This document shows, piece after piece, positions 1-61,010 of a DNA stretch of 61,010 nt (within the stretch, counting starts at the first letter, position 1; every line of letters begins with the position of its first letter). The notes under the pieces were generated by a model, which did not search any database, was not told the DNA's origin, and saw nothing but the letters and a program-made list of their open reading frames with translations. This stretch comes from a virus (Duplodnaviria > Caudoviricetes). The translations under genes and the position numbers were made by a program. The stretch is from positions 1 through 61,010 of IMG/VR virus record IMGVR_UViG_3300008255_000145. One strand, written 5' to 3'.

Positions 1-3000
1 ACTTGCACTTGGTCTTGTAAATGTCATTATTGCTCCCTGACTATCTATACCCCAATTCCCAAGTGTTCCACCAACTTCTAGTTTGTTAGTCGGACTCGTC
101 GTCCCGATGCCGACGTTGCCGCCATTTTGAATTACCAATTTAGCTGCACTTAAAGAATGAGTTGGACTAATTATAAATTGATTTGATGCTACACCTGCAT
201 CGTAAGGAGAACCAATAACCCAATCATCAGTTCCAGCAGTAGAAAATCTCATTGTTGCTGAACGCACATTTGAGTTTCTATCTATCTGAATAGCTGGAAA
301 ACCAGTAGAACCAGTCGTTTCAGCTTTAATTAAAATTTCCTCTGACCCAGTTCCAGTAGAAGAAACAGTCAATTTCTTCCCCGGTGCCGTCGTCCCGATG
401 CCGACTTTGCCAGTACTTGTAATTCTCATATTTTCATCAAATGAAGCACCTGCAGAATCCCTAGAACTAAATATAGTATCGGCCACACCTCCACTACCTG
501 TTCTTAGAAACTTTATTTGAGCAGATGGCAATGATGAATTATAAGAAGCTGTACTACCCCAGAAATTTATAGCAGAAGCAGTTGTACCATCAACAGCAGT
601 ATTATCGTGAAGTAAAATATCAACCCGACCATCTTTTTGTATTTCAAGTTCTTCTTCGGGCCCCGTCGTCCCGATGCCGACGTTTGTTCCATCAGTGTAT
701 ATAGGACTATTAACTAATGTAGTTGCGGATTTATAAGGCAAATAACCTGTAGTAAGGTTAGTCGGAGTTATACCAGCAAATGTAGGACTACTTGTAGTTG
801 CAATGTTTTGTATTGTATTTAAAAGATTGCTAGTTATCTTTAAGTTTGTTGTATTATAACCTAAACTTAATGTTCTGTTTGAAGTTAAATCTCCGCCCCC
901 AGTCAATGGGTAGGTCGTTGAGATACTTCTGTCAGCTCTTACGGCGTGAGTAGTTCCGCTTGCTTGTACACCTAGTATTAAATTAAGTCCATTAAATGTT
1001 AGTCCAGGGTTAGTATCAAATGTATAGTTAGTTCCATTCCATATTGCAATACCAGTATCATTAAGAGTATTATCTCTTAATGCTAATGCTTTAGTATTAT
1101 CCGTTGTTATAATTTCATATGTAGATGTATTGTCTGGAACAGTTGTCCATGCAATAGATACAGTTGCAACTTTAGTACTTCCAACGTAGTCAGTAATAGT
1201 TCTTTTCTGTCCGTAACCAGTTCCACTTGTTATTTTTATTATTTTATTATTATATATATCATTTACAGAACTTGCAGTAGCCCCAAGAGTAATAGTAGAT
1301 GCCGCGCCCGCCCCTGCCGTGCCTTCTTCAGTAACCAGTTCTCCATATCTACCTGTATCGTCGGATTCTCTATGAATCAATGCATAGTTAGAAAGAGTTC
1401 CTCTATCGAATACCATACCTGCGTAACCGGCTGTAATACCATCTCCAGTTTCACCTTGATTCAATAGTATAATATTATCTGTAACTTCAACTGTTTCAGC
1501 ATTAGTAATATAGTGACTACCACTTTGTGTTATATTGCCACCTATTGTAAGATTACCTCCAATAGATATTGATTCTGGAAGTTGATGAAAATGGTCAGCT
1601 CTAGAATATTCAAGAGCACTACCACTTCCTCCTGGAAGATTACTTACTCTTTCTGAAACTATATTAGATGGAGGTATTGAACTTGCTACAAAATCTCCGA
1701 AGAGAGCTGTGGTTCCATATACTTCTAAATTTTCTTGTACTGTTAAATTCTTAGTGCTTAGTGTGACGGTATTTACTATAATGCCATCTTTAGTTGCTTT
1801 TATATATTCATCAGGATTAGAATATATTAATATACCATCATCATTAATTTGTGTAGTTTTATATGTTCTTGTAAAATTAAAGTCGTCGAAATAAATACCA
1901 AGTCTAAAGTTAGTAGTTCCAGTCTCTCCATCCCATGTGCCACTGTATCCACAATTGCCAGTTACAACAAATTTTATATGTGTAATATTATTAACACCAT
2001 CTGGTATTCCAGATATTATACTATATCTTGTAAATGCCGTATCTCTGCCTATTACTATGCCAGATATTTTCTTTATTTCTATATAATTTATTCCATTAAC
2101 AGAATATAATATTTGCATATCAATTGTAGTAGAACCATTGGGAACTTTCCCAGTTGCACCACTTAATTCTCTTGCAGCTGCGTAGAATCCTAAGTTAATA
2201 GTTGATTTATCATCTAATGTAGTTATTGGAATAATCTTGGTTAAAGAACCACTAAAACTGTTATTGCCATTATATTCACCAACCGCTTCTATTAATACTG
2301 ATTTAGTTCCACTGTTAAATAGGGTAGTAGATATATAGGTAATACTATTGGCACCTTCTATAAATACCCAGTCAACATCATCTGATTCAAACCCAGCATT
2401 AGTTAAAGGAACATCTGTTCCAACTAATGATGTAAATGCTATATTTCCTATTTCAACTGACTTGTTATTATTGGCAGTTTTAAAATATAGTGACTCAGCA
2501 CCATCTGTTGATTCTAGGAAAAGATTATTCTTATATATATTTGATGCATTTACAGACCACCCACCTAAATTAGCATTAGAGCTAGATAGAATCATATCAT
2601 AAAATTCGGCGTTATCTCCTTCTATTTTCCATCTTGGTCCAGTACCACTAGCCCATGTTGCGCTTTGAAGTAATCCGGCGCCAGACCCATCACCAACGGT
2701 TAATGAATGTGCTATTGTAGCATCTCTAACAAATAGTACATCTGTTATTTGCGTCCATTCATAATCTGCTTGATTAGTAGTCCACGATGTAGTTTCTTTA
2801 TTATAGGCAACACCCATATACTCCGTGTCTGTTGTAGGAGCATCGGTAATATCAGTGATAGTTACACCGCCATCTATAGAAACGCCATATACTATCCAAG
2901 TATATTGTATCGGACCATCTTCGACTAGCGTTAACCAAGAAGCTCCATCATATACATATGACATCCTATCTACTGTATTATAATAGTACCAGTTTTCTAC

Positions 3001-4122
3001 AGGACCAATAGGAGGATTAGCAAGCTTGCCTTTAAAAATAAGAGGTCTTCCCTTAACTACTTTCTCTATATTAAATGTAGTTTCATTAAGAAAGTCTCCA
3101 TTATCACCTGTTATATGCATAGTAAAATGCATACTATCAGAAGTAAAAGCATTACCAGTAAGAACTACAGAATTATATGATCCATTGAAAGGAACAAATG
3201 TAGGGTTGCATTCAGATATGCCATCTATCGTCATAGTAATAGGTAGTATAGTAGTTCCTTTAATAAAGTCTATTTGTATTATTCTATCAGTATCATCTAT
3301 AGGGTATCCGTCGGCATCACATACTATTGATAAAGTGGCTGGTTTTATGAATAAAGAATATGCACTATTACCAGATTTATTTTTAGAAACAGAAAATACC
3401 TTACTTATTGCAATTCCATTATATGTAGCAGTAAATGTAATAGATGAAGTATCTGCAGTTAAAATATCTACCGTAGCAGTTCTCCCAGTATAGGTAAATT
3501 CGCCAGCCCCTGCTGTATTATCCTCTACAACTCCAATTTCATCTCTATTATAAGTAATAGCCCAAGAAGTTAATATATCATCAGATATATCTAAAATGCC
3601 CCTATACAAACTTCCATTACTTATTGCTCCAGAATAAGATGTTGGATTACCATCTTCGTCACACGGTATCGCGTGAAGTTGATTATCTAAATTAATATTT
3701 AGAGCATCAGAACCTTCTACTAGCTTAGGTGCACTAATAGTTTCTGTCATATGATTATAGGCACTTTCCCAATCACCTTTTTGGTGATATGTAACAGTAA
3801 CAATAATATCAGTAAAAGTATTATCAGTTAATTCTGTAATTGGTACATATATAACATCTGTTTGAATAGCTTCACTATCTTTAGTTATTGGTATAGTGCA
3901 TGCAAGGTCGCTAAAAAAATCTAAATCATTTGCATTACTATCTATAACACTCCATGACGTATTACCATATAAATGTATTTTATCTAGCTTATATTTTAAA
4001 ATTTCAGGAGTTTGTGGCACCCCATCTGGAGTCGCATATATTAAATTGTCACCTGTAAGCTGAAATATTTTAGCAGAAGTAGAATCTACAGTCTTTATAA
4101 GACCAACATAACCATTACTCAT
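1..4122 (-). CDS. Long tail fibre / receptor-binding protein, 3'-truncated by the window edge (>=1374 aa)
   Basis: Not in the ORF track, consistent with having no stop in the window. ATG at 4122 overlaps the upstream TGA (ATGA). Manual translation starts MSNGYVGLIKTVDS and stays in frame at base 1 (..GNVGIGTTSPTNKLEVGG..). Three VGIGTTxP fibre repeats; downstream of the baseplate genes. Confidence 0.85.
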   Translation of the reverse strand, partial: MSNGYVGLIKTVDSTSAKIFQLTGDNLIYATPDGVPQTPEILKYKLDKIHLYGNTSWSVIDSNANDLDFFSDLACTIPITKDSEAIQTDVIYVPITELTDNTFTDIIVTVTYHQKGDWESAYNHMTETISAPKLVEGSDALNINLDNQLHAIPCDEDGNPTSYSGAISNGSLYRGILDISDDILTSWAITYNRDEIGVVEDNTAGAGEFTYTGRTATVDILTADTSSITFTATYNGIAISKVFSVSKNKSGNSAYSLFIKPATLSIVCDADGYPIDDTDRIIQIDFIKGTTILPITMTIDGISECNPTFVPFNGSYNSVVLTGNAFTSDSMHFTMHITGDNGDFLNETTFNIEKVVKGRPLIFKGKLANPPIGPVENWYYYNTVDRMSYVYDGASWLTLVEDGPIQYTWIVYGVSIDGGVTITDITDAPTTDTEYMGVAYNKETTSWTTNQADYEWTQITDVLFVRDATIAHSLTVGDGSGAGLLQSATWASGTGPRWKIEGDNAEFYDMILSSSNANLGGWSVNASNIYKNNLFLESTDGAESLYFKTANNNKSVEIGNIAFTSLVGTDVPLTNAGFESDDVDWVFIEGANSITYISTTLFNSGTKSVLIEAVGEYNGNNSFSGSLTKIIPITTLDDKSTINLGFYAAARELSGATGKVPNGSTTIDMQILYSVNGINYIEIKKISGIVIGRDTAFTRYSIISGIPDGVNNITHIKFVVTGNCGYSGTWDGETGTTNFRLGIYFDDFNFTRTYKTTQINDDGILIYSNPDEYIKATKDGIIVNTVTLSTKNLTVQENLEVYGTTALFGDFVASSIPPSNIVSERVSNLPGGSGSALEYSRADHFHQLPESISIGGNLTIGGNITQSGSHYITNAETVEVTDNIILLNQGETGDGITAGYAGMVFDRGTLSNYALIHRESDDTGRYGELVTEEGTAGAGAASTITLGATASSVNDIYNNKIIKITSGTGYGQKRTITDYVGSTKVATVSIAWTTVPDNTSTYEIITTDNTKALALRDNTLNDTGIAIWNGTNYTFDTNPGLTFNGLNLILGVQASGTTHAVRADRSISTTYPLTGGGDLTSNRTLSLGYNTTNLKITSNLLNTIQNIATTSSPTFAGITPTNLTTGYLPYKSATTLVNSPIYTDGTNVGIGTTGPEEELEIQKDGRVDILLHDNTAVDGTTASAINFWGSTASYNSSLPSAQIKFLRTGSGGVADTIFSSRDSAGASFDENMRITSTGKVGIGTTAPGKKLTVSSTGTGSEEILIKAETTGSTGFPAIQIDRNSNVRSATMRFSTAGTDDWVIGSPYDAGVASNQFIISPTHSLSAAKLVIQNGGNVGIGTTSPTNKLEVGGTLGNWGIDSQGAIMTFTRPSAS
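97..681 (-). repeat. Three identical 18-nt GC-rich repeats GTCGGCATCGGGACGACG (encoding VGIGTT) at 97-114, 388-405 and 664-681
   Basis: Exact cgtcgtcccgatgccgac matches on the + strand, spaced 291 and 276 nt. The intervening sequence is unrelated and AT-rich. Confidence 0.95.
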
Positions 4123-5330
4123 ACTATATCCTTAAATTTAATTTCGCCTCTAACAGTTTTAATATCCTTTGTAGAAGATGTTTTTGGCATTGTTGCAGTA
4201 CTACATCCTACCCAAAAACCAATTTGTTTATTGACAGGTATGGCGCCGATCCTAACTCTATACTTTGGCTTAGATGATGATTCTGCATGTATATCAGGCA
4301 CAACATCAACTATAAACCATTCAGTTGAATTATCTGGATATGTAGATTGGGTTCCACTATATGTAAAATCTTTAATTTGCATAAATATTATGTAGCTTTT
4401 ATTTTTGAGAAATTGTTTCTTTGTAACATTTTTAATTGTACCATCTGCATGCATATGGTCATTAATATCATTATGATTCCACATATTATCAAATTCTAAG
4501 TCTATATAACCCATATCATTCCAATCGCCAGCATTGTCTAGATCTGAATATTCATCTAGGTTAATACTATAATATTTTAGATTGGTGACAGATGGTATTT
4601 CTTCATATTCATCACTAATACCATTAAATTCATAACCATAACCATCTGAGTTAAATAGATATAGTTGATTTGATGGATAGAATAGTATCTCGCATTCATC
4701 TCCAAAAATAGTTGTCCCGGCATCATCAGTAAGAGATAATTGAATAGTTTGACTAGTATTGGATACTATCCTCATTGGATTAACTGTAGTATAAACTCCA
4801 TTTTGTATAATAAGGCACTCCATACCAGACAATTCATTGGGATTCCATGCTTGTTCATCTGTTGCAGTAAATATCATACCACTGTCCAGAGAACCAATAT
4901 ATGCATCATTATCATAATAAACTGATGCTAATTCTTTATTGCTATCTATAAATTCTAATTTAAACTTATGAAAATATCCCACAGGATGTGCAGGTATATT
5001 ATTCACAACAAAATTTTTTGTATTATATGGACCATTTAATCCTTGAAAAGAAAATGATTGCAATAATGAATATCTACTTGGTATGGAAATAGATTTTTTG
5101 CTAAGATCAGTTTCCTTTGAATATGAAGATATATATACATTAATAATACTTAATTCATTACTTGTATTTAAGTTTATTATATTAAATATTGCAGAAGAAT
5201 TAGTTCTCTCTCTCCCATAGTCATCTACACTCTCACTAACATTTACACTAATAGAATTAATTATTGTATTATTTGAGTTAAATTTTGAATCATATCTAAC
5301 TAATCCAATATATGCATCTTTATTAATCAA
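4119..5330 (-). CDS. Putative baseplate/fibre-attachment virion protein (403 aa)
   Basis: Lies between baseplate and fibre genes. C-terminus resembles that of 5323..6264 (YIIF..EWFIVD..IPVNKQIGFWVG). Confidence 0.55.
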   Translation of the reverse strand: MINKDAYIGLVRYDSKFNSNNTIINSISVNVSESVDDYGRERTNSSAIFNIINLNTSNELSIINVYISSYSKETDLSKKSISIPSRYSLLQSFSFQGLNGPYNTKNFVVNNIPAHPVGYFHKFKLEFIDSNKELASVYYDNDAYIGSLDSGMIFTATDEQAWNPNELSGMECLIIQNGVYTTVNPMRIVSNTSQTIQLSLTDDAGTTIFGDECEILFYPSNQLYLFNSDGYGYEFNGISDEYEEIPSVTNLKYYSINLDEYSDLDNAGDWNDMGYIDLEFDNMWNHNDINDHMHADGTIKNVTKKQFLKNKSYIIFMQIKDFTYSGTQSTYPDNSTEWFIVDVVPDIHAESSSKPKYRVRIGAIPVNKQIGFWVGCSTATMPKTSSTKDIKTVRGEIKFKDIV

Positions 5331-6264
5331 ATTTTGCTCCTATCCAAAATGCAACATATTTATCAAACGGTATTGTCATAGTATAATGATTTTCTGTTGT
5401 AATATCAATAAATTGCCATTCGCCATACATTTCTGCAGAGGTTGGATTTGGAGATATATCAAAATCTAGGTTATTCGGTCTTCTATATTTGGGATGATAA
5501 GGACTATCGCTAACATATATATATATAACATAGTATTTAAAATATTGTTGTATAGTTTCTGGATAAAGCTTAATTTGATTATTTTTTATATCATACCATG
5601 TACTAGAAAATTTATTAGCAGTAAAGTCTGAGGTTTGTTTTACTTTTGTAATATCTCCCCATGACAAATTTACCTTTGGACTTGTCAGTAATTGGCTATT
5701 TTTATAGCCATATTTATTAATATCATTAGTATCAGATGTCTCTTCAATTGTTACATTTTGCATATCTAATAAATTATTTCTAAGATGTAGTCCTAGAACA
5801 TCCATTTCTTGATATAATTTAACTTCATTATTAGCATATTCTGCTATCTCATTAGAATCACCAACAATTACAGCTACAAATGTGTAGGTATTAGGAGTTT
5901 TATCTAAACCTATTTTACCTTTATCTAAAACATAATTTTTAATGTGGTTATAATAAATTGTACTGTCTAACAAATATTCATCAGAAAGCTGTACATCTAC
6001 TGCATTAGTGTATTTATATGGAAGTGCATATATTTTAATCAATCTACCTACACCATGAAGTATATTAACATTATTAATAACGGCACGGAATGATACGGTT
6101 TCTATCTTATTCACTATATCAAGTGGTGTAATATAAAATGATGGAATGTTTGTAAGGAGTAGATTATCTCCGGCCGACCATACAGATGATTTTATGGCAA
6201 ATGGATCCTCTTTTGGTGGTACCTTTTTATCTAAAAGTATTTTACCATAATTTTTATTTGCCAT
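5323..6264 (-). CDS. Putative baseplate-associated virion protein (313 aa)
   Basis: Coupled ORF in the tail module. C-terminus YVIY..EWQFID..IPFDKYVAFWIG resembles the neighbouring gene. Confidence 0.55.
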   Translation of the reverse strand: MANKNYGKILLDKKVPPKEDPFAIKSSVWSAGDNLLLTNIPSFYITPLDIVNKIETVSFRAVINNVNILHGVGRLIKIYALPYKYTNAVDVQLSDEYLLDSTIYYNHIKNYVLDKGKIGLDKTPNTYTFVAVIVGDSNEIAEYANNEVKLYQEMDVLGLHLRNNLLDMQNVTIEETSDTNDINKYGYKNSQLLTSPKVNLSWGDITKVKQTSDFTANKFSSTWYDIKNNQIKLYPETIQQYFKYYVIYIYVSDSPYHPKYRRPNNLDFDISPNPTSAEMYGEWQFIDITTENHYTMTIPFDKYVAFWIGAKFD

Positions 6265-6265
6265 A

Positions 6266-6823
6266 TTATACCTGGTTTATATATGAGAAAATACCAGAAG
6301 ATTTATATTTATCGATTGCATCAATTATATCTTGTTCATCATAAGAACCAACAACTTCAATATAGATACCGTCTTTGACTGCTATAGGATAGCCATCCAA
6401 ATTGCCCAAGTCCGTGTAATTAGAGAATCTCTTAGATGTAGCCACAACAGTATTATTAACAAAATAATCACTAACTCCACCGCCTAATATATTCGTAAGA
6501 ATAAATATTCCCTCATTATCCAATACACCAACTATTCGCTCACCACTATCCTTTGTTGCTCTAGTAATAACATCAAAATTTAATAAACTAGTAGATATAA
6601 CAATCTTCTTAGTAATAGATTTTGTTATCATTCTATTAAGGTTTGAAAAATCTACATATGGCCTATGCACTACATGTATCTTTTTTAGTGCATTTAATAC
6701 ATCATCAACACCAATATTAATAAAATCAGATTGGTCCAATTTAACATTTTGATGATTAATAGATATTCTAAAATGTCTAAGTATATCTTTTATTCTAACT
6801 ATTTTTGTGTTTGTGTCAAGCAT
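6266..6823 (-). CDS. Hypothetical protein, baseplate region (185 aa)
   Basis: Tightly packed ORF in the late operon. Confidence 0.6.
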   Translation of the reverse strand: MLDTNTKIVRIKDILRHFRISINHQNVKLDQSDFINIGVDDVLNALKKIHVVHRPYVDFSNLNRMITKSITKKIVISTSLLNFDVITRATKDSGERIVGVLDNEGIFILTNILGGGVSDYFVNNTVVATSKRFSNYTDLGNLDGYPIAVKDGIYIEVVGSYDEQDIIDAIDKYKSSGIFSYINQV

Positions 6824-6825
6824 TT

Positions 6826-7557
6826 TTATACCTCAACTATAATATCTACTAAAACTAATTTAGATACGTCTACAGGGGCTAATGGATTTAAGTCAATTTT
6901 TGTACCCAATGGAAGAAATGATAACAATGGGACTGCATCGTATGATGTTATTTCGAATGTTAACTTATCGCCAGTAACGTAAATTAAGCCTAACATATCA
7001 TTTTTAGATGTGTATGCATCAAGAGCAACTACAGATTGCATGGGAAATTCCGGCACCTTAAACACAGATACTCCACCAGAGTATGAATATCTAGGCAATA
7101 CAGTAACACCATATGAAACAACCGGCCCAATACATACTACATTGGTGCCATCATAATAAAATAAATCATCAGCCATATCTATATTATGTATTCCATCGGC
7201 CCAATAACCTGAGTATTTCCATTCTCTTTTAATTCTTAATCTTAATGTACCATCTACTTCTACATGCTCAAAAGTTCTTAATTCAGGAACTAATAACATA
7301 TTAGGAACTAGCCCGTTCAAACTCTTAGTCGCTGTATTTTGTAGTATATGAACAGCATTTTTGGGGTAACTGTTGATAGTATGCGATATCGAAGAGTGAA
7401 CTCCTACTGGAATATATCCATCAATAGATTTGATGTTATAAATGATACCATCCCTTATATTTGAATCAGAATTATGAGATGATTCATCTAGAGTTGTTCC
7501 TTTTATATAATCTAATAAACTTGTATTAGCTAAATGATTTTCTCCGAATTTCCACAT
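6826..7557 (-). CDS. Hypothetical protein, baseplate region (243 aa)
   Basis: Start overlaps the upstream stop codon. Confidence 0.6.
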   Translation of the reverse strand: MWKFGENHLANTSLLDYIKGTTLDESSHNSDSNIRDGIIYNIKSIDGYIPVGVHSSISHTINSYPKNAVHILQNTATKSLNGLVPNMLLVPELRTFEHVEVDGTLRLRIKREWKYSGYWADGIHNIDMADDLFYYDGTNVVCIGPVVSYGVTVLPRYSYSGGVSVFKVPEFPMQSVVALDAYTSKNDMLGLIYVTGDKLTFEITSYDAVPLLSFLPLGTKIDLNPLAPVDVSKLVLVDIIVEV

Positions 7558-9848
7558 TATATTAACCTCGTTGGTGCATGTTCTTCTGTTTTATTGTATA
7601 TGTTATTTATTAATGTTTCTCGTGCTACACTATTTCCACTCCCAAGAAGATGACTATCTAAATATTGTTTTAGTCCCCATGCTGCTATATTACTATAATG
7701 AAGCATATAATATTTTTCTATTATTACTATAATAACAGATATATATTCTAAATCACCTGTATACTTAATATATGTAGGATAGATTTCTATTTCATTATCA
7801 TCTGGATCTACATTACTATTTAATGCATATGCTGTATATATCTTTTCATGTTTGTATATAATAGGATATATATCAATGTCTTTTCTTATATTTAGTTGTA
7901 TAGTTCTATAATTTTTATATGGAAGTAAGTGTTCCGCCGACTGTGTTTCATTACTAATAAACTTAGAATTACCTTCCATGATGCCAATTAAGTCTTCTAT
8001 TCCATAGTCTATTAGTTCTGTTTGATTATCATCTACAAAAATGCTTTTTTCAGATATAACAATTTGTTTATCATAAATATTATCAACTGAGATTTCAACT
8101 CCCTTAATTAATGCTGGTTCTATTAAAGATCTTAATTCAGTAGATATTCCATAAATAAGATTCTTTTCATTACTACCTATGTTTGTATTTTTTAGTTGTT
8201 TTACATAAGGTATAAAGTTATCTATTGATTCATTGTATTTACGTTCTAGGTTAAGGAGTGCCGCGATATCATCTATCTCTGAATATATCTTATCAGTAAC
8301 ATGTGTATCTTTTATATTAACTCCATTTAATGTTAAAGTGGTGTAATCATCTAACCAGTATAAATAGTTATTATCCTTGAAGTAATTATCATAATGATAG
8401 TTTATATAACTATATGTTGTATTATCTTTTAATATTATTCTATTATTATTGTCAAACGATAACGTTCCACTTATAGCACCAAGAGATTTAATTGGGTTTT
8501 TATATAAGGAGGGTACATATTCTACAGTAGAGGAAATGGCGCCGCTTACATCCATAACATCTAATATTATTGCAATATCTTCACTATCTAATGTGTAAGA
8601 ATATTCTGGAGACTTAAATCCATAGCTAGCACTATCATTATAATGGTGCCATACATTAGTGTCAGTAAATAATGCAGATGCAGTATTAACTGTAGTTATG
8701 TTGTTAGTAGTCATATATCTATCTTCAGATAAAGTTACAACTCTAAATCTATATTTATATATTCTATTGGCTCTTGCGTCAACTTTAAATAATCCCTTAA
8801 ATTCTATATTTTTAGTAGATACATTATAATGTATATCTACTTCTAATGGACAGAAAGAACTTGATGTATTAATATATTGTACTAGGTCAGTTAATTCATT
8901 TTCTTTATGATAAATATATAATTCATCATCGCCATTAATATATAATAATTTATTCCTATCATCAACCAATAATGAGTTTATATTGCCGATTGAAGTAGTA
9001 CCATTTGTTAAGATATATTCAACAGTTTCAAACATTTGAATATCACCTCTATAGAATGCATTTATATCATGACTACTATATACAGTTTTAATAAGTACAT
9101 CATCGCCAGATTCAGCCCTATAACTCCATGATATATGTTGTATAGTTTTATCTGGCATAACTTCTTGATATGAATAATCGTTAATTTCAGTATCTAATGC
9201 AGAATAATTATTAGCAATAGATATAGTTACACCTGTTATGTCTAAAGATGTAGATGTTGTATACCCTGCCATATAATAAAATGATTTAGTTAATCTTTGT
9301 ATTCCAGGAATATAAAATCCAACTTCTTCTGATATATGATTACCATAATAGTCTAATCCATACAATGTTATGATAGTAGGATTACCATTATTATCTACAA
9401 GCATGCCATCTTTAGAGAGGGTTATATATGTCGGCGACTCTATACTACCACTATATCTATCATCTATAATACCTTCTCTTAGTAGTGTACTTGTACTAAG
9501 TAGTTCCTTATATGTATATGTAATTCCTTCAAGACTAATTCTATTAGGTATAGATTGTTTAATAAATGCAGAATCATTGCCTATAAATTCTGTTAATGCA
9601 ATTCCATCACCAAGCAGAGTATTTGGTTCTGCTATTTTTTCAGTATGATAAACTCCATTTTGATATGGGGGATATGTATCCACCTTTAATGCATCAATAG
9701 AGGCCTGTACTGCATCACTAGTGTTTTCTAATTCAGAATTAATTGAATTAATCATAGAAAACGAATTACTGAACTTATTAGTTCTTGCTATATTACTAGA
9801 CGGAAGCTTATTGGCTATCCTTTGTGATCTGTTGGAATACGTAAACAT
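7557..9848 (-). CDS. Putative baseplate wedge protein (763 aa)
   Basis: Directly after baseplate J. Contains IDDIAALLNLERKYNES, similar to the wedge-family LD..A...GL.R motif. Confidence 0.55.
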   Translation of the reverse strand: MFTYSNRSQRIANKLPSSNIARTNKFSNSFSMINSINSELENTSDAVQASIDALKVDTYPPYQNGVYHTEKIAEPNTLLGDGIALTEFIGNDSAFIKQSIPNRISLEGITYTYKELLSTSTLLREGIIDDRYSGSIESPTYITLSKDGMLVDNNGNPTIITLYGLDYYGNHISEEVGFYIPGIQRLTKSFYYMAGYTTSTSLDITGVTISIANNYSALDTEINDYSYQEVMPDKTIQHISWSYRAESGDDVLIKTVYSSHDINAFYRGDIQMFETVEYILTNGTTSIGNINSLLVDDRNKLLYINGDDELYIYHKENELTDLVQYINTSSSFCPLEVDIHYNVSTKNIEFKGLFKVDARANRIYKYRFRVVTLSEDRYMTTNNITTVNTASALFTDTNVWHHYNDSASYGFKSPEYSYTLDSEDIAIILDVMDVSGAISSTVEYVPSLYKNPIKSLGAISGTLSFDNNNRIILKDNTTYSYINYHYDNYFKDNNYLYWLDDYTTLTLNGVNIKDTHVTDKIYSEIDDIAALLNLERKYNESIDNFIPYVKQLKNTNIGSNEKNLIYGISTELRSLIEPALIKGVEISVDNIYDKQIVISEKSIFVDDNQTELIDYGIEDLIGIMEGNSKFISNETQSAEHLLPYKNYRTIQLNIRKDIDIYPIIYKHEKIYTAYALNSNVDPDDNEIEIYPTYIKYTGDLEYISVIIVIIEKYYMLHYSNIAAWGLKQYLDSHLLGSGNSVARETLINNIYNKTEEHAPTRLI

Positions 9849-10981
9849 TATTTAATCCTTAGACTATTAAATGTAAATTTTTCATATGGCAATATTGTGT
9901 TTACTGTTTTAAGTGTTTTAACTCTATCATATCCATAAGCGGTTTCAGAATATGCTTCTGCGAATAAAGAGGAACCAGCTTTTAGTTGAATATAAGAACT
10001 TCCGTTTGATAACATAATACTGTGTAGTGTTGCTAATGACAAACTCTCACCAATGTCTAAATTATTAATGTAGTCTTCTGCTATTTGAGATAATAAATTC
10101 TGTGCACTATTTGTATTAATAGCACTAGAAACAATATTACTAGCGTTAACAACAAGATTAACATTAATATATTCTGGTAGTTTGGCTACTATACTTCTGC
10201 CGTGAGCGATTACGGATGTAACTGCATATTGAACATCTGATATAAGACTTGATCTTGGATATAGCTCAGAAGCTTTTATATAAACTGTAGTTATTATATC
10301 ACTTAATATTACAACATCAGATACTCCAGGGACACTTAGTGCGGCAGCTTTTATGGCCGCAAAACTAGCTTTAGCCAATAGTGCTTGGTTAATTTGAATT
10401 CTATATCTAAGGCTTTCATCGCTTTCTAATAGGGCCCCATTTGATATTGCATTTGAATTAAATACATATAATATATCAGAATTATAATTGATAGTAGTAA
10501 GTGCGCCAGGGCTTACATTATTTTCTTCACCTGCAGTAGTAGCAACAACCCCAACATATACAACATTAGCAGTACTAGTTACGGGATATGTACTGTCTAC
10601 ATAAAAGCTTATGGTATCACCAGCATCGTTTGTGCCACCTATTAGAGTACCCGATGGTATTGATGTTATACTATTGTCGCCAAAGGTAGACCCATCTTTA
10701 GTTGCTATTTTAACATTCTTTGCATTAGCATTAATAGCAGCCATTCTGCTTAGTCTATTTTCTTTTGCTAGTACGTCAAGTGCATCTCCAGTGGATGTAG
10801 AAAGCATCATGCCTTCTAGTGATTTATTCATATCTTTTCTTTCATCAAATAATGTTTTAGAAAAAGATTCTACTATACCACCAATAACAGAACCTGGTTC
10901 AATTAGTGTTAGTTTTGTTTTATTGACAAGTTGGGTTTTTATTGACTCACTTATATCATAAGCCGTTTTTGATGTGAGCAT
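9848..10981 (-). CDS. Baseplate J / gp6-like wedge protein
   Basis: PGSVIGGIVE, STGDALDVLA..RLSR, ATTAGEENNV, NG..ESDESLRYRI and AIKAAALSVPGV are typical baseplate-J motifs. Confidence 0.9.
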   Translation of the reverse strand: MLTSKTAYDISESIKTQLVNKTKLTLIEPGSVIGGIVESFSKTLFDERKDMNKSLEGMMLSTSTGDALDVLAKENRLSRMAAINANAKNVKIATKDGSTFGDNSITSIPSGTLIGGTNDAGDTISFYVDSTYPVTSTANVVYVGVVATTAGEENNVSPGALTTINYNSDILYVFNSNAISNGALLESDESLRYRIQINQALLAKASFAAIKAAALSVPGVSDVVILSDIITTVYIKASELYPRSSLISDVQYAVTSVIAHGRSIVAKLPEYINVNLVVNASNIVSSAINTNSAQNLLSQIAEDYINNLDIGESLSLATLHSIMLSNGSSYIQLKAGSSLFAEAYSETAYGYDRVKTLKTVNTILPYEKFTFNSLRIK

Positions 10982-10985
10982 TTAA

Positions 10986-11477
10986 TTAATCTCCGTTGTA
11001 TGTTAATTTGGTTTCTGGTAATGGAACTCTAATCATTATATTGTCAGTATTTGTTTGATAGCTTGGTGTATATATAAAAGATGCTACCGATCCAGATGTA
11101 GTATCAAATATAGCTCTAACTGCGTAATCGTTTTTTATAGTTATGAACTTAATCACTATAGCCACAGACTCTTCTGTCATTTTAAATGCTTGTACATCTA
11201 GCTCAGATCTATATATACTGCTATTATTTGATATTGTATCTAATATAGTATTCTTTAAATTCCTCAATAAGTCATTGTCAATAATATTCCCAAGAAAGTC
11301 ATTGGGGTCAAATACTGTAAGGGGCATAATTGCCGCATCTCCTGGTGGAGTGGATATTATATTCTGTATTAATTGATATATAGCATCTGTATGTAGTGAC
11401 AATTCAGCATCTCCATTGACTAAAGATAAATCACCATTTATATCTTTTTTTATATCTCTTATTATTGATGTGTACAT
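10986..11477 (-). CDS. gp25/gpW-like baseplate wedge (sheath initiator)
   Basis: GDLSLVNGD..DAIYQLIQNIISTPPGD pattern; immediately upstream of baseplate J. Confidence 0.7.
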   Translation of the reverse strand: MYTSIIRDIKKDINGDLSLVNGDAELSLHTDAIYQLIQNIISTPPGDAAIMPLTVFDPNDFLGNIIDNDLLRNLKNTILDTISNNSSIYRSELDVQAFKMTEESVAIVIKFITIKNDYAVRAIFDTTSGSVASFIYTPSYQTNTDNIMIRVPLPETKLTYNGD

Positions 11478-11812
11478 TATATAAGTCCTAGAATGTCTTG
11501 TAGTGTTTCATTTAAAAAATCTAATGTATTTTCCATTGGAAATGAAAAAGTAAACATTGGTATTGGTGTTACTATTGTTGATGCCATAGTTGATGTATTT
11601 AATCCATTTATCTGGAATACACCGCCCATTTTTATATTCTCGGGATGTGTTGTAAATATAGTTTTACCAACTATATAATTTCCAGTTTTGCCATCTGATA
11701 TAATTCTATTATCTGGAGAAGAACCTATGGTAGCTCTGTCACTTTCAATTTCTATGTATGCAATTGTATCATGTTTTAATTTAATTACTTTAGTTTTTTG
11801 AGTATCACCCAT
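11477..11812 (-). CDS. Putative central-spike beta-strand subunit (111 aa)
   Basis: Short beta-strand-like repeats; lies between the hub and gp25-like genes. Confidence 0.4.
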   Translation of the reverse strand: MGDTQKTKVIKLKHDTIAYIEIESDRATIGSSPDNRIISDGKTGNYIVGKTIFTTHPENIKMGGVFQINGLNTSTMASTIVTPIPMFTFSFPMENTLDFLNETLQDILGLI

Positions 11813-12153
11813 TAGAGTTCTCCATATAAAATATCTGTACCGGACTTCTGCACCCTATTAGCTGATTCATTTGTTTCTTTTGGTTTAGACATAATAGTAG
11901 CAGTGCCATCTGCAGGTTTTCCATTACCAGAATACATAATTCTAATATGATCACCAATTTCTGGCATTCCTAATATCTTTAAGTAGGATAATGGCATATC
12001 CATTGGTATCCATTTAGAATTTACCTTTCCGACATCATTGCCATAAACTTTGCCTATAAGCTGTTTATTTTTCTCTGCTTTTACATAAACAGAATCATCA
12101 GCATCACTAATGCTAACATCTACAACCTTAGCGTATGTATATTGTATATTCAT
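11812..12153 (-). CDS. Putative spike OB-fold protein (gpV/gp5 N-terminal-like, 113 aa)
   Basis: AKVVDV...SKWIP...MPEIGDHIRIMY resembles the OB-fold P..GD.V motif of gpV/gp5. Confidence 0.55.
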   Translation of the reverse strand: MNIQYTYAKVVDVSISDADDSVYVKAEKNKQLIGKVYGNDVGKVNSKWIPMDMPLSYLKILGMPEIGDHIRIMYSGNGKPADGTATIMSKPKETNESANRVQKSGTDILYGEL

Positions 12154-12210
12154 AGTATCCTATATAATTAATATATATTATAACATCAAACAGTGATGTA
12201 CCATAATCGA

Positions 12211-15200
12211 TTATACGTCAGCATCCTTCTGTTTGGCTATTCCTAAAATTGAATTTAACGTATTAGATGATATATATTTAATAACATCAACAGCTTCATA
12301 TACCATTTTAAGCTGGTCTGCTTCAAACTCTGCAAGTGTTCCCATTTTATAGGTATCAAGACCATACATATATGGAATGCCGTGCATTAATAATGGTCTT
12401 AAATATATAGAATCTGTGTATTTAGCCATATTAAAAGCAGTAGTTCTAAGACTTATTAGTAATGCGGTCGTTAATATAAATACACCAGCAAATGGTATTA
12501 GTGCACCTGTAGCCATGCTACCAAATATAAGACTAGATGCAATAGATATACCTGCGGCACCAGCCATTGCTTTTCTTGGAGAATTTAGAGCCTTGAGTAC
12601 ATTACTATTGTATTTATTACTCATTGCTTCTATTTGTTCTTTTGTAAGAGTACTATTTTCAATAACTTGATTTATTTCATATGACGAAGTAGCGATATCT
12701 TCAAAATCACTCATTGTCATACTCGCAGCGGTTGATACGTGCGACGACATAGATGGAACTATACTACTAATCATTCCAGAATACTGTGATATATTAATAA
12801 TATGATCTTTAACTTCTATATTACCACCCATACCTATTGAAGAATCTACTAGAAAGATTGAATCATAAGGTTTTATATCGGAATTTATTATAATGCCGAA
12901 TGTTCCTTTATATAACTTTTTGCTTTGCTTCCACAATTCTGCAGTACCATAATCATATGCACCACCAAACGAAATTTTCGTTAACTTACCATTAACAGTA
13001 ATTTCTGCCTCATGTCCAGTAACTTCAAGTGGGGCATTTGGCGCCAATAACACCTTAGTTCTGACTTCTTCAGCTTTAAGAAATTGATTTAATTTAAGGG
13101 ATACACTATCGCCACTATCTCCATAATTAACAACAACTCTAGTATAAACATCTTTATAGTCAGCTCTTATTCTATTATAGCATAGATTCTTATGCGATGA
13201 AACAAACCACTTTTTCTGAAACTTTCTAACAGTTCTATTCCTTAGATTGGTTAAAAGATCTAATCTATCATTACCTTCAAAATATGTAGCACCAGCAATT
13301 AATCTTTCTCTAAATGTAAATGCTCTATTATAATATAGCCCAGTTGGAGGTCCAAAATATAATGTTACCCTATCTTCATATGGCAATACTTTTGCAACAT
13401 AGCCAGGATATCTATATGTCATTTCATCTATGATTTCCCATGGAGTCTTCGCATTAACATCAAAGTCAGAAAATATTTGGTCAAACCAATCGTTAAATTT
13501 AAGAGGATGTTCTGCTAATTGGGAGGAAAGACGATCAAACTCTTCTGTAATTGGAGTAAATAGATTTTGATCTGCATTACTTCTAGTGTATACCCACAGT
13601 CTATCTGTTATTCTTCCATCTGCTCTAATTCTCTTAAAATCAGGAGCTAGACCATATTCACCAAAAACAAGACCACCAAGACCAAATCCAAATTTACTAT
13701 CTGTCATTTGTAAGTTGGAAGATGACATTAATTTCCATTTGCCAAAATGAACCATTTCAGGTTGTGCTAAGGCCCAGTTTAATATCTCCCAAGTACCTGG
13801 ATTAAAATCTGTAATATCACTATTTTTATTTGGATTTTTTACGTCATATATAGCTTCTACTCCAAATGACTGACATTGCATTTCATATTGCATTCCATCG
13901 CCTTCAACTGAAGCTATAAGTCCATTAAACTTAGTAGGTAGTTCTTGTACATCATTACCGTACCCAGCCTTAAACTGTACACGGGTTCCTGGTTTTAATA
14001 CGATTCCAGTAAGTCTATTTTCTGCAATTGTATTAAGTGTTTCAGTAGGCTTTTTTTCAGTTTTTGGTTTATCTCTATACTTAGCAGAAGTAAATTTCTT
14101 AGATACATCTATAAATTTTACCATCAACAAATCGGCAGGCTGATCGGCATGTTCTATAAAATCTATTTCTGCAACAGCGTTCAATCCAAACATTTCATTT
14201 AAATCATGTCGCATCCATGCAAACATTTCTTCATCATCGTCTTCAAGAATATAGACCTTAAATGCTGGAAATGCATTTAGTAGAGTAAGTCTGTCTCTCA
14301 CACCGTTATCTATTGCTATGTTGTACTGTCCGACAACTTCCGAATCCTTTCTCTTTGATTCTATTTCTAATTGCTCCGCTTCAGATAATTCTTGCTTTTC
14401 TCCAAATATAATTGCAGTGGTTATTGCCTTGTGATCCGAACTCGTAGTTTCAGTATATGTCTCGGTTGAATATGCACCTTTTGATATTAGTATATTATCA
14501 AAACTTGCCGTGTCTGCATTTTTACTGCTATAATAAGTATTTTCTACAACTGCTTGACTAAAGCCAGAATATTCACTAGCAACTACATTATTGAAGTCTC
14601 CAAGAACTATTATTAAGTCTGAATTAAAATTTAGTTGTATTTGATTTCTAATATCGGCCAACATAAAATTAGCATTACTAACATCTTGACCACTTGGAAA
14701 ATGCACCCCAACAATAGATATTTTTTTATTACTCTTTGTAGTTACTATTGCGTGTATTGCATCTCTATTACCATGATATTTAATTGGGTCTTCTATCTCT
14801 ATAGACTCAAATGAATCATTTTTGATAAACATAGATGTTCCCCATTTCTTAAACTCATTGGTAACATATTCTCCATATGATCCTTCTATTTTTATAATTT
14901 CAAATTTTCCATTATCAAGTTCGTCAATATTCATATTATATATTTCATTGAATACAACTATAGAGTTGTGTAATAACAATTCCTCAGCATATAATAAATC
15001 CTCAGGATTGGTACCAAATTTTACATTCCATGTTGCAATGCGTGCAATCATACTGTCTGAATCTGCCAACTGATCTATCTCTAGTTTGGTTGATGTATTA
15101 GTGTTATTGCCAGGAGTAGCAGAATTAATTGCGTCATCATCTTTTGCGGCCTTATTATCATCTAGGGCTATATTATATGCACTCTTACTATGTCTTAATA

Positions 15201-18200
15201 TTCCTTTCGTATTCTCTAGAATTTTTTTATTTCGTTTTTTTTGTATATCACGATATGCTGATGCATTTCCTATTCCCATATAGTTAGCGCCAGTTATCAG
15301 TGATTTAGATGTAGTTTGTTTTACTATATCTTGTTCTTTATTGGAATCTAGTGTTACTTCTTTATATTTATTTGCCTTATCGTTATTTTTACTATTCTTT
15401 ACCTTTTTAGTGGCTTCAATCTCTTTTTCATTTTGTTCTTTTTCTTTTGCACTAAACTCTGTTTGAATTACAACACTAGATAATATGTCGCTTAATCTTG
15501 TATCATCAAATTGTTCTTCGTATTTCTTTAATGCCTTATTATATTGCTCATTATTAAGAACCATATCATTATTGGTATTTTGTGTTTTAAAGTCATAATC
15601 ATGATATTTGCTTTCTTGATAAAAATAAAAATCAGGATTTAATGTTGGAGGCAAATAAAAGTCACTATATGCACTCTCGGTTATCTGATCTACAAAATCT
15701 AATGTAGTCAATCCTAGCTCATTGGGCTTTAACATAGCACCAAGGGACGGCCATGCTTTATATATCTTACCTAAATTAGCTTGGACACCCGACCATAATG
15801 CATCTCTGACATCAACTTTGATAACATCCTTACTTCTAAATACAGAAGATAAATCAATATCAACCTTTTTAACAGTACCAGTAAATTTACTTGTAACTAT
15901 TTTTGTTACACCATATTTATCAAAAAAACTATCCTTATCAGTTATATTTCCAACAGCACTTTCTAATCTTTTTAGCATATCGTCTATAACTGCTTTTCTT
16001 GTATTAGTTATATTTTGTGGGTAATTTATTACTGATATTTTATATTTAGCATTACCCTTGATCCCTTTAGTATATATTCCCGTTCCTACATTATTATATG
16101 ACACAAATCCTTCTATTTCATATGAAGCACTAAGTATTTCTAATTCTAGAGTAGTTCCAGTAAATATCTCATCTATGAATTTGTGAATAATATCACTATC
16201 GGTATATCTTTCTGTCATACTAAACATGTTACTAGTATAAAAATGAGTACGCATCTTAGTAATATTAGTTGCTTGTAATAACATAGCCTCACCGCCAGGA
16301 ATTTCAGGTATAGTTTCTATTCTACTTGAATCAACAGAGAAAAATACACCAGGAGCTATAGTATTAAGAAATGGGTCTTTAATAATAATACCATCCATTA
16401 ATGATAGATCTTTGTATTTAGAAAGATTATTATGTATTTTGTCTAATATTTGATTGAATTCTAAAATTGAAGATTTAGCTGATTCTAATTGTTCGTCAGC
16501 AGACACTATTTTAAGGGCAATAGTATCCTCGCGACCCCCTAGATACTGATGTGTAGCTAGTCTATGTCCCGCTAGTGGTACTCTAGGAATTGTAACATTT
16601 CCATTAACTTCATATGAATCTATAATAATATTTTTAACTACATGCTCATTATATGTTCGTAGATAGTATATTGCAGTGAATGCTATATCTGGAAATTCAA
16701 TATCATAACCCTTATTGGTTTCATCGCCATTGATTGGCGCATAGTCTACTTCTACAATTTCTTTTGATGACTTATTTAATAGTTCTTTTGGTATATCTAA
16801 TAAGAACAACTTTGCTTCATCAACTCTTCTTATTTTTAGTGCAGGAACAATATTGTGGTTAACATCTTTAAAATAGGATAGCATCTTATTAGCCGCACCT
16901 TGATAGTCGCCATCATTAATAAATGAAACAATACCATTAACATTAGATTCGCCCGCACCTCTATTATAGAAATGTGATATTAACGCATTAAACATATTCA
17001 TTGTTATTGGAGCTGATATACTGTTTTTAACTTGGTAGAATACCTCTTTCTGTATGTGAGTTAATACTTGAATTTCTGCTTCACCTCTTGTCATTGATAA
17101 TGTAGCTAATTGATATGCCTTATCAATATCTTCAGTTCTAAAAACTATTCCAGCAGCATTATTTTTGTCAGCTCTAATAGATGCCAATTCTTTAATGCTT
17201 AATAACTGTTTCCCTTTATTTAATACCTTTTGTACAGATGCCCGAGTTCCATGTCCAATAGAATAATGATCTACGTCTGGATAAGCAAATTCACTATATC
17301 CTTCCTTGTCGATAATAAATTTTAATATACTACCACTAAGTACAAACGGATTGGATGTACTTGGATTGCTTATATACCTTTTTACTGCTTCACTAATCTT
17401 TTCCGTTTGAAGATCTGTAGCTCTTTCTTTGAATTTATCAATCTTTTCATTTTCTGCTTTATAATATGTTTCATCATAAAATGCAACTTTTTGTACATCA
17501 CCTGCTTTTGGGTATCCTTTATTGGCTTCAATGGCCATAGCTTTTGCTGGGGACATTATGCCTTTTTTTTCAAACAAACCACTTAATCCATCTCTTTCTA
17601 TATCGTCATATGTAAATGATATTTCTTTAGGCTCATAAGTATAATATCCAAGAACAATACTATTGCTTGGTTTATTGTATATCTTATACCATTGAGATAT
17701 CGCATCATAAAGTTTATAATTTAATGCATGAAACTGATTGAATGCTTCAGACTTTTTAATGTCATATGTTAATCCTGGAGTTTTAAAATATCCACTATTG
17801 CCACGCTTAAATATAGTATTGTTACTAGATACATTCTCTTCACTTTTATAGTTAAATGTTTCATAGTTCTTAACATACTTTATTGAATCTGCATATGGTA
17901 GATAATTAAATAGTAATAGATTTAATGTAAGCCTAGTTGCTCTAGGGGTATTTTGATCCGGCATTATTGCATGACCATTATAGGTAAACATTAATTTATC
18001 CTTACTAAGAGATAGTGTATCATAGTTAATCTCTTTAAGTTTGGTTATTAAATGTTTTCTTAGGAATTCGTTCTCCATTTCAAAGAACGGCATATATGTT
18101 ATTTGAGTAAGAAGTGGCATCATTTTATTAATAATTTCATCTTCCATACTAGTTTGGAAATATGGATTGTCCGTAAATACCAAAGATAATTGTATTGCAA

Positions 18201-18522
18201 CTTCTGTATGGTTAGTATCTATTGATACAGTGTGTTGAGTTCTTAGATTGGGCATATTGATTTTACGTTCTGATATATTAATAGCTATGTTCTCAGGTGG
18301 TATTGTTAATAATATATCATTTATTCTAAGAAGGGAGTTGTCGCCCGATTCTCCATGCTTACGCATGATTTTATTGTCTGTTAATTCACTGTATGTTTTA
18401 TAGCTTTTATAGATGGTATTTGGAGTTTCATTTGGATCTAAATATCTATTTACACTATTTATCCAATAAGCCTCTAAGTCATACTTGTTAGTTAAACTTC
18501 CACCGTTTTGTACTTTATCCAT
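12211..18522 (-). CDS. Large baseplate hub / tail-associated lysin with GH24 lysozyme and EEP domains (~2100 aa)
   Basis: Likely start is the ATG at 18522 (TAATAATG coupling; the ORF track extends to 18543). Lysozyme motifs KEGYSEFAYPD..SIGHGT, FNALISHFYNRG, LKIRRVDEAKLF (~16800-17330). EEP motifs ATWNV, FNE, VHF, LGDFN, FDNI, SDH (~14400-15050). C-terminal hub-like region RVQFKAGYG..KFNGLI..CQSFG. Confidence 0.8.
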   Translation of the reverse strand: MDKVQNGGSLTNKYDLEAYWINSVNRYLDPNETPNTIYKSYKTYSELTDNKIMRKHGESGDNSLLRINDILLTIPPENIAINISERKINMPNLRTQHTVSIDTNHTEVAIQLSLVFTDNPYFQTSMEDEIINKMMPLLTQITYMPFFEMENEFLRKHLITKLKEINYDTLSLSKDKLMFTYNGHAIMPDQNTPRATRLTLNLLLFNYLPYADSIKYVKNYETFNYKSEENVSSNNTIFKRGNSGYFKTPGLTYDIKKSEAFNQFHALNYKLYDAISQWYKIYNKPSNSIVLGYYTYEPKEISFTYDDIERDGLSGLFEKKGIMSPAKAMAIEANKGYPKAGDVQKVAFYDETYYKAENEKIDKFKERATDLQTEKISEAVKRYISNPSTSNPFVLSGSILKFIIDKEGYSEFAYPDVDHYSIGHGTRASVQKVLNKGKQLLSIKELASIRADKNNAAGIVFRTEDIDKAYQLATLSMTRGEAEIQVLTHIQKEVFYQVKNSISAPITMNMFNALISHFYNRGAGESNVNGIVSFINDGDYQGAANKMLSYFKDVNHNIVPALKIRRVDEAKLFLLDIPKELLNKSSKEIVEVDYAPINGDETNKGYDIEFPDIAFTAIYYLRTYNEHVVKNIIIDSYEVNGNVTIPRVPLAGHRLATHQYLGGREDTIALKIVSADEQLESAKSSILEFNQILDKIHNNLSKYKDLSLMDGIIIKDPFLNTIAPGVFFSVDSSRIETIPEIPGGEAMLLQATNITKMRTHFYTSNMFSMTERYTDSDIIHKFIDEIFTGTTLELEILSASYEIEGFVSYNNVGTGIYTKGIKGNAKYKISVINYPQNITNTRKAVIDDMLKRLESAVGNITDKDSFFDKYGVTKIVTSKFTGTVKKVDIDLSSVFRSKDVIKVDVRDALWSGVQANLGKIYKAWPSLGAMLKPNELGLTTLDFVDQITESAYSDFYLPPTLNPDFYFYQESKYHDYDFKTQNTNNDMVLNNEQYNKALKKYEEQFDDTRLSDILSSVVIQTEFSAKEKEQNEKEIEATKKVKNSKNNDKANKYKEVTLDSNKEQDIVKQTTSKSLITGANYMGIGNASAYRDIQKKRNKKILENTKGILRHSKSAYNIALDDNKAAKDDDAINSATPGNNTNTSTKLEIDQLADSDSMIARIATWNVKFGTNPEDLLYAEELLLHNSIVVFNEIYNMNIDELDNGKFEIIKIEGSYGEYVTNEFKKWGTSMFIKNDSFESIEIEDPIKYHGNRDAIHAIVTTKSNKKISIVGVHFPSGQDVSNANFMLADIRNQIQLNFNSDLIIVLGDFNNVVASEYSGFSQAVVENTYYSSKNADTASFDNILISKGAYSTETYTETTSSDHKAITTAIIFGEKQELSEAEQLEIESKRKDSEVVGQYNIAIDNGVRDRLTLLNAFPAFKVYILEDDDEEMFAWMRHDLNEMFGLNAVAEIDFIEHADQPADLLMVKFIDVSKKFTSAKYRDKPKTEKKPTETLNTIAENRLTGIVLKPGTRVQFKAGYGNDVQELPTKFNGLIASVEGDGMQYEMQCQSFGVEAIYDVKNPNKNSDITDFNPGTWEILNWALAQPEMVHFGKWKLMSSSNLQMTDSKFGFGLGGLVFGEYGLAPDFKRIRADGRITDRLWVYTRSNADQNLFTPITEEFDRLSSQLAEHPLKFNDWFDQIFSDFDVNAKTPWEIIDEMTYRYPGYVAKVLPYEDRVTLYFGPPTGLYYNRAFTFRERLIAGATYFEGNDRLDLLTNLRNRTVRKFQKKWFVSSHKNLCYNRIRADYKDVYTRVVVNYGDSGDSVSLKLNQFLKAEEVRTKVLLAPNAPLEVTGHEAEITVNGKLTKISFGGAYDYGTAELWKQSKKLYKGTFGIIINSDIKPYDSIFLVDSSIGMGGNIEVKDHIINISQYSGMISSIVPSMSSHVSTAASMTMSDFEDIATSSYEINQVIENSTLTKEQIEAMSNKYNSNVLKALNSPRKAMAGAAGISIASSLIFGSMATGALIPFAGVFILTTALLISLRTTAFNMAKYTDSIYLRPLLMHGIPYMYGLDTYKMGTLAEFEADQLKMVYEAVDVIKYISSNTLNSILGIAKQKDADV

Positions 18523-18524
18523 TA

Positions 18525-21500
18525 TTAACCACCATAGTTCCAATTATTTTGTTTGTTATCGTCTTGCAATTCAGCTAAATACCTTGAATTGATTGAATTC
18601 GATTGATTGATTACATATTGAGATCCGCCACCTCCGACTGCACCTTGTACATCCCCTGCAGACATACCTGGACCTAATTCTCCAGTAAGGGCATATCTTG
18701 CACCACCAACTGCCTTACTAACTATTCCTGTTGGAGGATTAATACCATTCTCATATGTTCTTTTATTTTTTATTCTAGATTCTTCTCTAGCTTCTTGATT
18801 CTTTATATTATTGTCTGGACTTTGTAATAAAAATGCACCGGCTAATAATGCACTACCTGCAATAAGTAGTCCTTTGTTATCTTTTATCTTCTTAGTGATA
18901 TTCATTAAAGAATCACCTGAAGATATTGCAATCTCTCTCATTGCTCCTGTACTAGCTCTATTTCTTAATAATTGTTCGGCACCAGGTTCCATAATATTAT
19001 AGTCTTTTGGTAGGTTGCCAAGAAAGTTATGCAGCGTTGCCGCGCTATCTCTAGTAGTGGCTTTCTTTGTCATTAAATCTACAAGTATAGGATTCTCGGC
19101 ATAATACTTTCTACCGCCTTTAAGATAATTCTCTATTTCCATATCACTCATTTCTGCCATAATATCGTGACCCTCAAGATTTTTCATGGTAAGATGTTTC
19201 TTAAATAGATCTCTAGCTTCTTCTATATTATTTTTCTTAACATCAAATATATTATAAATTTCCTCTAACTGATCTTGTGCAATAGGACTCTTAGAACCAA
19301 TGGCTCTTTCAGGTAAAGTACTAACATAATGTTCCATAATAGCACTTTTAGTCGAAGCTTTAAAATGTTCTGAGTCTTGAAATACATCTCCTACATAAGG
19401 ATTAATAGATCTACTATATGGCATTGTCACATTATAAAATTCAGAAATACCCTGTTGAGACACGTTGGCTATTTGATTGGGCACAAGCCCTTTTGTCATA
19501 TTCTTAAATACATCACCACCTTTAAGACCCCCCTTATTTGATTCAGAAAAGAACTCTAATAATGGAGACTTATAATCTTTCCATTGCCTTGATGTAGCAA
19601 GTCTAGCCTCTTCTCTAGATATTGTAATAGCAGACCATGGATCTTTATCTTGATCTAGTAAACCTAAGAATTCCGTAATTTGATTAGCGGCCATCTTATC
19701 ATTCATTCCTGCTATCCATGTTCTATCATATTTATTAACGCCTGCTATTTTGTTTAGTTGGTCAGCCATATCTTCCATGTCTAACACTTTAGATACAGTA
19801 AATGATTCTGCGCCATAATAAGGAGCACGACCGCCTGCTTCAAATAGTCCCTTTTTAATTAACTTTTGTCTAGTTTGATTATTAAATTCAGACAATTGTT
19901 CTGAGGACAAATTGCTTATTCCAGTACTTTCTTTATAACTAGCAAGTTCTGTTTTATACATATCTGTATATGCTAATTTTTCATCTATAACAGCACTATT
20001 ATATCCAGTAAAGGATTTAGTTTTTAATTCCTCAATACTAACACCATATCTTTCTGCTAGCATACTTTGTACTTTGCCACCGTGTTTTTTATCAAGAGAT
20101 TCTAACATCTGTATATCAAATCCCTGAGGACCAACATATACTCTAGAAGAACTATTTGGATGTAAGTGATCTATTTTAAAGGCTGCTTGTTCTATAAGTC
20201 CAACAGCAAGATTTGCCCTCAATGCTTTATTGGCTAATATAGCTTCATGTTTTCCAGCTCTAAGGTTTTGTATAAAATCTTTATTAGCAGCATTATATTC
20301 GCCAAGAATATCTATAGAACCTTCAAGATCATATTGATTAGTTGCACTAGTATATTTACTATCAAATAAAGCTAATGGTATATTGCGATAATTATTACTT
20401 TGTCCACTACCAAGATCTATGTAAAATACAGTATCTTTTGCAACACTCTTATTTAATAATTTATTATCAAGACCTTGATTAGCCATATCAGTAGCACGTT
20501 TTCTGGCAGCGTCTACATCTCCACCAAAGAATATATTAATATCCTCGTCTACTAAGTTTTCTAATTTAAATCCATAAGATGGACCAGATATATTGTTTGC
20601 TATAACTGGTAATATCTGCTGAGTAACATTCTTAATAAAAGCAGTATTTGCTTCAGAGCCTATATTAAGTTCTTTAGCTGCGTCAATAAATCCAGCACTC
20701 ATTAATCTTCTTTTCTGTATATTATTAATAGATACTTGACCAATTCCTATGCCGTGATTTGCTTGAGTAGTATCTGCCGATATATATGATTCATATAAAT
20801 TTGCACCACCAAATATACTATCATTAATTGGCTTATTCATTCTTGCAAGAGGTTCATTTTTACGATGTGGCGGAGCCCCAGTAATAAGCAGTTCTAAATC
20901 CTTATCAAAACTATTATGGATTTTCATAATCTCTCTATACTGTCTATTATTTTGAGGGCCAGTAAGAATTTTAAACATTTGTTGTTCATTAATATTGTTG
21001 TTCATTCCATATATAGTTGCCGCAGCTGACATTTTAGTATTAACTATTCCAGCACCTTCAAGTTTGCCGAATGAACCCCAGAATTTGTTACTCTCAGCAA
21101 ATTTAAATATAGACTCTCCATGTATCCTAATGCCATCTTCTGTAGCTGTAATTCTTTTTATTATAGTATTAGAATTGATTTCACCTTTACTCATAGGATT
21201 GTAAGTTAAGGCTATCTTACCCTTTTTCCTTGTTAATCCAGACATTTGTATGCCTTTTAATGTCATGCCACCTGGTTTAGATACTCTGGCTGCAAAGTCT
21301 TTATATACTTGATCTCTGATACCTTCATTGCCTGCCTCACTCATCATGAGAGCTAATTTCCTAGCTGTTTTTCTTTTGCCTTTAACAGACATATATTTTC
21401 CACCACTAGATTGTAGCATGGCATCTGCTATCATTAGGTTGGCTTCATGAGTTAATGCAACTCCCTTACCTTTAAAGGATAGTTGTATATTTTTACTAGC

Positions 21501-22736
21501 ATCTTCTATTAAGTCTTGGGCTGCCATGGTCTCGCTCATTAAAAATCCGTCTTTTCCAAGAGTGGTAGTTACGTCGCCGAATGCCCCTGTGCCCATAAGT
21601 TTATTAAAATATCCAATGAACTTATCATCAGCATATAAACCCTGTATCTTTTGTAGATTAGTCCCTGCTATATTTGCATTTGGTTTTGCAAATCTAACTG
21701 TTCTATTCTGAGTTTGTCTCAGGGGGTTGCCGCCGGCTTTTGTATCCCAAAAATTTGGCCCCAATATTTTAGCCTGTTCCTCATAACTAGATCCTATAAT
21801 ATGCGCTCTTGGATTTATTATTCCACCTATACCCATAACTTCATCTTTTAATAATGCAAAGGGATTAATTTTAAATCCAGCTTTAGCTGCACTAATAGAG
21901 TCATATTTTAGGTAATTGTCTGCTAACTGGTTTACATATGCAACCACTGTTTTATTGTGCGCTTTTTCTGTGACAAACTTGTTTTTATTATCAAATAAGA
22001 TTGGCATAATAACATTAGACCATGTTTTCCTTGATTGACTTCTTGCACTCATGCCCTCATGTAGGTGGGCGGCCATTGATTGCATTGCAGTACCTGCATC
22101 TATAGAGGCTTGTTCATATGAACTGACATTGCCATAAATTTTCTTTAATACATTAATCCTTGCCATATTGAAATTCATAGCCTGATCTAACATAGAGAAT
22201 GCATTTTTGCCACCCATTATTTCTTGAACCTGTGCAGTACCAAAAAACTTAGGTGCATATAAATTACGACCACCAGGCATATTCATTACACCTGCCTTAT
22301 TAACATACCCACCTAAAGAAACTCTTCTACCACCTAGTGTGGTATTAATATCTACTACCTTTCCACCAATAACATCTATATTAATATGTGTACCCTTTTT
22401 ACCATGATCATTTACTAATCCAGCTATACCTTCTAAAAAGTTAGTATCCTTATTCATTATAGTCTTTTTTATAATTCCATTAGGATCTAACAATTCAGTA
22501 GCTGTAACTGATATCGTTTTCCTTTTATCAAATAAGCCAGACAATGCATTGGAATTAGTAACATATTTCTTTCCTGCATTTTCTACAGATGGTGCCAATA
22601 TTTTTTCTGATGCATAGGCATTTCGTCTTCTTTGTAATTCTTTATATCCATAATATCCGACGGCACCGGTAACACCAAATGTTCCAACTGAACCTACTAT
22701 ACTACTTCCATCTTGATCGCTAAATAATATTCCCAT
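18525..22736 (-). CDS. Candidate virion-packaged single-chain two-barrel (double-psi beta-barrel) RNA polymerase (1403 aa)
   Basis: Motifs in RNAP order: D396-GFLMSE (cf. RpoB DSILVSE); K551-FWGSFG-K558 (cf. RpoB KMAGRHGNKG); R970-AP; MAANQITEFLGLL-DQDKD(1028-1032)-PWSAI, which aligns without gaps to RpoC [23 protein letters not shown]. Confidence 0.65.
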   Translation of the reverse strand: MGILFSDQDGSSIVGSVGTFGVTGAVGYYGYKELQRRRNAYASEKILAPSVENAGKKYVTNSNALSGLFDKRKTISVTATELLDPNGIIKKTIMNKDTNFLEGIAGLVNDHGKKGTHINIDVIGGKVVDINTTLGGRRVSLGGYVNKAGVMNMPGGRNLYAPKFFGTAQVQEIMGGKNAFSMLDQAMNFNMARINVLKKIYGNVSSYEQASIDAGTAMQSMAAHLHEGMSARSQSRKTWSNVIMPILFDNKNKFVTEKAHNKTVVAYVNQLADNYLKYDSISAAKAGFKINPFALLKDEVMGIGGIINPRAHIIGSSYEEQAKILGPNFWDTKAGGNPLRQTQNRTVRFAKPNANIAGTNLQKIQGLYADDKFIGYFNKLMGTGAFGDVTTTLGKDGFLMSETMAAQDLIEDASKNIQLSFKGKGVALTHEANLMIADAMLQSSGGKYMSVKGKRKTARKLALMMSEAGNEGIRDQVYKDFAARVSKPGGMTLKGIQMSGLTRKKGKIALTYNPMSKGEINSNTIIKRITATEDGIRIHGESIFKFAESNKFWGSFGKLEGAGIVNTKMSAAATIYGMNNNINEQQMFKILTGPQNNRQYREIMKIHNSFDKDLELLITGAPPHRKNEPLARMNKPINDSIFGGANLYESYISADTTQANHGIGIGQVSINNIQKRRLMSAGFIDAAKELNIGSEANTAFIKNVTQQILPVIANNISGPSYGFKLENLVDEDINIFFGGDVDAARKRATDMANQGLDNKLLNKSVAKDTVFYIDLGSGQSNNYRNIPLALFDSKYTSATNQYDLEGSIDILGEYNAANKDFIQNLRAGKHEAILANKALRANLAVGLIEQAAFKIDHLHPNSSSRVYVGPQGFDIQMLESLDKKHGGKVQSMLAERYGVSIEELKTKSFTGYNSAVIDEKLAYTDMYKTELASYKESTGISNLSSEQLSEFNNQTRQKLIKKGLFEAGGRAPYYGAESFTVSKVLDMEDMADQLNKIAGVNKYDRTWIAGMNDKMAANQITEFLGLLDQDKDPWSAITISREEARLATSRQWKDYKSPLLEFFSESNKGGLKGGDVFKNMTKGLVPNQIANVSQQGISEFYNVTMPYSRSINPYVGDVFQDSEHFKASTKSAIMEHYVSTLPERAIGSKSPIAQDQLEEIYNIFDVKKNNIEEARDLFKKHLTMKNLEGHDIMAEMSDMEIENYLKGGRKYYAENPILVDLMTKKATTRDSAATLHNFLGNLPKDYNIMEPGAEQLLRNRASTGAMREIAISSGDSLMNITKKIKDNKGLLIAGSALLAGAFLLQSPDNNIKNQEAREESRIKNKRTYENGINPPTGIVSKAVGGARYALTGELGPGMSAGDVQGAVGGGGSQYVINQSNSINSRYLAELQDDNKQNNWNYGG

Positions 22737-22745
22737 AATAATACC

Positions 22746-25700
22746 TTAATTCCATTGACTGCGAGTTATCCAGCCATCTTCTCTCATTTTTCTTTTGATC
22801 TCATCTCTATCATTGGTTCTGAGATTGACATATCTTCCTGGATTTATATTTGATGGTAATGCCGAAGAACTTCCGAACATACCGCTATCTACTAATTGTT
22901 GATCTATTTGACTAGACATATGCATAAGTGATTGATTATTATTAAACATTGGACCAGCATCCATTCTACTATCTAATACTGCAGATGCCATTTCATCCTT
23001 ATGCCATAATTCATACTTCCTTACATTTTCACCCATTTTATTAACTACTTTAGTTTTGAATGCATTAAGATTTACACCTGGTGCATATGATACGTGATCA
23101 TTATCTGGTAGTTCATTAGGTGCAACTTGATAATCTACAGAAGCTCCTATTGATGGACCTGTTGGTGTATAGTTCTCAGGTAATACATTTTTTTGTCTTT
23201 TCTTCCATTGTGCCTTTAATACATTCTGTATATCTGGAGATACATATTTAAGTGCATCTGCATCTGGACTGCGTAACATTCCTCTTATATAACTTCTTTT
23301 ATTCATAGAATAAGCACTTGCCACTTCATTTGCATCCGCATCTACTTTAACATCAAATATTGTTTTCTTAACAGCACTTCTATAATATTTTGCAACTTCT
23401 GAAGATCCAGAATCTTCTGCGAATCTAGCTTGTTTCTCTAAATTGTCATTCTTTTTATTTTGTAATGCTTGAAAATACATTTCTGTTTCATACTTCCTAG
23501 TAGCAGATCGTGGAATATAAGGGGTCATTGAGAATGTATTAATTGTTTTATTTAATGATGGGATAACGTAATCACTTATAGGACTACTCCAATCTTTAAA
23601 TGTTGAATCTAATACCATCTTATCTCTATATTCGGTTGCAGCATCTACAGGTCCAGCAAACTTATGGACTGGAGATATGGGATATAAGTTTTCTGTAGGG
23701 AGAGCGCGCCCTATTTTCTTCATAGCTAAATAATATGCTCCTAATGGACCTCTACCATTATCAAACTGTTTACCTTCTCTTATAATATCGCGTTGTCTCA
23801 TTATCTCACCAAGCATATCTATTGCTCCTTGATTAAGGTCTCCTCTTGCTTGTTGGTTTTTAACTGCCATAAGAGTTTGTTCAAACTGAGAACTATCAGG
23901 TGATACATCATTTAATATATTTAATCTATGTATTTGGTCATAATTTTCAAAGGCTACACCATCCATTTCTGGGTGTAGTGCCGCATACCCTGTACCAGGG
24001 AGTCTTATGTCTCCCATTTGTATTTTGGCATATGGGTCACCAGTTTTAAATTTATCTGGCATCCAAGATGGTTGAGTATTTTGTAGATTACTACTAATAT
24101 ATTCAGTACCATAATCTCTATGGTAATTCATTCTACGATAAGCCTCATTGGCACCAAACATATCACCAAGATCACTATCCCAATATTGTCTATTAACACT
24201 AGTAATATCTGCGGATGTTGAATATTGAGCCATTGGTTGGAATGGATGTTTAACTCCAGTCATTTTGCTCATAACAGCTCCACCAAGGAATCCATGAAAA
24301 CCTGCCGCGTCTTGTAGCGATGCATAAAGATTGTATGCAGAAGACTGTGGTCCACCAGGGGTAACTGGGTCTGGGGAGAATGCCGCAGGATTCACCTCTT
24401 CAAATGAACCATAACCACCAGCACTTCCTGGACTTGGGATAGGATTAGGTTCAGAGGTGCCGGAATATCTCCCTTCTGGATGCGCTAATGTAGTAGGTTT
24501 CATTAATTGTTTTAATGGATTTAATACTTGTTCTACAAATCCTAAACCATAATCTTGTGGACCCCAATATGCATATGGACGATCTTTATCTAATTTCTTT
24601 TCTAATGCATATGGATCAAGCAATCTTTCTAATGGCTGCCTTAGTGGATTATCTATATATTCTTGTGGCATCCTGCCTTTCCAATCAGCTTGAGTAAGTG
24701 CCCTAACTGACCAGTGTGGGGCAAACATTTTTGTATCTCCACCTTCAAAGGCTTCTAATCCAAATGTCCAGAATCTACCACGTTTAATTTCTACCTTACG
24801 TTTGCCGTCATAGGTATCTCTTAATTCTTTACTACTATCTTTAGAGCCAAGTTTACCAAGAAGAGTAGGTATTGTTGCCGCGACACCTATGGCCGCACCT
24901 ATCATACCAAACATTCCCTTTCTACCCATCTTAGATAGCTCAAATGCACTACTAAATTTCCTAGCATTTCCACCCATAGATTCCATACTAGTAGCAACAA
25001 ACTTCTGCCACGGTAAAGCATCTGCTCCACGTACCGCATTATGTTTACCAGCAATATCCATCATAGAACCTAATGTAAGTCCTGCTATTCCAAAGCTAGT
25101 TGGGAAAGCTAATGTGGATAACAAAGAAGTAGAACCCGGTGCCTGATATTCTTGAAATTTACTAAGAGTAGTTAATCCAGTAATATCACTAAAAACACCA
25201 TAGGCCTGTGTGGCATCCTGATAAGCCTTGCCTGCTATTCCCGGTATTCCAGTTCCAGCAACTGTATTATTTAGAAATGGTAGAGTTCTTAATAATGCAT
25301 TGATACCAAATATGCCTGCAGTAACAGCAGCTATTCTAGGGAAACCGGTTTTAAGATGTTTCTTAGCTATACCAAGCATATCAAGGTTTCGCATATTACT
25401 ACGACCACCAACGCCAAATATATTCCTAAGACCAAGTTTATTTAATGTACTGCTTCCAGAATCTAAGAATCTAGTTAATCTACCGGATTTACTTGTACCT
25501 GCTTCTATTAATGAATTAGTAAATTCAAATGGATCATCTAATAATCTCATCAAGTTTTCAGCTACATTAGTACCATATGCATTAACAGCATTTTTTGTAG
25601 CAGCAAATCTCGTCTTACCACCTATAATATAGGCTGGTTGTTTTGCTGTACCTAATCCAAATATACCATGTGAAGACTTAATATATCTAGGAGTAAATGC

Positions 25701-26273
25701 GGCATCTCTACCATATCTGTCAAGAACTCCATCAAAAGAAGTTCCAGGCATTACTCTACCAAATCCTATAGGAGTTTTACCATCTATGCCACGACCTTGA
25801 TAAATGGCACCCTTTTTAATAGTAAGTCCTTTGGCGAGTATTTCATCAGACATATTAAGATTTAGTATATTCTCTAAATATCCTCTTTGACCCTCTATCT
25901 CAGAACCTGACATAAAGATTTCTTGTTGTCTTAATATTTTAGAACCGAAGATAGTAGATGCAGATATTGCCCTAGGAAACTTTAGTAATACTTCTTCACT
26001 GCCGCGTATTGCATTCCACATTACTTCTTGTATAGTGGCAATGCTATTAGCAGATTCTTTTGTCCAACTTCCGTTGAACATAGAATAGCCCTGAAGATAT
26101 TTAAGGTTTCCCCTTTTAATGCCAGTTCCGGCAATTCCAGCTTTCTGTTGTATTAATTTATCAAATACAAACTTCTTACCAAAATAACCACCAACAACAA
26201 TAGGGGCCACTCTACCTAAATTCGAAGGGTCCCTATCATCTGTTACATTATATATGTTGGATTTATCTATCAT
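22746..26273 (-). CDS. Tape-measure or ejection protein candidate (1175 aa)
   Basis: Follows two tail chaperone-like genes. Gly/Ala-rich with several hydrophobic helices. Confidence 0.55.
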   Translation of the reverse strand: MIDKSNIYNVTDDRDPSNLGRVAPIVVGGYFGKKFVFDKLIQQKAGIAGTGIKRGNLKYLQGYSMFNGSWTKESANSIATIQEVMWNAIRGSEEVLLKFPRAISASTIFGSKILRQQEIFMSGSEIEGQRGYLENILNLNMSDEILAKGLTIKKGAIYQGRGIDGKTPIGFGRVMPGTSFDGVLDRYGRDAAFTPRYIKSSHGIFGLGTAKQPAYIIGGKTRFAATKNAVNAYGTNVAENLMRLLDDPFEFTNSLIEAGTSKSGRLTRFLDSGSSTLNKLGLRNIFGVGGRSNMRNLDMLGIAKKHLKTGFPRIAAVTAGIFGINALLRTLPFLNNTVAGTGIPGIAGKAYQDATQAYGVFSDITGLTTLSKFQEYQAPGSTSLLSTLAFPTSFGIAGLTLGSMMDIAGKHNAVRGADALPWQKFVATSMESMGGNARKFSSAFELSKMGRKGMFGMIGAAIGVAATIPTLLGKLGSKDSSKELRDTYDGKRKVEIKRGRFWTFGLEAFEGGDTKMFAPHWSVRALTQADWKGRMPQEYIDNPLRQPLERLLDPYALEKKLDKDRPYAYWGPQDYGLGFVEQVLNPLKQLMKPTTLAHPEGRYSGTSEPNPIPSPGSAGGYGSFEEVNPAAFSPDPVTPGGPQSSAYNLYASLQDAAGFHGFLGGAVMSKMTGVKHPFQPMAQYSTSADITSVNRQYWDSDLGDMFGANEAYRRMNYHRDYGTEYISSNLQNTQPSWMPDKFKTGDPYAKIQMGDIRLPGTGYAALHPEMDGVAFENYDQIHRLNILNDVSPDSSQFEQTLMAVKNQQARGDLNQGAIDMLGEIMRQRDIIREGKQFDNGRGPLGAYYLAMKKIGRALPTENLYPISPVHKFAGPVDAATEYRDKMVLDSTFKDWSSPISDYVIPSLNKTINTFSMTPYIPRSATRKYETEMYFQALQNKKNDNLEKQARFAEDSGSSEVAKYYRSAVKKTIFDVKVDADANEVASAYSMNKRSYIRGMLRSPDADALKYVSPDIQNVLKAQWKKRQKNVLPENYTPTGPSIGASVDYQVAPNELPDNDHVSYAPGVNLNAFKTKVVNKMGENVRKYELWHKDEMASAVLDSRMDAGPMFNNNQSLMHMSSQIDQQLVDSGMFGSSSALPSNINPGRYVNLRTNDRDEIKRKMREDGWITRSQWN

Positions 26274-26833
26274 TAGCTCTTATCTAATTGTAATGGAAGT
26301 TCTGGAACACGTCCTGTTAATACCATTTCAGCTTGTGCAAACATCGATAATAATTCATTCCATGTTTTTTCTTTCTTTAGTGTATCTATATCTAGGTGGT
26401 ATGTTGTTGATAATAATGACAATATTATACCTATTAGATCTTGTTCTTGAGTATATCTTGCTATGTTTAAGTGATGTTCTAATTCTTCTAATGAATGTGG
26501 CGATGATACAGATAAGATAGCCGAAGATATAGATGAGATGGCGCCCGCCGATATCATGTCTAATAATTCTTCGTATGTAGCAAGACCTTCTTCATTAGGA
26601 TCTGCACCATTCAAATAAAATAAACCAGCCTTTATATCAACAAATTGTATAACATATTTCTTAAATATAAAGTCTTCTGCATTTGCAACTTGTGTAGGAT
26701 ATGTATTGATGAATTCGCTATATGAAATATGTTCACTTAGTTTCATAGAGCGGAAAATGGCGGATATGCCATCTCCCAACTCTAATAAAAAAACATCCTC
26801 ATTACCTATTTTAGCTTCTAATATATGAAGCAT
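26273..26833 (-). CDS. Putative tail assembly chaperone (186 aa)
   Basis: Position; acidic and helical; similar layout to the upstream chaperone (IFRSMKLSE..AGAISSIS). Confidence 0.55.
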   Translation of the reverse strand: MLHILEAKIGNEDVFLLELGDGISAIFRSMKLSEHISYSEFINTYPTQVANAEDFIFKKYVIQFVDIKAGLFYLNGADPNEEGLATYEELLDMISAGAISSISSAILSVSSPHSLEELEHHLNIARYTQEQDLIGIILSLLSTTYHLDIDTLKKEKTWNELLSMFAQAEMVLTGRVPELPLQLDKS

Positions 26834-26838
26834 GATGA

Positions 26839-27342
26839 TTACAGTTTAATGATAGAACGAGCTATATGTTCTTCTGGTAGAAAATTAGAAACCAATCTAA
26901 TAGCTAAAGCTACTGCATCTATAGTTCCTGCGCCTAATCGTTGTTTTAATTGTTGATCAACCTTAGGATATAATACATGTTTATTAAAGATTTGTTCATT
27001 GATTTGTTCTTCTGTTGCATTAGATAAATCACCACCAAATGAATTTAATATAGCTTTCCATTCTGGTCTAGCCATATATCTATAAATATAGGTTTCACTA
27101 TCATCAATACGGAATACAAATACTTTACCAAAGTACATATCTTTCCAATCTAGAATTTGTTCTTTAGTTACGCCGACTTCTTTATTTAAGAGTTTATAGA
27201 CTTCTTCCATTTCTTTATTCTCTTCAACCCTAACCCCTTCTTTTACTTCATCTACAATTTCAGTTTCCATTGCTTCTTTAGCTTGATTGTTTTTATCAAT
27301 TGCATTAAGTTCATCTGCGAATGAATTTGTTTGTTTCTTCAT
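26839..27342 (-). CDS. Putative tail assembly chaperone (167 aa)
   Basis: EQILDWK..YIYRYMARPEW..VLYP..AGTIDAVA pattern; follows the tube genes; RBS AAGGAG. Confidence 0.65.
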   Translation of the reverse strand: MKKQTNSFADELNAIDKNNQAKEAMETEIVDEVKEGVRVEENKEMEEVYKLLNKEVGVTKEQILDWKDMYFGKVFVFRIDDSETYIYRYMARPEWKAILNSFGGDLSNATEEQINEQIFNKHVLYPKVDQQLKQRLGAGTIDAVALAIRLVSNFLPEEHIARSIIKL

Positions 27343-27374
27343 TTTGTTTCTCCTTGCTGTTTGCTTGTTATTAA

Positions 27375-27986
27375 TTATATTACTGTTTTTGCCATAAAGG
27401 CGTATGAGTCTTTTATTACTCCTTGTTCTACTGAACGTACCCTAGATAATGCATCTACAAATACGTCTTTAATTATTATTAATTGTTTATCTTCATTATT
27501 TAAAATAGATGGTATCCTATCATTAACAGAGAATCTACTATTGTCAACTATTTTTATATCAAATGGTAAAGCAACCATTTCTGGTCTAACTCCATCAAGT
27601 ATTGAATTATTTGATACATTGGCATCTTGATTATTATAATTTCTATATATATTAAGTTCTTCATTTGTCATAGTTACGAAATTACGTAAAACCCTATCTT
27701 GTGAATATGCATTCTTAGATTCTTCACTCGACTTTTCTATTTCTATTGCATTTGGATATATTAATGACGTAAAATAACTATTAGCTAGATAGTTGACTAT
27801 AAGACGACCGGATACTTGAACTCTACTATTTGATACTGTATCAAAATGCATAGATCTGTATCCAAAGAATGGTATGTGCTGTGAGCTGTATTGAAAATCT
27901 ATAGATGCTATTTCATTGCTAATATGATCATTGAAATATATTTGTGTTTGTGCACTAGAGTAATATGTTTTATGTTCATAAATCAT
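27375..27986 (-). CDS. Tail-tube-like protein (tube initiator/baseplate paralogue)
   Basis: YYSSAQTQIYF..IPFFGYRS..VSGRLIVN..LPFDIKI parallels the tube protein. Confidence 0.65.
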   Translation of the reverse strand: MIYEHKTYYSSAQTQIYFNDHISNEIASIDFQYSSQHIPFFGYRSMHFDTVSNSRVQVSGRLIVNYLANSYFTSLIYPNAIEIEKSSEESKNAYSQDRVLRNFVTMTNEELNIYRNYNNQDANVSNNSILDGVRPEMVALPFDIKIVDNSRFSVNDRIPSILNNEDKQLIIIKDVFVDALSRVRSVEQGVIKDSYAFMAKTVI

Positions 27987-28612
27987 AAGAAATAATCCTT
28001 CATTTTTTTGAATGCAGCATCTGCTATTGTATATTCTGTTTCTAGGAATGATTTAACTAATATGCTTTCATTAATACTTCCTTGTCTCATTGGTAATATA
28101 GCAGTGGCAAAATAGTTTACTGAATTTTCTGTTATTAAATCATGTATAGACATTACCTGTCCTTCGTTTACAAATTCTACTCCAAATATTCCAATTCTTG
28201 CAGCATCTCCCGCTTCATTTGTAAAGTCTAAAAATATATCTAATGGAGGCAGTTGATCTATTCTTATAGGATTAATACCATTTTCTTTTGAGCGAATTGC
28301 CTTAAATACATTGTCTAATATATGAGTTTTAACTACAGTAAATATAGCAGTGCCGGCAACTACTGCCTGTCCCTTCACCATTCCACTTGCCGTATCTCTA
28401 CCAATAGCCCTAGCATGATCTGTATCCCTATGAATAGAGTAACTAAATGTCTGTATATTATTTATCTCTATTATTTTATTGGCACCATCTGCAAGCCATT
28501 TAGTTGGTATAACTGCAGTAATATTAATATCTGCACCAGAAAATGACATTCCTGAAGGCAGAGGTGTAAGTGAATTTTGAATAAAATCATATTTTTCTGT
28601 ATCATATAACAT
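27983..28612 (-). CDS. Tail-tube-like protein (tube paralogue)
   Basis: FSGADI..IQTFSYS..VAGTAIFT..DQLPPLDI..NEAG..IFGVEFVNEGQVMSI is clearly similar to 28780..29412. Confidence 0.75.
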   Translation of the reverse strand: MLYDTEKYDFIQNSLTPLPSGMSFSGADINITAVIPTKWLADGANKIIEINNIQTFSYSIHRDTDHARAIGRDTASGMVKGQAVVAGTAIFTVVKTHILDNVFKAIRSKENGINPIRIDQLPPLDIFLDFTNEAGDAARIGIFGVEFVNEGQVMSIHDLITENSVNYFATAILPMRQGSINESILVKSFLETEYTIADAAFKKMKDYFL

Positions 28613-28677
28613 ATTATTACTCTTTTATTATTTATTAGCTATATACTATTTACTAAATATCTCAACTCGAATCAATA

Positions 28678-28715
28678 CAATAAAAGCCCCAATCCATTTA
28701 CATGAATTGGGGCTT
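28678..28715 (-). terminator. Intrinsic terminator after the tail tube gene
   Basis: On the minus strand, a 10-bp stem AAGCCCCAAT/ATTGGGGCTT runs into a U-tract. Confidence 0.75.
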
Positions 28716-28779
28716 AAGCAAGGAGGGAGTTATATTAATAATGTGACCACAGAGTGATCACAGAATACAATTTAGTTAT

Positions 28780-29412
28780 TTATCTTTCTTCTGATGTAAC
28801 ACCACCAATAGTTACCATTCTTGATAACTCTCTAGCAACAAATGAATATTGTGTATCAAGGCTAATATCTTCTATAGATATTCCACTTCCTTCGTTAAGT
28901 ATCTCTACTCCGAATAAGCTTTTTCTAGCTTGTTTACCATATTCGTTGTTGTATGCTATGTGAATGTCAAATGGCAATACTTGATCTGCATATTGTGCAC
29001 TTTTTTTATCTCTAAACTGAGAACTAGTTGAAGTTCCACCAGTTGTATCTTGTCCAGAAATTGCAGCATTAAATGCCGCAAAGGCATCAGTAGTAGTAAG
29101 TCCTGTAGAATTAGCATTTAATATACTATCATCAGTAGCGCGAATATCATGTTTACTAATCCACATTTGATCTTTATTAGCTTTATTGGCATATGTCATA
29201 AATGCTTCTTTATCAAGGTTAGTAAATGCAAGTTGTCCTGCAATTGCTCGAATGCCTCTTCCGTATGCTATAGGATCTGCAGAACCATTCATCACATGAA
29301 TTGGTCCCTTAGCCCTACTTGTACTCCAAGAGATACTCTGTAATGTTCCCAACTCAGTCGTTCCAATTGACGCTATAATATCAGCGCCAGAGAATGTTGA
29401 ATATTTTTCCAT
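28780..29412 (-). CDS. Major tail tube protein
   Basis: Follows the sheath. FSGADI..LQSISWS..GRGIRAIAGQLAF..DQVLPFDI..NEYG..GVEILNEG; strong RBS and its own terminator. Confidence 0.85.
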   Translation of the reverse strand: MEKYSTFSGADIIASIGTTELGTLQSISWSTSRAKGPIHVMNGSADPIAYGRGIRAIAGQLAFTNLDKEAFMTYANKANKDQMWISKHDIRATDDSILNANSTGLTTTDAFAAFNAAISGQDTTGGTSTSSQFRDKKSAQYADQVLPFDIHIAYNNEYGKQARKSLFGVEILNEGSGISIEDISLDTQYSFVARELSRMVTIGGVTSEER

Positions 29413-29423
29413 TATTTATCTCC

Positions 29424-31508
29424 TTATTTTTGTAATAATACGTAAGTTGTTATTCTTCTCAATTCACCAGGAACTTTAAGAATTAAACGACACACAGCTC
29501 CACCATCAATTCTTTGTTGTGCTGTTTGAACTACAGTAGCAGTTCCAGCAATCAAGTATTGCGATGCACCAGGTGTCTGTAATGCTTTCAATCCACTAAT
29601 AATGTCTTCTTGTAGATTAGATATTGATGATGGGCTTGTTAGCGAACCTAGATATGGCTCGGCAATAGATCTTACTACATCTATAACTCCTTGAACCACT
29701 CTAACAGAAAATCTACTTTTATAATCACTAGTTACTAATGATGCAGTTGGTGAATCTACTACTTTTGTAATTCCATTTTGGTCTACTGAGAAAGCTACTG
29801 TTCTTGCTTCTATTAATTGGTCTAAATATTTCTTAGCAAAAGGATATGCCGCGCGAAACGTGCCGCTTGGTAATGCCTTACGCATTAAAGGAACATTCTT
29901 TTCATATTTACCTAATAGTCCAGCATAAACTGCAGCACCATCTGTAATCTCTCCGTTTCCAGATACAAATACAGTATTTGATAAGATTGGAGTAGAAACT
30001 ACATCTATCAAATAACCAATATCCATAGGAAGATTAGTTTGAGCACTTATTAATGCAACACCACCATAAAGGTCGTTAGCTGTTGCAAAAATACCAGGTG
30101 ATTGACCAACAGAACCGGCAACAAGTTTATTTCCAAGAACTCCGCTTCCAGATCGAGTAATCGTTCCGTCAGCATCTTTAATTGGAAGTTTTCCTAACCA
30201 TGACATAACCGATGACTTAGAAAGAGATGTAAATGGTTTAAAACCAATACAGCCAGATGTTTCGTTGTCGTTCGCAGAAAGGTCATAACAATATGTTGCT
30301 AATTGTTGTGCAAAGTTTATTTCTGAAAATGTTAAATCGTTTTCTAGTGCAGTTTCATAATCTGAACCAGCATTTTGAATTTCATCAAATGTATGCGTTT
30401 TTTCTAACCATGCGGCTGCTTCCCATCCATCAATACCTAACTCATATGGAGCAGGAACAGAATCGGCAACAGTTGCACTTGCGTTAGCAAAGACCATGTG
30501 TATTTGACCAAGTGTTTCAAATTTATATGCCTTACCAAGATGTGTTAATGCACTTTGTGCGCTGAATACACCTTCATTATCAATTACATTAGGGCTGTCA
30601 ATATAGACTTCATTAGGAACCACAACATCTACTTGCGCAGATTCTAAATCCCAATATGCTCTTTGAAGTGCCAAATATGTCTGGTTAGGTGTCATGTCAA
30701 GACCATCTGCTTTATCAATAAGTCTAGCAATAATTTCAGCATCAACAGCACTTGCTAAATCTGTAATATTTGTGAATGCAGTTAAAGCACCTGTAGTAGC
30801 ATTAACAGTATGAGATGGATATATTAACTGTTTAGTTGCAACAGTAGTAACATAAGATACTAAATAATATACAGCACCATATTTTACAATTTGTCCAGCT
30901 TTAAATGCTGTAGAGGCAAGGTCTGTTTCAAAATATATAGCCAATGCGTCATTAGAAGCTTTTACAGCAGTATGAATTGTTTGTCCAGCTAGTGTAACGA
31001 ATGAAGCTAATGTAGGCGAACTCGCCCACGATGTTCCAGTATCACCAACAGTTTTAGCAGCAATTTGAGAACCAGATACAGTAACACCAGATGTTCTAGT
31101 ACCATTAACAAGGTCATATAAAACGACTCCTGTTGTAGCATCATATATTGTAAGCTTGCCATCAGCCATATATACCTTATAGTCAGCAGGATCACCATCA
31201 ACTATAATTGTATAGCCATTAAAGAAATCTAGAGCAGCAGGTGATGCACCTATTCTGTATAGAGCAACATGTTTAGCTCCAGCCTGTAATGCTTCATACA
31301 TTCCTTTTAACAAAGTACCAGTTTTGGCATTGTCAGGATCATATAAAGTTTGAGCCTCTTGACTATCAGTGATTAACTTCATGCCATAAGGACCATCAGG
31401 AGCTGTACCTAAGATAAGAGTGACATCTCCGGCTACTGTATTAAGAAAGGCGTAGTTGCCATCCTCTTTGTAGACGTAATGACCAGGAAGGTTTGTGAAT
31501 TCACTCAT
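29424..31508 (-). CDS. Contractile tail sheath protein (694 aa)
   Basis: N-terminal LPGHYV..LILGTAPDGP, C-terminal SVRVV..VRSIAEPYLG..VPGELRRI; RBS AAGGAG. Confidence 0.9.
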   Translation of the reverse strand: MSEFTNLPGHYVYKEDGNYAFLNTVAGDVTLILGTAPDGPYGMKLITDSQEAQTLYDPDNAKTGTLLKGMYEALQAGAKHVALYRIGASPAALDFFNGYTIIVDGDPADYKVYMADGKLTIYDATTGVVLYDLVNGTRTSGVTVSGSQIAAKTVGDTGTSWASSPTLASFVTLAGQTIHTAVKASNDALAIYFETDLASTAFKAGQIVKYGAVYYLVSYVTTVATKQLIYPSHTVNATTGALTAFTNITDLASAVDAEIIARLIDKADGLDMTPNQTYLALQRAYWDLESAQVDVVVPNEVYIDSPNVIDNEGVFSAQSALTHLGKAYKFETLGQIHMVFANASATVADSVPAPYELGIDGWEAAAWLEKTHTFDEIQNAGSDYETALENDLTFSEINFAQQLATYCYDLSANDNETSGCIGFKPFTSLSKSSVMSWLGKLPIKDADGTITRSGSGVLGNKLVAGSVGQSPGIFATANDLYGGVALISAQTNLPMDIGYLIDVVSTPILSNTVFVSGNGEITDGAAVYAGLLGKYEKNVPLMRKALPSGTFRAAYPFAKKYLDQLIEARTVAFSVDQNGITKVVDSPTASLVTSDYKSRFSVRVVQGVIDVVRSIAEPYLGSLTSPSSISNLQEDIISGLKALQTPGASQYLIAGTATVVQTAQQRIDGGAVCRLILKVPGELRRITTYVLLQK

Positions 31509-31575
31509 TTTATTCTCCTTTAAATTAATTAATTATTTATTTATTTGTCAAGACAATGCGATTTGTCGTTTTGTA

Positions 31576-32220
31576 TTATTGTAAAACTTCAGTTGTTATT
31601 CTAAGTTGTTCAAGTTTCTTTGTAAATTCTCTTTTAAATTTAGCAGTACGTACGATATATTTCATTGGAGAACCATACCACATAGTACCACCAACCATTC
31701 TTGTTATATCTGAATCTCTTTCTATAAACCTTAACATATCTAATCCTTTTTTCTTAAAGACTACATCATATTCATTGAATATATCTTCTAAGAGGAATGC
31801 TAATTTATCTGATTCATATTTATTTTTTGACCATGGATTAAATTCTATTACTGTATCAAACACTTGTCTTCTAATCACTATTTTATATCCAGGAAAATTA
31901 GGATCTTCTAATTCTTTGTGTTTAGCCCATACGGGAGATCTAAGAGAAGCGGGCGAAAACTTATCGCTACTTACTTGTCCATATGTTCTACTAATGATTT
32001 TATGTCTTAGTGCTATTGTTTCAACATCACCTAAGCTCTCATATGCACTTGTAGCATTTAATACTATGTTTGGAAATTCATTTGTATGATTAAAATATTC
32101 ATTTAAAAATTTGTATACATCTTTAATAAATTCTGGAACATCATATCCAGCAAAATCTCTAGTATCAGTAAAATCTGATGGTAAAGATGGTTCTACTTTT
32201 AATATTAGTTCATCTATCAT
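31576..32220 (-). CDS. Putative tail terminator / neck protein
   Basis: Position between head-completion genes and the sheath. Confidence 0.55.
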   Translation of the reverse strand: MIDELILKVEPSLPSDFTDTRDFAGYDVPEFIKDVYKFLNEYFNHTNEFPNIVLNATSAYESLGDVETIALRHKIISRTYGQVSSDKFSPASLRSPVWAKHKELEDPNFPGYKIVIRRQVFDTVIEFNPWSKNKYESDKLAFLLEDIFNEYDVVFKKKGLDMLRFIERDSDITRMVGGTMWYGSPMKYIVRTAKFKREFTKKLEQLRITTEVLQ

Positions 32221-32732
32221 TTTATTACCTTGGCTATTGCTGTTTTGAATTCTCCGCGTCCATTAATTTCACTATGAGTTGGTATTTCTATTATAACAAA
32301 ATCTTTTAATGGTGTTACTGGATTTATAACATTACCTTCTTCATCTAGTGCTATTGTTACAAATACATCTTCTGATTTAACATCTAGGTCATTATCTAAG
32401 TAAAATAAATACTTACTTTCATTATCGACACCAGGTTCTTCAATTTGTAATGAAGCATAATATCTTAACTGAAAAGGTACAACATATGCCCTCACTAAGC
32501 TCTCAGAGCACTTATAGCCAGTAATTGTAGTGTTAGGATACCTTTTATCTAAAGGAACCTCTCCAGTCATTGCATACGCGTATGGAGACCTAATTAATTT
32601 ACCTCTTGAATCTCTTACCAGACTTTGTAATACTATCTGTGTACCTAATGGTCTAACTTCGTCTGTACCATTTATCATGGCAGCAAACTCTTTTCTCATA
32701 TCTATATCTACAGCAACATCAAAGTTATACAT
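32217..32732 (-). CDS. Putative head-closure / neck protein
   Basis: Position; beta-rich 171 aa ending in GRGEF. Confidence 0.5.
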   Translation of the reverse strand: MYNFDVAVDIDMRKEFAAMINGTDEVRPLGTQIVLQSLVRDSRGKLIRSPYAYAMTGEVPLDKRYPNTTITGYKCSESLVRAYVVPFQLRYYASLQIEEPGVDNESKYLFYLDNDLDVKSEDVFVTIALDEEGNVINPVTPLKDFVIIEIPTHSEINGRGEFKTAIAKVIK

Positions 32733-34068
32733 CTACTTCCCTCATAATGCCATTATATACAAGGCTATTAAGCATTCCATCTGATGGATAATATGAGGCA
32801 TTTATTGCAGGAGCATTAGTACCCCTTGGCCATAGTCTTCCTATGTCGCTAACGAATCTTTGTTTATTTCTGACAAAACCACCGCTACCCATAGAAGCCA
32901 TAGTAATTTCATATTTTCTTTTCCATTCTTTTATACCACCCATAAGACTATTATAAAGGTCTACTTTATTCTTACTGGTAATTGATAATGAGAAATCGGC
33001 TAATTTCTTAGATACTGAATCATGTAATCCACTATTCATATTATTTAATAATAATCCTTCTAATGTATACATAAGAACATATTTTTGCTTTATAAAATTA
33101 CTCATTTTAGAATCCATTGTGTAGAATCTAAGAAGGTAATCTATATCATTGGAGTAATATTGTATTAATGATGCTATATGTAAATCTGAATGTTTGGATA
33201 GGAGGGTTCCGGCCGCCAATCTTACTAACTTACTTGATACATAGTATGGAGTCATTACTGATAAATATGATAATTCAAAATCTACATCTAAGGTCTCTGC
33301 ATCTATTGACTGTAATGACTTGTCTATTTTAATTGTATATATTTTATTATTTTCATAATTAAGAGTAACGGTAATTATTGAACCAGCATACGCAATAGAC
33401 GCATCTTGTACTTCACTCTCTGGATAATCACTTAATAAGTCAGCACTGTAAACAGTAACAAAATCTGTAATGGTTACTGATTCGGCTATATCTTTATTAA
33501 ATGTTATTTTTGCTGCACTACTAATTAAGAATGAATCTTGATTAGGATATGTATTTAATACATAAAATGAAGTATTAACAACTGGTACGTAATCTATATT
33601 ATTATATATTACATTAGTACCTATTACTGTGTTTAATTCTGTTATTGCAGGAATTTCATCACTACCTAAGTCTTCTCTAAGAGTGGTAAATGACATGTGA
33701 TATATTGTGCCTAATTGTACGTCGTCAGTATCTGTGATAGTGTCCGATATATATACATCGTATTTAGTAAGTGGTGACAATAATGAATTCGGTGTAAATA
33801 CCAAATTAACATCATCTACTATAGAAATGGCGCCACCTACAAACACACTACTTTCTTCGTTAATAAAATTGTCAGTAGCAAACCTACCTGTATTAGTAGG
33901 GACTTTCCCGCTGTCTACCATTCCAACATTTGGATCTATATAAGATACAGTAATAGACCCGCCATCTAAAGATGTTGGGTCTATAATACTGTCAAATGTT
34001 ACTGTTATTACACTATTAAATGCAACCACAGAGCTATTGTTGTTCGGTATGGTTGATACAATATTCAA
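32725..34068 (-). CDS. Ig-like domain protein with probable head-tail adaptor C-terminus (447 aa)
   Basis: Two Big_5/SbsA-like repeats (IVSTIP..ITVTFDS.IDP..FTP..L..Y; VLNTYP..ITFNKDI), then PYYVS..SKKLADFSLS. Confidence 0.65.
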   Translation of the reverse strand: MNIVSTIPNNNSSVVAFNSVITVTFDSIIDPTSLDGGSITVSYIDPNVGMVDSGKVPTNTGRFATDNFINEESSVFVGGAISIVDDVNLVFTPNSLLSPLTKYDVYISDTITDTDDVQLGTIYHMSFTTLREDLGSDEIPAITELNTVIGTNVIYNNIDYVPVVNTSFYVLNTYPNQDSFLISSAAKITFNKDIAESVTITDFVTVYSADLLSDYPESEVQDASIAYAGSIITVTLNYENNKIYTIKIDKSLQSIDAETLDVDFELSYLSVMTPYYVSSKLVRLAAGTLLSKHSDLHIASLIQYYSNDIDYLLRFYTMDSKMSNFIKQKYVLMYTLEGLLLNNMNSGLHDSVSKKLADFSLSITSKNKVDLYNSLMGGIKEWKRKYEITMASMGSGGFVRNKQRFVSDIGRLWPRGTNAPAINASYYPSDGMLNSLVYNGIMREVDV

Positions 34069-34680
34069 TTAAGCAACCACTTCTTCTGCATTTACTTCGA
34101 TTTCTTCATCATCTACTTGCATAAAACCAGATGATTTACCAATAGCACCAATTCTTTTTTCAAAGAGTTTAATAATTGAAGTTCGAGCATCGTCGCCTTT
34201 CTCGCTTTCTTTTTCAATCGCTAATTGAAGCAACTTAAGATCTGCTATTCCTTCTTTAAGAGATTTGTTTTCATTGAGTTCTGCAGTACCAACTATTTTT
34301 TTGGTTTCGTTAAAATTATTAGCAAGTAGTTTTTCTACTTTTAAGTTAAGCGCCTTTAGGGCTTCTTCTTCTTTTTTCTTCTTTAAATCTTCCGCAGTAT
34401 TGATTGGTTCTTGTATAAAAGATTGTGGAACAACAGGTGCTGGTTTAGCTTTTTGAATACTTTCAAGAATAATATCAAAATCATTTGTTTGAAGATCTCT
34501 TCTTGTTATTCCATTATGTATCTCAATAAGTTGATCCTTAGTTAGTGTTGTTTCATCCAACTCTACAGATGGTGTCAATTTATTAAGAAAAACTTTATTA
34601 TCTCTAGTAAACCAATAAGGGATTTGAATTTGAGATCCATCTCTTAGGTTTCTATAATATCCTAAACTTATTTTTATCAT
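34069..34680 (-). CDS. Hypothetical protein downstream of the major capsid gene (203 aa)
   Basis: GGAG RBS; charged helical C-terminal half. Confidence 0.65.
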   Translation of the reverse strand: MIKISLGYYRNLRDGSQIQIPYWFTRDNKVFLNKLTPSVELDETTLTKDQLIEIHNGITRRDLQTNDFDIILESIQKAKPAPVVPQSFIQEPINTAEDLKKKKEEEALKALNLKVEKLLANNFNETKKIVGTAELNENKSLKEGIADLKLLQLAIEKESEKGDDARTSIIKLFEKRIGAIGKSSGFMQVDDEEIEVNAEEVVA

Positions 34681-34736
34681 TATATTCTCCGTTTGCTTGT
34701 TGATATATTCCGTATTGCGATATGGAATATATTTGA

Positions 34737-34773
34737 AAATTTAAACATATCCCACCTAATTAAAGGTGGGATA
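34737..34773 (-). terminator. Probable terminator hairpin after the major capsid gene
   Basis: TATCCCACCT/AGGTGGGATA 10-bp stem 15 nt past the stop; weak U-tract. Confidence 0.55.
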
Positions 34774-34787
34774 ATAATCTATCTTAC

Positions 34788-36005
34788 TTATAGAGTGATT
34801 ACTGCTGTACCAGCTTGGTCAGTGATAGGTGTAAAGGTACCACCGCTCATTGTAGGCTGAATACTTGGAGTCATTCTATTAGGCTCAACTTTGATGTATC
34901 TCATAACTGCAATAGCATTACCATCATTATAAGGTTGAATCGCATAACGTTCTCTCATTTTGATTTTAGTAATTTCATGCAATCTATCAGGTATCTCTTC
35001 CATTGTAGCTTCTTCTTCAACAATTAAAGCACCAAGACTATTCGAATCAACGAAATAGATATCAGTAAGTTTAGTTGTTTTATTATAAGGAACAAATGGA
35101 GAAGCAATGATTCTTATAGGTAGACCTAGGTATCCAGGTATTTTTGGAGAACCATTAGGAATATTTTCAAGATTACTCATTGCAGATGCAGGACCTGCAC
35201 CAGGACCGGCTTGTCCCATAGAACCTTGATTGAAAGGAAATTTGTTTTGTCCAGAACCATTCCAACCATTAAACCATGCACCACCACCGTGCTCTAATGC
35301 CATTGTTCGAAGAACAGGGTCACTTAAGAACATAGTATATGTCAATGGGTTAACAATTAATGTGTCTGCAATAAATCCATTTTCTAAAATTGCTGAGTAG
35401 GCTGCATAGATATCTTCTAATGTTAAAGAACCATTAGCTGTACCTGTATAGTCATATCCAGTTGTTGTACCAAAAATAGAATCACTAGGACTAACGTTGT
35501 TGTGAGTTGTGATACCAACGCTAGAGAGCATTGACCATATTTTTGATTCTTTCAATCTTGCTAACGCTCGTCCCATACCTCTAAGATATACATTAAGCAT
35601 ATCAAAGTTGCTATGTTTGAATAAATCATCAGAAAACTTGATCGCAAGACCAGATTTTCCCATGCTAACAATTTGAGCACCAGGTCCGAAGTTTAGACCA
35701 GTTTCTGGATATTCACCAGTTTGACCGATATCTTCAGCAACCATTGCGCCAATGTTAGTAGCGAATGAAATTTGCATACCATTTTGGTAGTTTACTCTCT
35801 CTAAAAGATTAGTACCTACAAGCATTGGTTCAATTGCTTCTCTTACAATAGTTTCTACTACTGTAGGGAAGAAGTGTGTTGCATTTTCGTGAGAAAGCGC
35901 ATCTTTAAGCTCTACTCTATCTACTTCACCTTCTTTGTGGAAAACTCCACTTGATTTAAAGACACTTAAATAATCTTTAAAATCTTTACTATCTTTGAAT
36001 TTCAT
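34788..36005 (-). CDS. Major capsid protein (HK97 fold, 405 aa)
   Basis: FPTVVETIVREAIEP, EDIGQTGEYPE, KSGLAIKFSDD, GRALARLKE, DTLIVNPL, IKMRERY; lies after the protease and decoration genes. Confidence 0.9.
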   Translation of the reverse strand: MKFKDSKDFKDYLSVFKSSGVFHKEGEVDRVELKDALSHENATHFFPTVVETIVREAIEPMLVGTNLLERVNYQNGMQISFATNIGAMVAEDIGQTGEYPETGLNFGPGAQIVSMGKSGLAIKFSDDLFKHSNFDMLNVYLRGMGRALARLKESKIWSMLSSVGITTHNNVSPSDSIFGTTTGYDYTGTANGSLTLEDIYAAYSAILENGFIADTLIVNPLTYTMFLSDPVLRTMALEHGGGAWFNGWNGSGQNKFPFNQGSMGQAGPGAGPASAMSNLENIPNGSPKIPGYLGLPIRIIASPFVPYNKTTKLTDIYFVDSNSLGALIVEEEATMEEIPDRLHEITKIKMRERYAIQPYNDGNAIAVMRYIKVEPNRMTPSIQPTMSGGTFTPITDQAGTAVITL

Positions 36006-36021
36006 TTGGATTCTCCTAGTT

Positions 36022-37035
36022 TTATTGAACTAATAAATTAATTCTAACGGTTTTAGCTGTTGCAGCAGTTGTTTCGCCAGCCGAATATAAGTTATGTGGT
36101 AAACCATCAGTCGCACTACCAGAAGGTATGTTGTATTTTGGTGTAGATGTAATACCTGCATCATAAGTTCTAACCCATTGCAAGAATCCTTGTGGATATT
36201 GATCGTTAATGAAGTAAATTCTACCTAATGATTCATTTGCTGCTTTATTTGCCCAAGATATTATTCTGTTAAACTCTACTGTCAATTCTGCATCAGTTAC
36301 TGTATTTGGTGTATATGATACATAAGCAGAAGCTGCTAATGGATTGAATGATGTAAAGTTTGAATTAGCCGTAAATGTAACTAAGCCATTATTAGAAGGG
36401 GTTCCTTCAAATACTGCAAGTCCAGGAAGGGCTATATTTGTTAAATTTGCAACTACAGGTAGCTCAATGAAATATCTAGTTAAGATAGTCACACCGTGTT
36501 GTAAGCTCCAGTTGTTGTTTGTAAAGTTTGCAGAACTACCAGCTTGATAGCCATTAAAATATCCAGCACCATTTTGTTTGATGATATTTTGTGGGGCTAT
36601 ACCAAGAGGTGCACTTACAAATGTTAATTGTGTATTTGTTGAATCATAATTGCCAAAGAATGATGCTACTACTGGTTCATTTAATGTTACTGCATCGCCT
36701 TGTGCGTTCAATACGCCATTAGCCACATCTACAGAACTATATACGTTAGCGAAAGCCGCTGTACCTGTAATAAATTCAGCCTTTGTATTATATGATGTGC
36801 TACTAGATAATGCTACTTCAACGTCTTTGCTTAAACCTGCAAGAACGATGAAACCGTTGTTATCTCGTGCAACTACTTTACCGTATGAGATAACTACATA
36901 GTCATCTAACTTGTCGTCATATCTTACTAATGGTAAATAAGAGGCAGCAACATAAAGTTTAGCTACTCTAGTACCTTCAGAAATCTCGACATTAGGTGTT
37001 TGGATTCCAAATGGAAGTTTATTTGCTTTAAACAT
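36022..37035 (-). CDS. Capsid decoration / cement protein (337 aa)
   Basis: Between the protease/scaffold and capsid genes; VVISYGKVVA..PLGIA; RBS AAGGAG. Confidence 0.6.
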   Translation of the reverse strand: MFKANKLPFGIQTPNVEISEGTRVAKLYVAASYLPLVRYDDKLDDYVVISYGKVVARDNNGFIVLAGLSKDVEVALSSSTSYNTKAEFITGTAAFANVYSSVDVANGVLNAQGDAVTLNEPVVASFFGNYDSTNTQLTFVSAPLGIAPQNIIKQNGAGYFNGYQAGSSANFTNNNWSLQHGVTILTRYFIELPVVANLTNIALPGLAVFEGTPSNNGLVTFTANSNFTSFNPLAASAYVSYTPNTVTDAELTVEFNRIISWANKAANESLGRIYFINDQYPQGFLQWVRTYDAGITSTPKYNIPSGSATDGLPHNLYSAGETTAATAKTVRINLLVQ

Positions 37036-37064
37036 CTGAAAATCTCCTTAAGATTATTGAATAA

Positions 37065-38897
37065 TTAATTTTCTTTTGAACTTTCTATAAGTTCTTTAAT
37101 TCTTTTTGTAGAATCTATCATATACTTTTCAGCTTGTCCAAAGTTAATATTTAATAGAGTTCTATAGTTGTTTGATTGCTCATCTTTCATTTCTTGAATC
37201 TGTTTAGGAGTAAATTTCACTTTATTCTTATTGCTATCAATGTTGATATTGTCATCTTCTAAATTAGAATTTGTGTTTGAATCTAATTTAGTGAAAATAG
37301 CAACCATATCTGAATATGTTGATTTTAAAGAATCAAGAGAACGTCCTTTGAATTGTTCGCGTAATGTATCAGAGTCTAGAGAAGGATCTTCTTTAGTTCT
37401 AAAAGATAATAATTTTTCAATATAATTATCTTTTAATTCTGAAGCCAACGAATCTGCAGTTTGGACAAGTGCAGAATATTTTGCTTGTTGTACTTTGCTT
37501 TCGTATTTAAAATTATCAATTCTAGCCATCATGTCAGCAAGTTCATCTGTAGCAAGAGAAGTAACTAATTCATTTTTGAATTCTTTATCATTCAAAATAG
37601 AATCAATTAATTCTTGCGCATCTTCTTTGCTATCTGAGTATTTTTGTACTAAAACAGATAATAGGGCTTTTTCTTTATCTTCTTTTTCATCGGCAAGAGA
37701 CCATTTTTCGTCAACGAATGTAAATGTTAATTTACTCTCATCTGTATTATCATCTTGTGATAGATTTTTGTCTACATTGTTATTAGTAGCTTCTAATCTT
37801 TTGTTAAGAAAATCAAGTAATTCAGCTTTTTCGTCACAGTCTTCTACTTCATTTAAAAGTAAAATAGAGGCATTAACTGCATCTGTACTGTTTGCTAAAA
37901 CTAAACGCTTTGAGCCTACGAAAGCATCATCATCAAGAGATTTTACTTCATCTAATGTTAATCTAGAATCTTCTGGCATTTTCTCTAATGTTTGACTATA
38001 TAGAGAGTCACCAAGTTTTTTAAACTCTTTGATTTTCATGAGTGCTCCGTTTGTTTGTTGTTTGTTTATACTGTCATTAAAAGTAAAGTTTACATCACAC
38101 TGTCCTGCGCATCCTGAGTTAGCTAGGTATTTAATAGCCACATTATCTTTTTTCGCATTGTCTTTCTTGTGGATTTTTAAATAAGAAGTATTTCCAGCAT
38201 TTTCATCGGCCGGTGCATTTACGTAACTTTTTTCGAAGTATCTTAATTTACCAAATATTATATACGTAGGTCCATGTCCATAATCCTCTCCAGTAGTATG
38301 ATCACAATCATAGTATGAGTTACCACATTCACTGCATACAATACTGTTTGTATCGTAACCCATAGATATTGTATCATATGTTTTGTTAAGAATTTTAGTA
38401 ATGGCATCTTCATTAACAATGTTAGATGTTGTTTCTAATCGCCCTAAACCAAGATTACCTTTTGTAAATAATATATTATTGTATTTTCGTAATTTTGTAT
38501 GTATATTTTTTGTACTAAGAGACATTCCGAGGAAGTCGCTTATTTCTCCGCCTAACATATTGTGTTTAAATGTATCAAAAGTATTAACGTATTTTCCGCC
38601 GACAACTCTTCCTATTGCATCTGTATATAAATCGTGATGTGTAAGAACTGGAATATTATATGGATCTGTTAAGCTATCAATGGACTGTTGCATTGAAGCA
38701 GGTAAGTATAAATGGAAGTGGGATGTCAATTTCATTGAGTGCGCATCAATCGAATCCACCATTAATCCTTCTAATTGGTCATGATCTCTATAGGTTTTTT
38801 GTGTTTCAACAGATTCTAATATATTATCAGTTAATCTATTGGTATCATAATTGCCATAGCCATCAATATTAATCTTTAGGTAATCATAAAATTTCAT
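37065..38897 (-). CDS. Prohead protease fused to scaffold (610 aa)
   Basis: PVLTHHD..AIGRV, TISMG, CSECG..CDH, EKSYVNAPAD; acidic coiled-coil C-terminal half. Confidence 0.85.
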   Translation of the reverse strand: MKFYDYLKINIDGYGNYDTNRLTDNILESVETQKTYRDHDQLEGLMVDSIDAHSMKLTSHFHLYLPASMQQSIDSLTDPYNIPVLTHHDLYTDAIGRVVGGKYVNTFDTFKHNMLGGEISDFLGMSLSTKNIHTKLRKYNNILFTKGNLGLGRLETTSNIVNEDAITKILNKTYDTISMGYDTNSIVCSECGNSYYDCDHTTGEDYGHGPTYIIFGKLRYFEKSYVNAPADENAGNTSYLKIHKKDNAKKDNVAIKYLANSGCAGQCDVNFTFNDSINKQQTNGALMKIKEFKKLGDSLYSQTLEKMPEDSRLTLDEVKSLDDDAFVGSKRLVLANSTDAVNASILLLNEVEDCDEKAELLDFLNKRLEATNNNVDKNLSQDDNTDESKLTFTFVDEKWSLADEKEDKEKALLSVLVQKYSDSKEDAQELIDSILNDKEFKNELVTSLATDELADMMARIDNFKYESKVQQAKYSALVQTADSLASELKDNYIEKLLSFRTKEDPSLDSDTLREQFKGRSLDSLKSTYSDMVAIFTKLDSNTNSNLEDDNINIDSNKNKVKFTPKQIQEMKDEQSNNYRTLLNINFGQAEKYMIDSTKRIKELIESSKEN

Positions 38898-40606
38898 AAC
38901 AAGGAATTCCTTTCTTTATTTAACGTAAAAATTATCTGGTTTACAGCTAAATCTTTTACATTAAGAGAATCTTTATCTGTATTTATATCATTAATGATAG
39001 AATGAACTTCATCTTTTATCTGAGATATATTATACAAAACTTTAAGTGGCATATCAAGGGATAAAATGTACTCTAGTGTCTTATTGACAACAATATCTGT
39101 GCTATTTTCATCTATTTTACTAATAATACCATATAAAGACTCTGGGTCTATTGAAGATTTTGCTTTTGTTGGACCTAAATTAGTCCCGTGTTGATTAGTT
39201 GGTTGCTGTTTATTTTGGGCTTCTTTATTAACAGATAGGGACATATCAGCTTCACCCTGTAATTCTATTGTTTTTTTTGTATAAAGTTCAAAGTTGGTTT
39301 TAGATCTGTCTTCTTCAGTAAATGGTTTTCTACCCAACTTTTCGCGAAGTTCATCTTCTTGTATTCCATTTTGTTGGAATATTAATTGATAGTGATTTTG
39401 TAGTTTAATCATGTTTTCAATATCTACTTCATTCCAAGTAAATTTAACTCTATGTTCATCTGCTAGAACATTTGAATTATATTTCTCAAGTAAGAGTGGA
39501 TTTATAATAAACATTTCGATTTGCTCTTTTATTTCATTTTGATAGTCTTTAACATCATCTATTAGTATTTTAGATGCATTGTCGGCAGTGGAGCGATTCA
39601 TGCCCTCCCCCTCTCCCATATCTAGATTAGAGACACCAACAGATGTATATGCTCTTTTCTTAAAGTGTTCTAAATACTTTTCTACATCTAATACAGATCC
39701 ACTGCCAAGTAGCTCAAATTTATGTCTATGAGAAACAACCAAAGAACCACTAGATGGCATAGATTCTAACTTTTGAGTATATACATCTATTTCATCTTCT
39801 CCTGTTATTAGTTGTCCTGCAGGATACTGATCTGTTCCTATTGATACAACTAATAGTGGGAATAAATGTTGTTCTATTAATAGTTCTACATTCTCTTCTA
39901 TTCTTCTTAGTGCTCTTATATCATCAACTGCAGGTAATAATGCCGGAGGTGCCATATTAAGACCACTTCTTGGATTCATTCTAATGTGCTTAATTTCACT
40001 AGTATTAAATTCTCTAAACCTACCATCTGGTAATATTTGCATATACTTAATAATATGACCATCTTTATTAAGTTTAAATCTCATAGTTTCGGGTGCTATT
40101 AATGTGTAGCCTATAATCTTTTTAACGGGTTTGCCAATGACTCCATTTAATGCGCCATTGGGTATAATAGAAGATTTATGTTCTCTAACATAGGCATTAT
40201 TAAATCTAATTGTATCTCCAACAAGATTCTTAAAGAATAGTGTCATTGATTGTTTCTGTATAATACCTATTTCATTAAATCTTTGTTCAATATACCTTAC
40301 AGTCTTTCCATTTTCCCCAGTTAATCTCCATCCTTCTTTTGATGCAAGAGCTCTTTTTATTTTAATACTTCTTTTAATGATGCCATCTACATCTTCTGCT
40401 TGGGATATATCATATAGATTATACTCTGGTAATTCAAAACCATTATATTCCATATGCATATTTCTAAATCCAAGAGTAGTTTTCATAGATCTTGGTATTA
40501 CATTAAAGCTGCTAGATAATTCTGGAATAGTAGGAATTATTGCCCCACCCTCTATAGGCAGATTAATTATATTATAATCTTTATTTGTTGATGTTATTAT
40601 TTCCAT
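38894..40606 (-). CDS. Portal protein (570 aa)
   Basis: Upstream of the protease. NAYV..LIAPETM..IKHIR..PALLPAVDDIRALRRIEE..NRSTA..ELREKLGRKP. Confidence 0.85.
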   Translation of the reverse strand: MEIITSTNKDYNIINLPIEGGAIIPTIPELSSSFNVIPRSMKTTLGFRNMHMEYNGFELPEYNLYDISQAEDVDGIIKRSIKIKRALASKEGWRLTGENGKTVRYIEQRFNEIGIIQKQSMTLFFKNLVGDTIRFNNAYVREHKSSIIPNGALNGVIGKPVKKIIGYTLIAPETMRFKLNKDGHIIKYMQILPDGRFREFNTSEIKHIRMNPRSGLNMAPPALLPAVDDIRALRRIEENVELLIEQHLFPLLVVSIGTDQYPAGQLITGEDEIDVYTQKLESMPSSGSLVVSHRHKFELLGSGSVLDVEKYLEHFKKRAYTSVGVSNLDMGEGEGMNRSTADNASKILIDDVKDYQNEIKEQIEMFIINPLLLEKYNSNVLADEHRVKFTWNEVDIENMIKLQNHYQLIFQQNGIQEDELREKLGRKPFTEEDRSKTNFELYTKKTIELQGEADMSLSVNKEAQNKQQPTNQHGTNLGPTKAKSSIDPESLYGIISKIDENSTDIVVNKTLEYILSLDMPLKVLYNISQIKDEVHSIINDINTDKDSLNVKDLAVNQIIFTLNKERNSLL

Positions 40607-42633
40607 TATCCCTTACTCCAATCTTTAATATCAAAAATAGATTTTAGTCCATCCATGTTAGGTATACATTTTGAAGAAGAAACATTACCCACAAAAAATG
40701 CTACTTGGTTATTTATATTTACTACTTTAAGTGATTTCATGTTTTTTTTGTAATTGTTAATTAAATCCATATCAATAATATTTGTTTTATCAAGCTTCAA
40801 TATATCATCTATAAAGCCATTAGTCAATGCTTGATCTACTGGACCGTCGACGAAATTATCATCAATGGTTGGATCAATTGGTTTTCCAGACCCCTTACCA
40901 CAATCACATTGTGTCCATTTATCCTCTGATTTAATATATATATGTGTACCTAATTTGCCGTTTTCACATGTACAGCTTTTTGTATCTCCATCATTATAAC
41001 CGTCGTTTCCATCTTCATTTCCATCATGATCTTTATCGTCGCCAGTTGGATCTATATTATCTTCATTACCTAATATAGTATCTATTAGGTCATCTGCTAT
41101 TATATTAATCCAAGGCTGTTCAACATATGCGGCAACTGCGCATACATTCTTATCTATGGATCTATCATTGCTTACATATCTTTGAATCTCCAAGAACATA
41201 AATAACAAAGAATTATAAAATTTAATAATATCCAATATATCCATTTTATTATATCCATCAACAAGACCTAATTGTTTTGATATTCCTAAATCAATAGGAA
41301 TCCCCGTTTCGGCTTTAGTCCATTGTTTTACTGCCTCTGTAAGATTTTTGATTATAGTTTCAACCTTTATTCTATAACTTTGTAGTGTAGATATAATAAC
41401 TGATGTATAGTCTGGCATTTGTATATCTGGTACTTCATAATCTATGGTATTCTTATTACTATTATCTCTATTGGTGATAGTGCCGCCAGTATCGTTCCAT
41501 CCGTCTATTATAGCATTTAATCCTTCAGTAGCCTTCCTTGCCTCATTATTTAAATGATTAACTGTACAATCTATAAGATTAGTAATAGTATATAATACCT
41601 GCATTGCTTGATCTAATAATATTTTAGTAAAGGCTTGCAATGTTATCTCCATTCCTATAGATAGAGAACCAGTAAGGTCTAATGAGGGTATGCCTAATTC
41701 TGCTATTTTACTTATCATTTCTATGGCTTGATTAATCATTGCTCTTATGGAAGCAATTATTAAAGCTATCTCTGGTAGACATCTTTTATTGTCCCATGCA
41801 GATTGTATTGCACATAAATGTCTAGAGAAAGACATGCCGGTTATTGCGTTGAGTTTTGCATTAATCATATTACGTAAGGCATTAATTGCATCAATAATAG
41901 ACATGTCTACCCAATTATTAAACCATTGATGTTTATCGAATGTTACATCCCATGACTTTCCAATAGCACTTAATGAGTCAAAGAAACATGGAATACATTC
42001 TTCTATTATATTATTAATGGTATTTAATCTTTTATCTACTGTATTTATTCCATCGCTCCATGGTGATATATTTTCATTAATATTTCTTAATATAGTATTG
42101 TCTGGAGGATTAGTATCTCCCCCTTTGCCTACTATTTTCATAATAGTGCTATTATTATTATTAATTTTTGCTATTTCATTAAGACAAAGTGCTGCTTTAT
42201 ATAAGTTACTAGGTGGGTGCGGGAGCTTTGATACAAATGCTTCAATTGCTTGATTAATTTGACCAGTACCACCATTCTTGGCTTTGTTGTATGCGGCCCT
42301 AGTTGATTCATCTAATAGTTTAATTTGTATAGATATATATTCTTTAGGCTGTAATATCAATTTATCTATTGGTAATACTGCTCTTCTAATTGATATAGGA
42401 ATCGAGGATATAGATACAGTTTCACCAGCAATCTCTGCCCTTTTAGTATGTAAATCTACAAGTGTTTCATATTCCTTAACAATCATTTTATTAAGGTCGC
42501 GAACATTTCTTAAGTCGGTGAGTTTCTGTGGAGCCTTTTCTGCTGATTCTAACTCGCCAATAGCAGGAACTGAATTGTTGTATACTTTTGGCTCGTCTCG
42601 TTTGGCATTAAGTTTTATTTTAAATTTATTCAT
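40606..42633 (-). CDS. Hypothetical virion-module protein (675 aa)
   Basis: Long coupled ORF, helical, with an acidic stretch and a Cys cluster near the C-terminus. Confidence 0.7.
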   Translation of the reverse strand: MNKFKIKLNAKRDEPKVYNNSVPAIGELESAEKAPQKLTDLRNVRDLNKMIVKEYETLVDLHTKRAEIAGETVSISSIPISIRRAVLPIDKLILQPKEYISIQIKLLDESTRAAYNKAKNGGTGQINQAIEAFVSKLPHPPSNLYKAALCLNEIAKINNNNSTIMKIVGKGGDTNPPDNTILRNINENISPWSDGINTVDKRLNTINNIIEECIPCFFDSLSAIGKSWDVTFDKHQWFNNWVDMSIIDAINALRNMINAKLNAITGMSFSRHLCAIQSAWDNKRCLPEIALIIASIRAMINQAIEMISKIAELGIPSLDLTGSLSIGMEITLQAFTKILLDQAMQVLYTITNLIDCTVNHLNNEARKATEGLNAIIDGWNDTGGTITNRDNSNKNTIDYEVPDIQMPDYTSVIISTLQSYRIKVETIIKNLTEAVKQWTKAETGIPIDLGISKQLGLVDGYNKMDILDIIKFYNSLLFMFLEIQRYVSNDRSIDKNVCAVAAYVEQPWINIIADDLIDTILGNEDNIDPTGDDKDHDGNEDGNDGYNDGDTKSCTCENGKLGTHIYIKSEDKWTQCDCGKGSGKPIDPTIDDNFVDGPVDQALTNGFIDDILKLDKTNIIDMDLINNYKKNMKSLKVVNINNQVAFFVGNVSSSKCIPNMDGLKSIFDIKDWSKG

Positions 42634-43127
42634 TATGGTGTACCTATAAGTCTATATGTTGAGTTTAAAAGCATATTTGCCAGAACGTATTTTTCTAAAG
42701 CCTTTCCAAATATTTTAATAGACATACTATCATTATATGATTTTTTTGAGACAACATCAAAATCAAAAGATATAGTAGATTGAGGAAAGTAATTTACAAA
42801 AATTACACCTGATGGATAAACAGAAGAATTAATGGCTATAGTCACAGCAGTATTCCATGCAGTCTTCCATATTGTGAGATTTTTTATTAAAATAGTAGAT
42901 AAATCATTCATAAATAAATCTAATATTGGATATTTAATATTAGACTTAATAGATTCCATTGCAGTATTAATATTACACATTTCTTGTAACTTTATCTCTT
43001 GTGGTATATAATCATCGATTAATGAACATAAATTAACCATTGATAATGAATATCGGTCGGCTTCATCTATCTTTTTCCACCCACTTTCATCTGGAATTTC
43101 TTCATTATAATAATCTAGCATTCTCAT
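42633..43127 (-). CDS. Hypothetical protein (164 aa)
   Basis: Coupled ORF (TAATG overlaps). Confidence 0.6.
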   Translation of the reverse strand: MRMLDYYNEEIPDESGWKKIDEADRYSLSMVNLCSLIDDYIPQEIKLQEMCNINTAMESIKSNIKYPILDLFMNDLSTILIKNLTIWKTAWNTAVTIAINSSVYPSGVIFVNYFPQSTISFDFDVVSKKSYNDSMSIKIFGKALEKYVLANMLLNSTYRLIGTP

Positions 43128-43690
43128 TATGAATTTCCTGCATAATTAGCATCACCCGTTTCATCTGTTCCTGAATCTACATCAAATGGAACATATATTA
43201 ATTTAGATGAATATTGTTCATTGATAGATGGTACACTTACTCTTGATATCATACCATCATCTTTCTCTGGATCTCTATGTGATAATGCATCTGTATATGT
43301 GCTTGATGTTGATACATATGCTTCTGCATCTTTGTAATCATCATCTTCCATATGCTTTGTCCATGGTTCTATTGTTATAGTAGCAAGTGTAGATGCTGGG
43401 GAGGTGTTTGCGCCCATATTTCCTATATGCATATGACTATTAAATTCTTCTGCATGTTGATCTAGTATATTTGTCATCTCTTCGTGTATATCCTTTTCCC
43501 ATTTAGCACTATCTATTCTACTTCTAAAATCTGCAACAATCATAGGATATAGCATTAGATATAGTTGTATTAATTGATCTTCAGTTATCTGTATTGGAGA
43601 TAAGTTAATTGTTTGTAGTTTTTGTGGATCCATAGACACATAATCGCTCCACATCCCAATAGAACTTTTATTGCTAGATAATATATCCAT
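43127..43690 (-). CDS. Protein with spike-apex-like HxH motif (187 aa)
   Basis: FNSHMHIGNMGANTSP resembles the H-x-H..G..T..P metal-binding apex of P2 gpV / phi92 gp138. Confidence 0.5.
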   Translation of the reverse strand: MDILSSNKSSIGMWSDYVSMDPQKLQTINLSPIQITEDQLIQLYLMLYPMIVADFRSRIDSAKWEKDIHEEMTNILDQHAEEFNSHMHIGNMGANTSPASTLATITIEPWTKHMEDDDYKDAEAYVSTSSTYTDALSHRDPEKDDGMISRVSVPSINEQYSSKLIYVPFDVDSGTDETGDANYAGNS

Positions 43691-44640
43691 TAGTTTAGTT
43701 TCCTATAATGTATATTGTCATTTGATAATTTTATATCAGAAGAATAAATTGAAACATAATCAAAATCACCAATACATGCACTAGTATGTACTGTTTTATC
43801 ATTAAATAAATATACAGAACTAGTAGTTAATATTGGAGTTAAAGTACCTACCCCTACACCCTGCATTATAACGCTATTTAAAGTACAAAGAATTGTACCA
43901 GTATCACTTATATGTATTCCTAGAATGTACTCCGTAGAATAACTTCTTATAAAATCGGAACTTGTCCATACATATGAACCAATTGTTATTTCTAATTCTG
44001 AAGTTGCAGTAAATGCTATTTTAAGATTACCAGATTCAAATAGTGTTTTACTGGCAGGTGATGTAAAGTAGCCCTTGATAAACAACCCAAGAGATGTCAT
44101 CACTGGCATATTAGACACTAATGCACCTTCGTCACTGTTGCTTATAGATATATAGCTATTATCATTCAATAGATTGGAAGAATATGTTCCTATTAATGAA
44201 ACTACTTGAGCACCTTTTCTGTATGAATATGTGTAATTATTAAAATCCAAAAATAACTGCAAATCAGTAGTATCTGTTATTGAAACATCGTATTTAAAGT
44301 CTATATTAGTAGACAATACGTCTATATCATTACCTGCAGATATAACTTCTAATTTTATCTTATATGTCCCACCTACAGGTATAACGGCATCTATAGAAGC
44401 GTCTATTGAGCCAGATAGTCCATTGTGTGTTTTTGACCATGCATTATTTATATATTCATATATTGATATACTAGTATCTGTGGGCGCGATCGTTACAAGG
44501 TGTATATTATATATAAAGTTATCTTCATCATTTGTTATTAATACCTCTACTGTATCTGTACCATCATCCATTAAGTTAAATGGCATTATATCAAATGGCT
44601 CCCAATCATTTAACGATTGATTCATTATGTCTAATTTCAT
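43690..44640 (-). CDS. Virion protein with probable LamG/concanavalin-like C-terminal domain (316 aa)
   Basis: LQLFLDFN..GDFDYVSIYS pattern, beta-rich. Confidence 0.5.
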   Translation of the reverse strand: MKLDIMNQSLNDWEPFDIMPFNLMDDGTDTVEVLITNDEDNFIYNIHLVTIAPTDTSISIYEYINNAWSKTHNGLSGSIDASIDAVIPVGGTYKIKLEVISAGNDIDVLSTNIDFKYDVSITDTTDLQLFLDFNNYTYSYRKGAQVVSLIGTYSSNLLNDNSYISISNSDEGALVSNMPVMTSLGLFIKGYFTSPASKTLFESGNLKIAFTATSELEITIGSYVWTSSDFIRSYSTEYILGIHISDTGTILCTLNSVIMQGVGVGTLTPILTTSSVYLFNDKTVHTSACIGDFDYVSIYSSDIKLSNDNIHYRKLN

Positions 44641-46646
44641 ATATTTTTTCTCCTTGTTGATTTATTTCTATTAACCATTTGGCTTCTTGTGCCAGTATTT
44701 CTAATTATCATTGATTTGCCTCTTTTATACATATTTTGATTGATAGATATACCATGTGCTATTTCATATTCTTCTCTTTCCATTGCTTTATCTCTTTCTA
44801 ACATATCGTCTATCGGAGACGTTGCATGATGTTTGCTGGATCCATATAATGGAGAATTGTTTACAATATTTAAACCAGTTGCTGAATGACTCATTAGTGG
44901 TTTAATCAATGAAGAATATTCCATATGGAATGCAAATAATCCTAACATAACAGCATCCAACATATGATCTCCAACCTTTGGATCTTTACCATATACAGGT
45001 ACTCCAGATGGAGTGAATTTTTCTATAATATATCCAGAAAGTTGATCTATTAGTAATTGGTCATTAATACTTATGTCTATGAATTCATTTTCAAATATTC
45101 TAACTGCATTATTAACCATATAAGATTTAGTTTGTTTCTTTACTCTCTCTTTAGTCCATGGATCTATTACTTCTATCGAAGAAGAATAGTTTATTGATTT
45201 TGCATGTATTAACTTTCTTGATTGGGAGTTAGGGGCTGAATAGAGTCCTATCTCATGTAATCTTTCTATTTGTGCAGAACCATGTCCATAATCTGCATAT
45301 ATAAAGTCGCACTTCCATTTATTGTTTAATTTAACAATATCTGCTACAGCCTTTGTTTGAGTCCATCCGGCTATATGTACTGAACTTTTATCTACTACTT
45401 TATATCGTTTATCTTTAATATTATACCCAATAATAACTATTTGAGTTCCGTTCTCTGCATCATTCCAATCAACACCCATGGCATATAGCCAATCGGGCTG
45501 TTCTATTTGTTCTGCATATGCATAATCTTTTTGTGCGGCCTTTACAAACTGTGCCTGGAATACTGTCTCTCCATCATCTGAAAATGCAGCTAAAACTTCA
45601 TGGTTATAACCTGATATTGTAAGCTGATTCCTAAAGTCAGTTTCCATTTGTAATGACCATTCTGGATGAAATTTATCTGTTGGGAAATAAAATCCAACAA
45701 ATGTTTTATCGTGAACACGATCATAGAAATAGTCTTTATGGCCCTTAGGTGTAGAAGATACCCATAGCTCCACATCTTGATGTTCATTTATAAGAGCAAT
45801 TACTGCATCTGTATCTTCACTAGTTAAGAATGAAGCTTCATCTAGTACAAGGAAATCAGCCGCGCTACCACGTACAGCAGACGATCCAGATACATAACCA
45901 GTTATAGTAACACCATTATTTAATTCTAGTGATGTAATAGGAGATTTTCTAGTAGGAACTTTACGTTTTGATTTAGCTTCCCTGCCACACATATTCAATA
46001 ATTCATCATTACCATCTATAAGTTCTTCTATCATCTTAAAGATAACGTTAACTTGAGATTGGTTAGGAGTAAAAATTACTATATTATAAGTACCTTTTTC
46101 TTTAGTTGGCTTCCAAGTAAAAGCTCTATGAACTATACGAACAGATAAACTAGCACTTTTACCAATACGACGTCCGGCTCTAGTAACAATACGTTTACTA
46201 ATACTGCGAACCATCTGTCCTTGATAAGGGAATCCATTTTTAGAAGTTCTAGGCTCCCACCCACCATAATTAACATATAAATTATTCTTAGCCCATGTAA
46301 CAGGATCATAATATTCTACAATCTCCATTATCTCTTCTTCAGAGAGTACAGCTCTAAGCTGTTTTGGTATTAGTTTCTTATAGTAATCTTCAATAGGATC
46401 AAACATAAATGCAGGATCCATTGCCATGGCTTCTGATATATATATCTCTCTATCTTTTTTGGCTACTTCTATTTGCTCTATAATGCGTTTTCTAATTTCT
46501 TCTTCATTAGGAGGGACTCTTTCAAATCCATCACGGCTAACTTTATTATCGTCGAAAAGTTTTTGTTCATGACGCTTATAGAAATGCTTATACGGATTAC
46601 CTATAAATTCATCGTCACTATTTAATATTACTTTTTCTTCACTCAT
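44637..46646 (-). CDS. terL: Terminase large subunit
   Basis: YQ motif, Walker A AGRRIGKS, Walker B FLVLDEA, coupling motif SSTP, nuclease motifs MGVDWN and DHMLDA. Confidence 0.95.
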   Translation of the reverse strand: MSEEKVILNSDDEFIGNPYKHFYKRHEQKLFDDNKVSRDGFERVPPNEEEIRKRIIEQIEVAKKDREIYISEAMAMDPAFMFDPIEDYYKKLIPKQLRAVLSEEEIMEIVEYYDPVTWAKNNLYVNYGGWEPRTSKNGFPYQGQMVRSISKRIVTRAGRRIGKSASLSVRIVHRAFTWKPTKEKGTYNIVIFTPNQSQVNVIFKMIEELIDGNDELLNMCGREAKSKRKVPTRKSPITSLELNNGVTITGYVSGSSAVRGSAADFLVLDEASFLTSEDTDAVIALINEHQDVELWVSSTPKGHKDYFYDRVHDKTFVGFYFPTDKFHPEWSLQMETDFRNQLTISGYNHEVLAAFSDDGETVFQAQFVKAAQKDYAYAEQIEQPDWLYAMGVDWNDAENGTQIVIIGYNIKDKRYKVVDKSSVHIAGWTQTKAVADIVKLNNKWKCDFIYADYGHGSAQIERLHEIGLYSAPNSQSRKLIHAKSINYSSSIEVIDPWTKERVKKQTKSYMVNNAVRIFENEFIDISINDQLLIDQLSGYIIEKFTPSGVPVYGKDPKVGDHMLDAVMLGLFAFHMEYSSLIKPLMSHSATGLNIVNNSPLYGSSKHHATSPIDDMLERDKAMEREEYEIAHGISINQNMYKRGKSMIIRNTGTRSQMVNRNKSTRRKNI

Positions 46647-47056
46647 TTGAGCACTTCTTGTCTTTTAATTAATTTTATTAACATACTAGTTATCAATTCT
46701 TTATGTTTATTTAAATATGAATATAATAATAAACTTTCTTTTTTAGCAACTATATACATATTTAAGATATCTTTTGTAGAGAGTGTTTTATTAACTATTC
46801 TTCTAAATAATGATTCAACAATTTTCTCTTTTCCAGTAATAGTATAATGACATTGTGTACATAGTGTTATACCATTATCTAAGCGATAAGTCAAGTCTGG
46901 AAAATCTATCTTACGCTTAATGTGATGAGCATTAACATTGCCCATTCTTCCGCATAATTGACATTTATATCTATCTCTTTTATAGACTTTAAGTCGCCAT
47001 GTTTTATATGAGGGACTATTGTAGTCATAATTCTTCTTTTTGGCCTTGCGTATCAC
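46643..47056 (-). CDS. HNH endonuclease
   Basis: WR..V..RD.Y.CQLCG..AHHIK..NGITLCTQCH; overlaps the terL start. Confidence 0.9.
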   Translation of the reverse strand: MIRKAKKKNYDYNSPSYKTWRLKVYKRDRYKCQLCGRMGNVNAHHIKRKIDFPDLTYRLDNGITLCTQCHYTITGKEKIVESLFRRIVNKTLSTKDILNMYIVAKKESLLLYSYLNKHKELITSMLIKLIKRQEVLK

Positions 47057-48288
47057 TGTAAATTCTTACTTGCTATCTCCGCTAGTTCAGATCTCTGACC
47101 GTGTTTTAATGTTATGTGAGCGGATATAGTTTCGTTCTTCATTGCATTGATTAAGTAGTTCAAGCCATTAGACCTACTGTCTAAGTATGGTGTATCTATT
47201 TGGTCTAAATCACCTAAGAATATAAGTTTTGCGCCTTCTCCTGCTCTTGTAACTACAGTTTTTATCTCATGAGGAGATGCGTTTTGGCTTTCATCAATAA
47301 TGAAGAATACACGAGGCAAACTTCTACCTCTAATAAAATTCAATGCCTCTATAGCTATCTTTTCATTAGCCAGTAATGCATCTATCTTCTCTTTTCCACT
47401 TTTACCATTATCAGGTGCGGTTTCTCCAATAACCTCTAAATTATCAAAGAATGGTTGTAAATATGGTTTAATCTTTTCTTCCATAGTTCCTGGTAAAAAT
47501 CCGATCTCTCTTCCCATATCAACTGTGGGTCTTGCTATTAATATTTTTCTATAATCCTTTTTATGATGCAATGCAGCTGCTATTGTTAGAATAGTCTTTC
47601 CTGTACCACTATTACCTGTAACTGTTACTAAGGGTATATTGGGATTCGCCAAAGCATCTAAGAGGAATATTTGTTCCGCGTTTCTTGGATTAATACCAAA
47701 TGCATTATATGAATTTATTAATTTATATTGATTGTCAATTTTATCGTATCTACATAAAGCAGACTGCCTACCTGACTTTAATGTAAAATATTCGTTTGGA
47801 ATAGGATCTTTTATTTGCTCTAATTCTCCAACAAAACCTTTTGAATATATTTCATCAATTACTTCTGAAGGCAATCCTCTGACTGTTCTATATCCGTTAT
47901 ACGATTTAGAAGATTGAGATAAATTTTCATTCTCATAATCCTGTACAGACACACCAGAAGCCTTTGCGATTGTTCTTAGTGATATATCTTTTGTAACAAG
48001 TGTAGAACCAGATAATTTAGCAACATGTAGTATTTTCTCATCATTAGTGAAATCATCTGGAACTTCATAGCCATCAAGAATTAACCAATTATATTCATTT
48101 TTATCTACATCTCTAATAAAACTTCTTGCATTAAAATTATTTACCTCTGTTCCATTCTTAAAAGTATCTATTTCTTTTAAAACAGTAAGAGGTATTATTA
48201 CTTTTGAATCTGGGAAAGCATGGATACTTTCGGGATCGTATAATATAACATTTGTATCAATAACATACGAATTCATATTGTTCTCCAT
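47053..48288 (-). CDS. phoH: PIN-domain PhoH-family protein (PhoH2/YlaK type)
   Basis: PIN motifs VIDTNV..NDEKI..LVTKD; ATPase motifs GNSGTGKT, IGFLPG, IRGRSL, IIDESQN, GDLDQID. Confidence 0.92.
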   Translation of the reverse strand: MENNMNSYVIDTNVILYDPESIHAFPDSKVIIPLTVLKEIDTFKNGTEVNNFNARSFIRDVDKNEYNWLILDGYEVPDDFTNDEKILHVAKLSGSTLVTKDISLRTIAKASGVSVQDYENENLSQSSKSYNGYRTVRGLPSEVIDEIYSKGFVGELEQIKDPIPNEYFTLKSGRQSALCRYDKIDNQYKLINSYNAFGINPRNAEQIFLLDALANPNIPLVTVTGNSGTGKTILTIAAALHHKKDYRKILIARPTVDMGREIGFLPGTMEEKIKPYLQPFFDNLEVIGETAPDNGKSGKEKIDALLANEKIAIEALNFIRGRSLPRVFFIIDESQNASPHEIKTVVTRAGEGAKLIFLGDLDQIDTPYLDSRSNGLNYLINAMKNETISAHITLKHGQRSELAEIASKNLQ

Positions 48289-48311
48289 TTGGTTATAGAA
48301 TAATTAATTTA

Positions 48312-49211
48312 TTAATAAAGAGCATTCATTAACATCTGTGATTCTCTTCCTAGCTCACTTCTCAAATTCATTTGAGATGTTCTTATAGATAACATAGATC
48401 TCTGTCTCATTGTTTGTGTCATTTCATTATCTCTAAACATTCCGCCTGTTTCTGGGGTACCGAACCTACGTACTGCTCTTGCTATATTCATAACAGTTGG
48501 GGCAAGTTGATAACCTATGTAACCACCGGCTAACATACCAATAGCGCCACCAACGGTCGCGCCAACTCCACCAGCAAAAGAACCAATTGCAGTACCAATA
48601 ACACCACCGGCCCTAGCACCGACAGTAGCTCCAATTTCACTACCAAGACCTACATAGGCGCCTACAAGACTGCCTTTATCTCTTAGCCCTTGTTCTATGG
48701 ACATGGTCCCAAACATAAATCCTAATCCAGGAGCAAGATACTTAGAAGAGCCTTTAACTCCATTCAAATATCCTATCTCTCTAGTAGAAGCGCCTATACT
48801 TTTTCCATTGATTATATTATTTCTATATTTTAAGGTCCATGTTCCTATATTCATACCAACACGTCTACCTCTATCAAATTTTCTTCCTATTATTCCAGGA
48901 CCTAAGGATACATAGTCAGTTAGCAATCCTTTAGCATTGCTTTTGACGGATCTTTCTATTGAATTCACTCTAGATCTTTTAGATGCACCTTCTATACTCT
49001 TCCATGCACCACCTACCTTTCCTCTGATGCCACCTTGAGTGGCCCATTTACTACCATATTTATCATAAGCATTACTGCCATAATAACCGTATAGTCCAGA
49101 TGCAATAGGAGCGCCTGCAAGCAGTCCTATACTAGCAACATAAAAAGGCTTACCGGATAATGCTATACTAGTGCGTTCATCTGAATATTCATCGTAATTT
49201 GCATAATTCAT
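48312..49211 (-). CDS. Gly-rich basic protein with glycine-zipper hydrophobic segment; putative ejected virion protein (299 aa)
   Basis: GARAGGVIGTAIGSFAGGVGATVGGAIGMLAGG repeats. Confidence 0.6.
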   Translation of the reverse strand: MNYANYDEYSDERTSIALSGKPFYVASIGLLAGAPIASGLYGYYGSNAYDKYGSKWATQGGIRGKVGGAWKSIEGASKRSRVNSIERSVKSNAKGLLTDYVSLGPGIIGRKFDRGRRVGMNIGTWTLKYRNNIINGKSIGASTREIGYLNGVKGSSKYLAPGLGFMFGTMSIEQGLRDKGSLVGAYVGLGSEIGATVGARAGGVIGTAIGSFAGGVGATVGGAIGMLAGGYIGYQLAPTVMNIARAVRRFGTPETGGMFRDNEMTQTMRQRSMLSIRTSQMNLRSELGRESQMLMNALY

Positions 49212-49214
49212 AAC

Positions 49215-50129
49215 TTACCTATTGCCTAACGTTTTGAATTTTCTACCATTCTTATAATGTGTTTTTCCCTTATATCCCGATACTATAAGATTATTTTTTA
49301 GAGCAAAATTTGCCTTAATAGTTGCTCGCACTTCTCTAGCTTTCTTTTTCATGTTATATGCTGTCTTTGCTGTGGATTTTAATCTTCCAGACTCTTTATA
49401 TAATTGTCCTTTTGCCAGTCCAACATTTTCTCTATATTTACCAATCGCCTTTAGTCCCCTTTTGCCTCCTCCTCTAAAGAATCCAACGGAACCACCTAAC
49501 ATTACACCCTTAAATGCACCAGACAAAACAGTTTCATCATCACTAAAAGCTCCATATACACCACCTGCGGCAACTCCAGTAATAGCTCCACTAGATGCTC
49601 CAACCATAGAATTAATAGCATGAGCCGTGGCGGGCATTTTGCCCTTGCCCATTTTGCCAGATAGATAATTCAACATACTACCTTTCTTAGCTTTGCCAAA
49701 CATATTAACTACATCGTCTGCGCCCATATTTTTAAGACCTCCAAGAATTCTTCCTTTGCCAAAGCGCTCCATTCGTTGAGCAAATCTGGCGGGTCTTCTA
49801 CTCGCATACATACCAACACCAGCCATAGCTCCCATTAAAAGAGAAGAGCCGTAACCTCCACTTTCGCCTTCTGTTTTATTATAAGCAGCTTTGAATCCGA
49901 GAGCTCCTACAGCTCCAGCTCCTGCAAGTGCAGGCATACCAAAACCAAAACTTCCGCGTTTATTTGTATAAGTAGAACCGGCACGATCAGATAATCCAAG
50001 TTGTGCCATCCTTTTTTCTGCGAGTCTCTCTGTGGCACTATTGGATGCACTTTTTGCAAGCCTGCCCCACCATCCTTTTGCTTTATTAGCAGTATTCATT
50101 ACATCATTTGTAACGTTAGCTATATTCAT
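49215..50129 (-). CDS. Gly/Ala/Lys-rich protein with hydrophobic segments; putative ejected virion protein (304 aa)
   Basis: GxxxG helices and a very basic composition; RBS AAGGAG. Confidence 0.6.
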   Translation of the reverse strand: MNIANVTNDVMNTANKAKGWWGRLAKSASNSATERLAEKRMAQLGLSDRAGSTYTNKRGSFGFGMPALAGAGAVGALGFKAAYNKTEGESGGYGSSLLMGAMAGVGMYASRRPARFAQRMERFGKGRILGGLKNMGADDVVNMFGKAKKGSMLNYLSGKMGKGKMPATAHAINSMVGASSGAITGVAAGGVYGAFSDDETVLSGAFKGVMLGGSVGFFRGGGKRGLKAIGKYRENVGLAKGQLYKESGRLKSTAKTAYNMKKKAREVRATIKANFALKNNLIVSGYKGKTHYKNGRKFKTLGNR

Positions 50130-50143
50130 AATACTTCTCCTTA

Positions 50144-51928
50144 TTACATGACATAATGATTTGTCATATGTTTACTCATTTCCAATCCAATGCCTGCAGT
50201 AGATACAAACTCATTTTTTCTTTTAAAGAAAGATGCTGTTTGATAGCTATTTGCAGTCTGAAATGTATTAGACGGTTGTATATTAATTCTTTGTAATTTT
50301 TCTATGGGTGAATAATCACCATTATAATTATCATCATCAGATGATACTTCTTTTTCATAACTATTAGTGCCCATTGATATCAATGTACTTGCTGCTATTA
50401 ATCCTGCTACTACTAATGCTCCTTTAGTTATAGAACTCTTAAGGGATTGTAATGCTTCTTTCGAGGAGATAGAAGAAATATGGGGCGGCCTCTCCATTAT
50501 CTTAAATTTATTTGTTTTTTCTTTCCATATTCTAGATGATATAGTATGATTAGCTTCACTAAAATTCTTTCTCATTGAATCTACTTTATCTTCTAATTCC
50601 TGACCAGTTAATCCGTATAAATCGTCTTTTAATGGTATATATAATTTAGCTACTTCATCTTCGTTAAAGTCCGTATATCTTTCAGATATTTGTTTAAATA
50701 TAACACTTTCGCTACTTGAAGCATTTCTAGGCTCTCCTTTTGGACCTGTATCAAAATACATTAAATCTTTAGAATCATTAATATCTACTATTCTTTCTCT
50801 ATATGCCATATCTATCATCTGAGATTGTAAGTTGTTTTCCGATATTCTATATGCATCATTTTTAAGACCAGTACCTTTATCAAATTCTGGTGTAGATATA
50901 TCTTCAAAATACTCTAACATAGCATTAGTTTCTTTTTTAAGATTGGCGTGAGATATCTCGCCACCGGCAGCTATTATATTTATATCACTAACTACTGCTT
51001 CTAGAACAGATTGGTTCATAATAACATCCCATCTCGTATGTCCTATTTTTGCAGTATCAATACCAATTAATTCAGCAAGTGTATCTAATTTATGTCCTAC
51101 ATTTATATTATCACCAAACTGTAAAAATTTATTCGCGGCCTCTCCATCTCTTCTTGTTATATTAGCTTGACTAGCCATACCTAACATTATTTTAGATATA
51201 GTGAAACTATCTACAATAGCAGCTTTAGTATAAACACCACCCACTTTAGAAGCTAAAGCCATTTCTACATTTTTATTTATCTTAGACCATGCTTCATGAT
51301 ATTTACTAGTTGTTTTCCTTGTAGCATTAGCATCTAATAAGAGTTTACCTGTTCCACCAGTATAAACACTATTTTGTTTCCAATATGCTATTTCTGATAC
51401 TTCTTTTTTTGTAACACTTCTACTACTAAGGATATCTTCAATCTCTGATATAGACATGCCTATATTTACACCCAAAGGATCCATTCTAGTTTGTAGTTTA
51501 ATTAATTGTTCATTAATTAACGGATTATTCAATTCCGCATAACTCATTACCTTTCTCATATCAAAAGATAAGTTATGTCCTGTCATTATAGGTGTCTTAT
51601 CTAATTGTTTGTTTATATCTAATAACAACTCCAAAGGAGATATTTCTTTTTTGATGTTTGGACGCGCAGCCTCCATAAAAGGTTTAGAGAATGATGATGC
51701 ATTTCTTCTTTCTTCTTTACTTAATTGTAAATATACTTCCCTAGCATCTTCGTCTCCCCACTCAGCAAAAGCTGCAGACCATATACCTTGATCATTCTTA
51801 AGACCTGTAGTTTCAACGTCAAATGTAAACATCTTATCCGTATGATGCATAAGATTGTTTAATCCACTCTGAGCCTGCTTAGTGTTAAAGTACTTTTGAT
51901 ATGATATCTTTGTATTAAAATCACCCAT
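50144..51928 (-). CDS. DEDDh (DnaQ-like) 3'-5' exonuclease domain protein with C-terminal hydrophobic helix (594 aa)
   Basis: ExoI FD37VE39TTGL, ExoII GHNLSFD, VDSF..KLDTLA, ExoIII-like HTRWDV; C-terminal GALVVAGLIAASTLISMG. Confidence 0.8.
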   Translation of the reverse strand: MGDFNTKISYQKYFNTKQAQSGLNNLMHHTDKMFTFDVETTGLKNDQGIWSAAFAEWGDEDAREVYLQLSKEERRNASSFSKPFMEAARPNIKKEISPLELLLDINKQLDKTPIMTGHNLSFDMRKVMSYAELNNPLINEQLIKLQTRMDPLGVNIGMSISEIEDILSSRSVTKKEVSEIAYWKQNSVYTGGTGKLLLDANATRKTTSKYHEAWSKINKNVEMALASKVGGVYTKAAIVDSFTISKIMLGMASQANITRRDGEAANKFLQFGDNINVGHKLDTLAELIGIDTAKIGHTRWDVIMNQSVLEAVVSDINIIAAGGEISHANLKKETNAMLEYFEDISTPEFDKGTGLKNDAYRISENNLQSQMIDMAYRERIVDINDSKDLMYFDTGPKGEPRNASSSESVIFKQISERYTDFNEDEVAKLYIPLKDDLYGLTGQELEDKVDSMRKNFSEANHTISSRIWKEKTNKFKIMERPPHISSISSKEALQSLKSSITKGALVVAGLIAASTLISMGTNSYEKEVSSDDDNYNGDYSPIEKLQRINIQPSNTFQTANSYQTASFFKRKNEFVSTAGIGLEMSKHMTNHYVM

Positions 51929-52191
51929 TAGTCAAAAAACCCTGATTCATCCATTAATATAATTAAGTCTTGTAAGACTTCTTGACTATCCATATCTAAT
52001 ACATAATGATATATATCATTAAATACCTGTTGGTGTTCTGGATTGTCAAACCTTAATATTCTCATAGCTGGGATTGTCTTATTATTAGTCATAGCTAAAG
52101 AGGTCTCTATAAAGTCCTTAATATTATTAATATTATAGTTAGCTACTTCCTCTAAATAATATTCTTTTGGTAGTTTAATCCTATTATTCAT
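51928..52191 (-). CDS. Hypothetical protein (87 aa)
   Basis: Coupled ORF in the late operon. Confidence 0.6.
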   Translation of the reverse strand: MNNRIKLPKEYYLEEVANYNINNIKDFIETSLAMTNNKTIPAMRILRFDNPEHQQVFNDIYHYVLDMDSQEVLQDLIILMDESGFFD

Positions 52192-53035
52192 TGTTTTTCC
52201 CTTTACTCATATCTTCTTTAATTTGGTCCATGATAGCTATCATTTTATTTACTCTTGCTGTTTTAGTATTATCTTCTTCAGAAGCACTTCCATAGTCTTT
52301 AATCGCACTTTTTGATTTTCGGGTTGCATTAAGCGATTCTAAAATTTTCATCCTTCTAGTCTTCATTTTTTCTTTTAATCCCCAAGCCCAATGTTCTACT
52401 TCTTCTTGTATAATAGTGCCATCGGCGGCAACACTCTCCTTAATTCCATATAATGATGCATTCTTAGGTTCTGCTAATACATTAGTAACTCTAGTTTCCA
52501 TAATAATAAGTTCACTTAACTCTTGTATTAACATAATCTCACTATGTTCATTAACATCTACATCAAACTCATTGATAAATCTAGTAGTATGATAATTTAA
52601 TAAATCAGCTTCAACAAGACATGGTTTCCCCAATGGTTCTTTTCCTAGTTCTACATAAGGACAATTTTTAGCGAATGGACATTCAGTACCTTGGCATGTC
52701 AAGGGAACCGCGGCATTTACTCCTGTACTCATTTTCTTATAAGACATCATTAACTTTCTAGCTTCTTCTTCTGTTAATACAATATCTCCATATTGTTCTA
52801 ACTTAGTAGATTCCATATTACTAAAGAATTCATTTCTAGTTAATATTCCTTCACTTGTTAATGATATACCTGTTATATCTGTTAATATAATAGTACCTGT
52901 TTCTGTACTTTTTTGTGGCGGGAGCTTTTCTCTTAATTCTTTATTTGTTTCTACTCCTTGCCTCTTTCTTTCTTGCTCTAGTAATTCTATAAAGTCATCT
53001 TTTTTAGAGTTTATATCTATTTCTGTATAGTCCAT
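52184..53035 (-). CDS. Cys-rich protein, possible terminase small subunit (283 aa)
   Basis: First gene of the late arm. CQGTECPFAKNCP..PCLVE followed by helices and ILESLNATRKSK, a TerS-like oligomerisation pattern. Confidence 0.4.
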   Translation of the reverse strand: MDYTEIDINSKKDDFIELLEQERKRQGVETNKELREKLPPQKSTETGTIILTDITGISLTSEGILTRNEFFSNMESTKLEQYGDIVLTEEEARKLMMSYKKMSTGVNAAVPLTCQGTECPFAKNCPYVELGKEPLGKPCLVEADLLNYHTTRFINEFDVDVNEHSEIMLIQELSELIIMETRVTNVLAEPKNASLYGIKESVAADGTIIQEEVEHWAWGLKEKMKTRRMKILESLNATRKSKSAIKDYGSASEEDNTKTARVNKMIAIMDQIKEDMSKGKNNE

Positions 53036-53881
53036 CTTACTTCATCTTTATTATTAGTATAGTTAATAATACTTATTATATATAACTATATCAATTATTA
53101 TTAAATATGTATGGGATTAAGATGTCTAAGAATGATAATAATAGAGGATAAGATGTGGCGTTTTTGGTTTAAAAATAGATTATGTGATAGGGAAAGAAAG
53201 TCCTTCGCCTTTTGTGTATCAAAATGAGACACTTCTATATGAGAGTAAATATATTTTTTTTTAAAAAAATGAGAATAAACGAGAATTGAGAGGATTTAGA
53301 GGAGATGGTTAGTGCCCCTACCCATCTGACAGTAGCAAATAGGACGCTTCTTCGTGTAACATGGATGTTCTAAATAAAAACACTCTTGCCAGGGATGTGA
53401 GGTAGTGTCACTATAATTGGTAGATACCTTGGATAAAATTCATTGCGAGCCCCTACCGGTTTGCGATTTGGCCAATCTTTAGTATTTATTATTGTATCCA
53501 TTATAATGATAAGGTTATATACTTAATAACATCATCCTTGAGATAGTGTAGTATAACCATTCTATATTATATGTGTGTAGCAAGCACATAGAGTGAAGTA
53601 GCGTATCATTCGTATAGGTGTATTTATACATTGACATAATTAATGTATTGCGTTTGTATATTAACAAGAAAAACATAATATACAGTCACATGTGAGTCTA
53701 TATGTAGACCATGTGGTTACCATTAATATAGAAAACACATAGCACCTGTGTTACAGAAGGTAGCTTGAGGAAGTAATGTCGCCGAGAAGTGCATAAGCAG
53801 GCAGAGAAGGACATAATGATACATATTGTACATAGGGCAGACTAGTGAGATACAGCTAGTATGTTATGTATGATATAGACA

Positions 53882-53948
53882 GTCATACTACAACAAGTGG
53901 CGTGTGCATGGTTCCACATGCAGATGGTTCGAATCCATGAGTATGACC
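53882..53948 (+). ncRNA. Degenerate tRNA-like element (Gly-TCC-like, non-canonical)
   Basis: Acceptor GTCATAC/GTATGAC, T8-A9, D-loop AAGTGGC, stem GCATG/CATGC with a 6-nt loop GTTCCA, T-arm ATGG-TTCGAAT-CCAT; no encoded CCA. Confidence 0.6.
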
Positions 53949-54143
53949 TATATATTGGCTTAATTGACGAAAACAAGCGGTGCTAACTGACGTGTCAGCC
54001 GCAAAACAAATAATAATTAAAATTAGTCCTTGAGGCGTGCATCAAGTATTATAGCCGCTGGTTACTAGCATCGGGTACAACCGAATAGCGTAATTATACC
54101 AGTGGAGGGAAAAAGATATATGTCGATAGGACGAGGAGACAAT

Positions 54144-54344
54144 ATGGCAGGATTCATCAGTTTAAAAAATAACGAAACCGAATATTTATTCGGAAAAAAT
54201 GGCTCAACATTTAAGTGGATAGGAAAAGAACTATTCCACATTTCAAATGATGAGTCATTTGAAAAAGTATACCTTGTGGGGGACAGGGTATATTTTAGAA
54301 GTGAAGGGGAAGAGACGTGGGAGGATTTAGATACTGATTACTAG
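54144..54344 (+). CDS. Small early hypothetical protein (66 aa)
   Basis: RBS GAGGAG precedes the ATG at 54144, in frame with track ORF 54102; followed by a terminator. Confidence 0.75.
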   Translation: MAGFISLKNNETEYLFGKNGSTFKWIGKELFHISNDESFEKVYLVGDRVYFRSEGEETWEDLDTDY

Positions 54345-54352
54345 TTTCATCA

Positions 54353-54378
54353 GGCCCCTCTTCGGAGGGGTCTTTATT
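54353..54378 (+). terminator. Intrinsic terminator with UUCG loop
   Basis: GGCCCCTC-TTCG-GAGGGGTC-TTTATT. Confidence 0.8.
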
Positions 54379-54380
54379 CA

Positions 54381-54440
54381 ACTCGTCTGAGCGAGTATAA
54401 ACAGATGATTAAGCTCAGAGCGTCCTTTTTAGGGGTCAAT
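54381..54440 (+). ncRNA. Pistol self-cleaving ribozyme
   Basis: P1 ACTCG/CGAGT; loop TCTGAG pairs with CTCAGA (6-bp pseudoknot); ATAAACAG linker; TTAAG; GCG; P3 TCCT/AGGG; GU cleavage dinucleotide at 54435-54436. P2 is weak. Confidence 0.82.
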
Positions 54441-54462
54441 TAAAAATTAAAAGGAGAAACTT

Positions 54463-55029
54463 ATGAAACTAAAGTTATTAAGACTCCTATTTATCTTAGC
54501 GACGTTCATTGTCGGAGTAATAGGAAGGCAGTATCGTTTCCTATGGCTATATTATTATATAGCCGGTTCCGGCAAGGAACGTATAATGCCAAGAAGGTAT
54601 TTGGATCCACGGATGATGGCTAAGGCAAGGAGAAACTCTCGCCGAAAAGTCACCACGAATAGTGGTTTCAAATATCTTCTCCACCATACATTGGAGTATG
54701 ACGGCTCGGGCTTTTGGGGTCGTCCTACCGCCTTTTATATGGTGGGGTGTATGACATACGATATCTCTTTTAAGGGAAACCGTGTGATTGTCAGCGGCAC
54801 AGATGGCAACTTTCATACATCTGCACTACATGTCAGGATTGTAAAACCATTGGCAAAGATATTTGGAAGTGAGTACTTTCAGGTATCTGGCTTCCCAATG
54901 GGTAGTCCTGGCATTTCAAATAAGTTGTGGATGGATTTTGAGGCAGTTGGCGCAAAGCCATTCACAACCGTCATTCATGAAGAATTTACTTCTCATGAAT
55001 GGCGAAAGATAAATAGGAGGGTGTTTTAA
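54463..55029 (+). CDS. Early hypothetical protein with N-terminal hydrophobic helix (188 aa)
   Basis: RBS AAAGGAG; N-terminal LLRLLFILATFIVGVIG. Confidence 0.75.
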   Translation: MKLKLLRLLFILATFIVGVIGRQYRFLWLYYYIAGSGKERIMPRRYLDPRMMAKARRNSRRKVTTNSGFKYLLHHTLEYDGSGFWGRPTAFYMVGCMTYDISFKGNRVIVSGTDGNFHTSALHVRIVKPLAKIFGSEYFQVSGFPMGSPGISNKLWMDFEAVGAKPFTTVIHEEFTSHEWRKINRRVF

Positions 55030-55322
55030 TCACCAAGCTCGGTGGTTGTCCGAGCATAAATTGACAACAAATGCAGTGCTTCAAAGGAAGAGTTCGGTAC
55101 TGCTATTGGCGTATGCCTTTTACCCGAATAGGCTGAGCTCGTGTGTTGTAACACTTAATTTGCAAGGCAGCTTAACAAATCAATATACCATTAAAGTATA
55201 TGTTGTTGATGACTGAATAACTGCAAACCAATAGGCTGTTGTTACTGCGATAAGAGAAATTCGTATACACATGTGGCTGTGAGGCTGGCGTTTTGTGATG
55301 TCGTTTAAATAATCGCGATTTA

Positions 55323-55368
55323 CCACTACAGCGAGAAGGATATTCAGGTTTCGAGACCTGTGTAGTGG
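55323..55368 (+). ncRNA. tRNA minihelix-like element (acceptor plus T-arm only)
   Basis: CCACTACA/TGTAGTGG 8 bp stacked on CAGGT-TTCGAG-ACCTG. A 14-nt linker replaces the D and anticodon arms. Confidence 0.5.
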
Positions 55369-55397
55369 CTATTTATTAATTAGATAAAAGGGGATAA

Positions 55398-55781
55398 ATG
55401 TTTCACGTATCACCAACGCCAAATATAGACGTTCTTCTGCCATTCAGTTCGGCAGAAGATATAATAGATGGAGAAATCGTTTGGGACGATGACTCTAAAA
55501 ATATATTTAAAAAATGTGTCTCATTTGGGAAAACTGTAATTGGATGCCTTATGGATGTTCCAATGAATAGCGGATATATATATATCCCAGATGAAGATAT
55601 AAAAGAATGTGAAATTAGACATTTCTGGAAAGAAGCGTCAGAATTGCATATCCTAAGCTTGTTCTCAAAGGAAGTTAGAATATACAGACCTGTAAAGGTT
55701 CTGTGTATAGGAACTTTCAATGTGGAACATATATTCGCCACAGATGGATATCGTAGGCGATATAAAATAAATATTTATTAA
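55398..55781 (+). CDS. Early hypothetical protein (127 aa)
   Basis: RBS AAGGGG. MFHVSP..VSF..CL..EV pattern is loosely reminiscent of phage ADP-ribosyltransferase-like folds (function weak). Confidence 0.7.
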   Translation: MFHVSPTPNIDVLLPFSSAEDIIDGEIVWDDDSKNIFKKCVSFGKTVIGCLMDVPMNSGYIYIPDEDIKECEIRHFWKEASELHILSLFSKEVRIYRPVKVLCIGTFNVEHIFATDGYRRRYKINIY

Positions 55782-55833
55782 TTAAACCCATTTAATATGG
55801 GAATTTATTCTTTTATCTTCTTAAGGAGGAGAT

Positions 55834-55962
55834 ATGTTAGAAGATTTAATCGTAGAAAGTAATAACGAAGAGCTAAATATGGCTCTTCGTTGTGCTATAT
55901 CTGATATGGAGCTATCTATGTCTGATATAGAATTCGGTATTATGATGGATATTACCGAATAG
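55834..55962 (+). CDS. Small acidic protein (42 aa, MLEDLIVESNNEELNMALRCAISDMELSMSDIEFGIMMDITE)
   Basis: Strong RBS AAGGAGGAG; below the ORF-track length cutoff. Confidence 0.65.
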   Translation: MLEDLIVESNNEELNMALRCAISDMELSMSDIEFGIMMDITE

Positions 55963-56001
55963 TAACAGACTGGCACTCACTATAATGGTGAGTGTTAATG
56001 T
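55963..56001 (+). repeat. 39-nt near-copy of 59434-59472 (5' half of a twister; P4/L4 missing)
   Basis: TAACAGA(C/G)TGGCACTCACTAT(A/G)ATGGTGAGTGTTAATGT, 2 mismatches. Confidence 0.9.
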
Positions 56002-56113
56002 CTGAGAAAAAAGGAGAATCTACTAGCCTTTAAGTAGTAGAAAAAATAAATACTATACAAAGTGTCAAGATGTTCCTTTTAAGGTCAATCGGCTAAGTAT
56101 AGAAGGAGATATT

Positions 56114-56341
56114 ATGAAAATTAAATTATTTGCACGTTTTAATCGTATAGATGGCGTGCTTGATATTCGTCCAGAAGACGGGCAACTGATTTGGAGACGT
56201 GGCAATGGTGACATTGTTACTCTCAGGAAATCAGATGTTGCGGGATTATATTCATTTTTCCCAAAACCTTCAGATGCTAAAAAATTCATCGAAAAGAATT
56301 TCGATGATAACGGTATCTATTCCTGTGCCACAACGCATTGA
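56114..56341 (+). CDS. Early hypothetical protein (75 aa)
   Basis: RBS GAAGGAG. Confidence 0.7.
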   Translation: MKIKLFARFNRIDGVLDIRPEDGQLIWRRGNGDIVTLRKSDVAGLYSFFPKPSDAKKFIEKNFDDNGIYSCATTH

Positions 56342-56351
56342 GGGAGGAGAT

Positions 56352-56543
56352 ATGTTAAACAGTAAAATATACACTATTACTATCAACATAATCAAGACGA
56401 TTGTGTTGATAGTAATAAGCATAGCAGTACTCTATGCTATGGTGGTCCGTAGTATAGAACTATGGGAAACAGATCCAATCCCAGTACTTATAGTAGTGGC
56501 ATTGGCTGTAACGCTATTACTATCACTAGTGATAGTAGAGTGA
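56352..56543 (+). CDS. Small two-helix membrane protein (63 aa)
   Basis: RBS GGAGGAG before the ATG at 56352, in frame with track ORF 56199; two hydrophobic segments. Confidence 0.7.
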   Translation: MLNSKIYTITINIIKTIVLIVISIAVLYAMVVRSIELWETDPIPVLIVVALAVTLLLSLVIVE

Positions 56544-56608
56544 CAGATGGCACCCCAACGTCGTGAGATGCGGGGCAGTAATGTGCGGCGTCAGATCCAA
56601 AGTTCTGA
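56543..56608 (+). ncRNA. Twister self-cleaving ribozyme (permuted form, P1 closed by a hairpin)
   Basis: ACA-GATGG-[P1 CACCCC..GGGGCAG]-TAA-TGT-GC..P4 TCAGA/TCTGA with 8-nt loop TCCAAAGT. TGG pairs with CCA. Predicted cut between 56579 and 56580. P1 base is imperfect. Confidence 0.7.
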
Positions 56609-56732
56609 GCGGTAGTACGTATTTTAAGTTAATCAATAAATAGGGAATGTACCCTAGTAGCCGTAGTATATGGTGGCTATAAGAAAAAGTTCATATACAG
56701 TGATTGGTGTCTACTAAGTGACATAACAGAGC

Positions 56733-56763
56733 CTTATTGTCAAAATGACAATAGGATTTTTAT
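56733..56763 (+). terminator. Terminator-like hairpin just upstream of the polymerase gene
   Basis: CTTATTGTCA-AAA-TGACAATAGG then ATTTTTAT; the stem is AT-rich. Confidence 0.45.
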
Positions 56764-56790
56764 CAACCCATAAAATAATGGAGATTTATT

Positions 56791-59436
56791 ATGGGACAAA
56801 AAACATTTAACTTCTTGATGGATCAAGAAGCTAGCACTTTCATAAGTGCTAATTTGTTGTGGGTTCGATTAGGAGACAGAAGATTAGAAGTCTCCTTCGA
56901 ATCGGATAATGAGATAATAGTGCCAATAGAGGCACATATAGTCTCTTACAATAGAATTAGACCAATTCCAATTATGGGACAAAAGTCTCGTATATTGAAA
57001 TTGGTATCTATTCTGAAAGGTGCCGATGGCGATCCTTTCCAGTTGGCTAAATCGATAGCCGATTTTAATATGGCAGAACAGGAGATCCACTTCTTTGTTC
57101 CTGCCAAAAATGGCAGGAATTTAAAGTTTGTGGGACAAAAGACAATGTTCCGTCAATCTGGGTACCTAACCCAGAATGAAAAAGTCTGTCAAATAATGAT
57201 ACCCCAAGAGGGGGTGGTGGAAGCAATAAACAATGAGTCAGTAAGCTATGACTCATTAATGGAGTCTTTTAGACCTATGAGTATGGGCAAAAAAGACTGG
57301 CTTATTGGTATAAAGGTTATACCAATATTGTCTAATATGTACAATAAAGAATTCTTTTATCTTGGTGGAAGCCCAGATAAAGGACTATGTGTAGTTACAC
57401 ACAACAATAAAATCATTAAGAACACAAAGAGGAAATCCTCTCAGAAAATAGGTAAAATCCTATTGGCTGGGGGGATCCCATTTTCATTTGGGGAGCTCAG
57501 TTTTGTTGCAATTGAGTTCCCAAAAGCTATAGATGGTGTTTATGCCATCGTATCAGAAAAAGAGATGGAGATTGCAACAGCTGCCAACGCCTTGCATGGC
57601 AGACATTTACAGTCTCGCTCTTTGGGGTTTGGGTTAAAGGGCACTATTGCCACCCCAGAAACAAATATATTAAAAAATGTCTTGGGCAACTATAATGCCG
57701 TAATAGACATCAAAGAACTCAATTCTACGTATAACCTAAACTATAAGTTAGGTAATACTGTAGAATTAACAGACCTTATAATACTGTCTACAGATATGGA
57801 TAGTAATATAAGAGATTCCAAAGTGAATATGCAGGCACTAAGTCGTGCAGGCATATCTCAGACTAAATTATTATACCATTTTATAGATAATATTGATGAG
57901 AAAGATCCCCTCAAAATCATACCATCATTTGGTATTTCAAAAATGTTTAATTCTATTGGACATATAGTCCAGTGGGATGATACCCAAAATGGTTATCAAA
58001 AAATGGTAAGTTTGATTCAATCAAACTTAGAGTATTGGAAGTTAAATACTCTAAGAAAAGGAATCACTGTTCCTGGAGGGTATTTGTATAATCTCCCCTC
58101 CAATGTGCCGTTTGATGGCGCATTATTATCTAATGAGTTTATGATTAAGCATAATCTCACTATTGGTGATTATATTACAGTGCTGATAGCTCCAGCATTG
58201 TTTCCTGATAGAGAAGGTAAATCTCCATTCGTCTTCTCTAAAAGAATAGTTGGCAAATTGAAATCACGGTCCATATCGATCTCAATGAAGTCCAATGAAT
58301 ACGGACTGAGAGACTATGATGGTGACAAACTTGTAGTCCTGTCAGGCAGACATGCACTGGACCAAGGTGTATGTAATTTCGACTCTCTTAAAGTGGGGAC
58401 ACCAGCCGAACTTGAGTTACAATATGACTCGATATCGGCTGCTCAGGTCTTCTGTAACGCCAATAGTCTAGTTGGTGTCGCGGATGACACTGCGGGGTCT
58501 ATGTATTTATATGGACTTAATGACACTGAGTATTTAGGTGCATGCATCCAGGCGCCGGTATACTCCATGAAACATACAATTCGTAAGGGCTACGAATTGG
58601 AAGACTTATTGAAATATGGCAAGGAAGCTATACCAAAGGCATTTAATGGCAAAGGTAAGCTAATAAAGCATCCTGATCTGATATGTAGAAAGGAATCAGA
58701 TACTTTTAATGAAGCATTCAAAATGCAATCAAAAGTATCTAGCTACTTGGCAGACATCTTAGAACTGCTTAATGATGTCACGATTGATAAGTTTAATGTC
58801 ATTGAGTTTAAAGATATGATGTTATTATGTGACACATATCTAAATGAGGTTGAAGATGACGTCCTTGATGACTTAAAGGATTTAAGTAATCAAATATGGT
58901 CTATGGCATTCTCAAAATTGCCAGATGACGATAATGAAACCGACTTCAATATAGTTACGTCGGTTATTGGTGGTATAAGAGCAAGGATAACGCAAGAATT
59001 TGGTCCAGAATTCTTGCGTCAATTGGTCGCACTAATGATTGCAACCAATAAAACTGGAAAAATATACTATCCACTATTACTAGGACAAGATGTCCTACGA
59101 AAAGTAATAGATGGAAAGGTGGCGAAACATATCGACTATAGCGTTGGTATGGCGAATGAAGTTATAAACAATGGTGAATTAATCACTGTTGATATTTGGA
59201 GATCCAGAGTCAATAAGGACGATGTCAAAGAAGTTAGCTGTTCTACAGTTGAGTTTGAAGTTGATGATGTCGTATATGTAGTAGACGGCTTATTGAGACC
59301 CATTAATATGGTTCCCGCTAACATTAATGGTACACTCCAAGATGGAGAGTATAGGATTGTTGCCAGTAGGCCGAGATGGAACAAAACTGGGGAAGTTATA
59401 GGAACCGGGATAACCCTCACTCTTAGAAGAGTTTAA
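56791..59436 (+). CDS. YonO-like / cellular-RdRP-like single-subunit two-barrel RNA polymerase (881 aa)
   Basis: ID248GVYAIVSE, Q274SRSLGFGLK283G (cf. RdRP Q.R..G.KG), IAPALFP (cf. R.P.LHP) and catalytic RD508YDGD512KLVV, in the expected order; RBS GGAG. Confidence 0.82.
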   Translation: MGQKTFNFLMDQEASTFISANLLWVRLGDRRLEVSFESDNEIIVPIEAHIVSYNRIRPIPIMGQKSRILKLVSILKGADGDPFQLAKSIADFNMAEQEIHFFVPAKNGRNLKFVGQKTMFRQSGYLTQNEKVCQIMIPQEGVVEAINNESVSYDSLMESFRPMSMGKKDWLIGIKVIPILSNMYNKEFFYLGGSPDKGLCVVTHNNKIIKNTKRKSSQKIGKILLAGGIPFSFGELSFVAIEFPKAIDGVYAIVSEKEMEIATAANALHGRHLQSRSLGFGLKGTIATPETNILKNVLGNYNAVIDIKELNSTYNLNYKLGNTVELTDLIILSTDMDSNIRDSKVNMQALSRAGISQTKLLYHFIDNIDEKDPLKIIPSFGISKMFNSIGHIVQWDDTQNGYQKMVSLIQSNLEYWKLNTLRKGITVPGGYLYNLPSNVPFDGALLSNEFMIKHNLTIGDYITVLIAPALFPDREGKSPFVFSKRIVGKLKSRSISISMKSNEYGLRDYDGDKLVVLSGRHALDQGVCNFDSLKVGTPAELELQYDSISAAQVFCNANSLVGVADDTAGSMYLYGLNDTEYLGACIQAPVYSMKHTIRKGYELEDLLKYGKEAIPKAFNGKGKLIKHPDLICRKESDTFNEAFKMQSKVSSYLADILELLNDVTIDKFNVIEFKDMMLLCDTYLNEVEDDVLDDLKDLSNQIWSMAFSKLPDDDNETDFNIVTSVIGGIRARITQEFGPEFLRQLVALMIATNKTGKIYYPLLLGQDVLRKVIDGKVAKHIDYSVGMANEVINNGELITVDIWRSRVNKDDVKEVSCSTVEFEVDDVVYVVDGLLRPINMVPANINGTLQDGEYRIVASRPRWNKTGEVIGTGITLTLRRV

Positions 59437-59497
59437 CAGAGTGGCACTCACTATGATGGTGAGTGTTAATGTGCCGTCGCATGGTCACAAGTCCATG
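59436..59497 (+). ncRNA. Twister self-cleaving ribozyme abutting the polymerase stop codon
   Basis: ACA-GAGTG-[P1 GCACTCACTA/TGGTGAGTGT]-TAA-TGT-GC..P4 CATGG/CCATG with loop TCACAAGT. GTG pairs with CAC. Predicted cut between 59467 and 59468. Confidence 0.8.
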
Positions 59498-59533
59498 GTA
59501 GTAGTACATCCAATAATGTCTGAGGAGGATATT

Positions 59534-59887
59534 ATGTTATATGTATTATTAATTAGTTTTATTTGTTTTGCAATAGTTGTCATTTTAGTGGTCCACTATT
59601 GTCTCCCAAAGAGGGTGAGCATTTATACCTATAATGGAAAACTACACGCCTATAATACAGTGTGGTTTGATAATGGATATGGTGGAGGCTGCTACGATGA
59701 CAAAGTATATGCAAAGGGAAGAAATATTATTGAATTATATTTTAATGTTACGTTGTATAGACTGGTAAATAGAATGGGAGGGCATTTTTCAAGTGCCACT
59801 AAGATTTGGTGGTACGAGCATCTGTTAGATACAGAATGTAAGATGTTTGAGTTATTAGCAAATGTAATAAAAACATCTATAGATTGA
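59534..59887 (+). CDS. Hypothetical protein with N-terminal membrane anchor (117 aa)
   Basis: RBS GAGGAGG before the ATG at 59534. The track's longer version would run through the ribozyme. Confidence 0.7.
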   Translation: MLYVLLISFICFAIVVILVVHYCLPKRVSIYTYNGKLHAYNTVWFDNGYGGGCYDDKVYAKGRNIIELYFNVTLYRLVNRMGGHFSSATKIWWYEHLLDTECKMFELLANVIKTSID

Positions 59888-59979
59888 GACTCCGCTCCGC
59901 CCCCTCGCTCTGCTCGGCCCTACGGGTAAAGGGCTCCGCAAAGGATGATATGTATTGTATTTAATAAGTAATATGGATT

Positions 59980-60089
59980 GGCTGTTGATTGCTTAATTGC
60001 AATGCAGATATGTGATAAAATATCTGTACTAATTGGAAATGGTGAAGTGTCTCCACACGATTGCTTGGGTTCGAATCCCAGGACAGCCA
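59980..60089 (+). ncRNA. Enlarged tRNA-like element
   Basis: 7-bp acceptor GGCTGTT/GACAGCC plus A; 5-bp T-stem with TTCGAAT; D-stem TTGC/GCAA; 8-bp anticodon-like stem with 8-nt loop GTGATAAA; 37-nt extra arm; followed by a T-run. Confidence 0.65.
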
Positions 60090-60117
60090 CTCTTTTTTTT
60101 ATAATTATGGAGGTTAA

Positions 60118-60519
60118 GTGAGAATTAGTAAAAACATAGACTTAAGATGTAATATTAATAATGGCGCTAATAGGATCTACTATGCTGTTGATTTATATTG
60201 TACTATATTTAGTCTTGTTGTTTCTTTAGTTTTTTGGAGACTAGATAAGGATATGCCGCCTTTTCTTGCCTATGTAACATTAGATGGATATGAAATACTA
60301 AACAAGAATGAAACTATGTTTAGTATTATAACTATGTTTGCTATAATAATTGATATTGCCAATCGCACATATGAGGTAGGATGGTTTAGTTTTACTCCGT
60401 TTTGGGAGGGTAGCAATATCCTCTTGGTGAGTAGCGTTGTTTCAATTGCAATGACTATCATTATGTGTATAATGTGGCTTATAAAGTTTAATAGTTATAT
60501 GAAAAATACAAAAGATTGA
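60118..60519 (+). CDS. Hypothetical membrane protein (133 aa)
   Basis: GGAGG RBS with GTG start; three hydrophobic segments. Confidence 0.65.
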   Translation: MRISKNIDLRCNINNGANRIYYAVDLYCTIFSLVVSLVFWRLDKDMPPFLAYVTLDGYEILNKNETMFSIITMFAIIIDIANRTYEVGWFSFTPFWEGSNILLVSSVVSIAMTIIMCIMWLIKFNSYMKNTKD

Positions 60520-60578
60520 GAAGACGAAGAAAGATATCGCGGCCACATTCCACTAATTAAATAATGTAGTTAATACAT

Positions 60579-60770
60579 ATGAAATCACAAATTGTAAAAA
60601 TGCCAGAGGCTAGAGACCTCAGGGCATTAAAACGGTTAGAATTAGCTCCCTATATATACTCTAGGGAAGCACGTCAAAGTATACCTGAAAAGGAATACGA
60701 ACGACTTAAAAGATTAAGAGTTAGTAAAATTAAACGTCAATTTAACATTAATGAAGGAGTTGTTGTATGA
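60579..60770 (+). CDS. Small basic hypothetical protein (63 aa)
   Basis: Coupled to the next ORF by ATGA; weak RBS. Confidence 0.5.
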   Translation: MKSQIVKMPEARDLRALKRLELAPYIYSREARQSIPEKEYERLKRLRVSKIKRQFNINEGVVV

Positions 60771-60967
60771 TTTATCCAATTAAACAGATGATTGTAAAAA
60801 AAATAGCTACTAATACTAAGAATATTAGAGATAGTATAGTGTCTGAATTTAATATGAGAAAATCTGCCGCAAATGATGCTATACGCGTTGTTCGTAAGCA
60901 GTTAGGATTGTACCGGAAAAACTCCGGTAAACATTTAATAGCAAAAACAAAAAAGGAGTCAGCATGA
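60767..60967 (+). CDS. Small basic hypothetical protein (66 aa)
   Basis: RBS GAAGGAG; ATGA overlaps at both ends. Confidence 0.65.
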   Translation: MIYPIKQMIVKKIATNTKNIRDSIVSEFNMRKSAANDAIRVVRKQLGLYRKNSGKHLIAKTKKESA

Positions 60968-61010
60968 CAATCTTAGATTATCTAGTTAAAAACCTTGAGT
61001 TCGTCCCTGG
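60964..61010 (+). CDS. Start of a further ORF (MTILDYLVKNLEFVP..), truncated by the window edge
   Basis: RBS AAAGGAG and ATGA overlap. Confidence 0.6.
   Translation, partial: MTILDYLVKNLEFVP

Follow-up and report, generated by a model that had tools for sequence, protein, structure and literature searches.

A nucleotide-identical block at the module borders of a phage tail-fibre gene, shared with many unrelated genomes, as a putative short homology joint

Shufflons and invertible fibre segments (Rci/sfx of R64, Gin of Mu, Cin of P1 and Pin of e14) rely on short repeats located in adhesin or fibre genes, which allow alternative C-terminal parts, and need inverted repeats and an adjacent recombinase. 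In T-even phages, the exchanges making chimeric adhesins lie in or near the His boxes of gp37 and the glycine-rich motifs of gp38, i.e. conserved motifs between variable segments, without dedicated recombinase (Tetart et al. 1996, 1998, as summarised in Trojet et al. 2011, PMC3157838). Also named in that paper is the modular theory of phage evolution (Botstein 1980), which invokes conserved linker sequences, short homologies at module borders that were proposed as crossover points between dissimilar DNA. The mosaic adhesive trimer (MAT)/S74 fibres of Bdellovibrio and phages carry a capping loop of consensus V-G-G/N-pi-X-X-P-X-X-X-L at the edges of their beta-helices, and their tips were called chimeric (Caulton et al. 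2024, PMC10769870). As far as the available text of that paper goes, nucleotide conservation is not mentioned and the word 'recombination' is confined to the methods. The literature searched on fibre motifs with conserved nucleotides and on mosaic adhesive trimers gave no sign that a nucleotide block such as the one reported here was known.

The window, i.e. the whole stretch of DNA that was analysed, is the entire record IMGVR_UViG_3300008255_000145, a virus contig of 61,010 bases whose completeness is estimated at 31% by CheckV. Being the whole record, it has nothing on its left in which to look for further copies. A tail-fibre-like ORF (1..4122, minus strand, 1374 aa), whose 3' end is off the contig, closes a myovirus structural module that includes baseplate wedge, tail sheath, portal and terminase genes. 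No Pfam or PHROG family was found for the protein as a whole, and the part lying in the window has no Pfam match. It has at least 1833 relatives, many of which carry, often at their end, the S74 chaperone/protease domain PF13884. Furthermore, its 400 C-terminal residues match the solved MAT fibres of Bdellovibrio 8OND (E 8e-8) and 8OML (E 0.003), over short stretches (28-117 residues) that contain a VGIGTT motif, shortly before which most of them begin; the alignment with 8OND is made of three stretches centred on this motif. The three sequences VGIGTTGPEEEL, VGIGTTAPGKKL and VGIGTTSPTNKL fit the capping-loop consensus. From these sequence matches, the VGIGTT peptide appears to be the capping loop of MAT/S74-type beta-helix fibres.

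Each VGIGTT is encoded by an exact copy of the same 18-mer, GTC GGC ATC GGG ACG ACG, found at positions 97-114, 388-405 and 664-681 of the window, all on the minus strand and in frame in the fibre ORF. Successive copies are separated by 291 and 276 nt (97 and 92 codons). A scan of the window tolerating up to three mismatches yielded these three matches, every one exact. In the copy nearest to the N-terminus (block 664..687), the 18-mer follows ACAAAC (T-N) on the coding strand, so that this block encodes TNVGIGTT. The middle one (388..411) is preceded by GGCAAA (G-K) and the last one (97..120) by GGCAAC (G-N), giving 23 and 24 bases, respectively, identical to the 24-nt consensus defined below. 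These blocks open three modules encoded by the minus strand: module A, with a body at 406..663 (92 aa with the motif; GC3 0.13), module B, with a body at 115..387 (97 aa with the motif; GC3 0.17), and the start of module C (1..96; 38 aa including the motif), truncated by the contig end. As stated in the preliminary description, 13 of the 18 bases and all third codon positions are G/C (GC3 1.0) in a genome that otherwise prefers A/T at these positions (GC3 0.20 for all window ORFs and 0.18-0.20 in the flanks of the motif). The six codons are all rare in this phage: among window ORFs of at least 150 aa, the synonymous shares of GTC, GGC, ATC, GGG and ACG are 7.0%, 16.0%, 7.8%, 6.4% and 5.4%.

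It is hardly conceivable that these copies arose by chance, from ordinary codon usage or through a tandem duplication that recently copied one module. Beyond the fact that they are direct repeats in one gene, nothing speaks for it: none of 100 dinucleotide shuffles produced a match to the 18-mer, and the probability of this codon string given the peptide is 1.6e-7 for a single copy. Moreover, modules A and B are only about 19% identical, being identical at 23 of 97 aligned positions with the motif and 17 without it. The modules, described earlier as dissimilar, are largely so; however, since their alignment score lies about 4 sd above shuffles, they are distant paralogues with one shared architecture.

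The preliminary description had proposed to search the 18-mer across phage metagenomes. It is present in at least 120 viral contigs and also in at least 120 prokaryote genome stretches, in unrelated contexts whose GC content is as low as 29%. The 18-mer forms the core of a longer block of 24 nt, in which it follows GGCAAC and which encodes G-N-V-G-I-G-T-T. At 362 exact sites, the third bases of the two codons upstream of the 18-mer are conserved too (C at 83% and C at 79%), and those of the conserved P, K, L and V codons downstream vary (0.04-0.26 bit). The identity thus resides in the DNA and goes beyond the protein, as claimed earlier. Flank GC3 is below 0.4 at 107 of 173 exact viral sites and at 69 of 196 genome sites. 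Relatives chosen independently of the motif have 22 sites, 4 of them exact and with flank GC3 of 0.2-0.4. The block is repeated up to 22 times within one locus, and its variants form a star-like cloud around a single consensus, mostly by single GC-to-AT steps, decayed copies neighbouring intact ones within the same loci. None of the 21 cultured-phage records matching a 33-nt query spans all of it, the best being S-CRES1/2 (cover 91%, identity 90%).

The block differs from the T-even motifs in being a defined stretch of 18-24 nt in which every synonymous position is held and which has at least two exclusive nucleotide alleles. It also spans tailed phages, contigs with giant-virus capsid genes, CPR chromosomes and archaeal MAGs, and its putative exchange is deduced from comparison, not from crosses. 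Unlike the linkers of Botstein, which sit between genes, it lies inside coding sequence, on a structural loop. The motif does not require the frozen form, which is confined to a subset of fibres: the 217 VGIGTTxP sites of viruses display 160 distinct 18-mers. Free synonymous variation in homologous fibres, together with no module exchange at these points, had been named beforehand as the observation that would refute a crossover site; such variation is the rule in most fibres, but a subset stays frozen.

A second frozen form exists, a 17-mer allele carried by at least 120 viral contigs. Its flanks are unrelated to one another: their median identity is 0.57, and 0.25% of the pairs exceed 0.7. 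The two alleles are mutually exclusive, no locus having both (0/240 and 0/120). Since this second allele exists, no one nucleotide sequence is required. Allele 1 has G/C at 8 of 8 synonymous sites, but allele 2 includes GTA, ATT and ACT; GC-richness is therefore not general, and GC-biased conversion was rejected as a general cause.

The identity might also be passive, the copies deriving from a recently expanded and horizontally spreading fibre lineage, too young for them to have changed, whose module bodies diverged fast under diversifying selection. The star-like cloud of variants, the decayed copies next to intact ones and the behaviour of the two alleles as two lineages would fit such a descent, which we consider improbable. 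Indeed, the module bodies have reached the composition of the resident genome (GC3 0.13-0.17 vs 0.20 genome-wide) while the six block codons keep G/C, and conserved residues only a few codons away have randomised third bases, which indicates that there was enough time for synonymous change. Two further observations, detailed below, also argue against it: copies in one locus have private variants in common despite unrelated flanks, and identity drops sharply at the block from about 98-100% to background.

Two copies from the same locus have an identical non-consensus 18-mer in 46 pairs, whereas shuffles give 7.6 +/- 2.9 such pairs and at most 21 in 2000 trials. For 42 of the 46, identity is at background level in both flanks of 120 nt. 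The 11 copies carried by gp108 of a cultured phage, Synechococcus phage S-CRES1, behave likewise, with a third-base identity of 0.62 vs 0.28 expected and flanks at 0.56. These comparisons indicate that copies within one gene probably evolve in concert, although genome-specific codon pressure could account for part of this sharing.

Furthermore, 7 of 59 internal ends of alignments with at least 90% identity lie no further than 25 nt from a block in each of the two sequences, whereas 0.33 are expected (maximum 4 in 300); this sample is small, with about five independent pairs, all from metagenome assemblies. The loci L096 and L106 have in common a 317-nt cassette (98.4% identity) with a block at each end and flanks at about 0.2 identity. 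In the pairs L087/L102 and L043/L071, identity falls from about 100% to about 0.3 at the block. The members of all three pairs come from different metagenome ids.

Shared segments that end at the block and private variants shared within genes speak, for other loci, in favour of the earlier claim of a crossover site, but no junction was observed for the window's own modules. A search for rearrangements at the repeat, also proposed beforehand, revealed none for this phage: the long Logan contigs X3 (98-1225, 0 differences) and X6 (110-1282, with 1 difference) remain collinear over two copies, and no recombinant or rearranged form of its fibre was found in Logan contigs, which hide rare variants. 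In line with a joint, four aquifer runs each contain 201-722 contigs that match some 25-30 nt at the three copies, with divergence starting immediately beyond. Apparent joints in contigs were rejected as rearrangements, their sides being of 20-30 nt and coming from contigs of other organisms that hold two block copies. Close relatives of the three terminal modules were found neither in IMG/VR (tblastn) nor in metagenome contigs. The matches in 38 metagenome loci concern mainly another conserved segment of the fibre (32-82% identity), and the high-identity candidates P0005, P0066 and P0092 were discarded as module relatives since they have only this segment in common with the fibre of the window.

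We give about an even chance to the reading that crossover and gene conversion take place at the block, which would act as a short homology joint. The block is the sole uninterrupted homology between otherwise dissimilar modules, within which general homologous recombination and short-tract gene conversion could act. Within a gene, exchange would homogenise the copies and may add or delete modules in frame; between genomes, exchange at the block would swap modules. Repeated exchange, and not selection at the protein level, would then maintain its identity. Recombination would thus cause the freeze, may also run in this phage, and the block may be kept because exchangeable fibres are favoured. 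The recombination of T-even motifs is a precedent and was counted in favour of the joint. Several points weigh against it. This phage's fibre provides no recombinant form, as seen above. The use of ordinary codons by most fibres with this peptide implies that the block is dispensable. Ongoing homologous exchange across carriers that include CPR chromosomes, archaeal MAGs and contigs bearing giant-virus capsid genes is hard to envisage. Boundaries located at a domain border might be due to selection for functional chimeras rather than mark a crossover site, and they come from few pairs, all in metagenome assemblies, in which short shared repeats can create misjoins.

A dedicated system, of shufflon, invertase or integron type, in which a recombinase inverts, inserts or excises cassettes at the block, is very unlikely. 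Short exact repeated sites at cassette borders are what such a system uses, the small inverted repeat inside the block is a candidate protein-binding site, and the window covers only about 31% of the genome. However, in contrast to shufflons, the block copies run in one direction and in frame, and the search for a recombinase was negative: copies on both strands occur in 0 of 58 multi-copy loci, 128 of 131 spacings are in frame, and no inverted copy is present in window 1-4200. No recombinase or invertase was detected among the 44 window ORFs scanned, the sole nuclease being an HNH by the terminase, 46 kb away. Likewise, 115 neighbour proteins from 40 loci include one integrase, one IS200-like transposase and two HNH, none recurrent. 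Contexts ranging from tailed phages to CPR chromosomes also disagree with a dedicated system. The shufflon-like option of the preliminary description, which had suggested looking for inverted copies and a recombinase, is thus not sustained. The block was also rejected as the target of a diversity-generating retroelement, no reverse transcriptase being found among the scanned ORFs and no long repeat pair in window 1-4200 of this incomplete genome.

Alternatively, selection on RNA could keep the letters if the block acted in expression, a small GC-rich hairpin or rare codons slowing the ribosome at the start of each module so that the three chains of the intertwined trimer fold in register. The core is predicted to form a 5-bp stem with a 9-nt loop (-5.5 kcal/mol), and the motif codons are rare in this phage. 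In this stem, the third base of Val would pair with that of the first Thr, as C-G in allele 1 and A-T both in allele 2 and in the commonest AT-rich form. This pair is complementary in 118 of 216 cases of an unbiased sample, vs 89.9 +/- 6.7 expected, and in 82 of 160 distinct 18-mers (p = 0.004). However, control pairs outside the stem (V3 with G2-3, I3 with T1-3) show an equal excess; the covariation is therefore confounded by the consensus haplotype and was rejected as support. Moreover, single variants that break the stem (ACA, ACC, GTG) are common in the variant cloud, the freeze extends to the loop and to the GGC codon, which lies outside the stem, and the three window copies have no common structure beyond the small stem. 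A Rfam search of window 1-1200 (E up to 1) gave no match, and most fibres lack the GC-rich or rare-codon form. A role in expression is therefore doubtful, somewhat more so than passive descent.

A broader version of the homology joint can be proposed, which we regard as speculative and rather unlikely. The block may serve as a natural 'assembly standard' by which adhesin cassettes are joined across viruses, bacteria and archaea. Fibre modules bordered by the same 24-nt standard would then make up an exchange pool, and at least two mutually exclusive standards, allele 1 and allele 2, would delimit separate pools. The identity of the block would be kept by selection for exchangeability, possibly with the help of a hypothetical enzyme that anneals DNA or recognises the hairpin. 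Such selection can be likened to that acting on the ends of a mobile element.

Receptor-binding fibres determine the hosts to which phages, predatory bacteria and episymbionts attach, and how their modules are reshuffled is a long-standing question. The block can be used to search metagenomes for fibre and adhesin cassettes, with the caution that a shared 24-mer within long repetitive genes invites misjoins during assembly. It would also be a natural junction for engineered chimeric fibres in laboratory phages. Since the joint can be recoded synonymously, its role as DNA is separable from its role in the protein, and the two alleles would predict which fibres can exchange. A joint of 18-24 nt whose nucleotides are the same across hundreds of unrelated genomes would make the idea of linker sequences testable.

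The window carries three exact copies of the 18-mer GTC GGC ATC GGG ACG ACG, which encodes VGIGTT, at 97-114, 388-405 and 664-681, all on the minus strand; no further copy was found in the window with up to three mismatches allowed. The copies, spaced by 291 and 276 nt, are in frame in a fibre ORF (1..4122, minus strand, 1374 aa) open at the contig end. Since the window is the entire IMG/VR record (61,010 bases; completeness estimate, 31%), there is no sequence left of it. PHROG matches (terminase large subunit, portal, major head protein, tail sheath, baseplate wedge) define a myovirus structural module in which the fibre ORF stands last, and an HNH endonuclease adjoins the terminase.

Giant structural genes are unusually numerous in the window, among them a 2110-aa ORF with endolysin-like stretches (12211-18543, minus strand) upstream of two more ORFs exceeding 1100 aa, both without family match. 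Two adjacent ORFs of about 210 aa each (27983-28612 and 28780-29412, minus strand) match the same 'major head protein' PHROG profile, in both cases over its N-terminal third, and a separate 405-aa ORF (34788-36005) matches other major-head families. Genes lie on the minus strand at 1-53 kb and on the plus strand at 54-61 kb, coding strand and GC skew both switching sign around 53000-54500.

The C-terminal 400 aa of the fibre ORF are similar to two Bdellovibrio fibres of solved structure, 8OND (Bd2133, E 8e-8) and 8OML, over stretches that include the motif. The text of Caulton et al. 2024 (PMC10769870) describes such fibres as mosaic adhesive trimers of intertwined beta-helices, whose 'capping loops' have the consensus V-G-G/N-pi-X-X-P-X-X-X-L common to S74-type phage fibres, and does not discuss nucleotide conservation. 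All three window motifs fit this consensus. The fibre has at least 1833 relatives, many ending in PF13884.

The preliminary description held that protein-level selection does not account for the identical synonymous positions, and this is borne out. All motif codons are minor in the window genome (GTC 7.0%, GGC 16.0%, ATC 7.8%, GGG 6.4%, ACG 5.4%), and G/C at third codon positions (GC3) is 1.0 in the motif versus 0.13-0.17 in the module bodies and 0.20 in window ORFs. Chance is excluded: given the peptide, the codon string has p = 1.6e-7 per copy, and none of 100 shuffles contained a match. Modules A (406..663) and B (115..387), both on the minus strand, share 23 of 97 aligned residues, motif included, and judging from an alignment score about 4 sd above shuffles they are distant paralogues, not recent duplicates. 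Furthermore, at 362 exact sites the third bases of the two upstream codons GGC AAC are C in 83% and 79%, whereas downstream, at the conserved P, K, L and V codons, third bases hold 0.04-0.26 bit. Hence the frozen unit is a block of about 24 nt, the same extent as the uninterrupted invariant residues G-N-V-G-I-G-T-T; the window copies match it at 24, 23 and 21 of 24 bases. Passive, recent descent is contradicted as the source of this identity: the modules are wholly resident in composition, and in neighbouring conserved codons third bases are free.

The exact 18-mer occurs in at least 120 viral contigs. Among the matches listed, locus GC ranges from 29 to 65% (median 45%), flank GC3 is below 0.4 at 107 and below 0.3 at 21 of 173 exact sites, and adjoining residues are diverse. 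Prokaryote genomes carry it as well, in at least 120 stretches; of the 120 listed, about 52 are labelled as CPR/Patescibacteria MAGs and about 13 as archaeal, mostly DPANN, the remainder including Elusimicrobia, Omnitrophica, Planctomycetes, Bdellovibrionales and Gammaproteobacteria MAGs. In the few high-GC isolates among these matches, the 18-mer may be an ordinary codon string. One locus contains 22 consensus-like copies. A Pfam scan of neighbours (115 ORFs of 154 candidates, from 40 multi-copy loci) revealed capsid, portal and tube genes of tailed phages and CPR housekeeping genes (PheRS beta, GatB, RF-1, LepA, MurJ). Giant-virus capsid genes were found in two block-carrying loci (L044, L118) and a PBCV adaptor domain in a third (L008), indicating that contigs from giant viruses of eukaryotes, or from relatives of these, carry the block too; in these three loci the exact 18-mer lies a few kb at most from the NCLDV major capsid gene or PBCV basic adaptor domain. 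In cellular contigs, cupredoxin-like small domain proteins adjoin block arrays (5 ORFs in four loci of CPR/unclassified MAGs: L343, L344, L348, L359), and proteins with an N-terminal methylation (pilin-like) motif also recur beside them.

DNA near-identical to the window phage is present in runs labelled aquifer metagenome. In each of the four examined, which carry four study codes and may be one campaign, the phage was confirmed by long pieces with 0-1 differences. In addition, 201-722 contigs per run cover about 25-30 nt around the three copies and diverge just outside the block, giving a summed contig depth of 100-1700 at the copies versus 0-12 elsewhere; these are contigs of other organisms. 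No cultured phage record spans the full 33-nt query, the best match being Synechococcus phage S-CRES1/2 (90% identity over 30 nt).

The frozen form is not general. Free synonymous variation, which the preliminary description opposed to its proposal, prevails in most fibres: 217 VGIGTTxP sites from 119 loci, sampled by peptide only, comprise 160 distinct 18-mers with the exact form at just two, and where flank GC3 is below 0.3, motif and flank GC3 agree (0.14 versus 0.15, 0.24 versus 0.24). Yet a GC-rich tail exists in AT-rich settings, with 13 sites having at least five G/C third bases versus 1.1 expected at flank GC3 0.3-0.4. At flank GC3 0.3-0.5, consensus codons exceed usage in the same ORFs (GTC 51% versus 23%, GGG 42% versus 14%, ACG 41% versus 19%). 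Among 38 loci related to the window fibre through other protein parts, six contain 22 motif sites, of which four are exact, one is one base off and two are two bases off. Most metagenome relatives of the fibre match only an approximately 80-aa segment at 742-981 (minus strand; AVRADRSISTTYPLTGGGDLT...NLKITSNLLNTIQNIATTSSPTF). This segment, 69-79% identical to units present twice each in three otherwise unrelated giant proteins (P0005, P0066, P0092), may be a second exchangeable or repeated unit.

The same peptide-only sample contains a second allele, a 17-mer starting GTAGGGATT (7 sites in 7 loci versus 0.15 expected), which differs from the window's form at five of six synonymous positions and occurs in at least 120 viral contigs. 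Among the matches listed, its flanks show no relatedness to one another (identity has a median of 0.57 and exceeds 0.7 in 0.25% of 400 pairs), and their median GC3 is 0.41. Its loci (L127, L130, L154, L210, L215, L221, L231, L399 onward) mostly carry a single copy. Among the loci listed, none of 240 with allele 1 has an allele-2-like site and none of 120 with allele 2 has an allele-1-like site; therefore, neither the peptide nor its expression requires one nucleotide sequence. A rival explanation is an RNA hairpin or pause element, as a 5-bp stem is possible (-5.5 kcal/mol), and in each of the two alleles the bases of its variable pair are complementary. Against this, the test for covariation is confounded, variants breaking the stem are common, and positions in the loop and outside the stem are frozen as well.

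Several signs point to recombination at the block. In 60 loci with at least three consensus-like copies, 46 within-locus copy pairs share the same non-consensus 18-mer, whereas 2000 shuffles gave 7.6 +/- 2.9 such pairs (maximum 21). For 42 of the 46, identity in the 120-nt flanks on both sides does not rise above background (at most 0.64; baseline mean 0.55). For instance, eight of nine copies in locus L192 have GGT as second codon, the remaining C-ending codons being unaltered. In the finished genome of cultured S-CRES1, gp108 (L512, locus 640-4593) behaves likewise and is a tractable test system: this cyanophage fibre, which carries the annotation 'chaperone of endosialidase', contains 11 copies with third-base identity of 0.62 versus 0.28 expected and flanks at 0.56; these copies follow a private, GGCAACGTTGGTATCGGTACGAGT-like consensus.

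Moreover, among 59 internal alignment ends between loci (at least 90% identity over at least 120 nt), the block is within 25 nt in both sequences at 7, while 300 local shifts lead one to expect 0.33 (maximum 4); a looser test gives 7 of 54 versus 1.35. This evidence comprises about five independent pairs, all from metagenome assemblies, and a domain border is where selection would retain chimeras wherever the crossover occurred. Between loci L096 and L106, a stretch of 317 nt is 98.4% identical, running from 7 nt before one block to 7 nt past the next, with about 0.2 identity on both sides, and identity drops at the block from about 100% to about 0.3 in L087/L102 and L043/L071; the partners of each pair differ in metagenome id.

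The earlier suggestion of a shufflon-like system did not hold. None of 58 multi-copy loci carries copies on both strands, and of 131 spacings 128 are divisible by three. The 115 neighbour ORFs include one integrase, one IS200-like transposase and two HNH proteins, with no recurring recombinase. Hence a dedicated site-specific system is contradicted, within the limits of a window genome estimated to be 31% complete.

The proposed mechanism is recombination or conversion at the block; neither was observed in the window phage itself. Dissimilar modules have no uninterrupted homology other than the block, whose 24 nt about equal the minimal length for efficient RecA-type recombination (23-27 bp). 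General homologous recombination with short-tract conversion inside the block would, within a gene, homogenise copies and add or remove modules in frame and, between co-resident genomes, swap modules. Mutated copies would drop out of the exchangeable pool and then decay, which would explain why variants are star-like around the consensus and why decayed copies occur alongside intact ones. The two alleles would represent two exchange pools or two lineages.

Recombination at conserved motifs is known for T-even adhesins (PMC3157838), and the literature searched, mostly at title/abstract level, suggests no earlier description of the nucleotide block. What stands out is the exact nucleotide freeze, its spread over viruses, bacteria and archaea, and its two exclusive alleles.

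Follow-up and report, generated by a model that had tools for sequence, protein, structure and literature searches.

The early RNA of phage T7 is polycistronic and is cut by RNase III in the gaps between genes, and the hairpins left over at the 3' ends of the products stabilise the messages. Mitochondrial transcripts are described by a tRNA punctuation model. In addition, self-cleaving ribozymes of the twister, hammerhead, pistol and hatchet classes form clusters, lying close to one another and to phage-related genes (Weinberg et al. 2015, cited in PMC4604425 and PMC4604424), and the processing of polycistronic RNA has been proposed for bacterial hammerhead and twister ribozymes (PMC6765202). 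Finally, in gut phages, theta (HDV-like) ribozymes adjoin tRNA genes (PMC10879173). Clustering of ribozymes near phage genes has been described before, and the idea of polycistronic processing has already been published as a suggestion.

Our analysis concerns a window of 61,010 nucleotides, positions 1 to 61,010 of IMG/VR virus record IMGVR_UViG_3300008255_000145. Its + strand arm, which starts at about 53.7 kb and reaches the end of the record, is part of a large uncultivated myovirus and contains about a dozen small ORFs along with the gene for a two-barrel single-subunit RNA polymerase. A sequence-only reading had described the arm as an early transcript punctuated by ribozymes and tRNA-like elements, and the ORF map agrees with both the order and the strand of the items that it listed. 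Around the polymerase gene, the + strand carries ORF1 (54120..54344; 74 aa from an ATG, with a GGAGGG site upstream), ORF2 (54463..55029; 188 aa), ORF3 (55398-55781), ORF4 (55834-55962), ORF5 (56114-56341), ORF6 (56352-56543), ORF8 (59534..59887; 117 aa) and ORF9 to ORF12 (60118..61010), with the arm continuing past the end of the record. Neither ORF1 nor ORF2 matched a family in Pfam and PHROG searches.

A pistol ribozyme (RF02679) lies between ORF1 and ORF2 at 54381-54436 on the + strand, as had been claimed, and passes the curated Rfam threshold: it scores 53.4 bits where the gathering score is 34.5, and its E value over the whole window is 6e-7. Cleavage is predicted at G54435/U54436, 27 nt upstream of the ORF2 ATG, from homology to the G53-U54 site given in PMC6154101; the downstream piece would then begin with a 27-nt leader that contains a Shine-Dalgarno site. 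Directly 5' of the ribozyme is a GC-rich, terminator-like hairpin (54352-54373, + strand) with 9 bp, a UUCG loop and a U-rich tail, whose fold (-16.9 kcal/mol; z -3.89) was equalled by 0 of 200 shuffles. Within the pistol itself, the 3' strand of P2 is unmatched in the Rfam alignment, where pairing in the canonical register fails and four columns are flagged; read by eye, a shifted AU-rich helix is the sole alternative.

Three twister-type elements follow on the same strand, and each either starts at the stop codon of the preceding ORF or overlaps it. The twister expected at 59436 is a type-P5 member (RF02684) at 59435-59496 that overlaps the polymerase stop codon and passes the curated threshold (41.8 bits vs 37.6); it was seen only with sensitive filters, the default gathering scan having missed it. 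Its P2, T1, T2 and P4 all pair, and the U-A cut site given in PMC6154101 predicts cleavage at U59467/A59468. The element at 56542-56607, which overlaps the ORF6 stop codon and had been called a twister at 56543, scores only 9.7 bits when 121 nt are scanned (E=8), below the Rfam threshold, but is better described as a diverged paralog. Specifically, in a hand-chosen register of 13 core pairs (P2, T1, T2 and P4), all 13 are standard in both copies, and six differ on both sides between them (two in pseudoknot T1 and four in P4), which points to selection on the fold. The two copies share ACAGA, UAAUGUGC and UCnnAAGU. P1 of the paralog is irregular, a MAFFT alignment suggests a 1-nt deletion in its L1, and its predicted cut is at U56579/A56580. 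The third element (55963-56005), which begins right after the ORF4 stop codon, is a truncated copy holding the P2/P1 half only, in keeping with the remnant that had been reported there. Positions 55963-56001 form a 39-nt direct repeat that is 95% identical to 59434-59472, the 5' half of the twister, and the element as a whole folds into a long hairpin (z -5.60); no P4, pseudoknot part or T1 partner was seen in this copy. Since it lacks half the ribozyme, these elements evidently also duplicate and decay.

Two further elements resemble tRNAs. Element 1 (53882..53948, + strand) has an acceptor-like helix of 8 bp, in which 53882-53889 pair with 53940-53947, and a T arm containing GGTTCGAATCC (53926-53936); a hairpin with a 6-nt loop replaces the anticodon arm, no CCA follows, and the fold has a z of -1.75. 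Element 2 (59979..60101, + strand) is a cloverleaf with four arms, about 112 nt long. Its T arm is canonical (GGTTCGAATCC at 60068-60078), its acceptor helix has 7-8 bp, its anticodon-like arm pairs over 8 bp around an 8-nt loop, and CCA is again lacking. The element folds at -40.5 kcal/mol (z -4.55), which none of 200 shuffles matched, and is followed by a run of nine U that lies 18 nt upstream of the ORF9 ribosome site. The 11-mer GGTTCGAATCC occurs exactly twice in the 61 kb, both times on the + strand of this arm, and 8-bp acceptor closure, present in both elements, is found at 3.3% of random positions. The tRNA likeness that had been noted at 53882 and 59980 is therefore borne out in the T arm and the closure, but the anticodon arms are broken and neither element is a tRNA: ARAGORN found 0 tRNAs, the Rfam tRNA model scored 14.7 bits at 59980-60089 (cut-off 29), and it gave no match to element 1 even in a 111-nt scan. 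ARAGORN at the relaxed setting ps80 made 30 calls in 61 kb, which is noise. The stretch at 55037-55368 had been read as pseudoknots plus a minihelix. Compared with shuffled sequences, the surrounding gap of 373 nt folds no more stably (z -1.26), and the pseudoknots were not confirmed. The minihelix (55323-55368, + strand) can form an 8-bp stem and, stacked with it, a hairpin of 5-6 bp whose loop is UUCGAG, but its fold is weak (z -1.67; 13 of 200 shuffles as good) and its T-loop word is inexact.

The ribozymes and tRNA look-alikes all lie in intergenic gaps of this arm, in the sense orientation, as the sequence-only reading had it. In an Rfam scan of positions 1-53900, the structural arm of 53.9 kb, no ribozyme match reached threshold at E<=1; the two matches returned, to a mitochondrial-tmRNA model (31.1 bits vs a threshold of 65) and to GIR1 (22.9 bits vs 100), were both far below. 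The Rfam scan of both arms that had been proposed as a check thus placed the pistol and the 59435 twister above threshold and left the late arm empty, but put the 56542 paralog below. Claimed elements occupy 7 of the 10 gaps between + strand ORFs, although the curated threshold is passed in only two, and "most gaps" was an overstatement. As a whole, the earlier observation is partly confirmed, being largely real and in part overstated.

The polymerase in the arm was likewise borne out. The 881-aa ORF (56791..59436, + strand) is a two-barrel RNA polymerase of the QDE-1/YonO-like type, with a DxDGD motif at D508-D512 that is invariant across 20 homologs. Sequence searches of Pfam, PHROG and the PDB gave no match to it. 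The top Foldseek matches of an AlphaFold2 model (pLDDT 78.5) were QDE-1, RDR2, P74 gp62, P32 gp64, P23-45 gp96 and the polymerase of crAss-like phage phi14:2, and a T7-like polymerase was rejected on these matches and the lack of a Pfam match. The analogy with T7 RNase III processing therefore stands as a functional parallel only.

One distant relative was found (G001/L002), whose polymerase is 26% identical and whose portal is 44% identical. Among its 176,723 bases, pistols occur only in the homologous arm, where two of them (57.7 and 61.4 bits) lie on the coding strand. A hairpin lies directly 5' of all three pistols in the two phages (z -3.89, -1.44 and -4.14). The relative's arm also holds a tRNA-like element (34.4 bits) that ARAGORN rejects, as well as five copies, all in this arm, of an unlisted, covarying 57-nt leader motif. 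Furthermore, the T-loop pattern GTTC[GA]ANTC has four matches across the window, L002 and L005, and all four lie in gaps on the arm coding strand. In a tblastn comparison of the two arms, no ORF was alike except the polymerase, so the RNA elements recur though the genes do not. The confinement of ribozymes and tRNA-like element to the homologous arm argues for a function tied to the RNA of that arm.

Our best reading, to which we give about an even chance, is that the ribozymes and tRNA mimics cut polycistronic RNA in cis into separate units. The processing modules would be the pistol, the canonical type-P5 twister, its diverged paralog and the dead half-copy, together with two, perhaps three, acceptor/T-arm tRNA mimics. 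Multi-gene transcripts would cut themselves at G54435/U54436, U56579/A56580 and U59467/A59468. Each upstream message would then finish with a stable hairpin and a 2',3'-cyclic phosphate, the hairpin being P1 for the twisters and the one just 5' of the ribozyme for the pistol, and each downstream message would start with a 5'-hydroxyl followed by a ribosome-binding site. In this way the cistrons, the polymerase above all, may become separate RNAs whose stability and translation are free of their neighbours and of host RNases. For the tRNA mimics, which lack CCA, the most plausible enzymes are host RNase P at the 5' side and RNase Z at the 3' side, whose cuts would have the same effect; RNase P is known to cut non-tRNA substrates that include phage RNAs and mRNAs (PMC11143913).

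The arm also contains signals that complicate a single long transcript. A promoter-like 21-nt repeat, AAGAAAAANNTNATATACAGT, has exact matches only at 53666..53686, in the divergent region ahead of the arm, and at 56681..56701, 90 nt upstream of the polymerase gene, both on the + strand; shuffled controls gave a mean of 0.45 matches at <=3 mismatches, and a promoter role for the pair is possible. A search for sigma-70-like promoters was uninformative (30 found vs 33.7 expected). Terminator-like hairpins on the + strand number four: the one preceding the pistol (54352-54373), one at 55787-55801, a 10-bp hairpin followed by AUUUUUAUC at 56733-56755 (z -3.54), 36 nt upstream of the polymerase start codon, and the T-arm/acceptor helix plus U run at 60060-60101, within tRNA-like element 2. 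These hairpins and the repeat suggest more than one transcription unit. Thus, the elements that were said to punctuate the RNA are real, lie sense-strand in gaps and have counterparts in the relative's arm, but several transcription units may be involved, and if transcripts are shorter and several, some of the ribozymes would see little read-through.

The same signals fit a reading in which the elements are passengers that spread and decay with small genes of fast turnover, like known ribozyme-associated cassettes, each gene having its own promoter and terminator and any cleavage being without a role in the phage programme. Such a reading accommodates the terminator-like hairpins in four gaps, the recent duplication implied by a truncated twister 95% identical to the live copy, and small ORFs that are not common to the relative. 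Ribozyme class and gap position, moreover, are not conserved between the two phages, and the published accounts in PMC4604425 and PMC6765202 associate these ribozymes with phage genes without an assigned function. We nevertheless consider it rather unlikely given the strict strand and gap placement of every element, the compensatory changes in the twister paralogs, and the restriction of the elements to the homologous arm in two phages with such distant polymerases. In addition, element 2 ends so close to the ORF9 ribosome site that a separate promoter has no room.

It is improbable, too, that the tRNA-like elements derive from phage tRNA genes that have decayed or from attachment sites, or that they act as decoys or binding sites for host or phage factors directed at tRNA, among them anticodon nucleases and modification or repair enzymes. 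The anticodon arms are malformed in all three tRNA-like elements, tRNA genes occur in large phages, and G001 encodes a single tRNA of good score (62.3 bits), located outside the arm, as well as an RtcB RNA-repair ligase (213.9 bits). Against this, 25-mers from the T-arm/acceptor of elements 1 and 2 had 0 exact matches across 185,579 species, each represented by one genome, so neither is a recent copy of a host tRNA or attP. Acceptor and T arms are intact where anticodon arms are lost, in independent elements with differing stems, and all of them are sense-oriented in the gaps of one arm.

RtcB joins 5'-OH and 2',3'-cyclic-phosphate ends, and phage RtcB is usually read as a tRNA-repair enzyme. 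That the ribozyme ends serve such ligation, with the polymerase message (56580-59467) or other pieces rejoined or circularised, is very improbable, even with twister-type elements on both sides of the polymerase ORF, identical P2 strands in both twisters and an RtcB in the relative, because that RtcB lies about 150 kb from the arm, the window (about 31% of the genome) holds none, and the twister T1 pseudoknots are not cross-compatible (GUG with CCA), which leaves no hybrid ribozyme to hold the ends.

Cis cleavage of the arm's RNA, as we propose it, shares features with each of the systems described above. As in the known ribozyme clusters, a pistol and twisters lie a few kb apart in noncoding gaps between phage genes of unknown function; those clusters, in the account of PMC6765202, have no assigned function, with polycistronic RNA processing suggested. 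Here, in contrast, the elements occupy one arm of a large myovirus, centred on the gene for a two-barrel RNA polymerase; the twisters lie at stop codons, each pistol has a hairpin before it, and tRNA mimics sit in neighbouring gaps. The association is seen again in the relative, whose arm has only the polymerase in common with this one. As with theta ribozymes, a phage genome here combines small self-cleaving ribozymes with RNAs shaped like tRNAs, but theta, as described in PMC10879173, stands beside real, often suppressor, tRNAs and is linked to recoding, whereas the tRNA-shaped elements here cannot decode, and pistol and twister flank protein genes. The mitochondrial model likewise has tRNA-shaped modules between cistrons as potential RNase P and RNase Z sites; in this arm a convincing mimic is present in only 2 of 10 gaps, the mimics do not abut the ORFs, and their cleavage is putative. 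The likeness to T7 lies in the proposed cutting of polycistronic RNA within gaps to leave 3' hairpins. The T7 sites are substrates of a protein enzyme and the polymerase here is not T7-like, whereas at least two to three of the cuts in this arm would be made by RNA.

The sequence-only reading held that self-cleaving ribozymes and tRNA-like elements punctuate a long early RNA in one arm of this phage and cut it into units of one or two genes. As an observation this is partly confirmed by our analysis, and as an interpretation it is partly supported. The record is linear and has an estimated completeness of 31% (CheckV). By PHROG matches, the minus-strand genes at 1-53035 include those for terminase, portal, major head protein, and tail sheath, and we therefore identify this region as the structural arm of a large, uncultivated myovirus. 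A dozen plus-strand ORFs, each with a Shine-Dalgarno site, follow from 54120 to the record end; we call this arm early from its layout only. On the structural side, the C-terminal third of a 2110-aa protein (12211-18543, minus strand) matches endolysin-like PHROG families, and the protein lies between ORFs of 1403 and 1175 aa. These proteins are giant virion or ejection proteins.

One element of the plus-strand arm is a pistol ribozyme. Scanning the window with Rfam at default settings gave a single match, to pistol (RF02679) at 54381-54436 on the plus strand, where one had been claimed, with a score of 53.4 bits against a gathering score of 34.5 and an E value of 6.1e-7 over the whole window. 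The P1 hairpin, AUAAA linker, pseudoknot-forming loop, GAGCGU block, P3, and G-U at the cut site are all present. Every upper-case consensus position through GGU is matched, and P3 is short (4 bp). The Rfam alignment marks four P2 columns 3' of the cut site as unpaired or deleted, and the only P2 candidate, seen by eye, is an AU-rich helix of 4-5 bp in a shifted register. Published cut sites are G53-U54 in pistol and U-A in twister (PMC6154101). By homology, the predicted cut in our pistol falls at G54435/U54436.

A twister ribozyme had been claimed at 59436, and with sensitive filters on 53000-61010 the type P5 model (RF02684) indeed matched 59435-59496 on the plus strand (41.8 bits against a gathering score of 37.6), a result confirmed in a repeat scan. 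All 13 of its P2, T1, T2, and P4 pairs are standard, UAA stands between P1 and P2, and homology to the published site predicts a cut at U59467/A59468. The twister read at 56543 fared less well with Rfam, as the element at 56542-56607 scored 9.7 bits (E=8 in a 121-nt scan), below the gathering score. Even so, the two elements have the blocks ACAGA, UAAUGUGC, and UCnnAAGU in common. In a hand-set register, all 13 P2/T1/T2/P4 pairs are standard in both copies, and 6 of the 13 are changed on both sides (2/3 in T1 and 4/5 in P4). P1 of the 56542 element is irregular, and MAFFT favours the loss of one nucleotide from L1. Given the blocks in common and the six compensated pairs, we regard this element as a diverged paralog on whose fold selection probably still acts. 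Its predicted cut is at U56579/A56580, and we lean modestly towards its being active. The supposed twister remnant at 55963 also stood. Specifically, 55963-56001 is a direct repeat of 39 nt that is 95% identical to 59434-59472 and comprises just the P2/P1 half, including the UAA cut-site loop. It forms a very stable hairpin (z -5.60), the P4 hairpin and pseudoknot partner are absent, and the loop of the downstream hairpin, AGCCUUUA, offers no partner for its L1. Judged on this sequence, the element is a dead half-copy of a twister. Complementation in trans, whether by the dead half-copy or by a hybrid of the two twisters that flank the polymerase gene, was rejected on T1 mismatch.

The position of these elements relative to genes suggests what cleavage would produce. 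Each of the three twister-type elements abuts or overlaps the stop codon of the ORF before it (TAG 55960, TGA 56541, and TAA 59434). Cleavage by a twister would leave the 8-bp P1 hairpin on the upstream product and place the P4 hairpin at the head of the downstream product. Pistol, which would be cut near its own 3' end, would yield an upstream product terminating in a hairpin plus the ribozyme. A hairpin lies immediately 5' of all three pistols in our data set, with z scores of -3.89 for the window pistol and, for the two pistols of a distant relative (see below), -1.44 and -4.14, and in two of the three it has a U-rich tail and resembles an intrinsic terminator. The downstream product of the window pistol would begin 27 nt before the ATG of ORF2, just ahead of AAGGAG.

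The tRNA-like elements claimed at 53882 and 59980 are not tRNAs. ARAGORN found no tRNAs in the window, and with relaxed settings it returned 5 calls at ps85 and 30 at ps80, a window-wide noise from which the elements are not separable. The Rfam tRNA model (RF00005) scored 59980-60089, in the second element, at 14.7 bits, below its cut-off of 29, and did not match the first element even in a 111-nt scan. The anticodon-like arm has a 6-bp stem and 6-nt loop in element 1 and an 8-bp stem and 8-nt loop in element 2, compared with 5 bp and 7 nt in tRNA, and both elements are without CCA. What stood was the T-arm side. The canonical T-arm word GGTTCGAATCC has two exact copies in 61 kb, both on the plus strand and in this arm, and the strand directly after each closes an 8-bp acceptor-like helix with an upstream segment, as is the case at 3.3% of random positions. 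Furthermore, element 2 folds as a four-arm cloverleaf (z -4.55; 0/200 shuffles as good). Both elements match an acceptor/T-arm module, that is, a canonical T arm with a 7-nt loop stacked on an acceptor helix of 7-8 bp, which is the minimal shape of a putative substrate for RNase P or RNase Z. On these features the elements are not tRNAs, nor are they there by chance. An origin of the T arms from a host tRNA or attP was also considered; neither T-arm/acceptor 25-mer had an exact match (0 for either) in one genome each of 185,579 species, which argues against a recent copy of a host tRNA or attachment site. Immediately after the stop of ORF8, 59888-59925 is C-rich and G-poor and folds worse than shuffles (z +1.76). 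It recalls a Rho loading site, which is a guess only.

Other claims concerned the gap at 55037-55368 and the structural arm. The pseudoknots read in the gap were not supported by folding: the 368-nt gap has a z score of -1.26, and the stems seen by eye would have to share bases. The proposed minihelix (55323-55368) is weak, with a z score of -1.67. The statement that the late arm has no such elements agreed with a sensitive Rfam scan of 1-53900, in which the only two matches at E<=1 were to the mitochondrial-tmRNA model (31.1 bits against 65) and GIR1 (22.9 against 100), both sub-threshold.

The recognisable gene of the arm (56791-59436) encodes an 881-aa protein that is a two-barrel single-subunit RNA polymerase, of the double-psi beta-barrel group that includes QDE-1/RDR, YonO-like enzymes, P23-45 gp96, and phi14:2. 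The ORF has no sequence match in Pfam, PHROG, or PDB, and an exhaustive HMMER search recovered 20 proteins including the ORF itself. Residues D508, D510, G511, and D512 of the DxDGD loop are invariant in 13/13 aligned homologs. An AlphaFold2 model (pLDDT 78.5) gave Foldseek matches with probability 1.00, E values of 6e-13 to 2e-6, and TM scores of about 0.2-0.43 to QDE-1, RDR2, P74 gp62, P32 gp64, and P23-45 gp96; the matches also include the virion polymerase of crAss-like phage phi14:2. In addition, a profile of the polymerase detects sequence similarity to P23-45 gp96 chains (E 0.0013). Among the structural matches, QDE-1 and RDR2, both cellular RNA-dependent RNA polymerases, rank above the phage two-barrel enzymes. 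A T7-like polymerase was rejected given the lack of Pfam, PHROG, and PDB sequence matches and the Foldseek matches to two-barrel enzymes.

One related locus was recovered from the collections that we searched. The window DNA had no match among GenBank phages, nor did the polymerase in tblastn against phages. IMG/VR scans with the polymerase and two of its homologs, and JGI metagenome scans, gave no relative. An IMG/VR scan with the polymerase profile returned a single locus (L002), and the 594-aa neighbour gene as query led to no further relative. The locus comes from a 176,723-base IMG/VR contig (G001; CheckV 79%). Identity to the window proteins is 26% for the polymerase and 44% for the portal, which lies about as far from the arm as it does in the window. 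The layout also agrees: the arms diverge, and the plus arm carries the polymerase. There are two pistols on the coding strand, at 6478-6539 (57.7 bits) and 13004-13065 (61.4 bits) of the locus, in both of which P2 is regular. Across the whole contig, no pistols were found besides these two in the polymerase arm, and no twister-P5 was found anywhere. A tRNA-like element with a stunted anticodon arm, at 15821-15888, scored 34.4 bits but was rejected by ARAGORN. Nothing further was found in the final 2.6 kb of the L002 arm. In tblastn between the ORFs of the two arms, there was no similarity except for the polymerase. RNA elements thus recur while genes, ribozyme class, and positions differ, which suggests that the elements serve the RNA of the arm and not any one gene; this is the strongest argument for such a role. 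By our own arithmetic, if elements were placed at random by length (arms of 7.3 of 61 kb and about 13 of 177 kb), all four threshold-passing ribozymes would fall in the two arms with p near 1e-4.

The relative also carries an RNA motif of 57 nt and three stems, in which GCUAGGG ... GAAAnCCGCUCAA is conserved. Copies lie at 12787-12843, 13170-13226, 14469-14526, 14983-15039, and 16511-16567 of L002, and 12/16 pairs are compensated among the five. In the 177-kb contig, 5/5 matches of the motif fall in the polymerase arm. The motif matches nothing in Rfam and has no copy in the window, where the best score was 15.6 bits (E 0.18). When 80 of 120 IMG/VR loci reported for a loose DNA pattern were screened with the model, true copies were found in one, that of an unrelated 59-kb phage (L037; 6896-6951 and 7797-7853, before genes) in which neither polymerase nor pistol was found. 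Copies end about 15-25 nt ahead of the ribosome-binding site, and the motif may be a new kind of leader, processing signal, or ribozyme. Two further structures were seen in L002. At ~14390-14465, in a gap and directly preceding a copy of the 57-nt motif, there is a stem-enclosed three-way structure with a T-loop-like hairpin, GUUCGACUC. A second repeated hairpin, GGGAGC ... GGUUARCGAAAUAACUUC ... GCUCCC, occurs at ~12970-13003, inside an ORF and ending exactly at the start of the second pistol, and at ~16463-16497, in a gap 5' of a copy of the 57-nt motif.

How the arm is transcribed bears on what the elements could do. The plus strand has hairpins resembling terminators at 54352-54373, 55787-55801, and 56733-56755; in element 2, a run of nine U comes after the T-arm/acceptor helix. 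A 21-nt repeat, AAGAAAAAnnTnATATACAGT, occurs exactly in the window only at 53666-53686 and 56681-56701, both on the plus strand. Each copy precedes a gene block, one before the arm and one 90 nt before the polymerase gene, and the repeat may be a promoter or operator. Together these features argue against one long RNA. Because just 18 nt separate element 2 from the ribosome site of ORF9, that gene must be read from RNA crossing element 2. The phage's own polymerase, which may make these RNAs, may ignore such hairpins. Most likely there is a small number of overlapping units with leaky transcriptional stops, which the ribozymes would trim and separate. Ends bearing 5'-OH and cyclic phosphate slow the usual routes of RNA decay. 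A far bolder alternative is a self-punctuating operon whose cistron borders consist almost entirely of RNA elements (ribozymes, tRNA mimics, and the relative's 57-nt motif), and in which a phage-encoded RNA ligase, RtcB, rejoins or circularises pieces such as the twister-flanked polymerase message. RtcB ligates 2',3'-cyclic-phosphate to 5'-OH ends, which are the end types made by ribozymes. An RtcB gene was seen in G001 at 160614-161621 (PF01139, 213.9 bits, 379-aa open frame), and no PF09414 RNA ligase was found in the window record or G001. The relative's RtcB keeps ligation or circularisation alive at low odds, and we consider the operon as a whole very improbable. If true, it would be a natural counterpart of engineered circular RNA systems that combine twister with RtcB.

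Taken together, our findings offer a compact test case, with three twister-type elements and a pistol around one recognisable gene, a phage RNA polymerase. The locus contains built-in comparisons among a twister predicted to be live, a diverged paralog, and a dead half-copy, and the distant relative has pistols in a layout of the same kind. Should cleavage take place, the phage would set message boundaries and end chemistry without host RNases, and through the tRNA mimics found alongside, tRNA punctuation would reach phage messages as well. The purpose of small self-cleaving ribozymes in bacteria and phages is still an open question, and a role in processing polycistronic RNA is so far a proposal (PMC6765202). 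According to two reports, pistol, twister, hammerhead, and hatchet occur near phage genes and each other, and pistol was found in that way (PMC4604425, PMC4604424). Clustering of ribozymes near phage genes is therefore already known, and the window is a further case. For punctuation of phage messages by ribozymes plus tRNA-like elements, our literature search returned nothing closer than theta ribozymes beside real phage tRNAs (PMC10879173). What is new here is the setting in a polymerase arm, the twisters that abut stop codons, the module of pistol with hairpin, and the tRNA mimics that accompany them.

Follow-up and report, generated by a model that had tools for sequence, protein, structure and literature searches.

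Type-P5 twister ribozymes (RF02684) were described by Roth et al. 2014 (as cited in PMC5408937), and clusters of ribozymes near phage genes by Weinberg et al. 2015 (per PMC4604425 and PMC5408937). For bacterial hammerhead and twister ribozymes a processing of polycistronic or 3′-UTR mRNAs has been proposed (PMC6765202), and twister, pistol and hammerhead ribozymes, of which bacteria and phages have thousands, still await a biological explanation (PMC6765202, PMC5408937). The ribozyme-punctuated operon is a known and functionally unexplained habit of phage genomes (PMC4604425, PMC5408937). The locus studied here resembles the Weinberg clusters, as they are described there, in having several ribozyme classes within a few kb, at phage gene boundaries and on the coding strand. 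It differs from them in that two twister elements delimit one identified gene of 2.6 kb, which is predicted to encode a two-barrel RNA polymerase, and in that the ribozymes of this neighbourhood in related phages are of another class (Pistol).

The window, by which we mean the whole 61-kb stretch of DNA that was analysed (61,010 nt), comes from an uncultivated, myovirus-like and probably jumbo groundwater phage and is ~31% complete (CheckV). The operon containing the polymerase gene lies on the plus strand and runs divergent from the structural genes. Four ribozymes or ribozyme-derived elements were found at its gene boundaries, all on the plus strand: a Pistol ribozyme, a copy of a twister 5′ half (hereafter the half-copy), and the two elements Tw1 and Tw2 which flank the polymerase gene (Table 1). 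The Pistol, Tw1 and Tw2 are intergenic and on the coding strand, and Tw1, Tw2 and the half-copy begin in a stop codon; the opposite strand yielded no ribozyme. The Pistol lies directly 3′ of a terminator-like hairpin and is followed after 27 nt by the start of a 188-aa ORF; its match leaves out the last stem of the model, drawn as (((( )))) in the alignment. With the Pistol and the half-copy in the same operon, the bracketing that an earlier sequence-only reading had noted is not peculiar to the polymerase gene. The SD/start repeat of the small hydrophobic ORF in front of Tw1, GGAGGAGATATGTTA, belongs to repeat family D18. The ORF which follows Tw2 has the SD sequence GAGGAGG 25 nt past the element and is without a PHROG match.

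Table 1. Positions of the ribozymes, ribozyme-like elements, genes and hairpins of the polymerase operon within the window.
Feature	Position	Strand	Details
Terminator-like hairpin	54353..54378	+	8 bp, G+C-rich, plus UUUAUU; core 54357-54370, extended by reading
Pistol ribozyme (RF02679)	54381..54436	+	53.4 bits vs gathering score 34.5
Twister 5′-half copy	55963..56004	+	39-nt repeat of the Tw2 5′ half at 55963-56001, family D1
Small hydrophobic ORF	56353..56543	+	63 aa from ATG behind GGAGGAG; frame 56199..56543
Tw1, twister-like, Type-P5 layout	56542..56608	+	below Rfam threshold
Tw1 predicted scissile step U56579^A56580	56579..56580	+	predicted from UAA beside P1 in the alignment
Terminator-like hairpin	56733..56755	+	10 bp, then AUUUUUAU; between Tw1 and the polymerase start codon
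Predicted two-barrel (QDE-1/YonO-like) single-subunit RNA polymerase gene	56791..59436	+	881 aa
Tw2, Type-P5 twister ribozyme	59435..59497	+	41.8 bits, Rfam RF02684 gathering score 37.6
Tw2 predicted scissile step U59467^A59468	59467..59468	+	predicted from the Rfam alignment
Downstream ORF	59534..59887	+	117 aa, hydrophobic N-terminus

The downstream element Tw2 was overlooked by the default gathering-mode filters and recovered in a later Rfam search, in which it matched the Twister-P5 model over its full length (model positions 1-58). It consists of a 3-bp P2 (ACA/UGU), an L1 with GA and GUG, an 8-bp P1, UAA, a 5-bp P4 (CAUGG/CCAUG) and L4 UCACAAGU. The pseudoknot T1 is formed by GUG and CAC, and T2 by GC with GU, including one wobble pair. 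The folding of the element gave z = −2.3. Judged by its sequence Tw2 is a canonical twister ribozyme, and self-cleavage is predicted at the step given in Table 1; for both elements we applied the definition of the cleavage site in PMC5408937.

The upstream element Tw1 scored 9.7 bits in a 106-nt search (E = 7), which is 28 bits short of the gathering score of 37.6, and it was unlisted at E <= 10 in a 3.3-kb Rfam search. When the Rfam models were run, the earlier claim of two twisters thus held for Tw2 and fell below the threshold for Tw1. The low score is explained by P1, which is long and interrupted and in which the Rfam model flags four non-pairs. As we read it, a single C-G pair adjoins the cleavage site; beyond it a 1x2 internal loop leads to four G-C pairs, and a 2x1 loop separates these from a 4-bp stem with a GUGA cap. 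The remaining parts are P2 ACA/UGU, L1 with GA and UGG, UAA, a 5-bp P4 (UCAGA/UCUGA), T2 GC with GU, and L4 UCCAAAGU. Every readable consensus core nucleotide (GA, UAA, GC and U...AAG) is retained. The L1 and L4 triplets of both elements occupy the positions of GgG and CcC in the Rfam consensus, and in Tw1 a double change (U in L1, A in L4) restores three Watson-Crick pairs in register (UGG/CCA). The proposed covariation of the L1-L4 pseudoknots between Tw1 and Tw2 was borne out on reading the sequence, as was the observation that the P4 stems differ in sequence and nevertheless pair. Contigs from four runs are at least 99% identical over Tw1 and Tw2 and offer no natural variation with which to test the covariation; of the 23 runs listed, none is recorded as RNA. 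Reading both overlaps also confirmed that the folds start at stop codons: the TGA of the small hydrophobic ORF (56541-56543) overlaps the first bases of Tw1 and the TAA of the polymerase gene (59434-59436) overlaps the start of Tw2.

Both elements share with the Type-P5 class the order P2′-L1-P1 hairpin-U^AA-P2-T2-P4/L4, the potential for T1 and T2 and the conserved letters of L1 and L4. They differ from it in an L4 with AAGU against the consensus AAGC, in a 3-bp, A-U-rich P2 and in beginning inside a stop codon, and Tw1 departs further by its long, interrupted P1 and its score far below the threshold. Taken together these features indicate that Tw1 is a real, if degenerate, twister-derived element and a putative ribozyme with a score below the Rfam threshold.

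We then compared both elements with chance expectation. A descriptor was composed from the consensus as follows: a 3-bp P2, GA, a 3-nt T1, a P1 hairpin, UAA, P2′, GC, a linker, a P4 of at least 4 bp and a loop U-T1′-AAG-Y. In the window it matched at 56543 and 59436 only, both on the plus strand, with no match on the minus strand. Across 300 dinucleotide-preserving shuffles (both strands, 36.6 Mb) there were no matches, in a chance test which was not blind as the descriptor was composed after both elements were known. Dropping the requirements for T1 and P1 resulted in five matches in the same 36.6 Mb of shuffles.

The half-copy lies 580 nt upstream of Tw1 and 3.5 kb from Tw2, where a 42-aa ORF has its stop codons. 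It is identical to the Tw2 5′ half at 37 of 39 nt (95%) and is without the T2/P4/L4 half. It folds as a single long hairpin (−27.3 kcal/mol, z = −4.9) because ACAGAC pairs with GUCUG. The descriptor missed it and a 1.27-kb search gave no Rfam Twister match at E <= 10. It probably represents a relic that is no longer active, or else a mere hairpin.

Tw1 could be a decaying, inactive twister of the same kind, with Tw2 (and the Pistol) as the only active elements. The polymerase mRNA would then owe its 5′ end to a promoter or to processing near the hairpin at 56733, and Tw2 would do no more than cut this mRNA off from the gene for a membrane protein that follows and leave it with a 3′ hairpin. 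Such a reading would account for the Tw1 score and for a P1 that is interrupted beside the scissile step, and it agrees with the clearly non-functional twister half nearby as well as with the terminator-like hairpin and U-run between Tw1 and the start codon (−10.4 kcal/mol, z = −3.5; none of 200 shuffles folds as well). However, a decaying element would not be expected to carry a compensated double change in T1. Its complete readable core and the absence of chance matches in the shuffles also argue against decay, and stem P1 is reported to be dispensable for twister cleavage in vitro (PMC5408937). We therefore consider it rather unlikely that Tw1 is inactive.

No Pfam or PHROG family is matched significantly by the ORF between the two elements, and neither is any solved chain in a single-sequence search. 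Of its relatives we found only 20 cluster representatives among 1.84 billion proteins and none in 50,697 GenBank phage records. The catalytic motif DxDGD is present as D508-Y-D510-G511-D512, and D508, D510, G511 and D512 are invariant in all 18 aligned sequences. A profile of 18 relatives matches the DFDGD region of the P23-45 gp96 RNA polymerase chains (E 9e-5). The AF2 model of the protein (pLDDT 82, pTM 0.73) gave 28 PDB matches at E <= 0.001 in Foldseek, comprising QDE-1, RDR2 and phage two-barrel RNA polymerases. The best match was 7y7q_A (E 2.1e-13, TM 0.43); QDE-1 was matched at 2e-13, and the phage matches included P74 gp62 (7e-10), P23-45 gp96 and crAss phi14:2 (gp66). The ORF shares the DxDGD motif and, as predicted, the two-barrel fold with YonO, these phage proteins, QDE-1 and RDR2. 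Motif, profile and model together identify the ORF as a two-barrel RNA polymerase of the QDE-1/YonO lineage with predicted polymerase activity, in agreement with the RdRP-like polymerase of the sequence-only reading. QDE-1 possesses both DNA- and RNA-templated activity (PMC9508822). YonO of the B. subtilis prophage SPbeta is a DNA-dependent RNA polymerase and, like the other phage two-barrel RNA polymerases and the present ORF, a phage-encoded single chain of ~100 kDa (PMC5467207). As the phage relatives are DNA-dependent, the most likely role of the protein is that of a DNA-dependent RNA polymerase belonging to the phage itself. The protein belongs to a small and unannotated family of this lineage and hence bears on the evolution of RNA polymerases.

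Ribozymes were found near the polymerase gene in all three related phages in which that gene was found, namely the present one and the syntenic relatives G001 and G003. In the syntenic relative G001 (176.7 kb) one Pistol lies 386 nt upstream of the polymerase homologue and a second 3.4 kb downstream, with other genes intervening. They are the sole Pistols of this genome, and its polymerase gene is followed by a hairpin instead of a ribozyme. In G003 the polymerase homologue is a remote one, supported by an hhalign probability of 81% (E 1.2e-5) and by the alignment of the KGT and RDxDGD motifs. A Pistol lies 2.8 kb downstream of it, and upstream none of the five ribozyme families tried was found. 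The bracketing is therefore not conserved, and the suggested look for the same flanking in related phages found it in neither G001 nor G003.

This variation in ribozyme class and position could also mean that the ribozymes are selfish or neutral passengers, i.e. modules which duplicate or recombine, settle at the ends of genes and contribute nothing to the expression of the polymerase. Most genomic ribozymes are still functional orphans (PMC6765202), and the half-copy shows that a 39-nt twister half was duplicated at 95% identity 3.5 kb away. Against this, all the elements lie on the coding strand, between genes and phased to stop codons, and ribozymes recur by the polymerase gene in three of three phages, with both Pistols of G001 within 3.4 kb of it. 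The compensated T1 of Tw1 also implies that its fold is under selection. We regard a pure passenger role as improbable.

On balance, and by a modest measure, we favour the reading that the ribozymes process a polycistronic transcript and provide the polymerase mRNA with fixed, hairpin-protected ends. The ribozymes would cut the transcript during its synthesis, and in the Type-P5 permutation the cut would fall between the closed P1 hairpin and P2. The upstream mRNA would end with the stop codon, 8 nt, the P1 hairpin and a U with a 2′,3′-cyclic phosphate (a 3′ UTR of 31-36 nt), and the downstream mRNA would begin with a 5′-OH, ~10 nt and the P4 hairpin. The predicted U^A steps agree with the earlier proposal that double cleavage gives a 2888-nt RNA (56580-59467). 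This polymerase mRNA would bear a hairpin and non-canonical chemistry at both ends, and its stability and translation would thereby be uncoupled from those of its neighbours. The definition of the ends would be independent of which polymerase or terminator produced the transcript.

Tw2 exceeds the Rfam cut-off, Tw1 combines a complete core and a compensated T1 with no descriptor match in 300 shuffles, and P1 is reported to be dispensable for cleavage (PMC5408937). The placement of the elements on the coding strand, between genes and at stop codons, the identity of the two-barrel polymerase (motif, profile, model and Foldseek) and the Pistols near the homologues of G001 and G003 point in the same direction, as does the earlier proposal of polycistronic transcript processing by bacterial hammerhead and twister ribozymes (PMC6765202). 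The deficit of 28 bits and the interruption of P1 right at the cleavage site of Tw1 weigh against processing at both ends. The hairpin with its U-run could end upstream transcripts, so that the polymerase gene might be transcribed from a promoter of its own; the half-copy shows that twister copies decay in this operon, and the bracketing is not conserved. As Tw1 is below the Rfam threshold, double cleavage is a prediction, and so are the co-transcription of the genes and the idea that such ends stabilise the mRNA. The most economical reading is the one given by the sequence-only reading, a ribozyme-defined control of the polymerase mRNA.

A further step would be a natural 'Tornado', in which the doubly cleaved 2888-nt mRNA is joined by RtcB into a circular, exonuclease-resistant and translatable mRNA. 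The ligase would be that of the host or a phage RtcB from the missing part of the genome. The twister end chemistry (5′-OH and 2′,3′-cyclic phosphate) fits RtcB (PMC8782182), and the syntenic relative G001 encodes a 374-aa RtcB (213.9 and 218.3 bits). The excised RNA would retain its own SD and the complete ORF. The T1 triplets of Tw1 and Tw2 are mutually non-complementary, and the junction would form a hybrid twister in which T1 is mismatched (GUG against CCA), so that the circle would not re-cleave. Without T1 the ends would be held by the 3-bp P2 alone, whereas engineered systems add a ligation stem. The suggested search for rtcB returned none in the 61-kb contig, which represents ~31% of the genome, and G001, which has RtcB, is without the bracketing, its Pistols being 386 nt upstream and 3.4 kb downstream. 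The circle would also require Tw1 to be active, which is a prediction. Phage RtcB is usually explained as a tRNA repair enzyme, which counts against the circle as well. Overall a circular mRNA is feasible but appears very improbable. If it were true, a DNA phage would make the mRNA of its own RNA polymerase as a covalently closed circle that can be translated, the natural counterpart of the engineered Tornado and the first natural small-ribozyme-made circular mRNA of a bacteriophage.

An RNA replicon is disfavoured, as the hybrid twister with its mismatched T1 could not process rolling-circle multimers and as the phage relatives of the polymerase are DNA-dependent enzymes (YonO, PMC5467207).

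The locus constitutes a compact and testable case, with one identified gene, that of the phage's putative own RNA polymerase, between two twister elements. In related phages the ribozymes next to the homologous gene are of another class, and one of these phages has a ligase that joins exactly such ends. It poses the question of whether such ribozymes serve as polymerase-independent definers of mRNA ends, and of whether they can feed RtcB-dependent circularisation. Among synthetic parts, insulators of the RiboJ type place a self-cleaving ribozyme and a hairpin upstream of the RBS and standardise the 5′ end of the mRNA. Tw2 would likewise leave a 5′-OH and the P4 hairpin, with an SD 25 nt after the end of the element; RiboJ is a designed, hammerhead-based part and the analogy is functional only. 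In viroid-like, ambivirus and retrozyme circular RNAs (PMC7761336, 10.1101/2022.07.19.500677 and PMC13725137), ribozyme pairs likewise delimit a unit-length, ligase-ready RNA. There, in RNA replicons or retroelements, every unit regenerates its ribozyme, whereas the template of the phage locus is DNA, its ligated junction would be a non-functional hybrid and no ribozyme was found on its opposite strand. Tornado (synthetic, E. coli, PMC12628768) is engineered with designed ligation stems, whereas the ends of the phage locus share the 3-bp P2 only and its circle is hypothetical; the likeness lies in a coding RNA with its own RBS between two self-cleaving ribozymes, whose products are substrates of RtcB.

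The polymerase gene of the window lies between two elements on the same strand, an upstream twister-like element (Tw1) and a downstream Type-P5 twister (Tw2). The start of Tw1 is overlapped by a TGA (56541-56543) and that of Tw2 by a TAA (59434-59436). From their UAA steps the scissile bonds are predicted at 56579/56580 and 59467/59468, with 2888 nt between them. In the T1 pairing, L1 UGG pairs with L4 CCA in Tw1 and GUG with CAC in Tw2, at the positions of GgG/CcC in the Rfam consensus; the P4 stems are different in sequence and pair in each element. The sequence-only reading had described these overlaps, positions, triplets and stems, and all of them hold. Its claim of two twisters stands in that both elements were observed, but only Tw2 exceeds the Rfam cut-off. 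Tw2 matched the full Twister-P5 model with 41.8 bits (gathering score: 37.6) and had been overlooked by the default filters of a gathering-mode Rfam scan. In a search of 106 nt, Tw1 scored a sub-threshold 9.7 bits with E = 7. Its P1, long and interrupted, accounts for the low score: a single C-G pair stands at the cleavage site, and a 1x2 loop, four G-C pairs and a 2x1 loop separate it from the 4-bp tip, which carries a GUGA loop. A passage of a review describes the twister P1 as conserved yet dispensable for cleavage and reports lower activity upon disruption of the pseudoknots (PMC5408937).

We then assessed both elements with a descriptor of consensus features. Tw1 and Tw2 were the only matches on both strands of the window, with none in 300 dinucleotide-preserving shuffles (both strands, 36.6 Mb in total); as the descriptor was composed after both elements were known, this result is supportive and not blind. 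Without the T1 and P1 requirements there were 5 matches in the 36.6 Mb of shuffles. Across all loci examined (745 kb on both strands, some overlapping) a relaxed descriptor returned Tw1, Tw2 and one AT-rich match in a locus of a related phage (L020), which we judged spurious. Compared to the consensus, T1 of Tw1 shows a double change, U in L1 and A in L4, that keeps three Watson-Crick pairs, and T1 of Tw2 shows another, in which the middle pair is U with A. These double changes are the strongest internal evidence for selection on both folds. Near-identical DNA was present in 22 aquifer, groundwater and hot-spring runs, and none of the 23 runs listed is on record as RNA. Contigs of 4 DNA runs differ from the window only at 57272, 57885 and 58333 and by a 1-nt deletion at 60796; they are identical across both elements and no natural covariation can be read from them.

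Two features were not part of the sequence-only reading. The first is a Pistol ribozyme (53.4 bits) on the strand of the polymerase gene, with the next start codon 27 nt downstream and a G+C-rich hairpin and U-run directly 5' of it. The second is a 39-nt copy of the 5' half of Tw2 (37 of 39 nt identical), which starts in a stop codon, lacks the T2/P4/L4 half, has no Rfam match at E <= 10 and folds as a single long hairpin (−27.3 kcal/mol, z = −4.9). The polymerase gene is thus one among several units of a ribozyme-punctuated operon, in which twister copies both duplicate and decay. A P4/L4-like hairpin (UGUC-UACUAAGU-GACA; 56708-56723) followed by UAACAGAG and then by the hairpin at 56733 might be debris of further copies. 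A permuted twister at this site was ruled out: there is neither a UAA-UGU-GC half nor T1 pairing, and TRACAGA is common (34 copies), which counts against the idea. The GGTAGTAGTAC that follows the twisters was rejected as a shared motif, as it is not enriched (18 matches, 11.9 expected). Three small genes have the near-identical RBS/start context GGAGGAGATATGTTA in common, and two of the three end in a twister-type element.

Features of the window and of loci from related phages
Feature	Location	Remark
2110-aa ORF	window 12211-18543	endolysin-type PHROG matches in two regions
Interval between divergent blocks	window 53036-54100	~1 kb, no convincing ORF
tRNA-like element	window ~53883-53950	compact, seen by eye; 8-bp acceptor-like stem, GGTTCGAATCC T-arm
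Terminator-like hairpin with Pistol	window 54353-54378 with 54381-54436	adjacent
Terminator-like hairpin with Pistol	G001, L001 ~5442-5475 with 5478-5539	adjacent
Terminator-like hairpin with Pistol	G003, L030 ~12205-12255 with 12320-12381	~60 nt apart
Intergenic stretch	window 55030-55397	370 nt, G+C above average, no ORF >=60 aa
GGAGGAGATATGTTA start contexts	window 55825-55839, 56343-56357, ~59522-59538	
Copy of Tw2 5' half	window 55963-56001	
Tw1	window 56542-56608 (+)	
P4/L4-like hairpin and UAACAGAG	window 56708-56731	
Terminator-like hairpin	window 56733-56755	
Polymerase ORF	window 56791-59436 (+)	881 aa
Two successive hairpins	window 56808-56851	11 bp and 8 bp; 17-60 nt inside polymerase ORF
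Tw2	window 59435-59497 (+)	
Region after stop codon	window 59888-60100	G+C-rich stretch behind the stop codon at 59887, then the tRNA-like element below
tRNA-like element	window ~59980-60088	~109 nt; 7-bp acceptor stem, GGGTTCGAATCCC T-arm, long insertion, terminal run of 8 T
RtcB ligase gene	L020 10609-11733 (G001 160614-161621)	
Near-palindrome CAATTTAAATTG/CAATTTAAGTTG	L030 6232-6250, 6818-6862	three occurrences upstream of polymerase-like gene

Against Pfam the 881-aa protein gave nothing significant, with one sub-threshold row (E 0.077), and it matched neither a PHROG nor, as a single sequence, any PDB chain. An exhaustive HMMER search detected 20 cluster representatives among 1.84 billion proteins, and a word-index search returned nothing besides the protein of the window itself. 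Neither blastn nor tblastn matched any GenBank phage, and no relatives were found in metagenome contigs (two scans) or genome contigs; among viral contigs the related phage G001 was the only hit. All 18 representatives that were aligned, out of the 20, share D508, D510, G511 and D512 without exception, and the family profile places the D508-D512 region opposite DFDGD in the P23-45 gp96 RNA polymerase (E 9e-5). With the AlphaFold model (pLDDT 82) Foldseek matched QDE-1 (E 2e-13) and RDR2, and next the phage RNA polymerases P74 gp62, P32 gp64 and P23-45 gp96 and the virion polymerase of the crAss-like phage phi14:2. By its invariant DxDGD residues, its profile and its Foldseek matches the protein is a two-barrel polymerase, and the description 'RdRP-like' in the sequence-only reading was right. 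YonO, the phage member that has been characterised, transcribes late genes and is an RNA polymerase that depends on a DNA template (PMC5467207); by analogy DNA-dependent activity seems the likelier one here. QDE-1 has both DNA- and RNA-dependent activities (PMC9508822).

The 61,010 bp are the entire record for this phage genome, which is classed linear with a completeness estimate of 31%. The products recognised in PHROG scans are all encoded on the minus strand between 1 and 53035: large terminase subunit, portal, major head protein, tail sheath, baseplate wedge, a DNA-polymerase exonuclease-like domain and a PhoH-like protein. The ORF lists show a divergent plus-strand block from ~54100, where the GC skew flips. 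The 2110-aa ORF adjoins ORFs of 1403 and 1175 aa, neither with a family match, and, together with these neighbours, may constitute a giant protein that is ejected or associated with the virion. Neither tRNA-like element was called by ARAGORN (default settings) or Rfam. The intergenic stretch of 370 nt has no Rfam family at E <= 10 and could be a structured leader or unknown RNA.

To see how the arrangement varies we turned to related phages. G001 is a 176.7-kb IMG/VR contig (79% complete by estimate) that is collinear with the window across the structural block and encodes a polymerase 26-28% identical to the window's in its divergent block. It has two Pistols in all, one 386 nt upstream of that gene and the other 3.4 kb downstream, and no Twister-P5 was found in it. 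In G003, whose major head protein shows 53% identity to the window's, an 876-aa protein carries an RDxDGD motif at the same position as the window polymerase (hhalign against the family: 81% probability, E 1.2e-5). A Pistol is located 2.8 kb downstream of its gene and none of the five ribozyme families searched was found upstream, where a near-palindrome (CAATTTAAATTG/CAATTTAAGTTG) may mark operator or promoter sites. A profile search of 5 MCP-related records found no polymerase and missed this remote homologue, which later emerged from ORF reading and hhalign, so that its failure to match the remaining 4 records carries little weight. Thus a ribozyme near the polymerase gene was seen in all three related phages in which the gene was found, but the ribozymes differ in class and precise location, and the gene is bracketed in the window alone. 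None of 6 related records had a Twister-P5 above the cut-off (two sub-threshold matches, 15 and 11.6 bits; 7 of 14 control genomes also had matches at that E-value). Hammerhead_II, Hatchet and Twister-sister gave no match in 5 records each, in searches for which no positive control matched.

A U-run terminator-like hairpin stands just 5' of a Pistol in the three related phages, in G001 of the upstream one. The pairing has the look of a conserved 'terminator then ribozyme' module, which might leave read-through transcripts with a 3' end identical to that of terminated ones. The 53-61 kb region contains 21 terminator-like sites compared to 3.8 expected from shuffles, 15 of them on the minus strand.

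Processing of the polymerase mRNA defined by ribozymes is a reasonable reading of these sequences. The P5 permutation would place the cut where the closed P1 hairpin meets P2. The upstream product would end with the stop codon, 8 nt, the P1 hairpin and U>p, a 3' UTR of 31-36 nt, and the downstream product would start with a 5'-OH, ~10 nt and the P4 hairpin. The 5'-OH ends would have a protective effect. The next SD after Tw2 is located 25 nt past the end of the element. The ribozymes would split a polycistronic transcript into units whose ends are non-canonical and protected by hairpins, independently of which polymerase made the RNA and of its obedience to nearby hairpin terminators. The main uncertainties are the activity of Tw1 and the terminator-like hairpin between Tw1 and the polymerase ORF, which could make the polymerase independent of transcription from further upstream.

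The sequence-only reading went further and raised, as its speculative upper end, that RtcB might join the released ends to a circular polymerase mRNA. The end chemistry suits RtcB (PMC8782182), and in E. coli the native RtcB circularises an engineered mRNA flanked by two ribozymes, which is translated (PMC12628768). We nevertheless regard such a circle as very improbable: none has been observed, and the ends would be held together only by the 3-bp P2. A search for rtcB in the window contig found none. G001 does encode an RtcB ligase (374 aa; 213.9 and 218.3 bits), yet this relative does not bracket its polymerase gene. Its RtcB lies next to an RNase H-like protein and close to a radical-SAM protein (loci L020 10609-11733 and 12748-13158), and no tRNA genes were found in the scanned 60 kb of G001. 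The predicted mismatch at the hybrid junction agrees with the sequence, in which GUG against CCA would give one pair of three. Even less probable is a self-replicating RNA: if its hybrid ribozyme is dead, a circle would be unable to resolve rolling-circle multimers, and an Rfam search found no ribozyme on the opposite strand of the window.

We return to linear processing. In the literature we found no phage polymerase gene described as lying between two twisters, a point on which the supplementary gene lists of ribozyme-discovery papers may bear. Ribozyme processing of polycistronic transcripts was proposed earlier (PMC6765202), and two papers (PMC4604425; PMC5408937) already report the clustering of ribozymes near phage genes. 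The arrangement is an instance of this known but unexplained phage habit and not a new kind of system.
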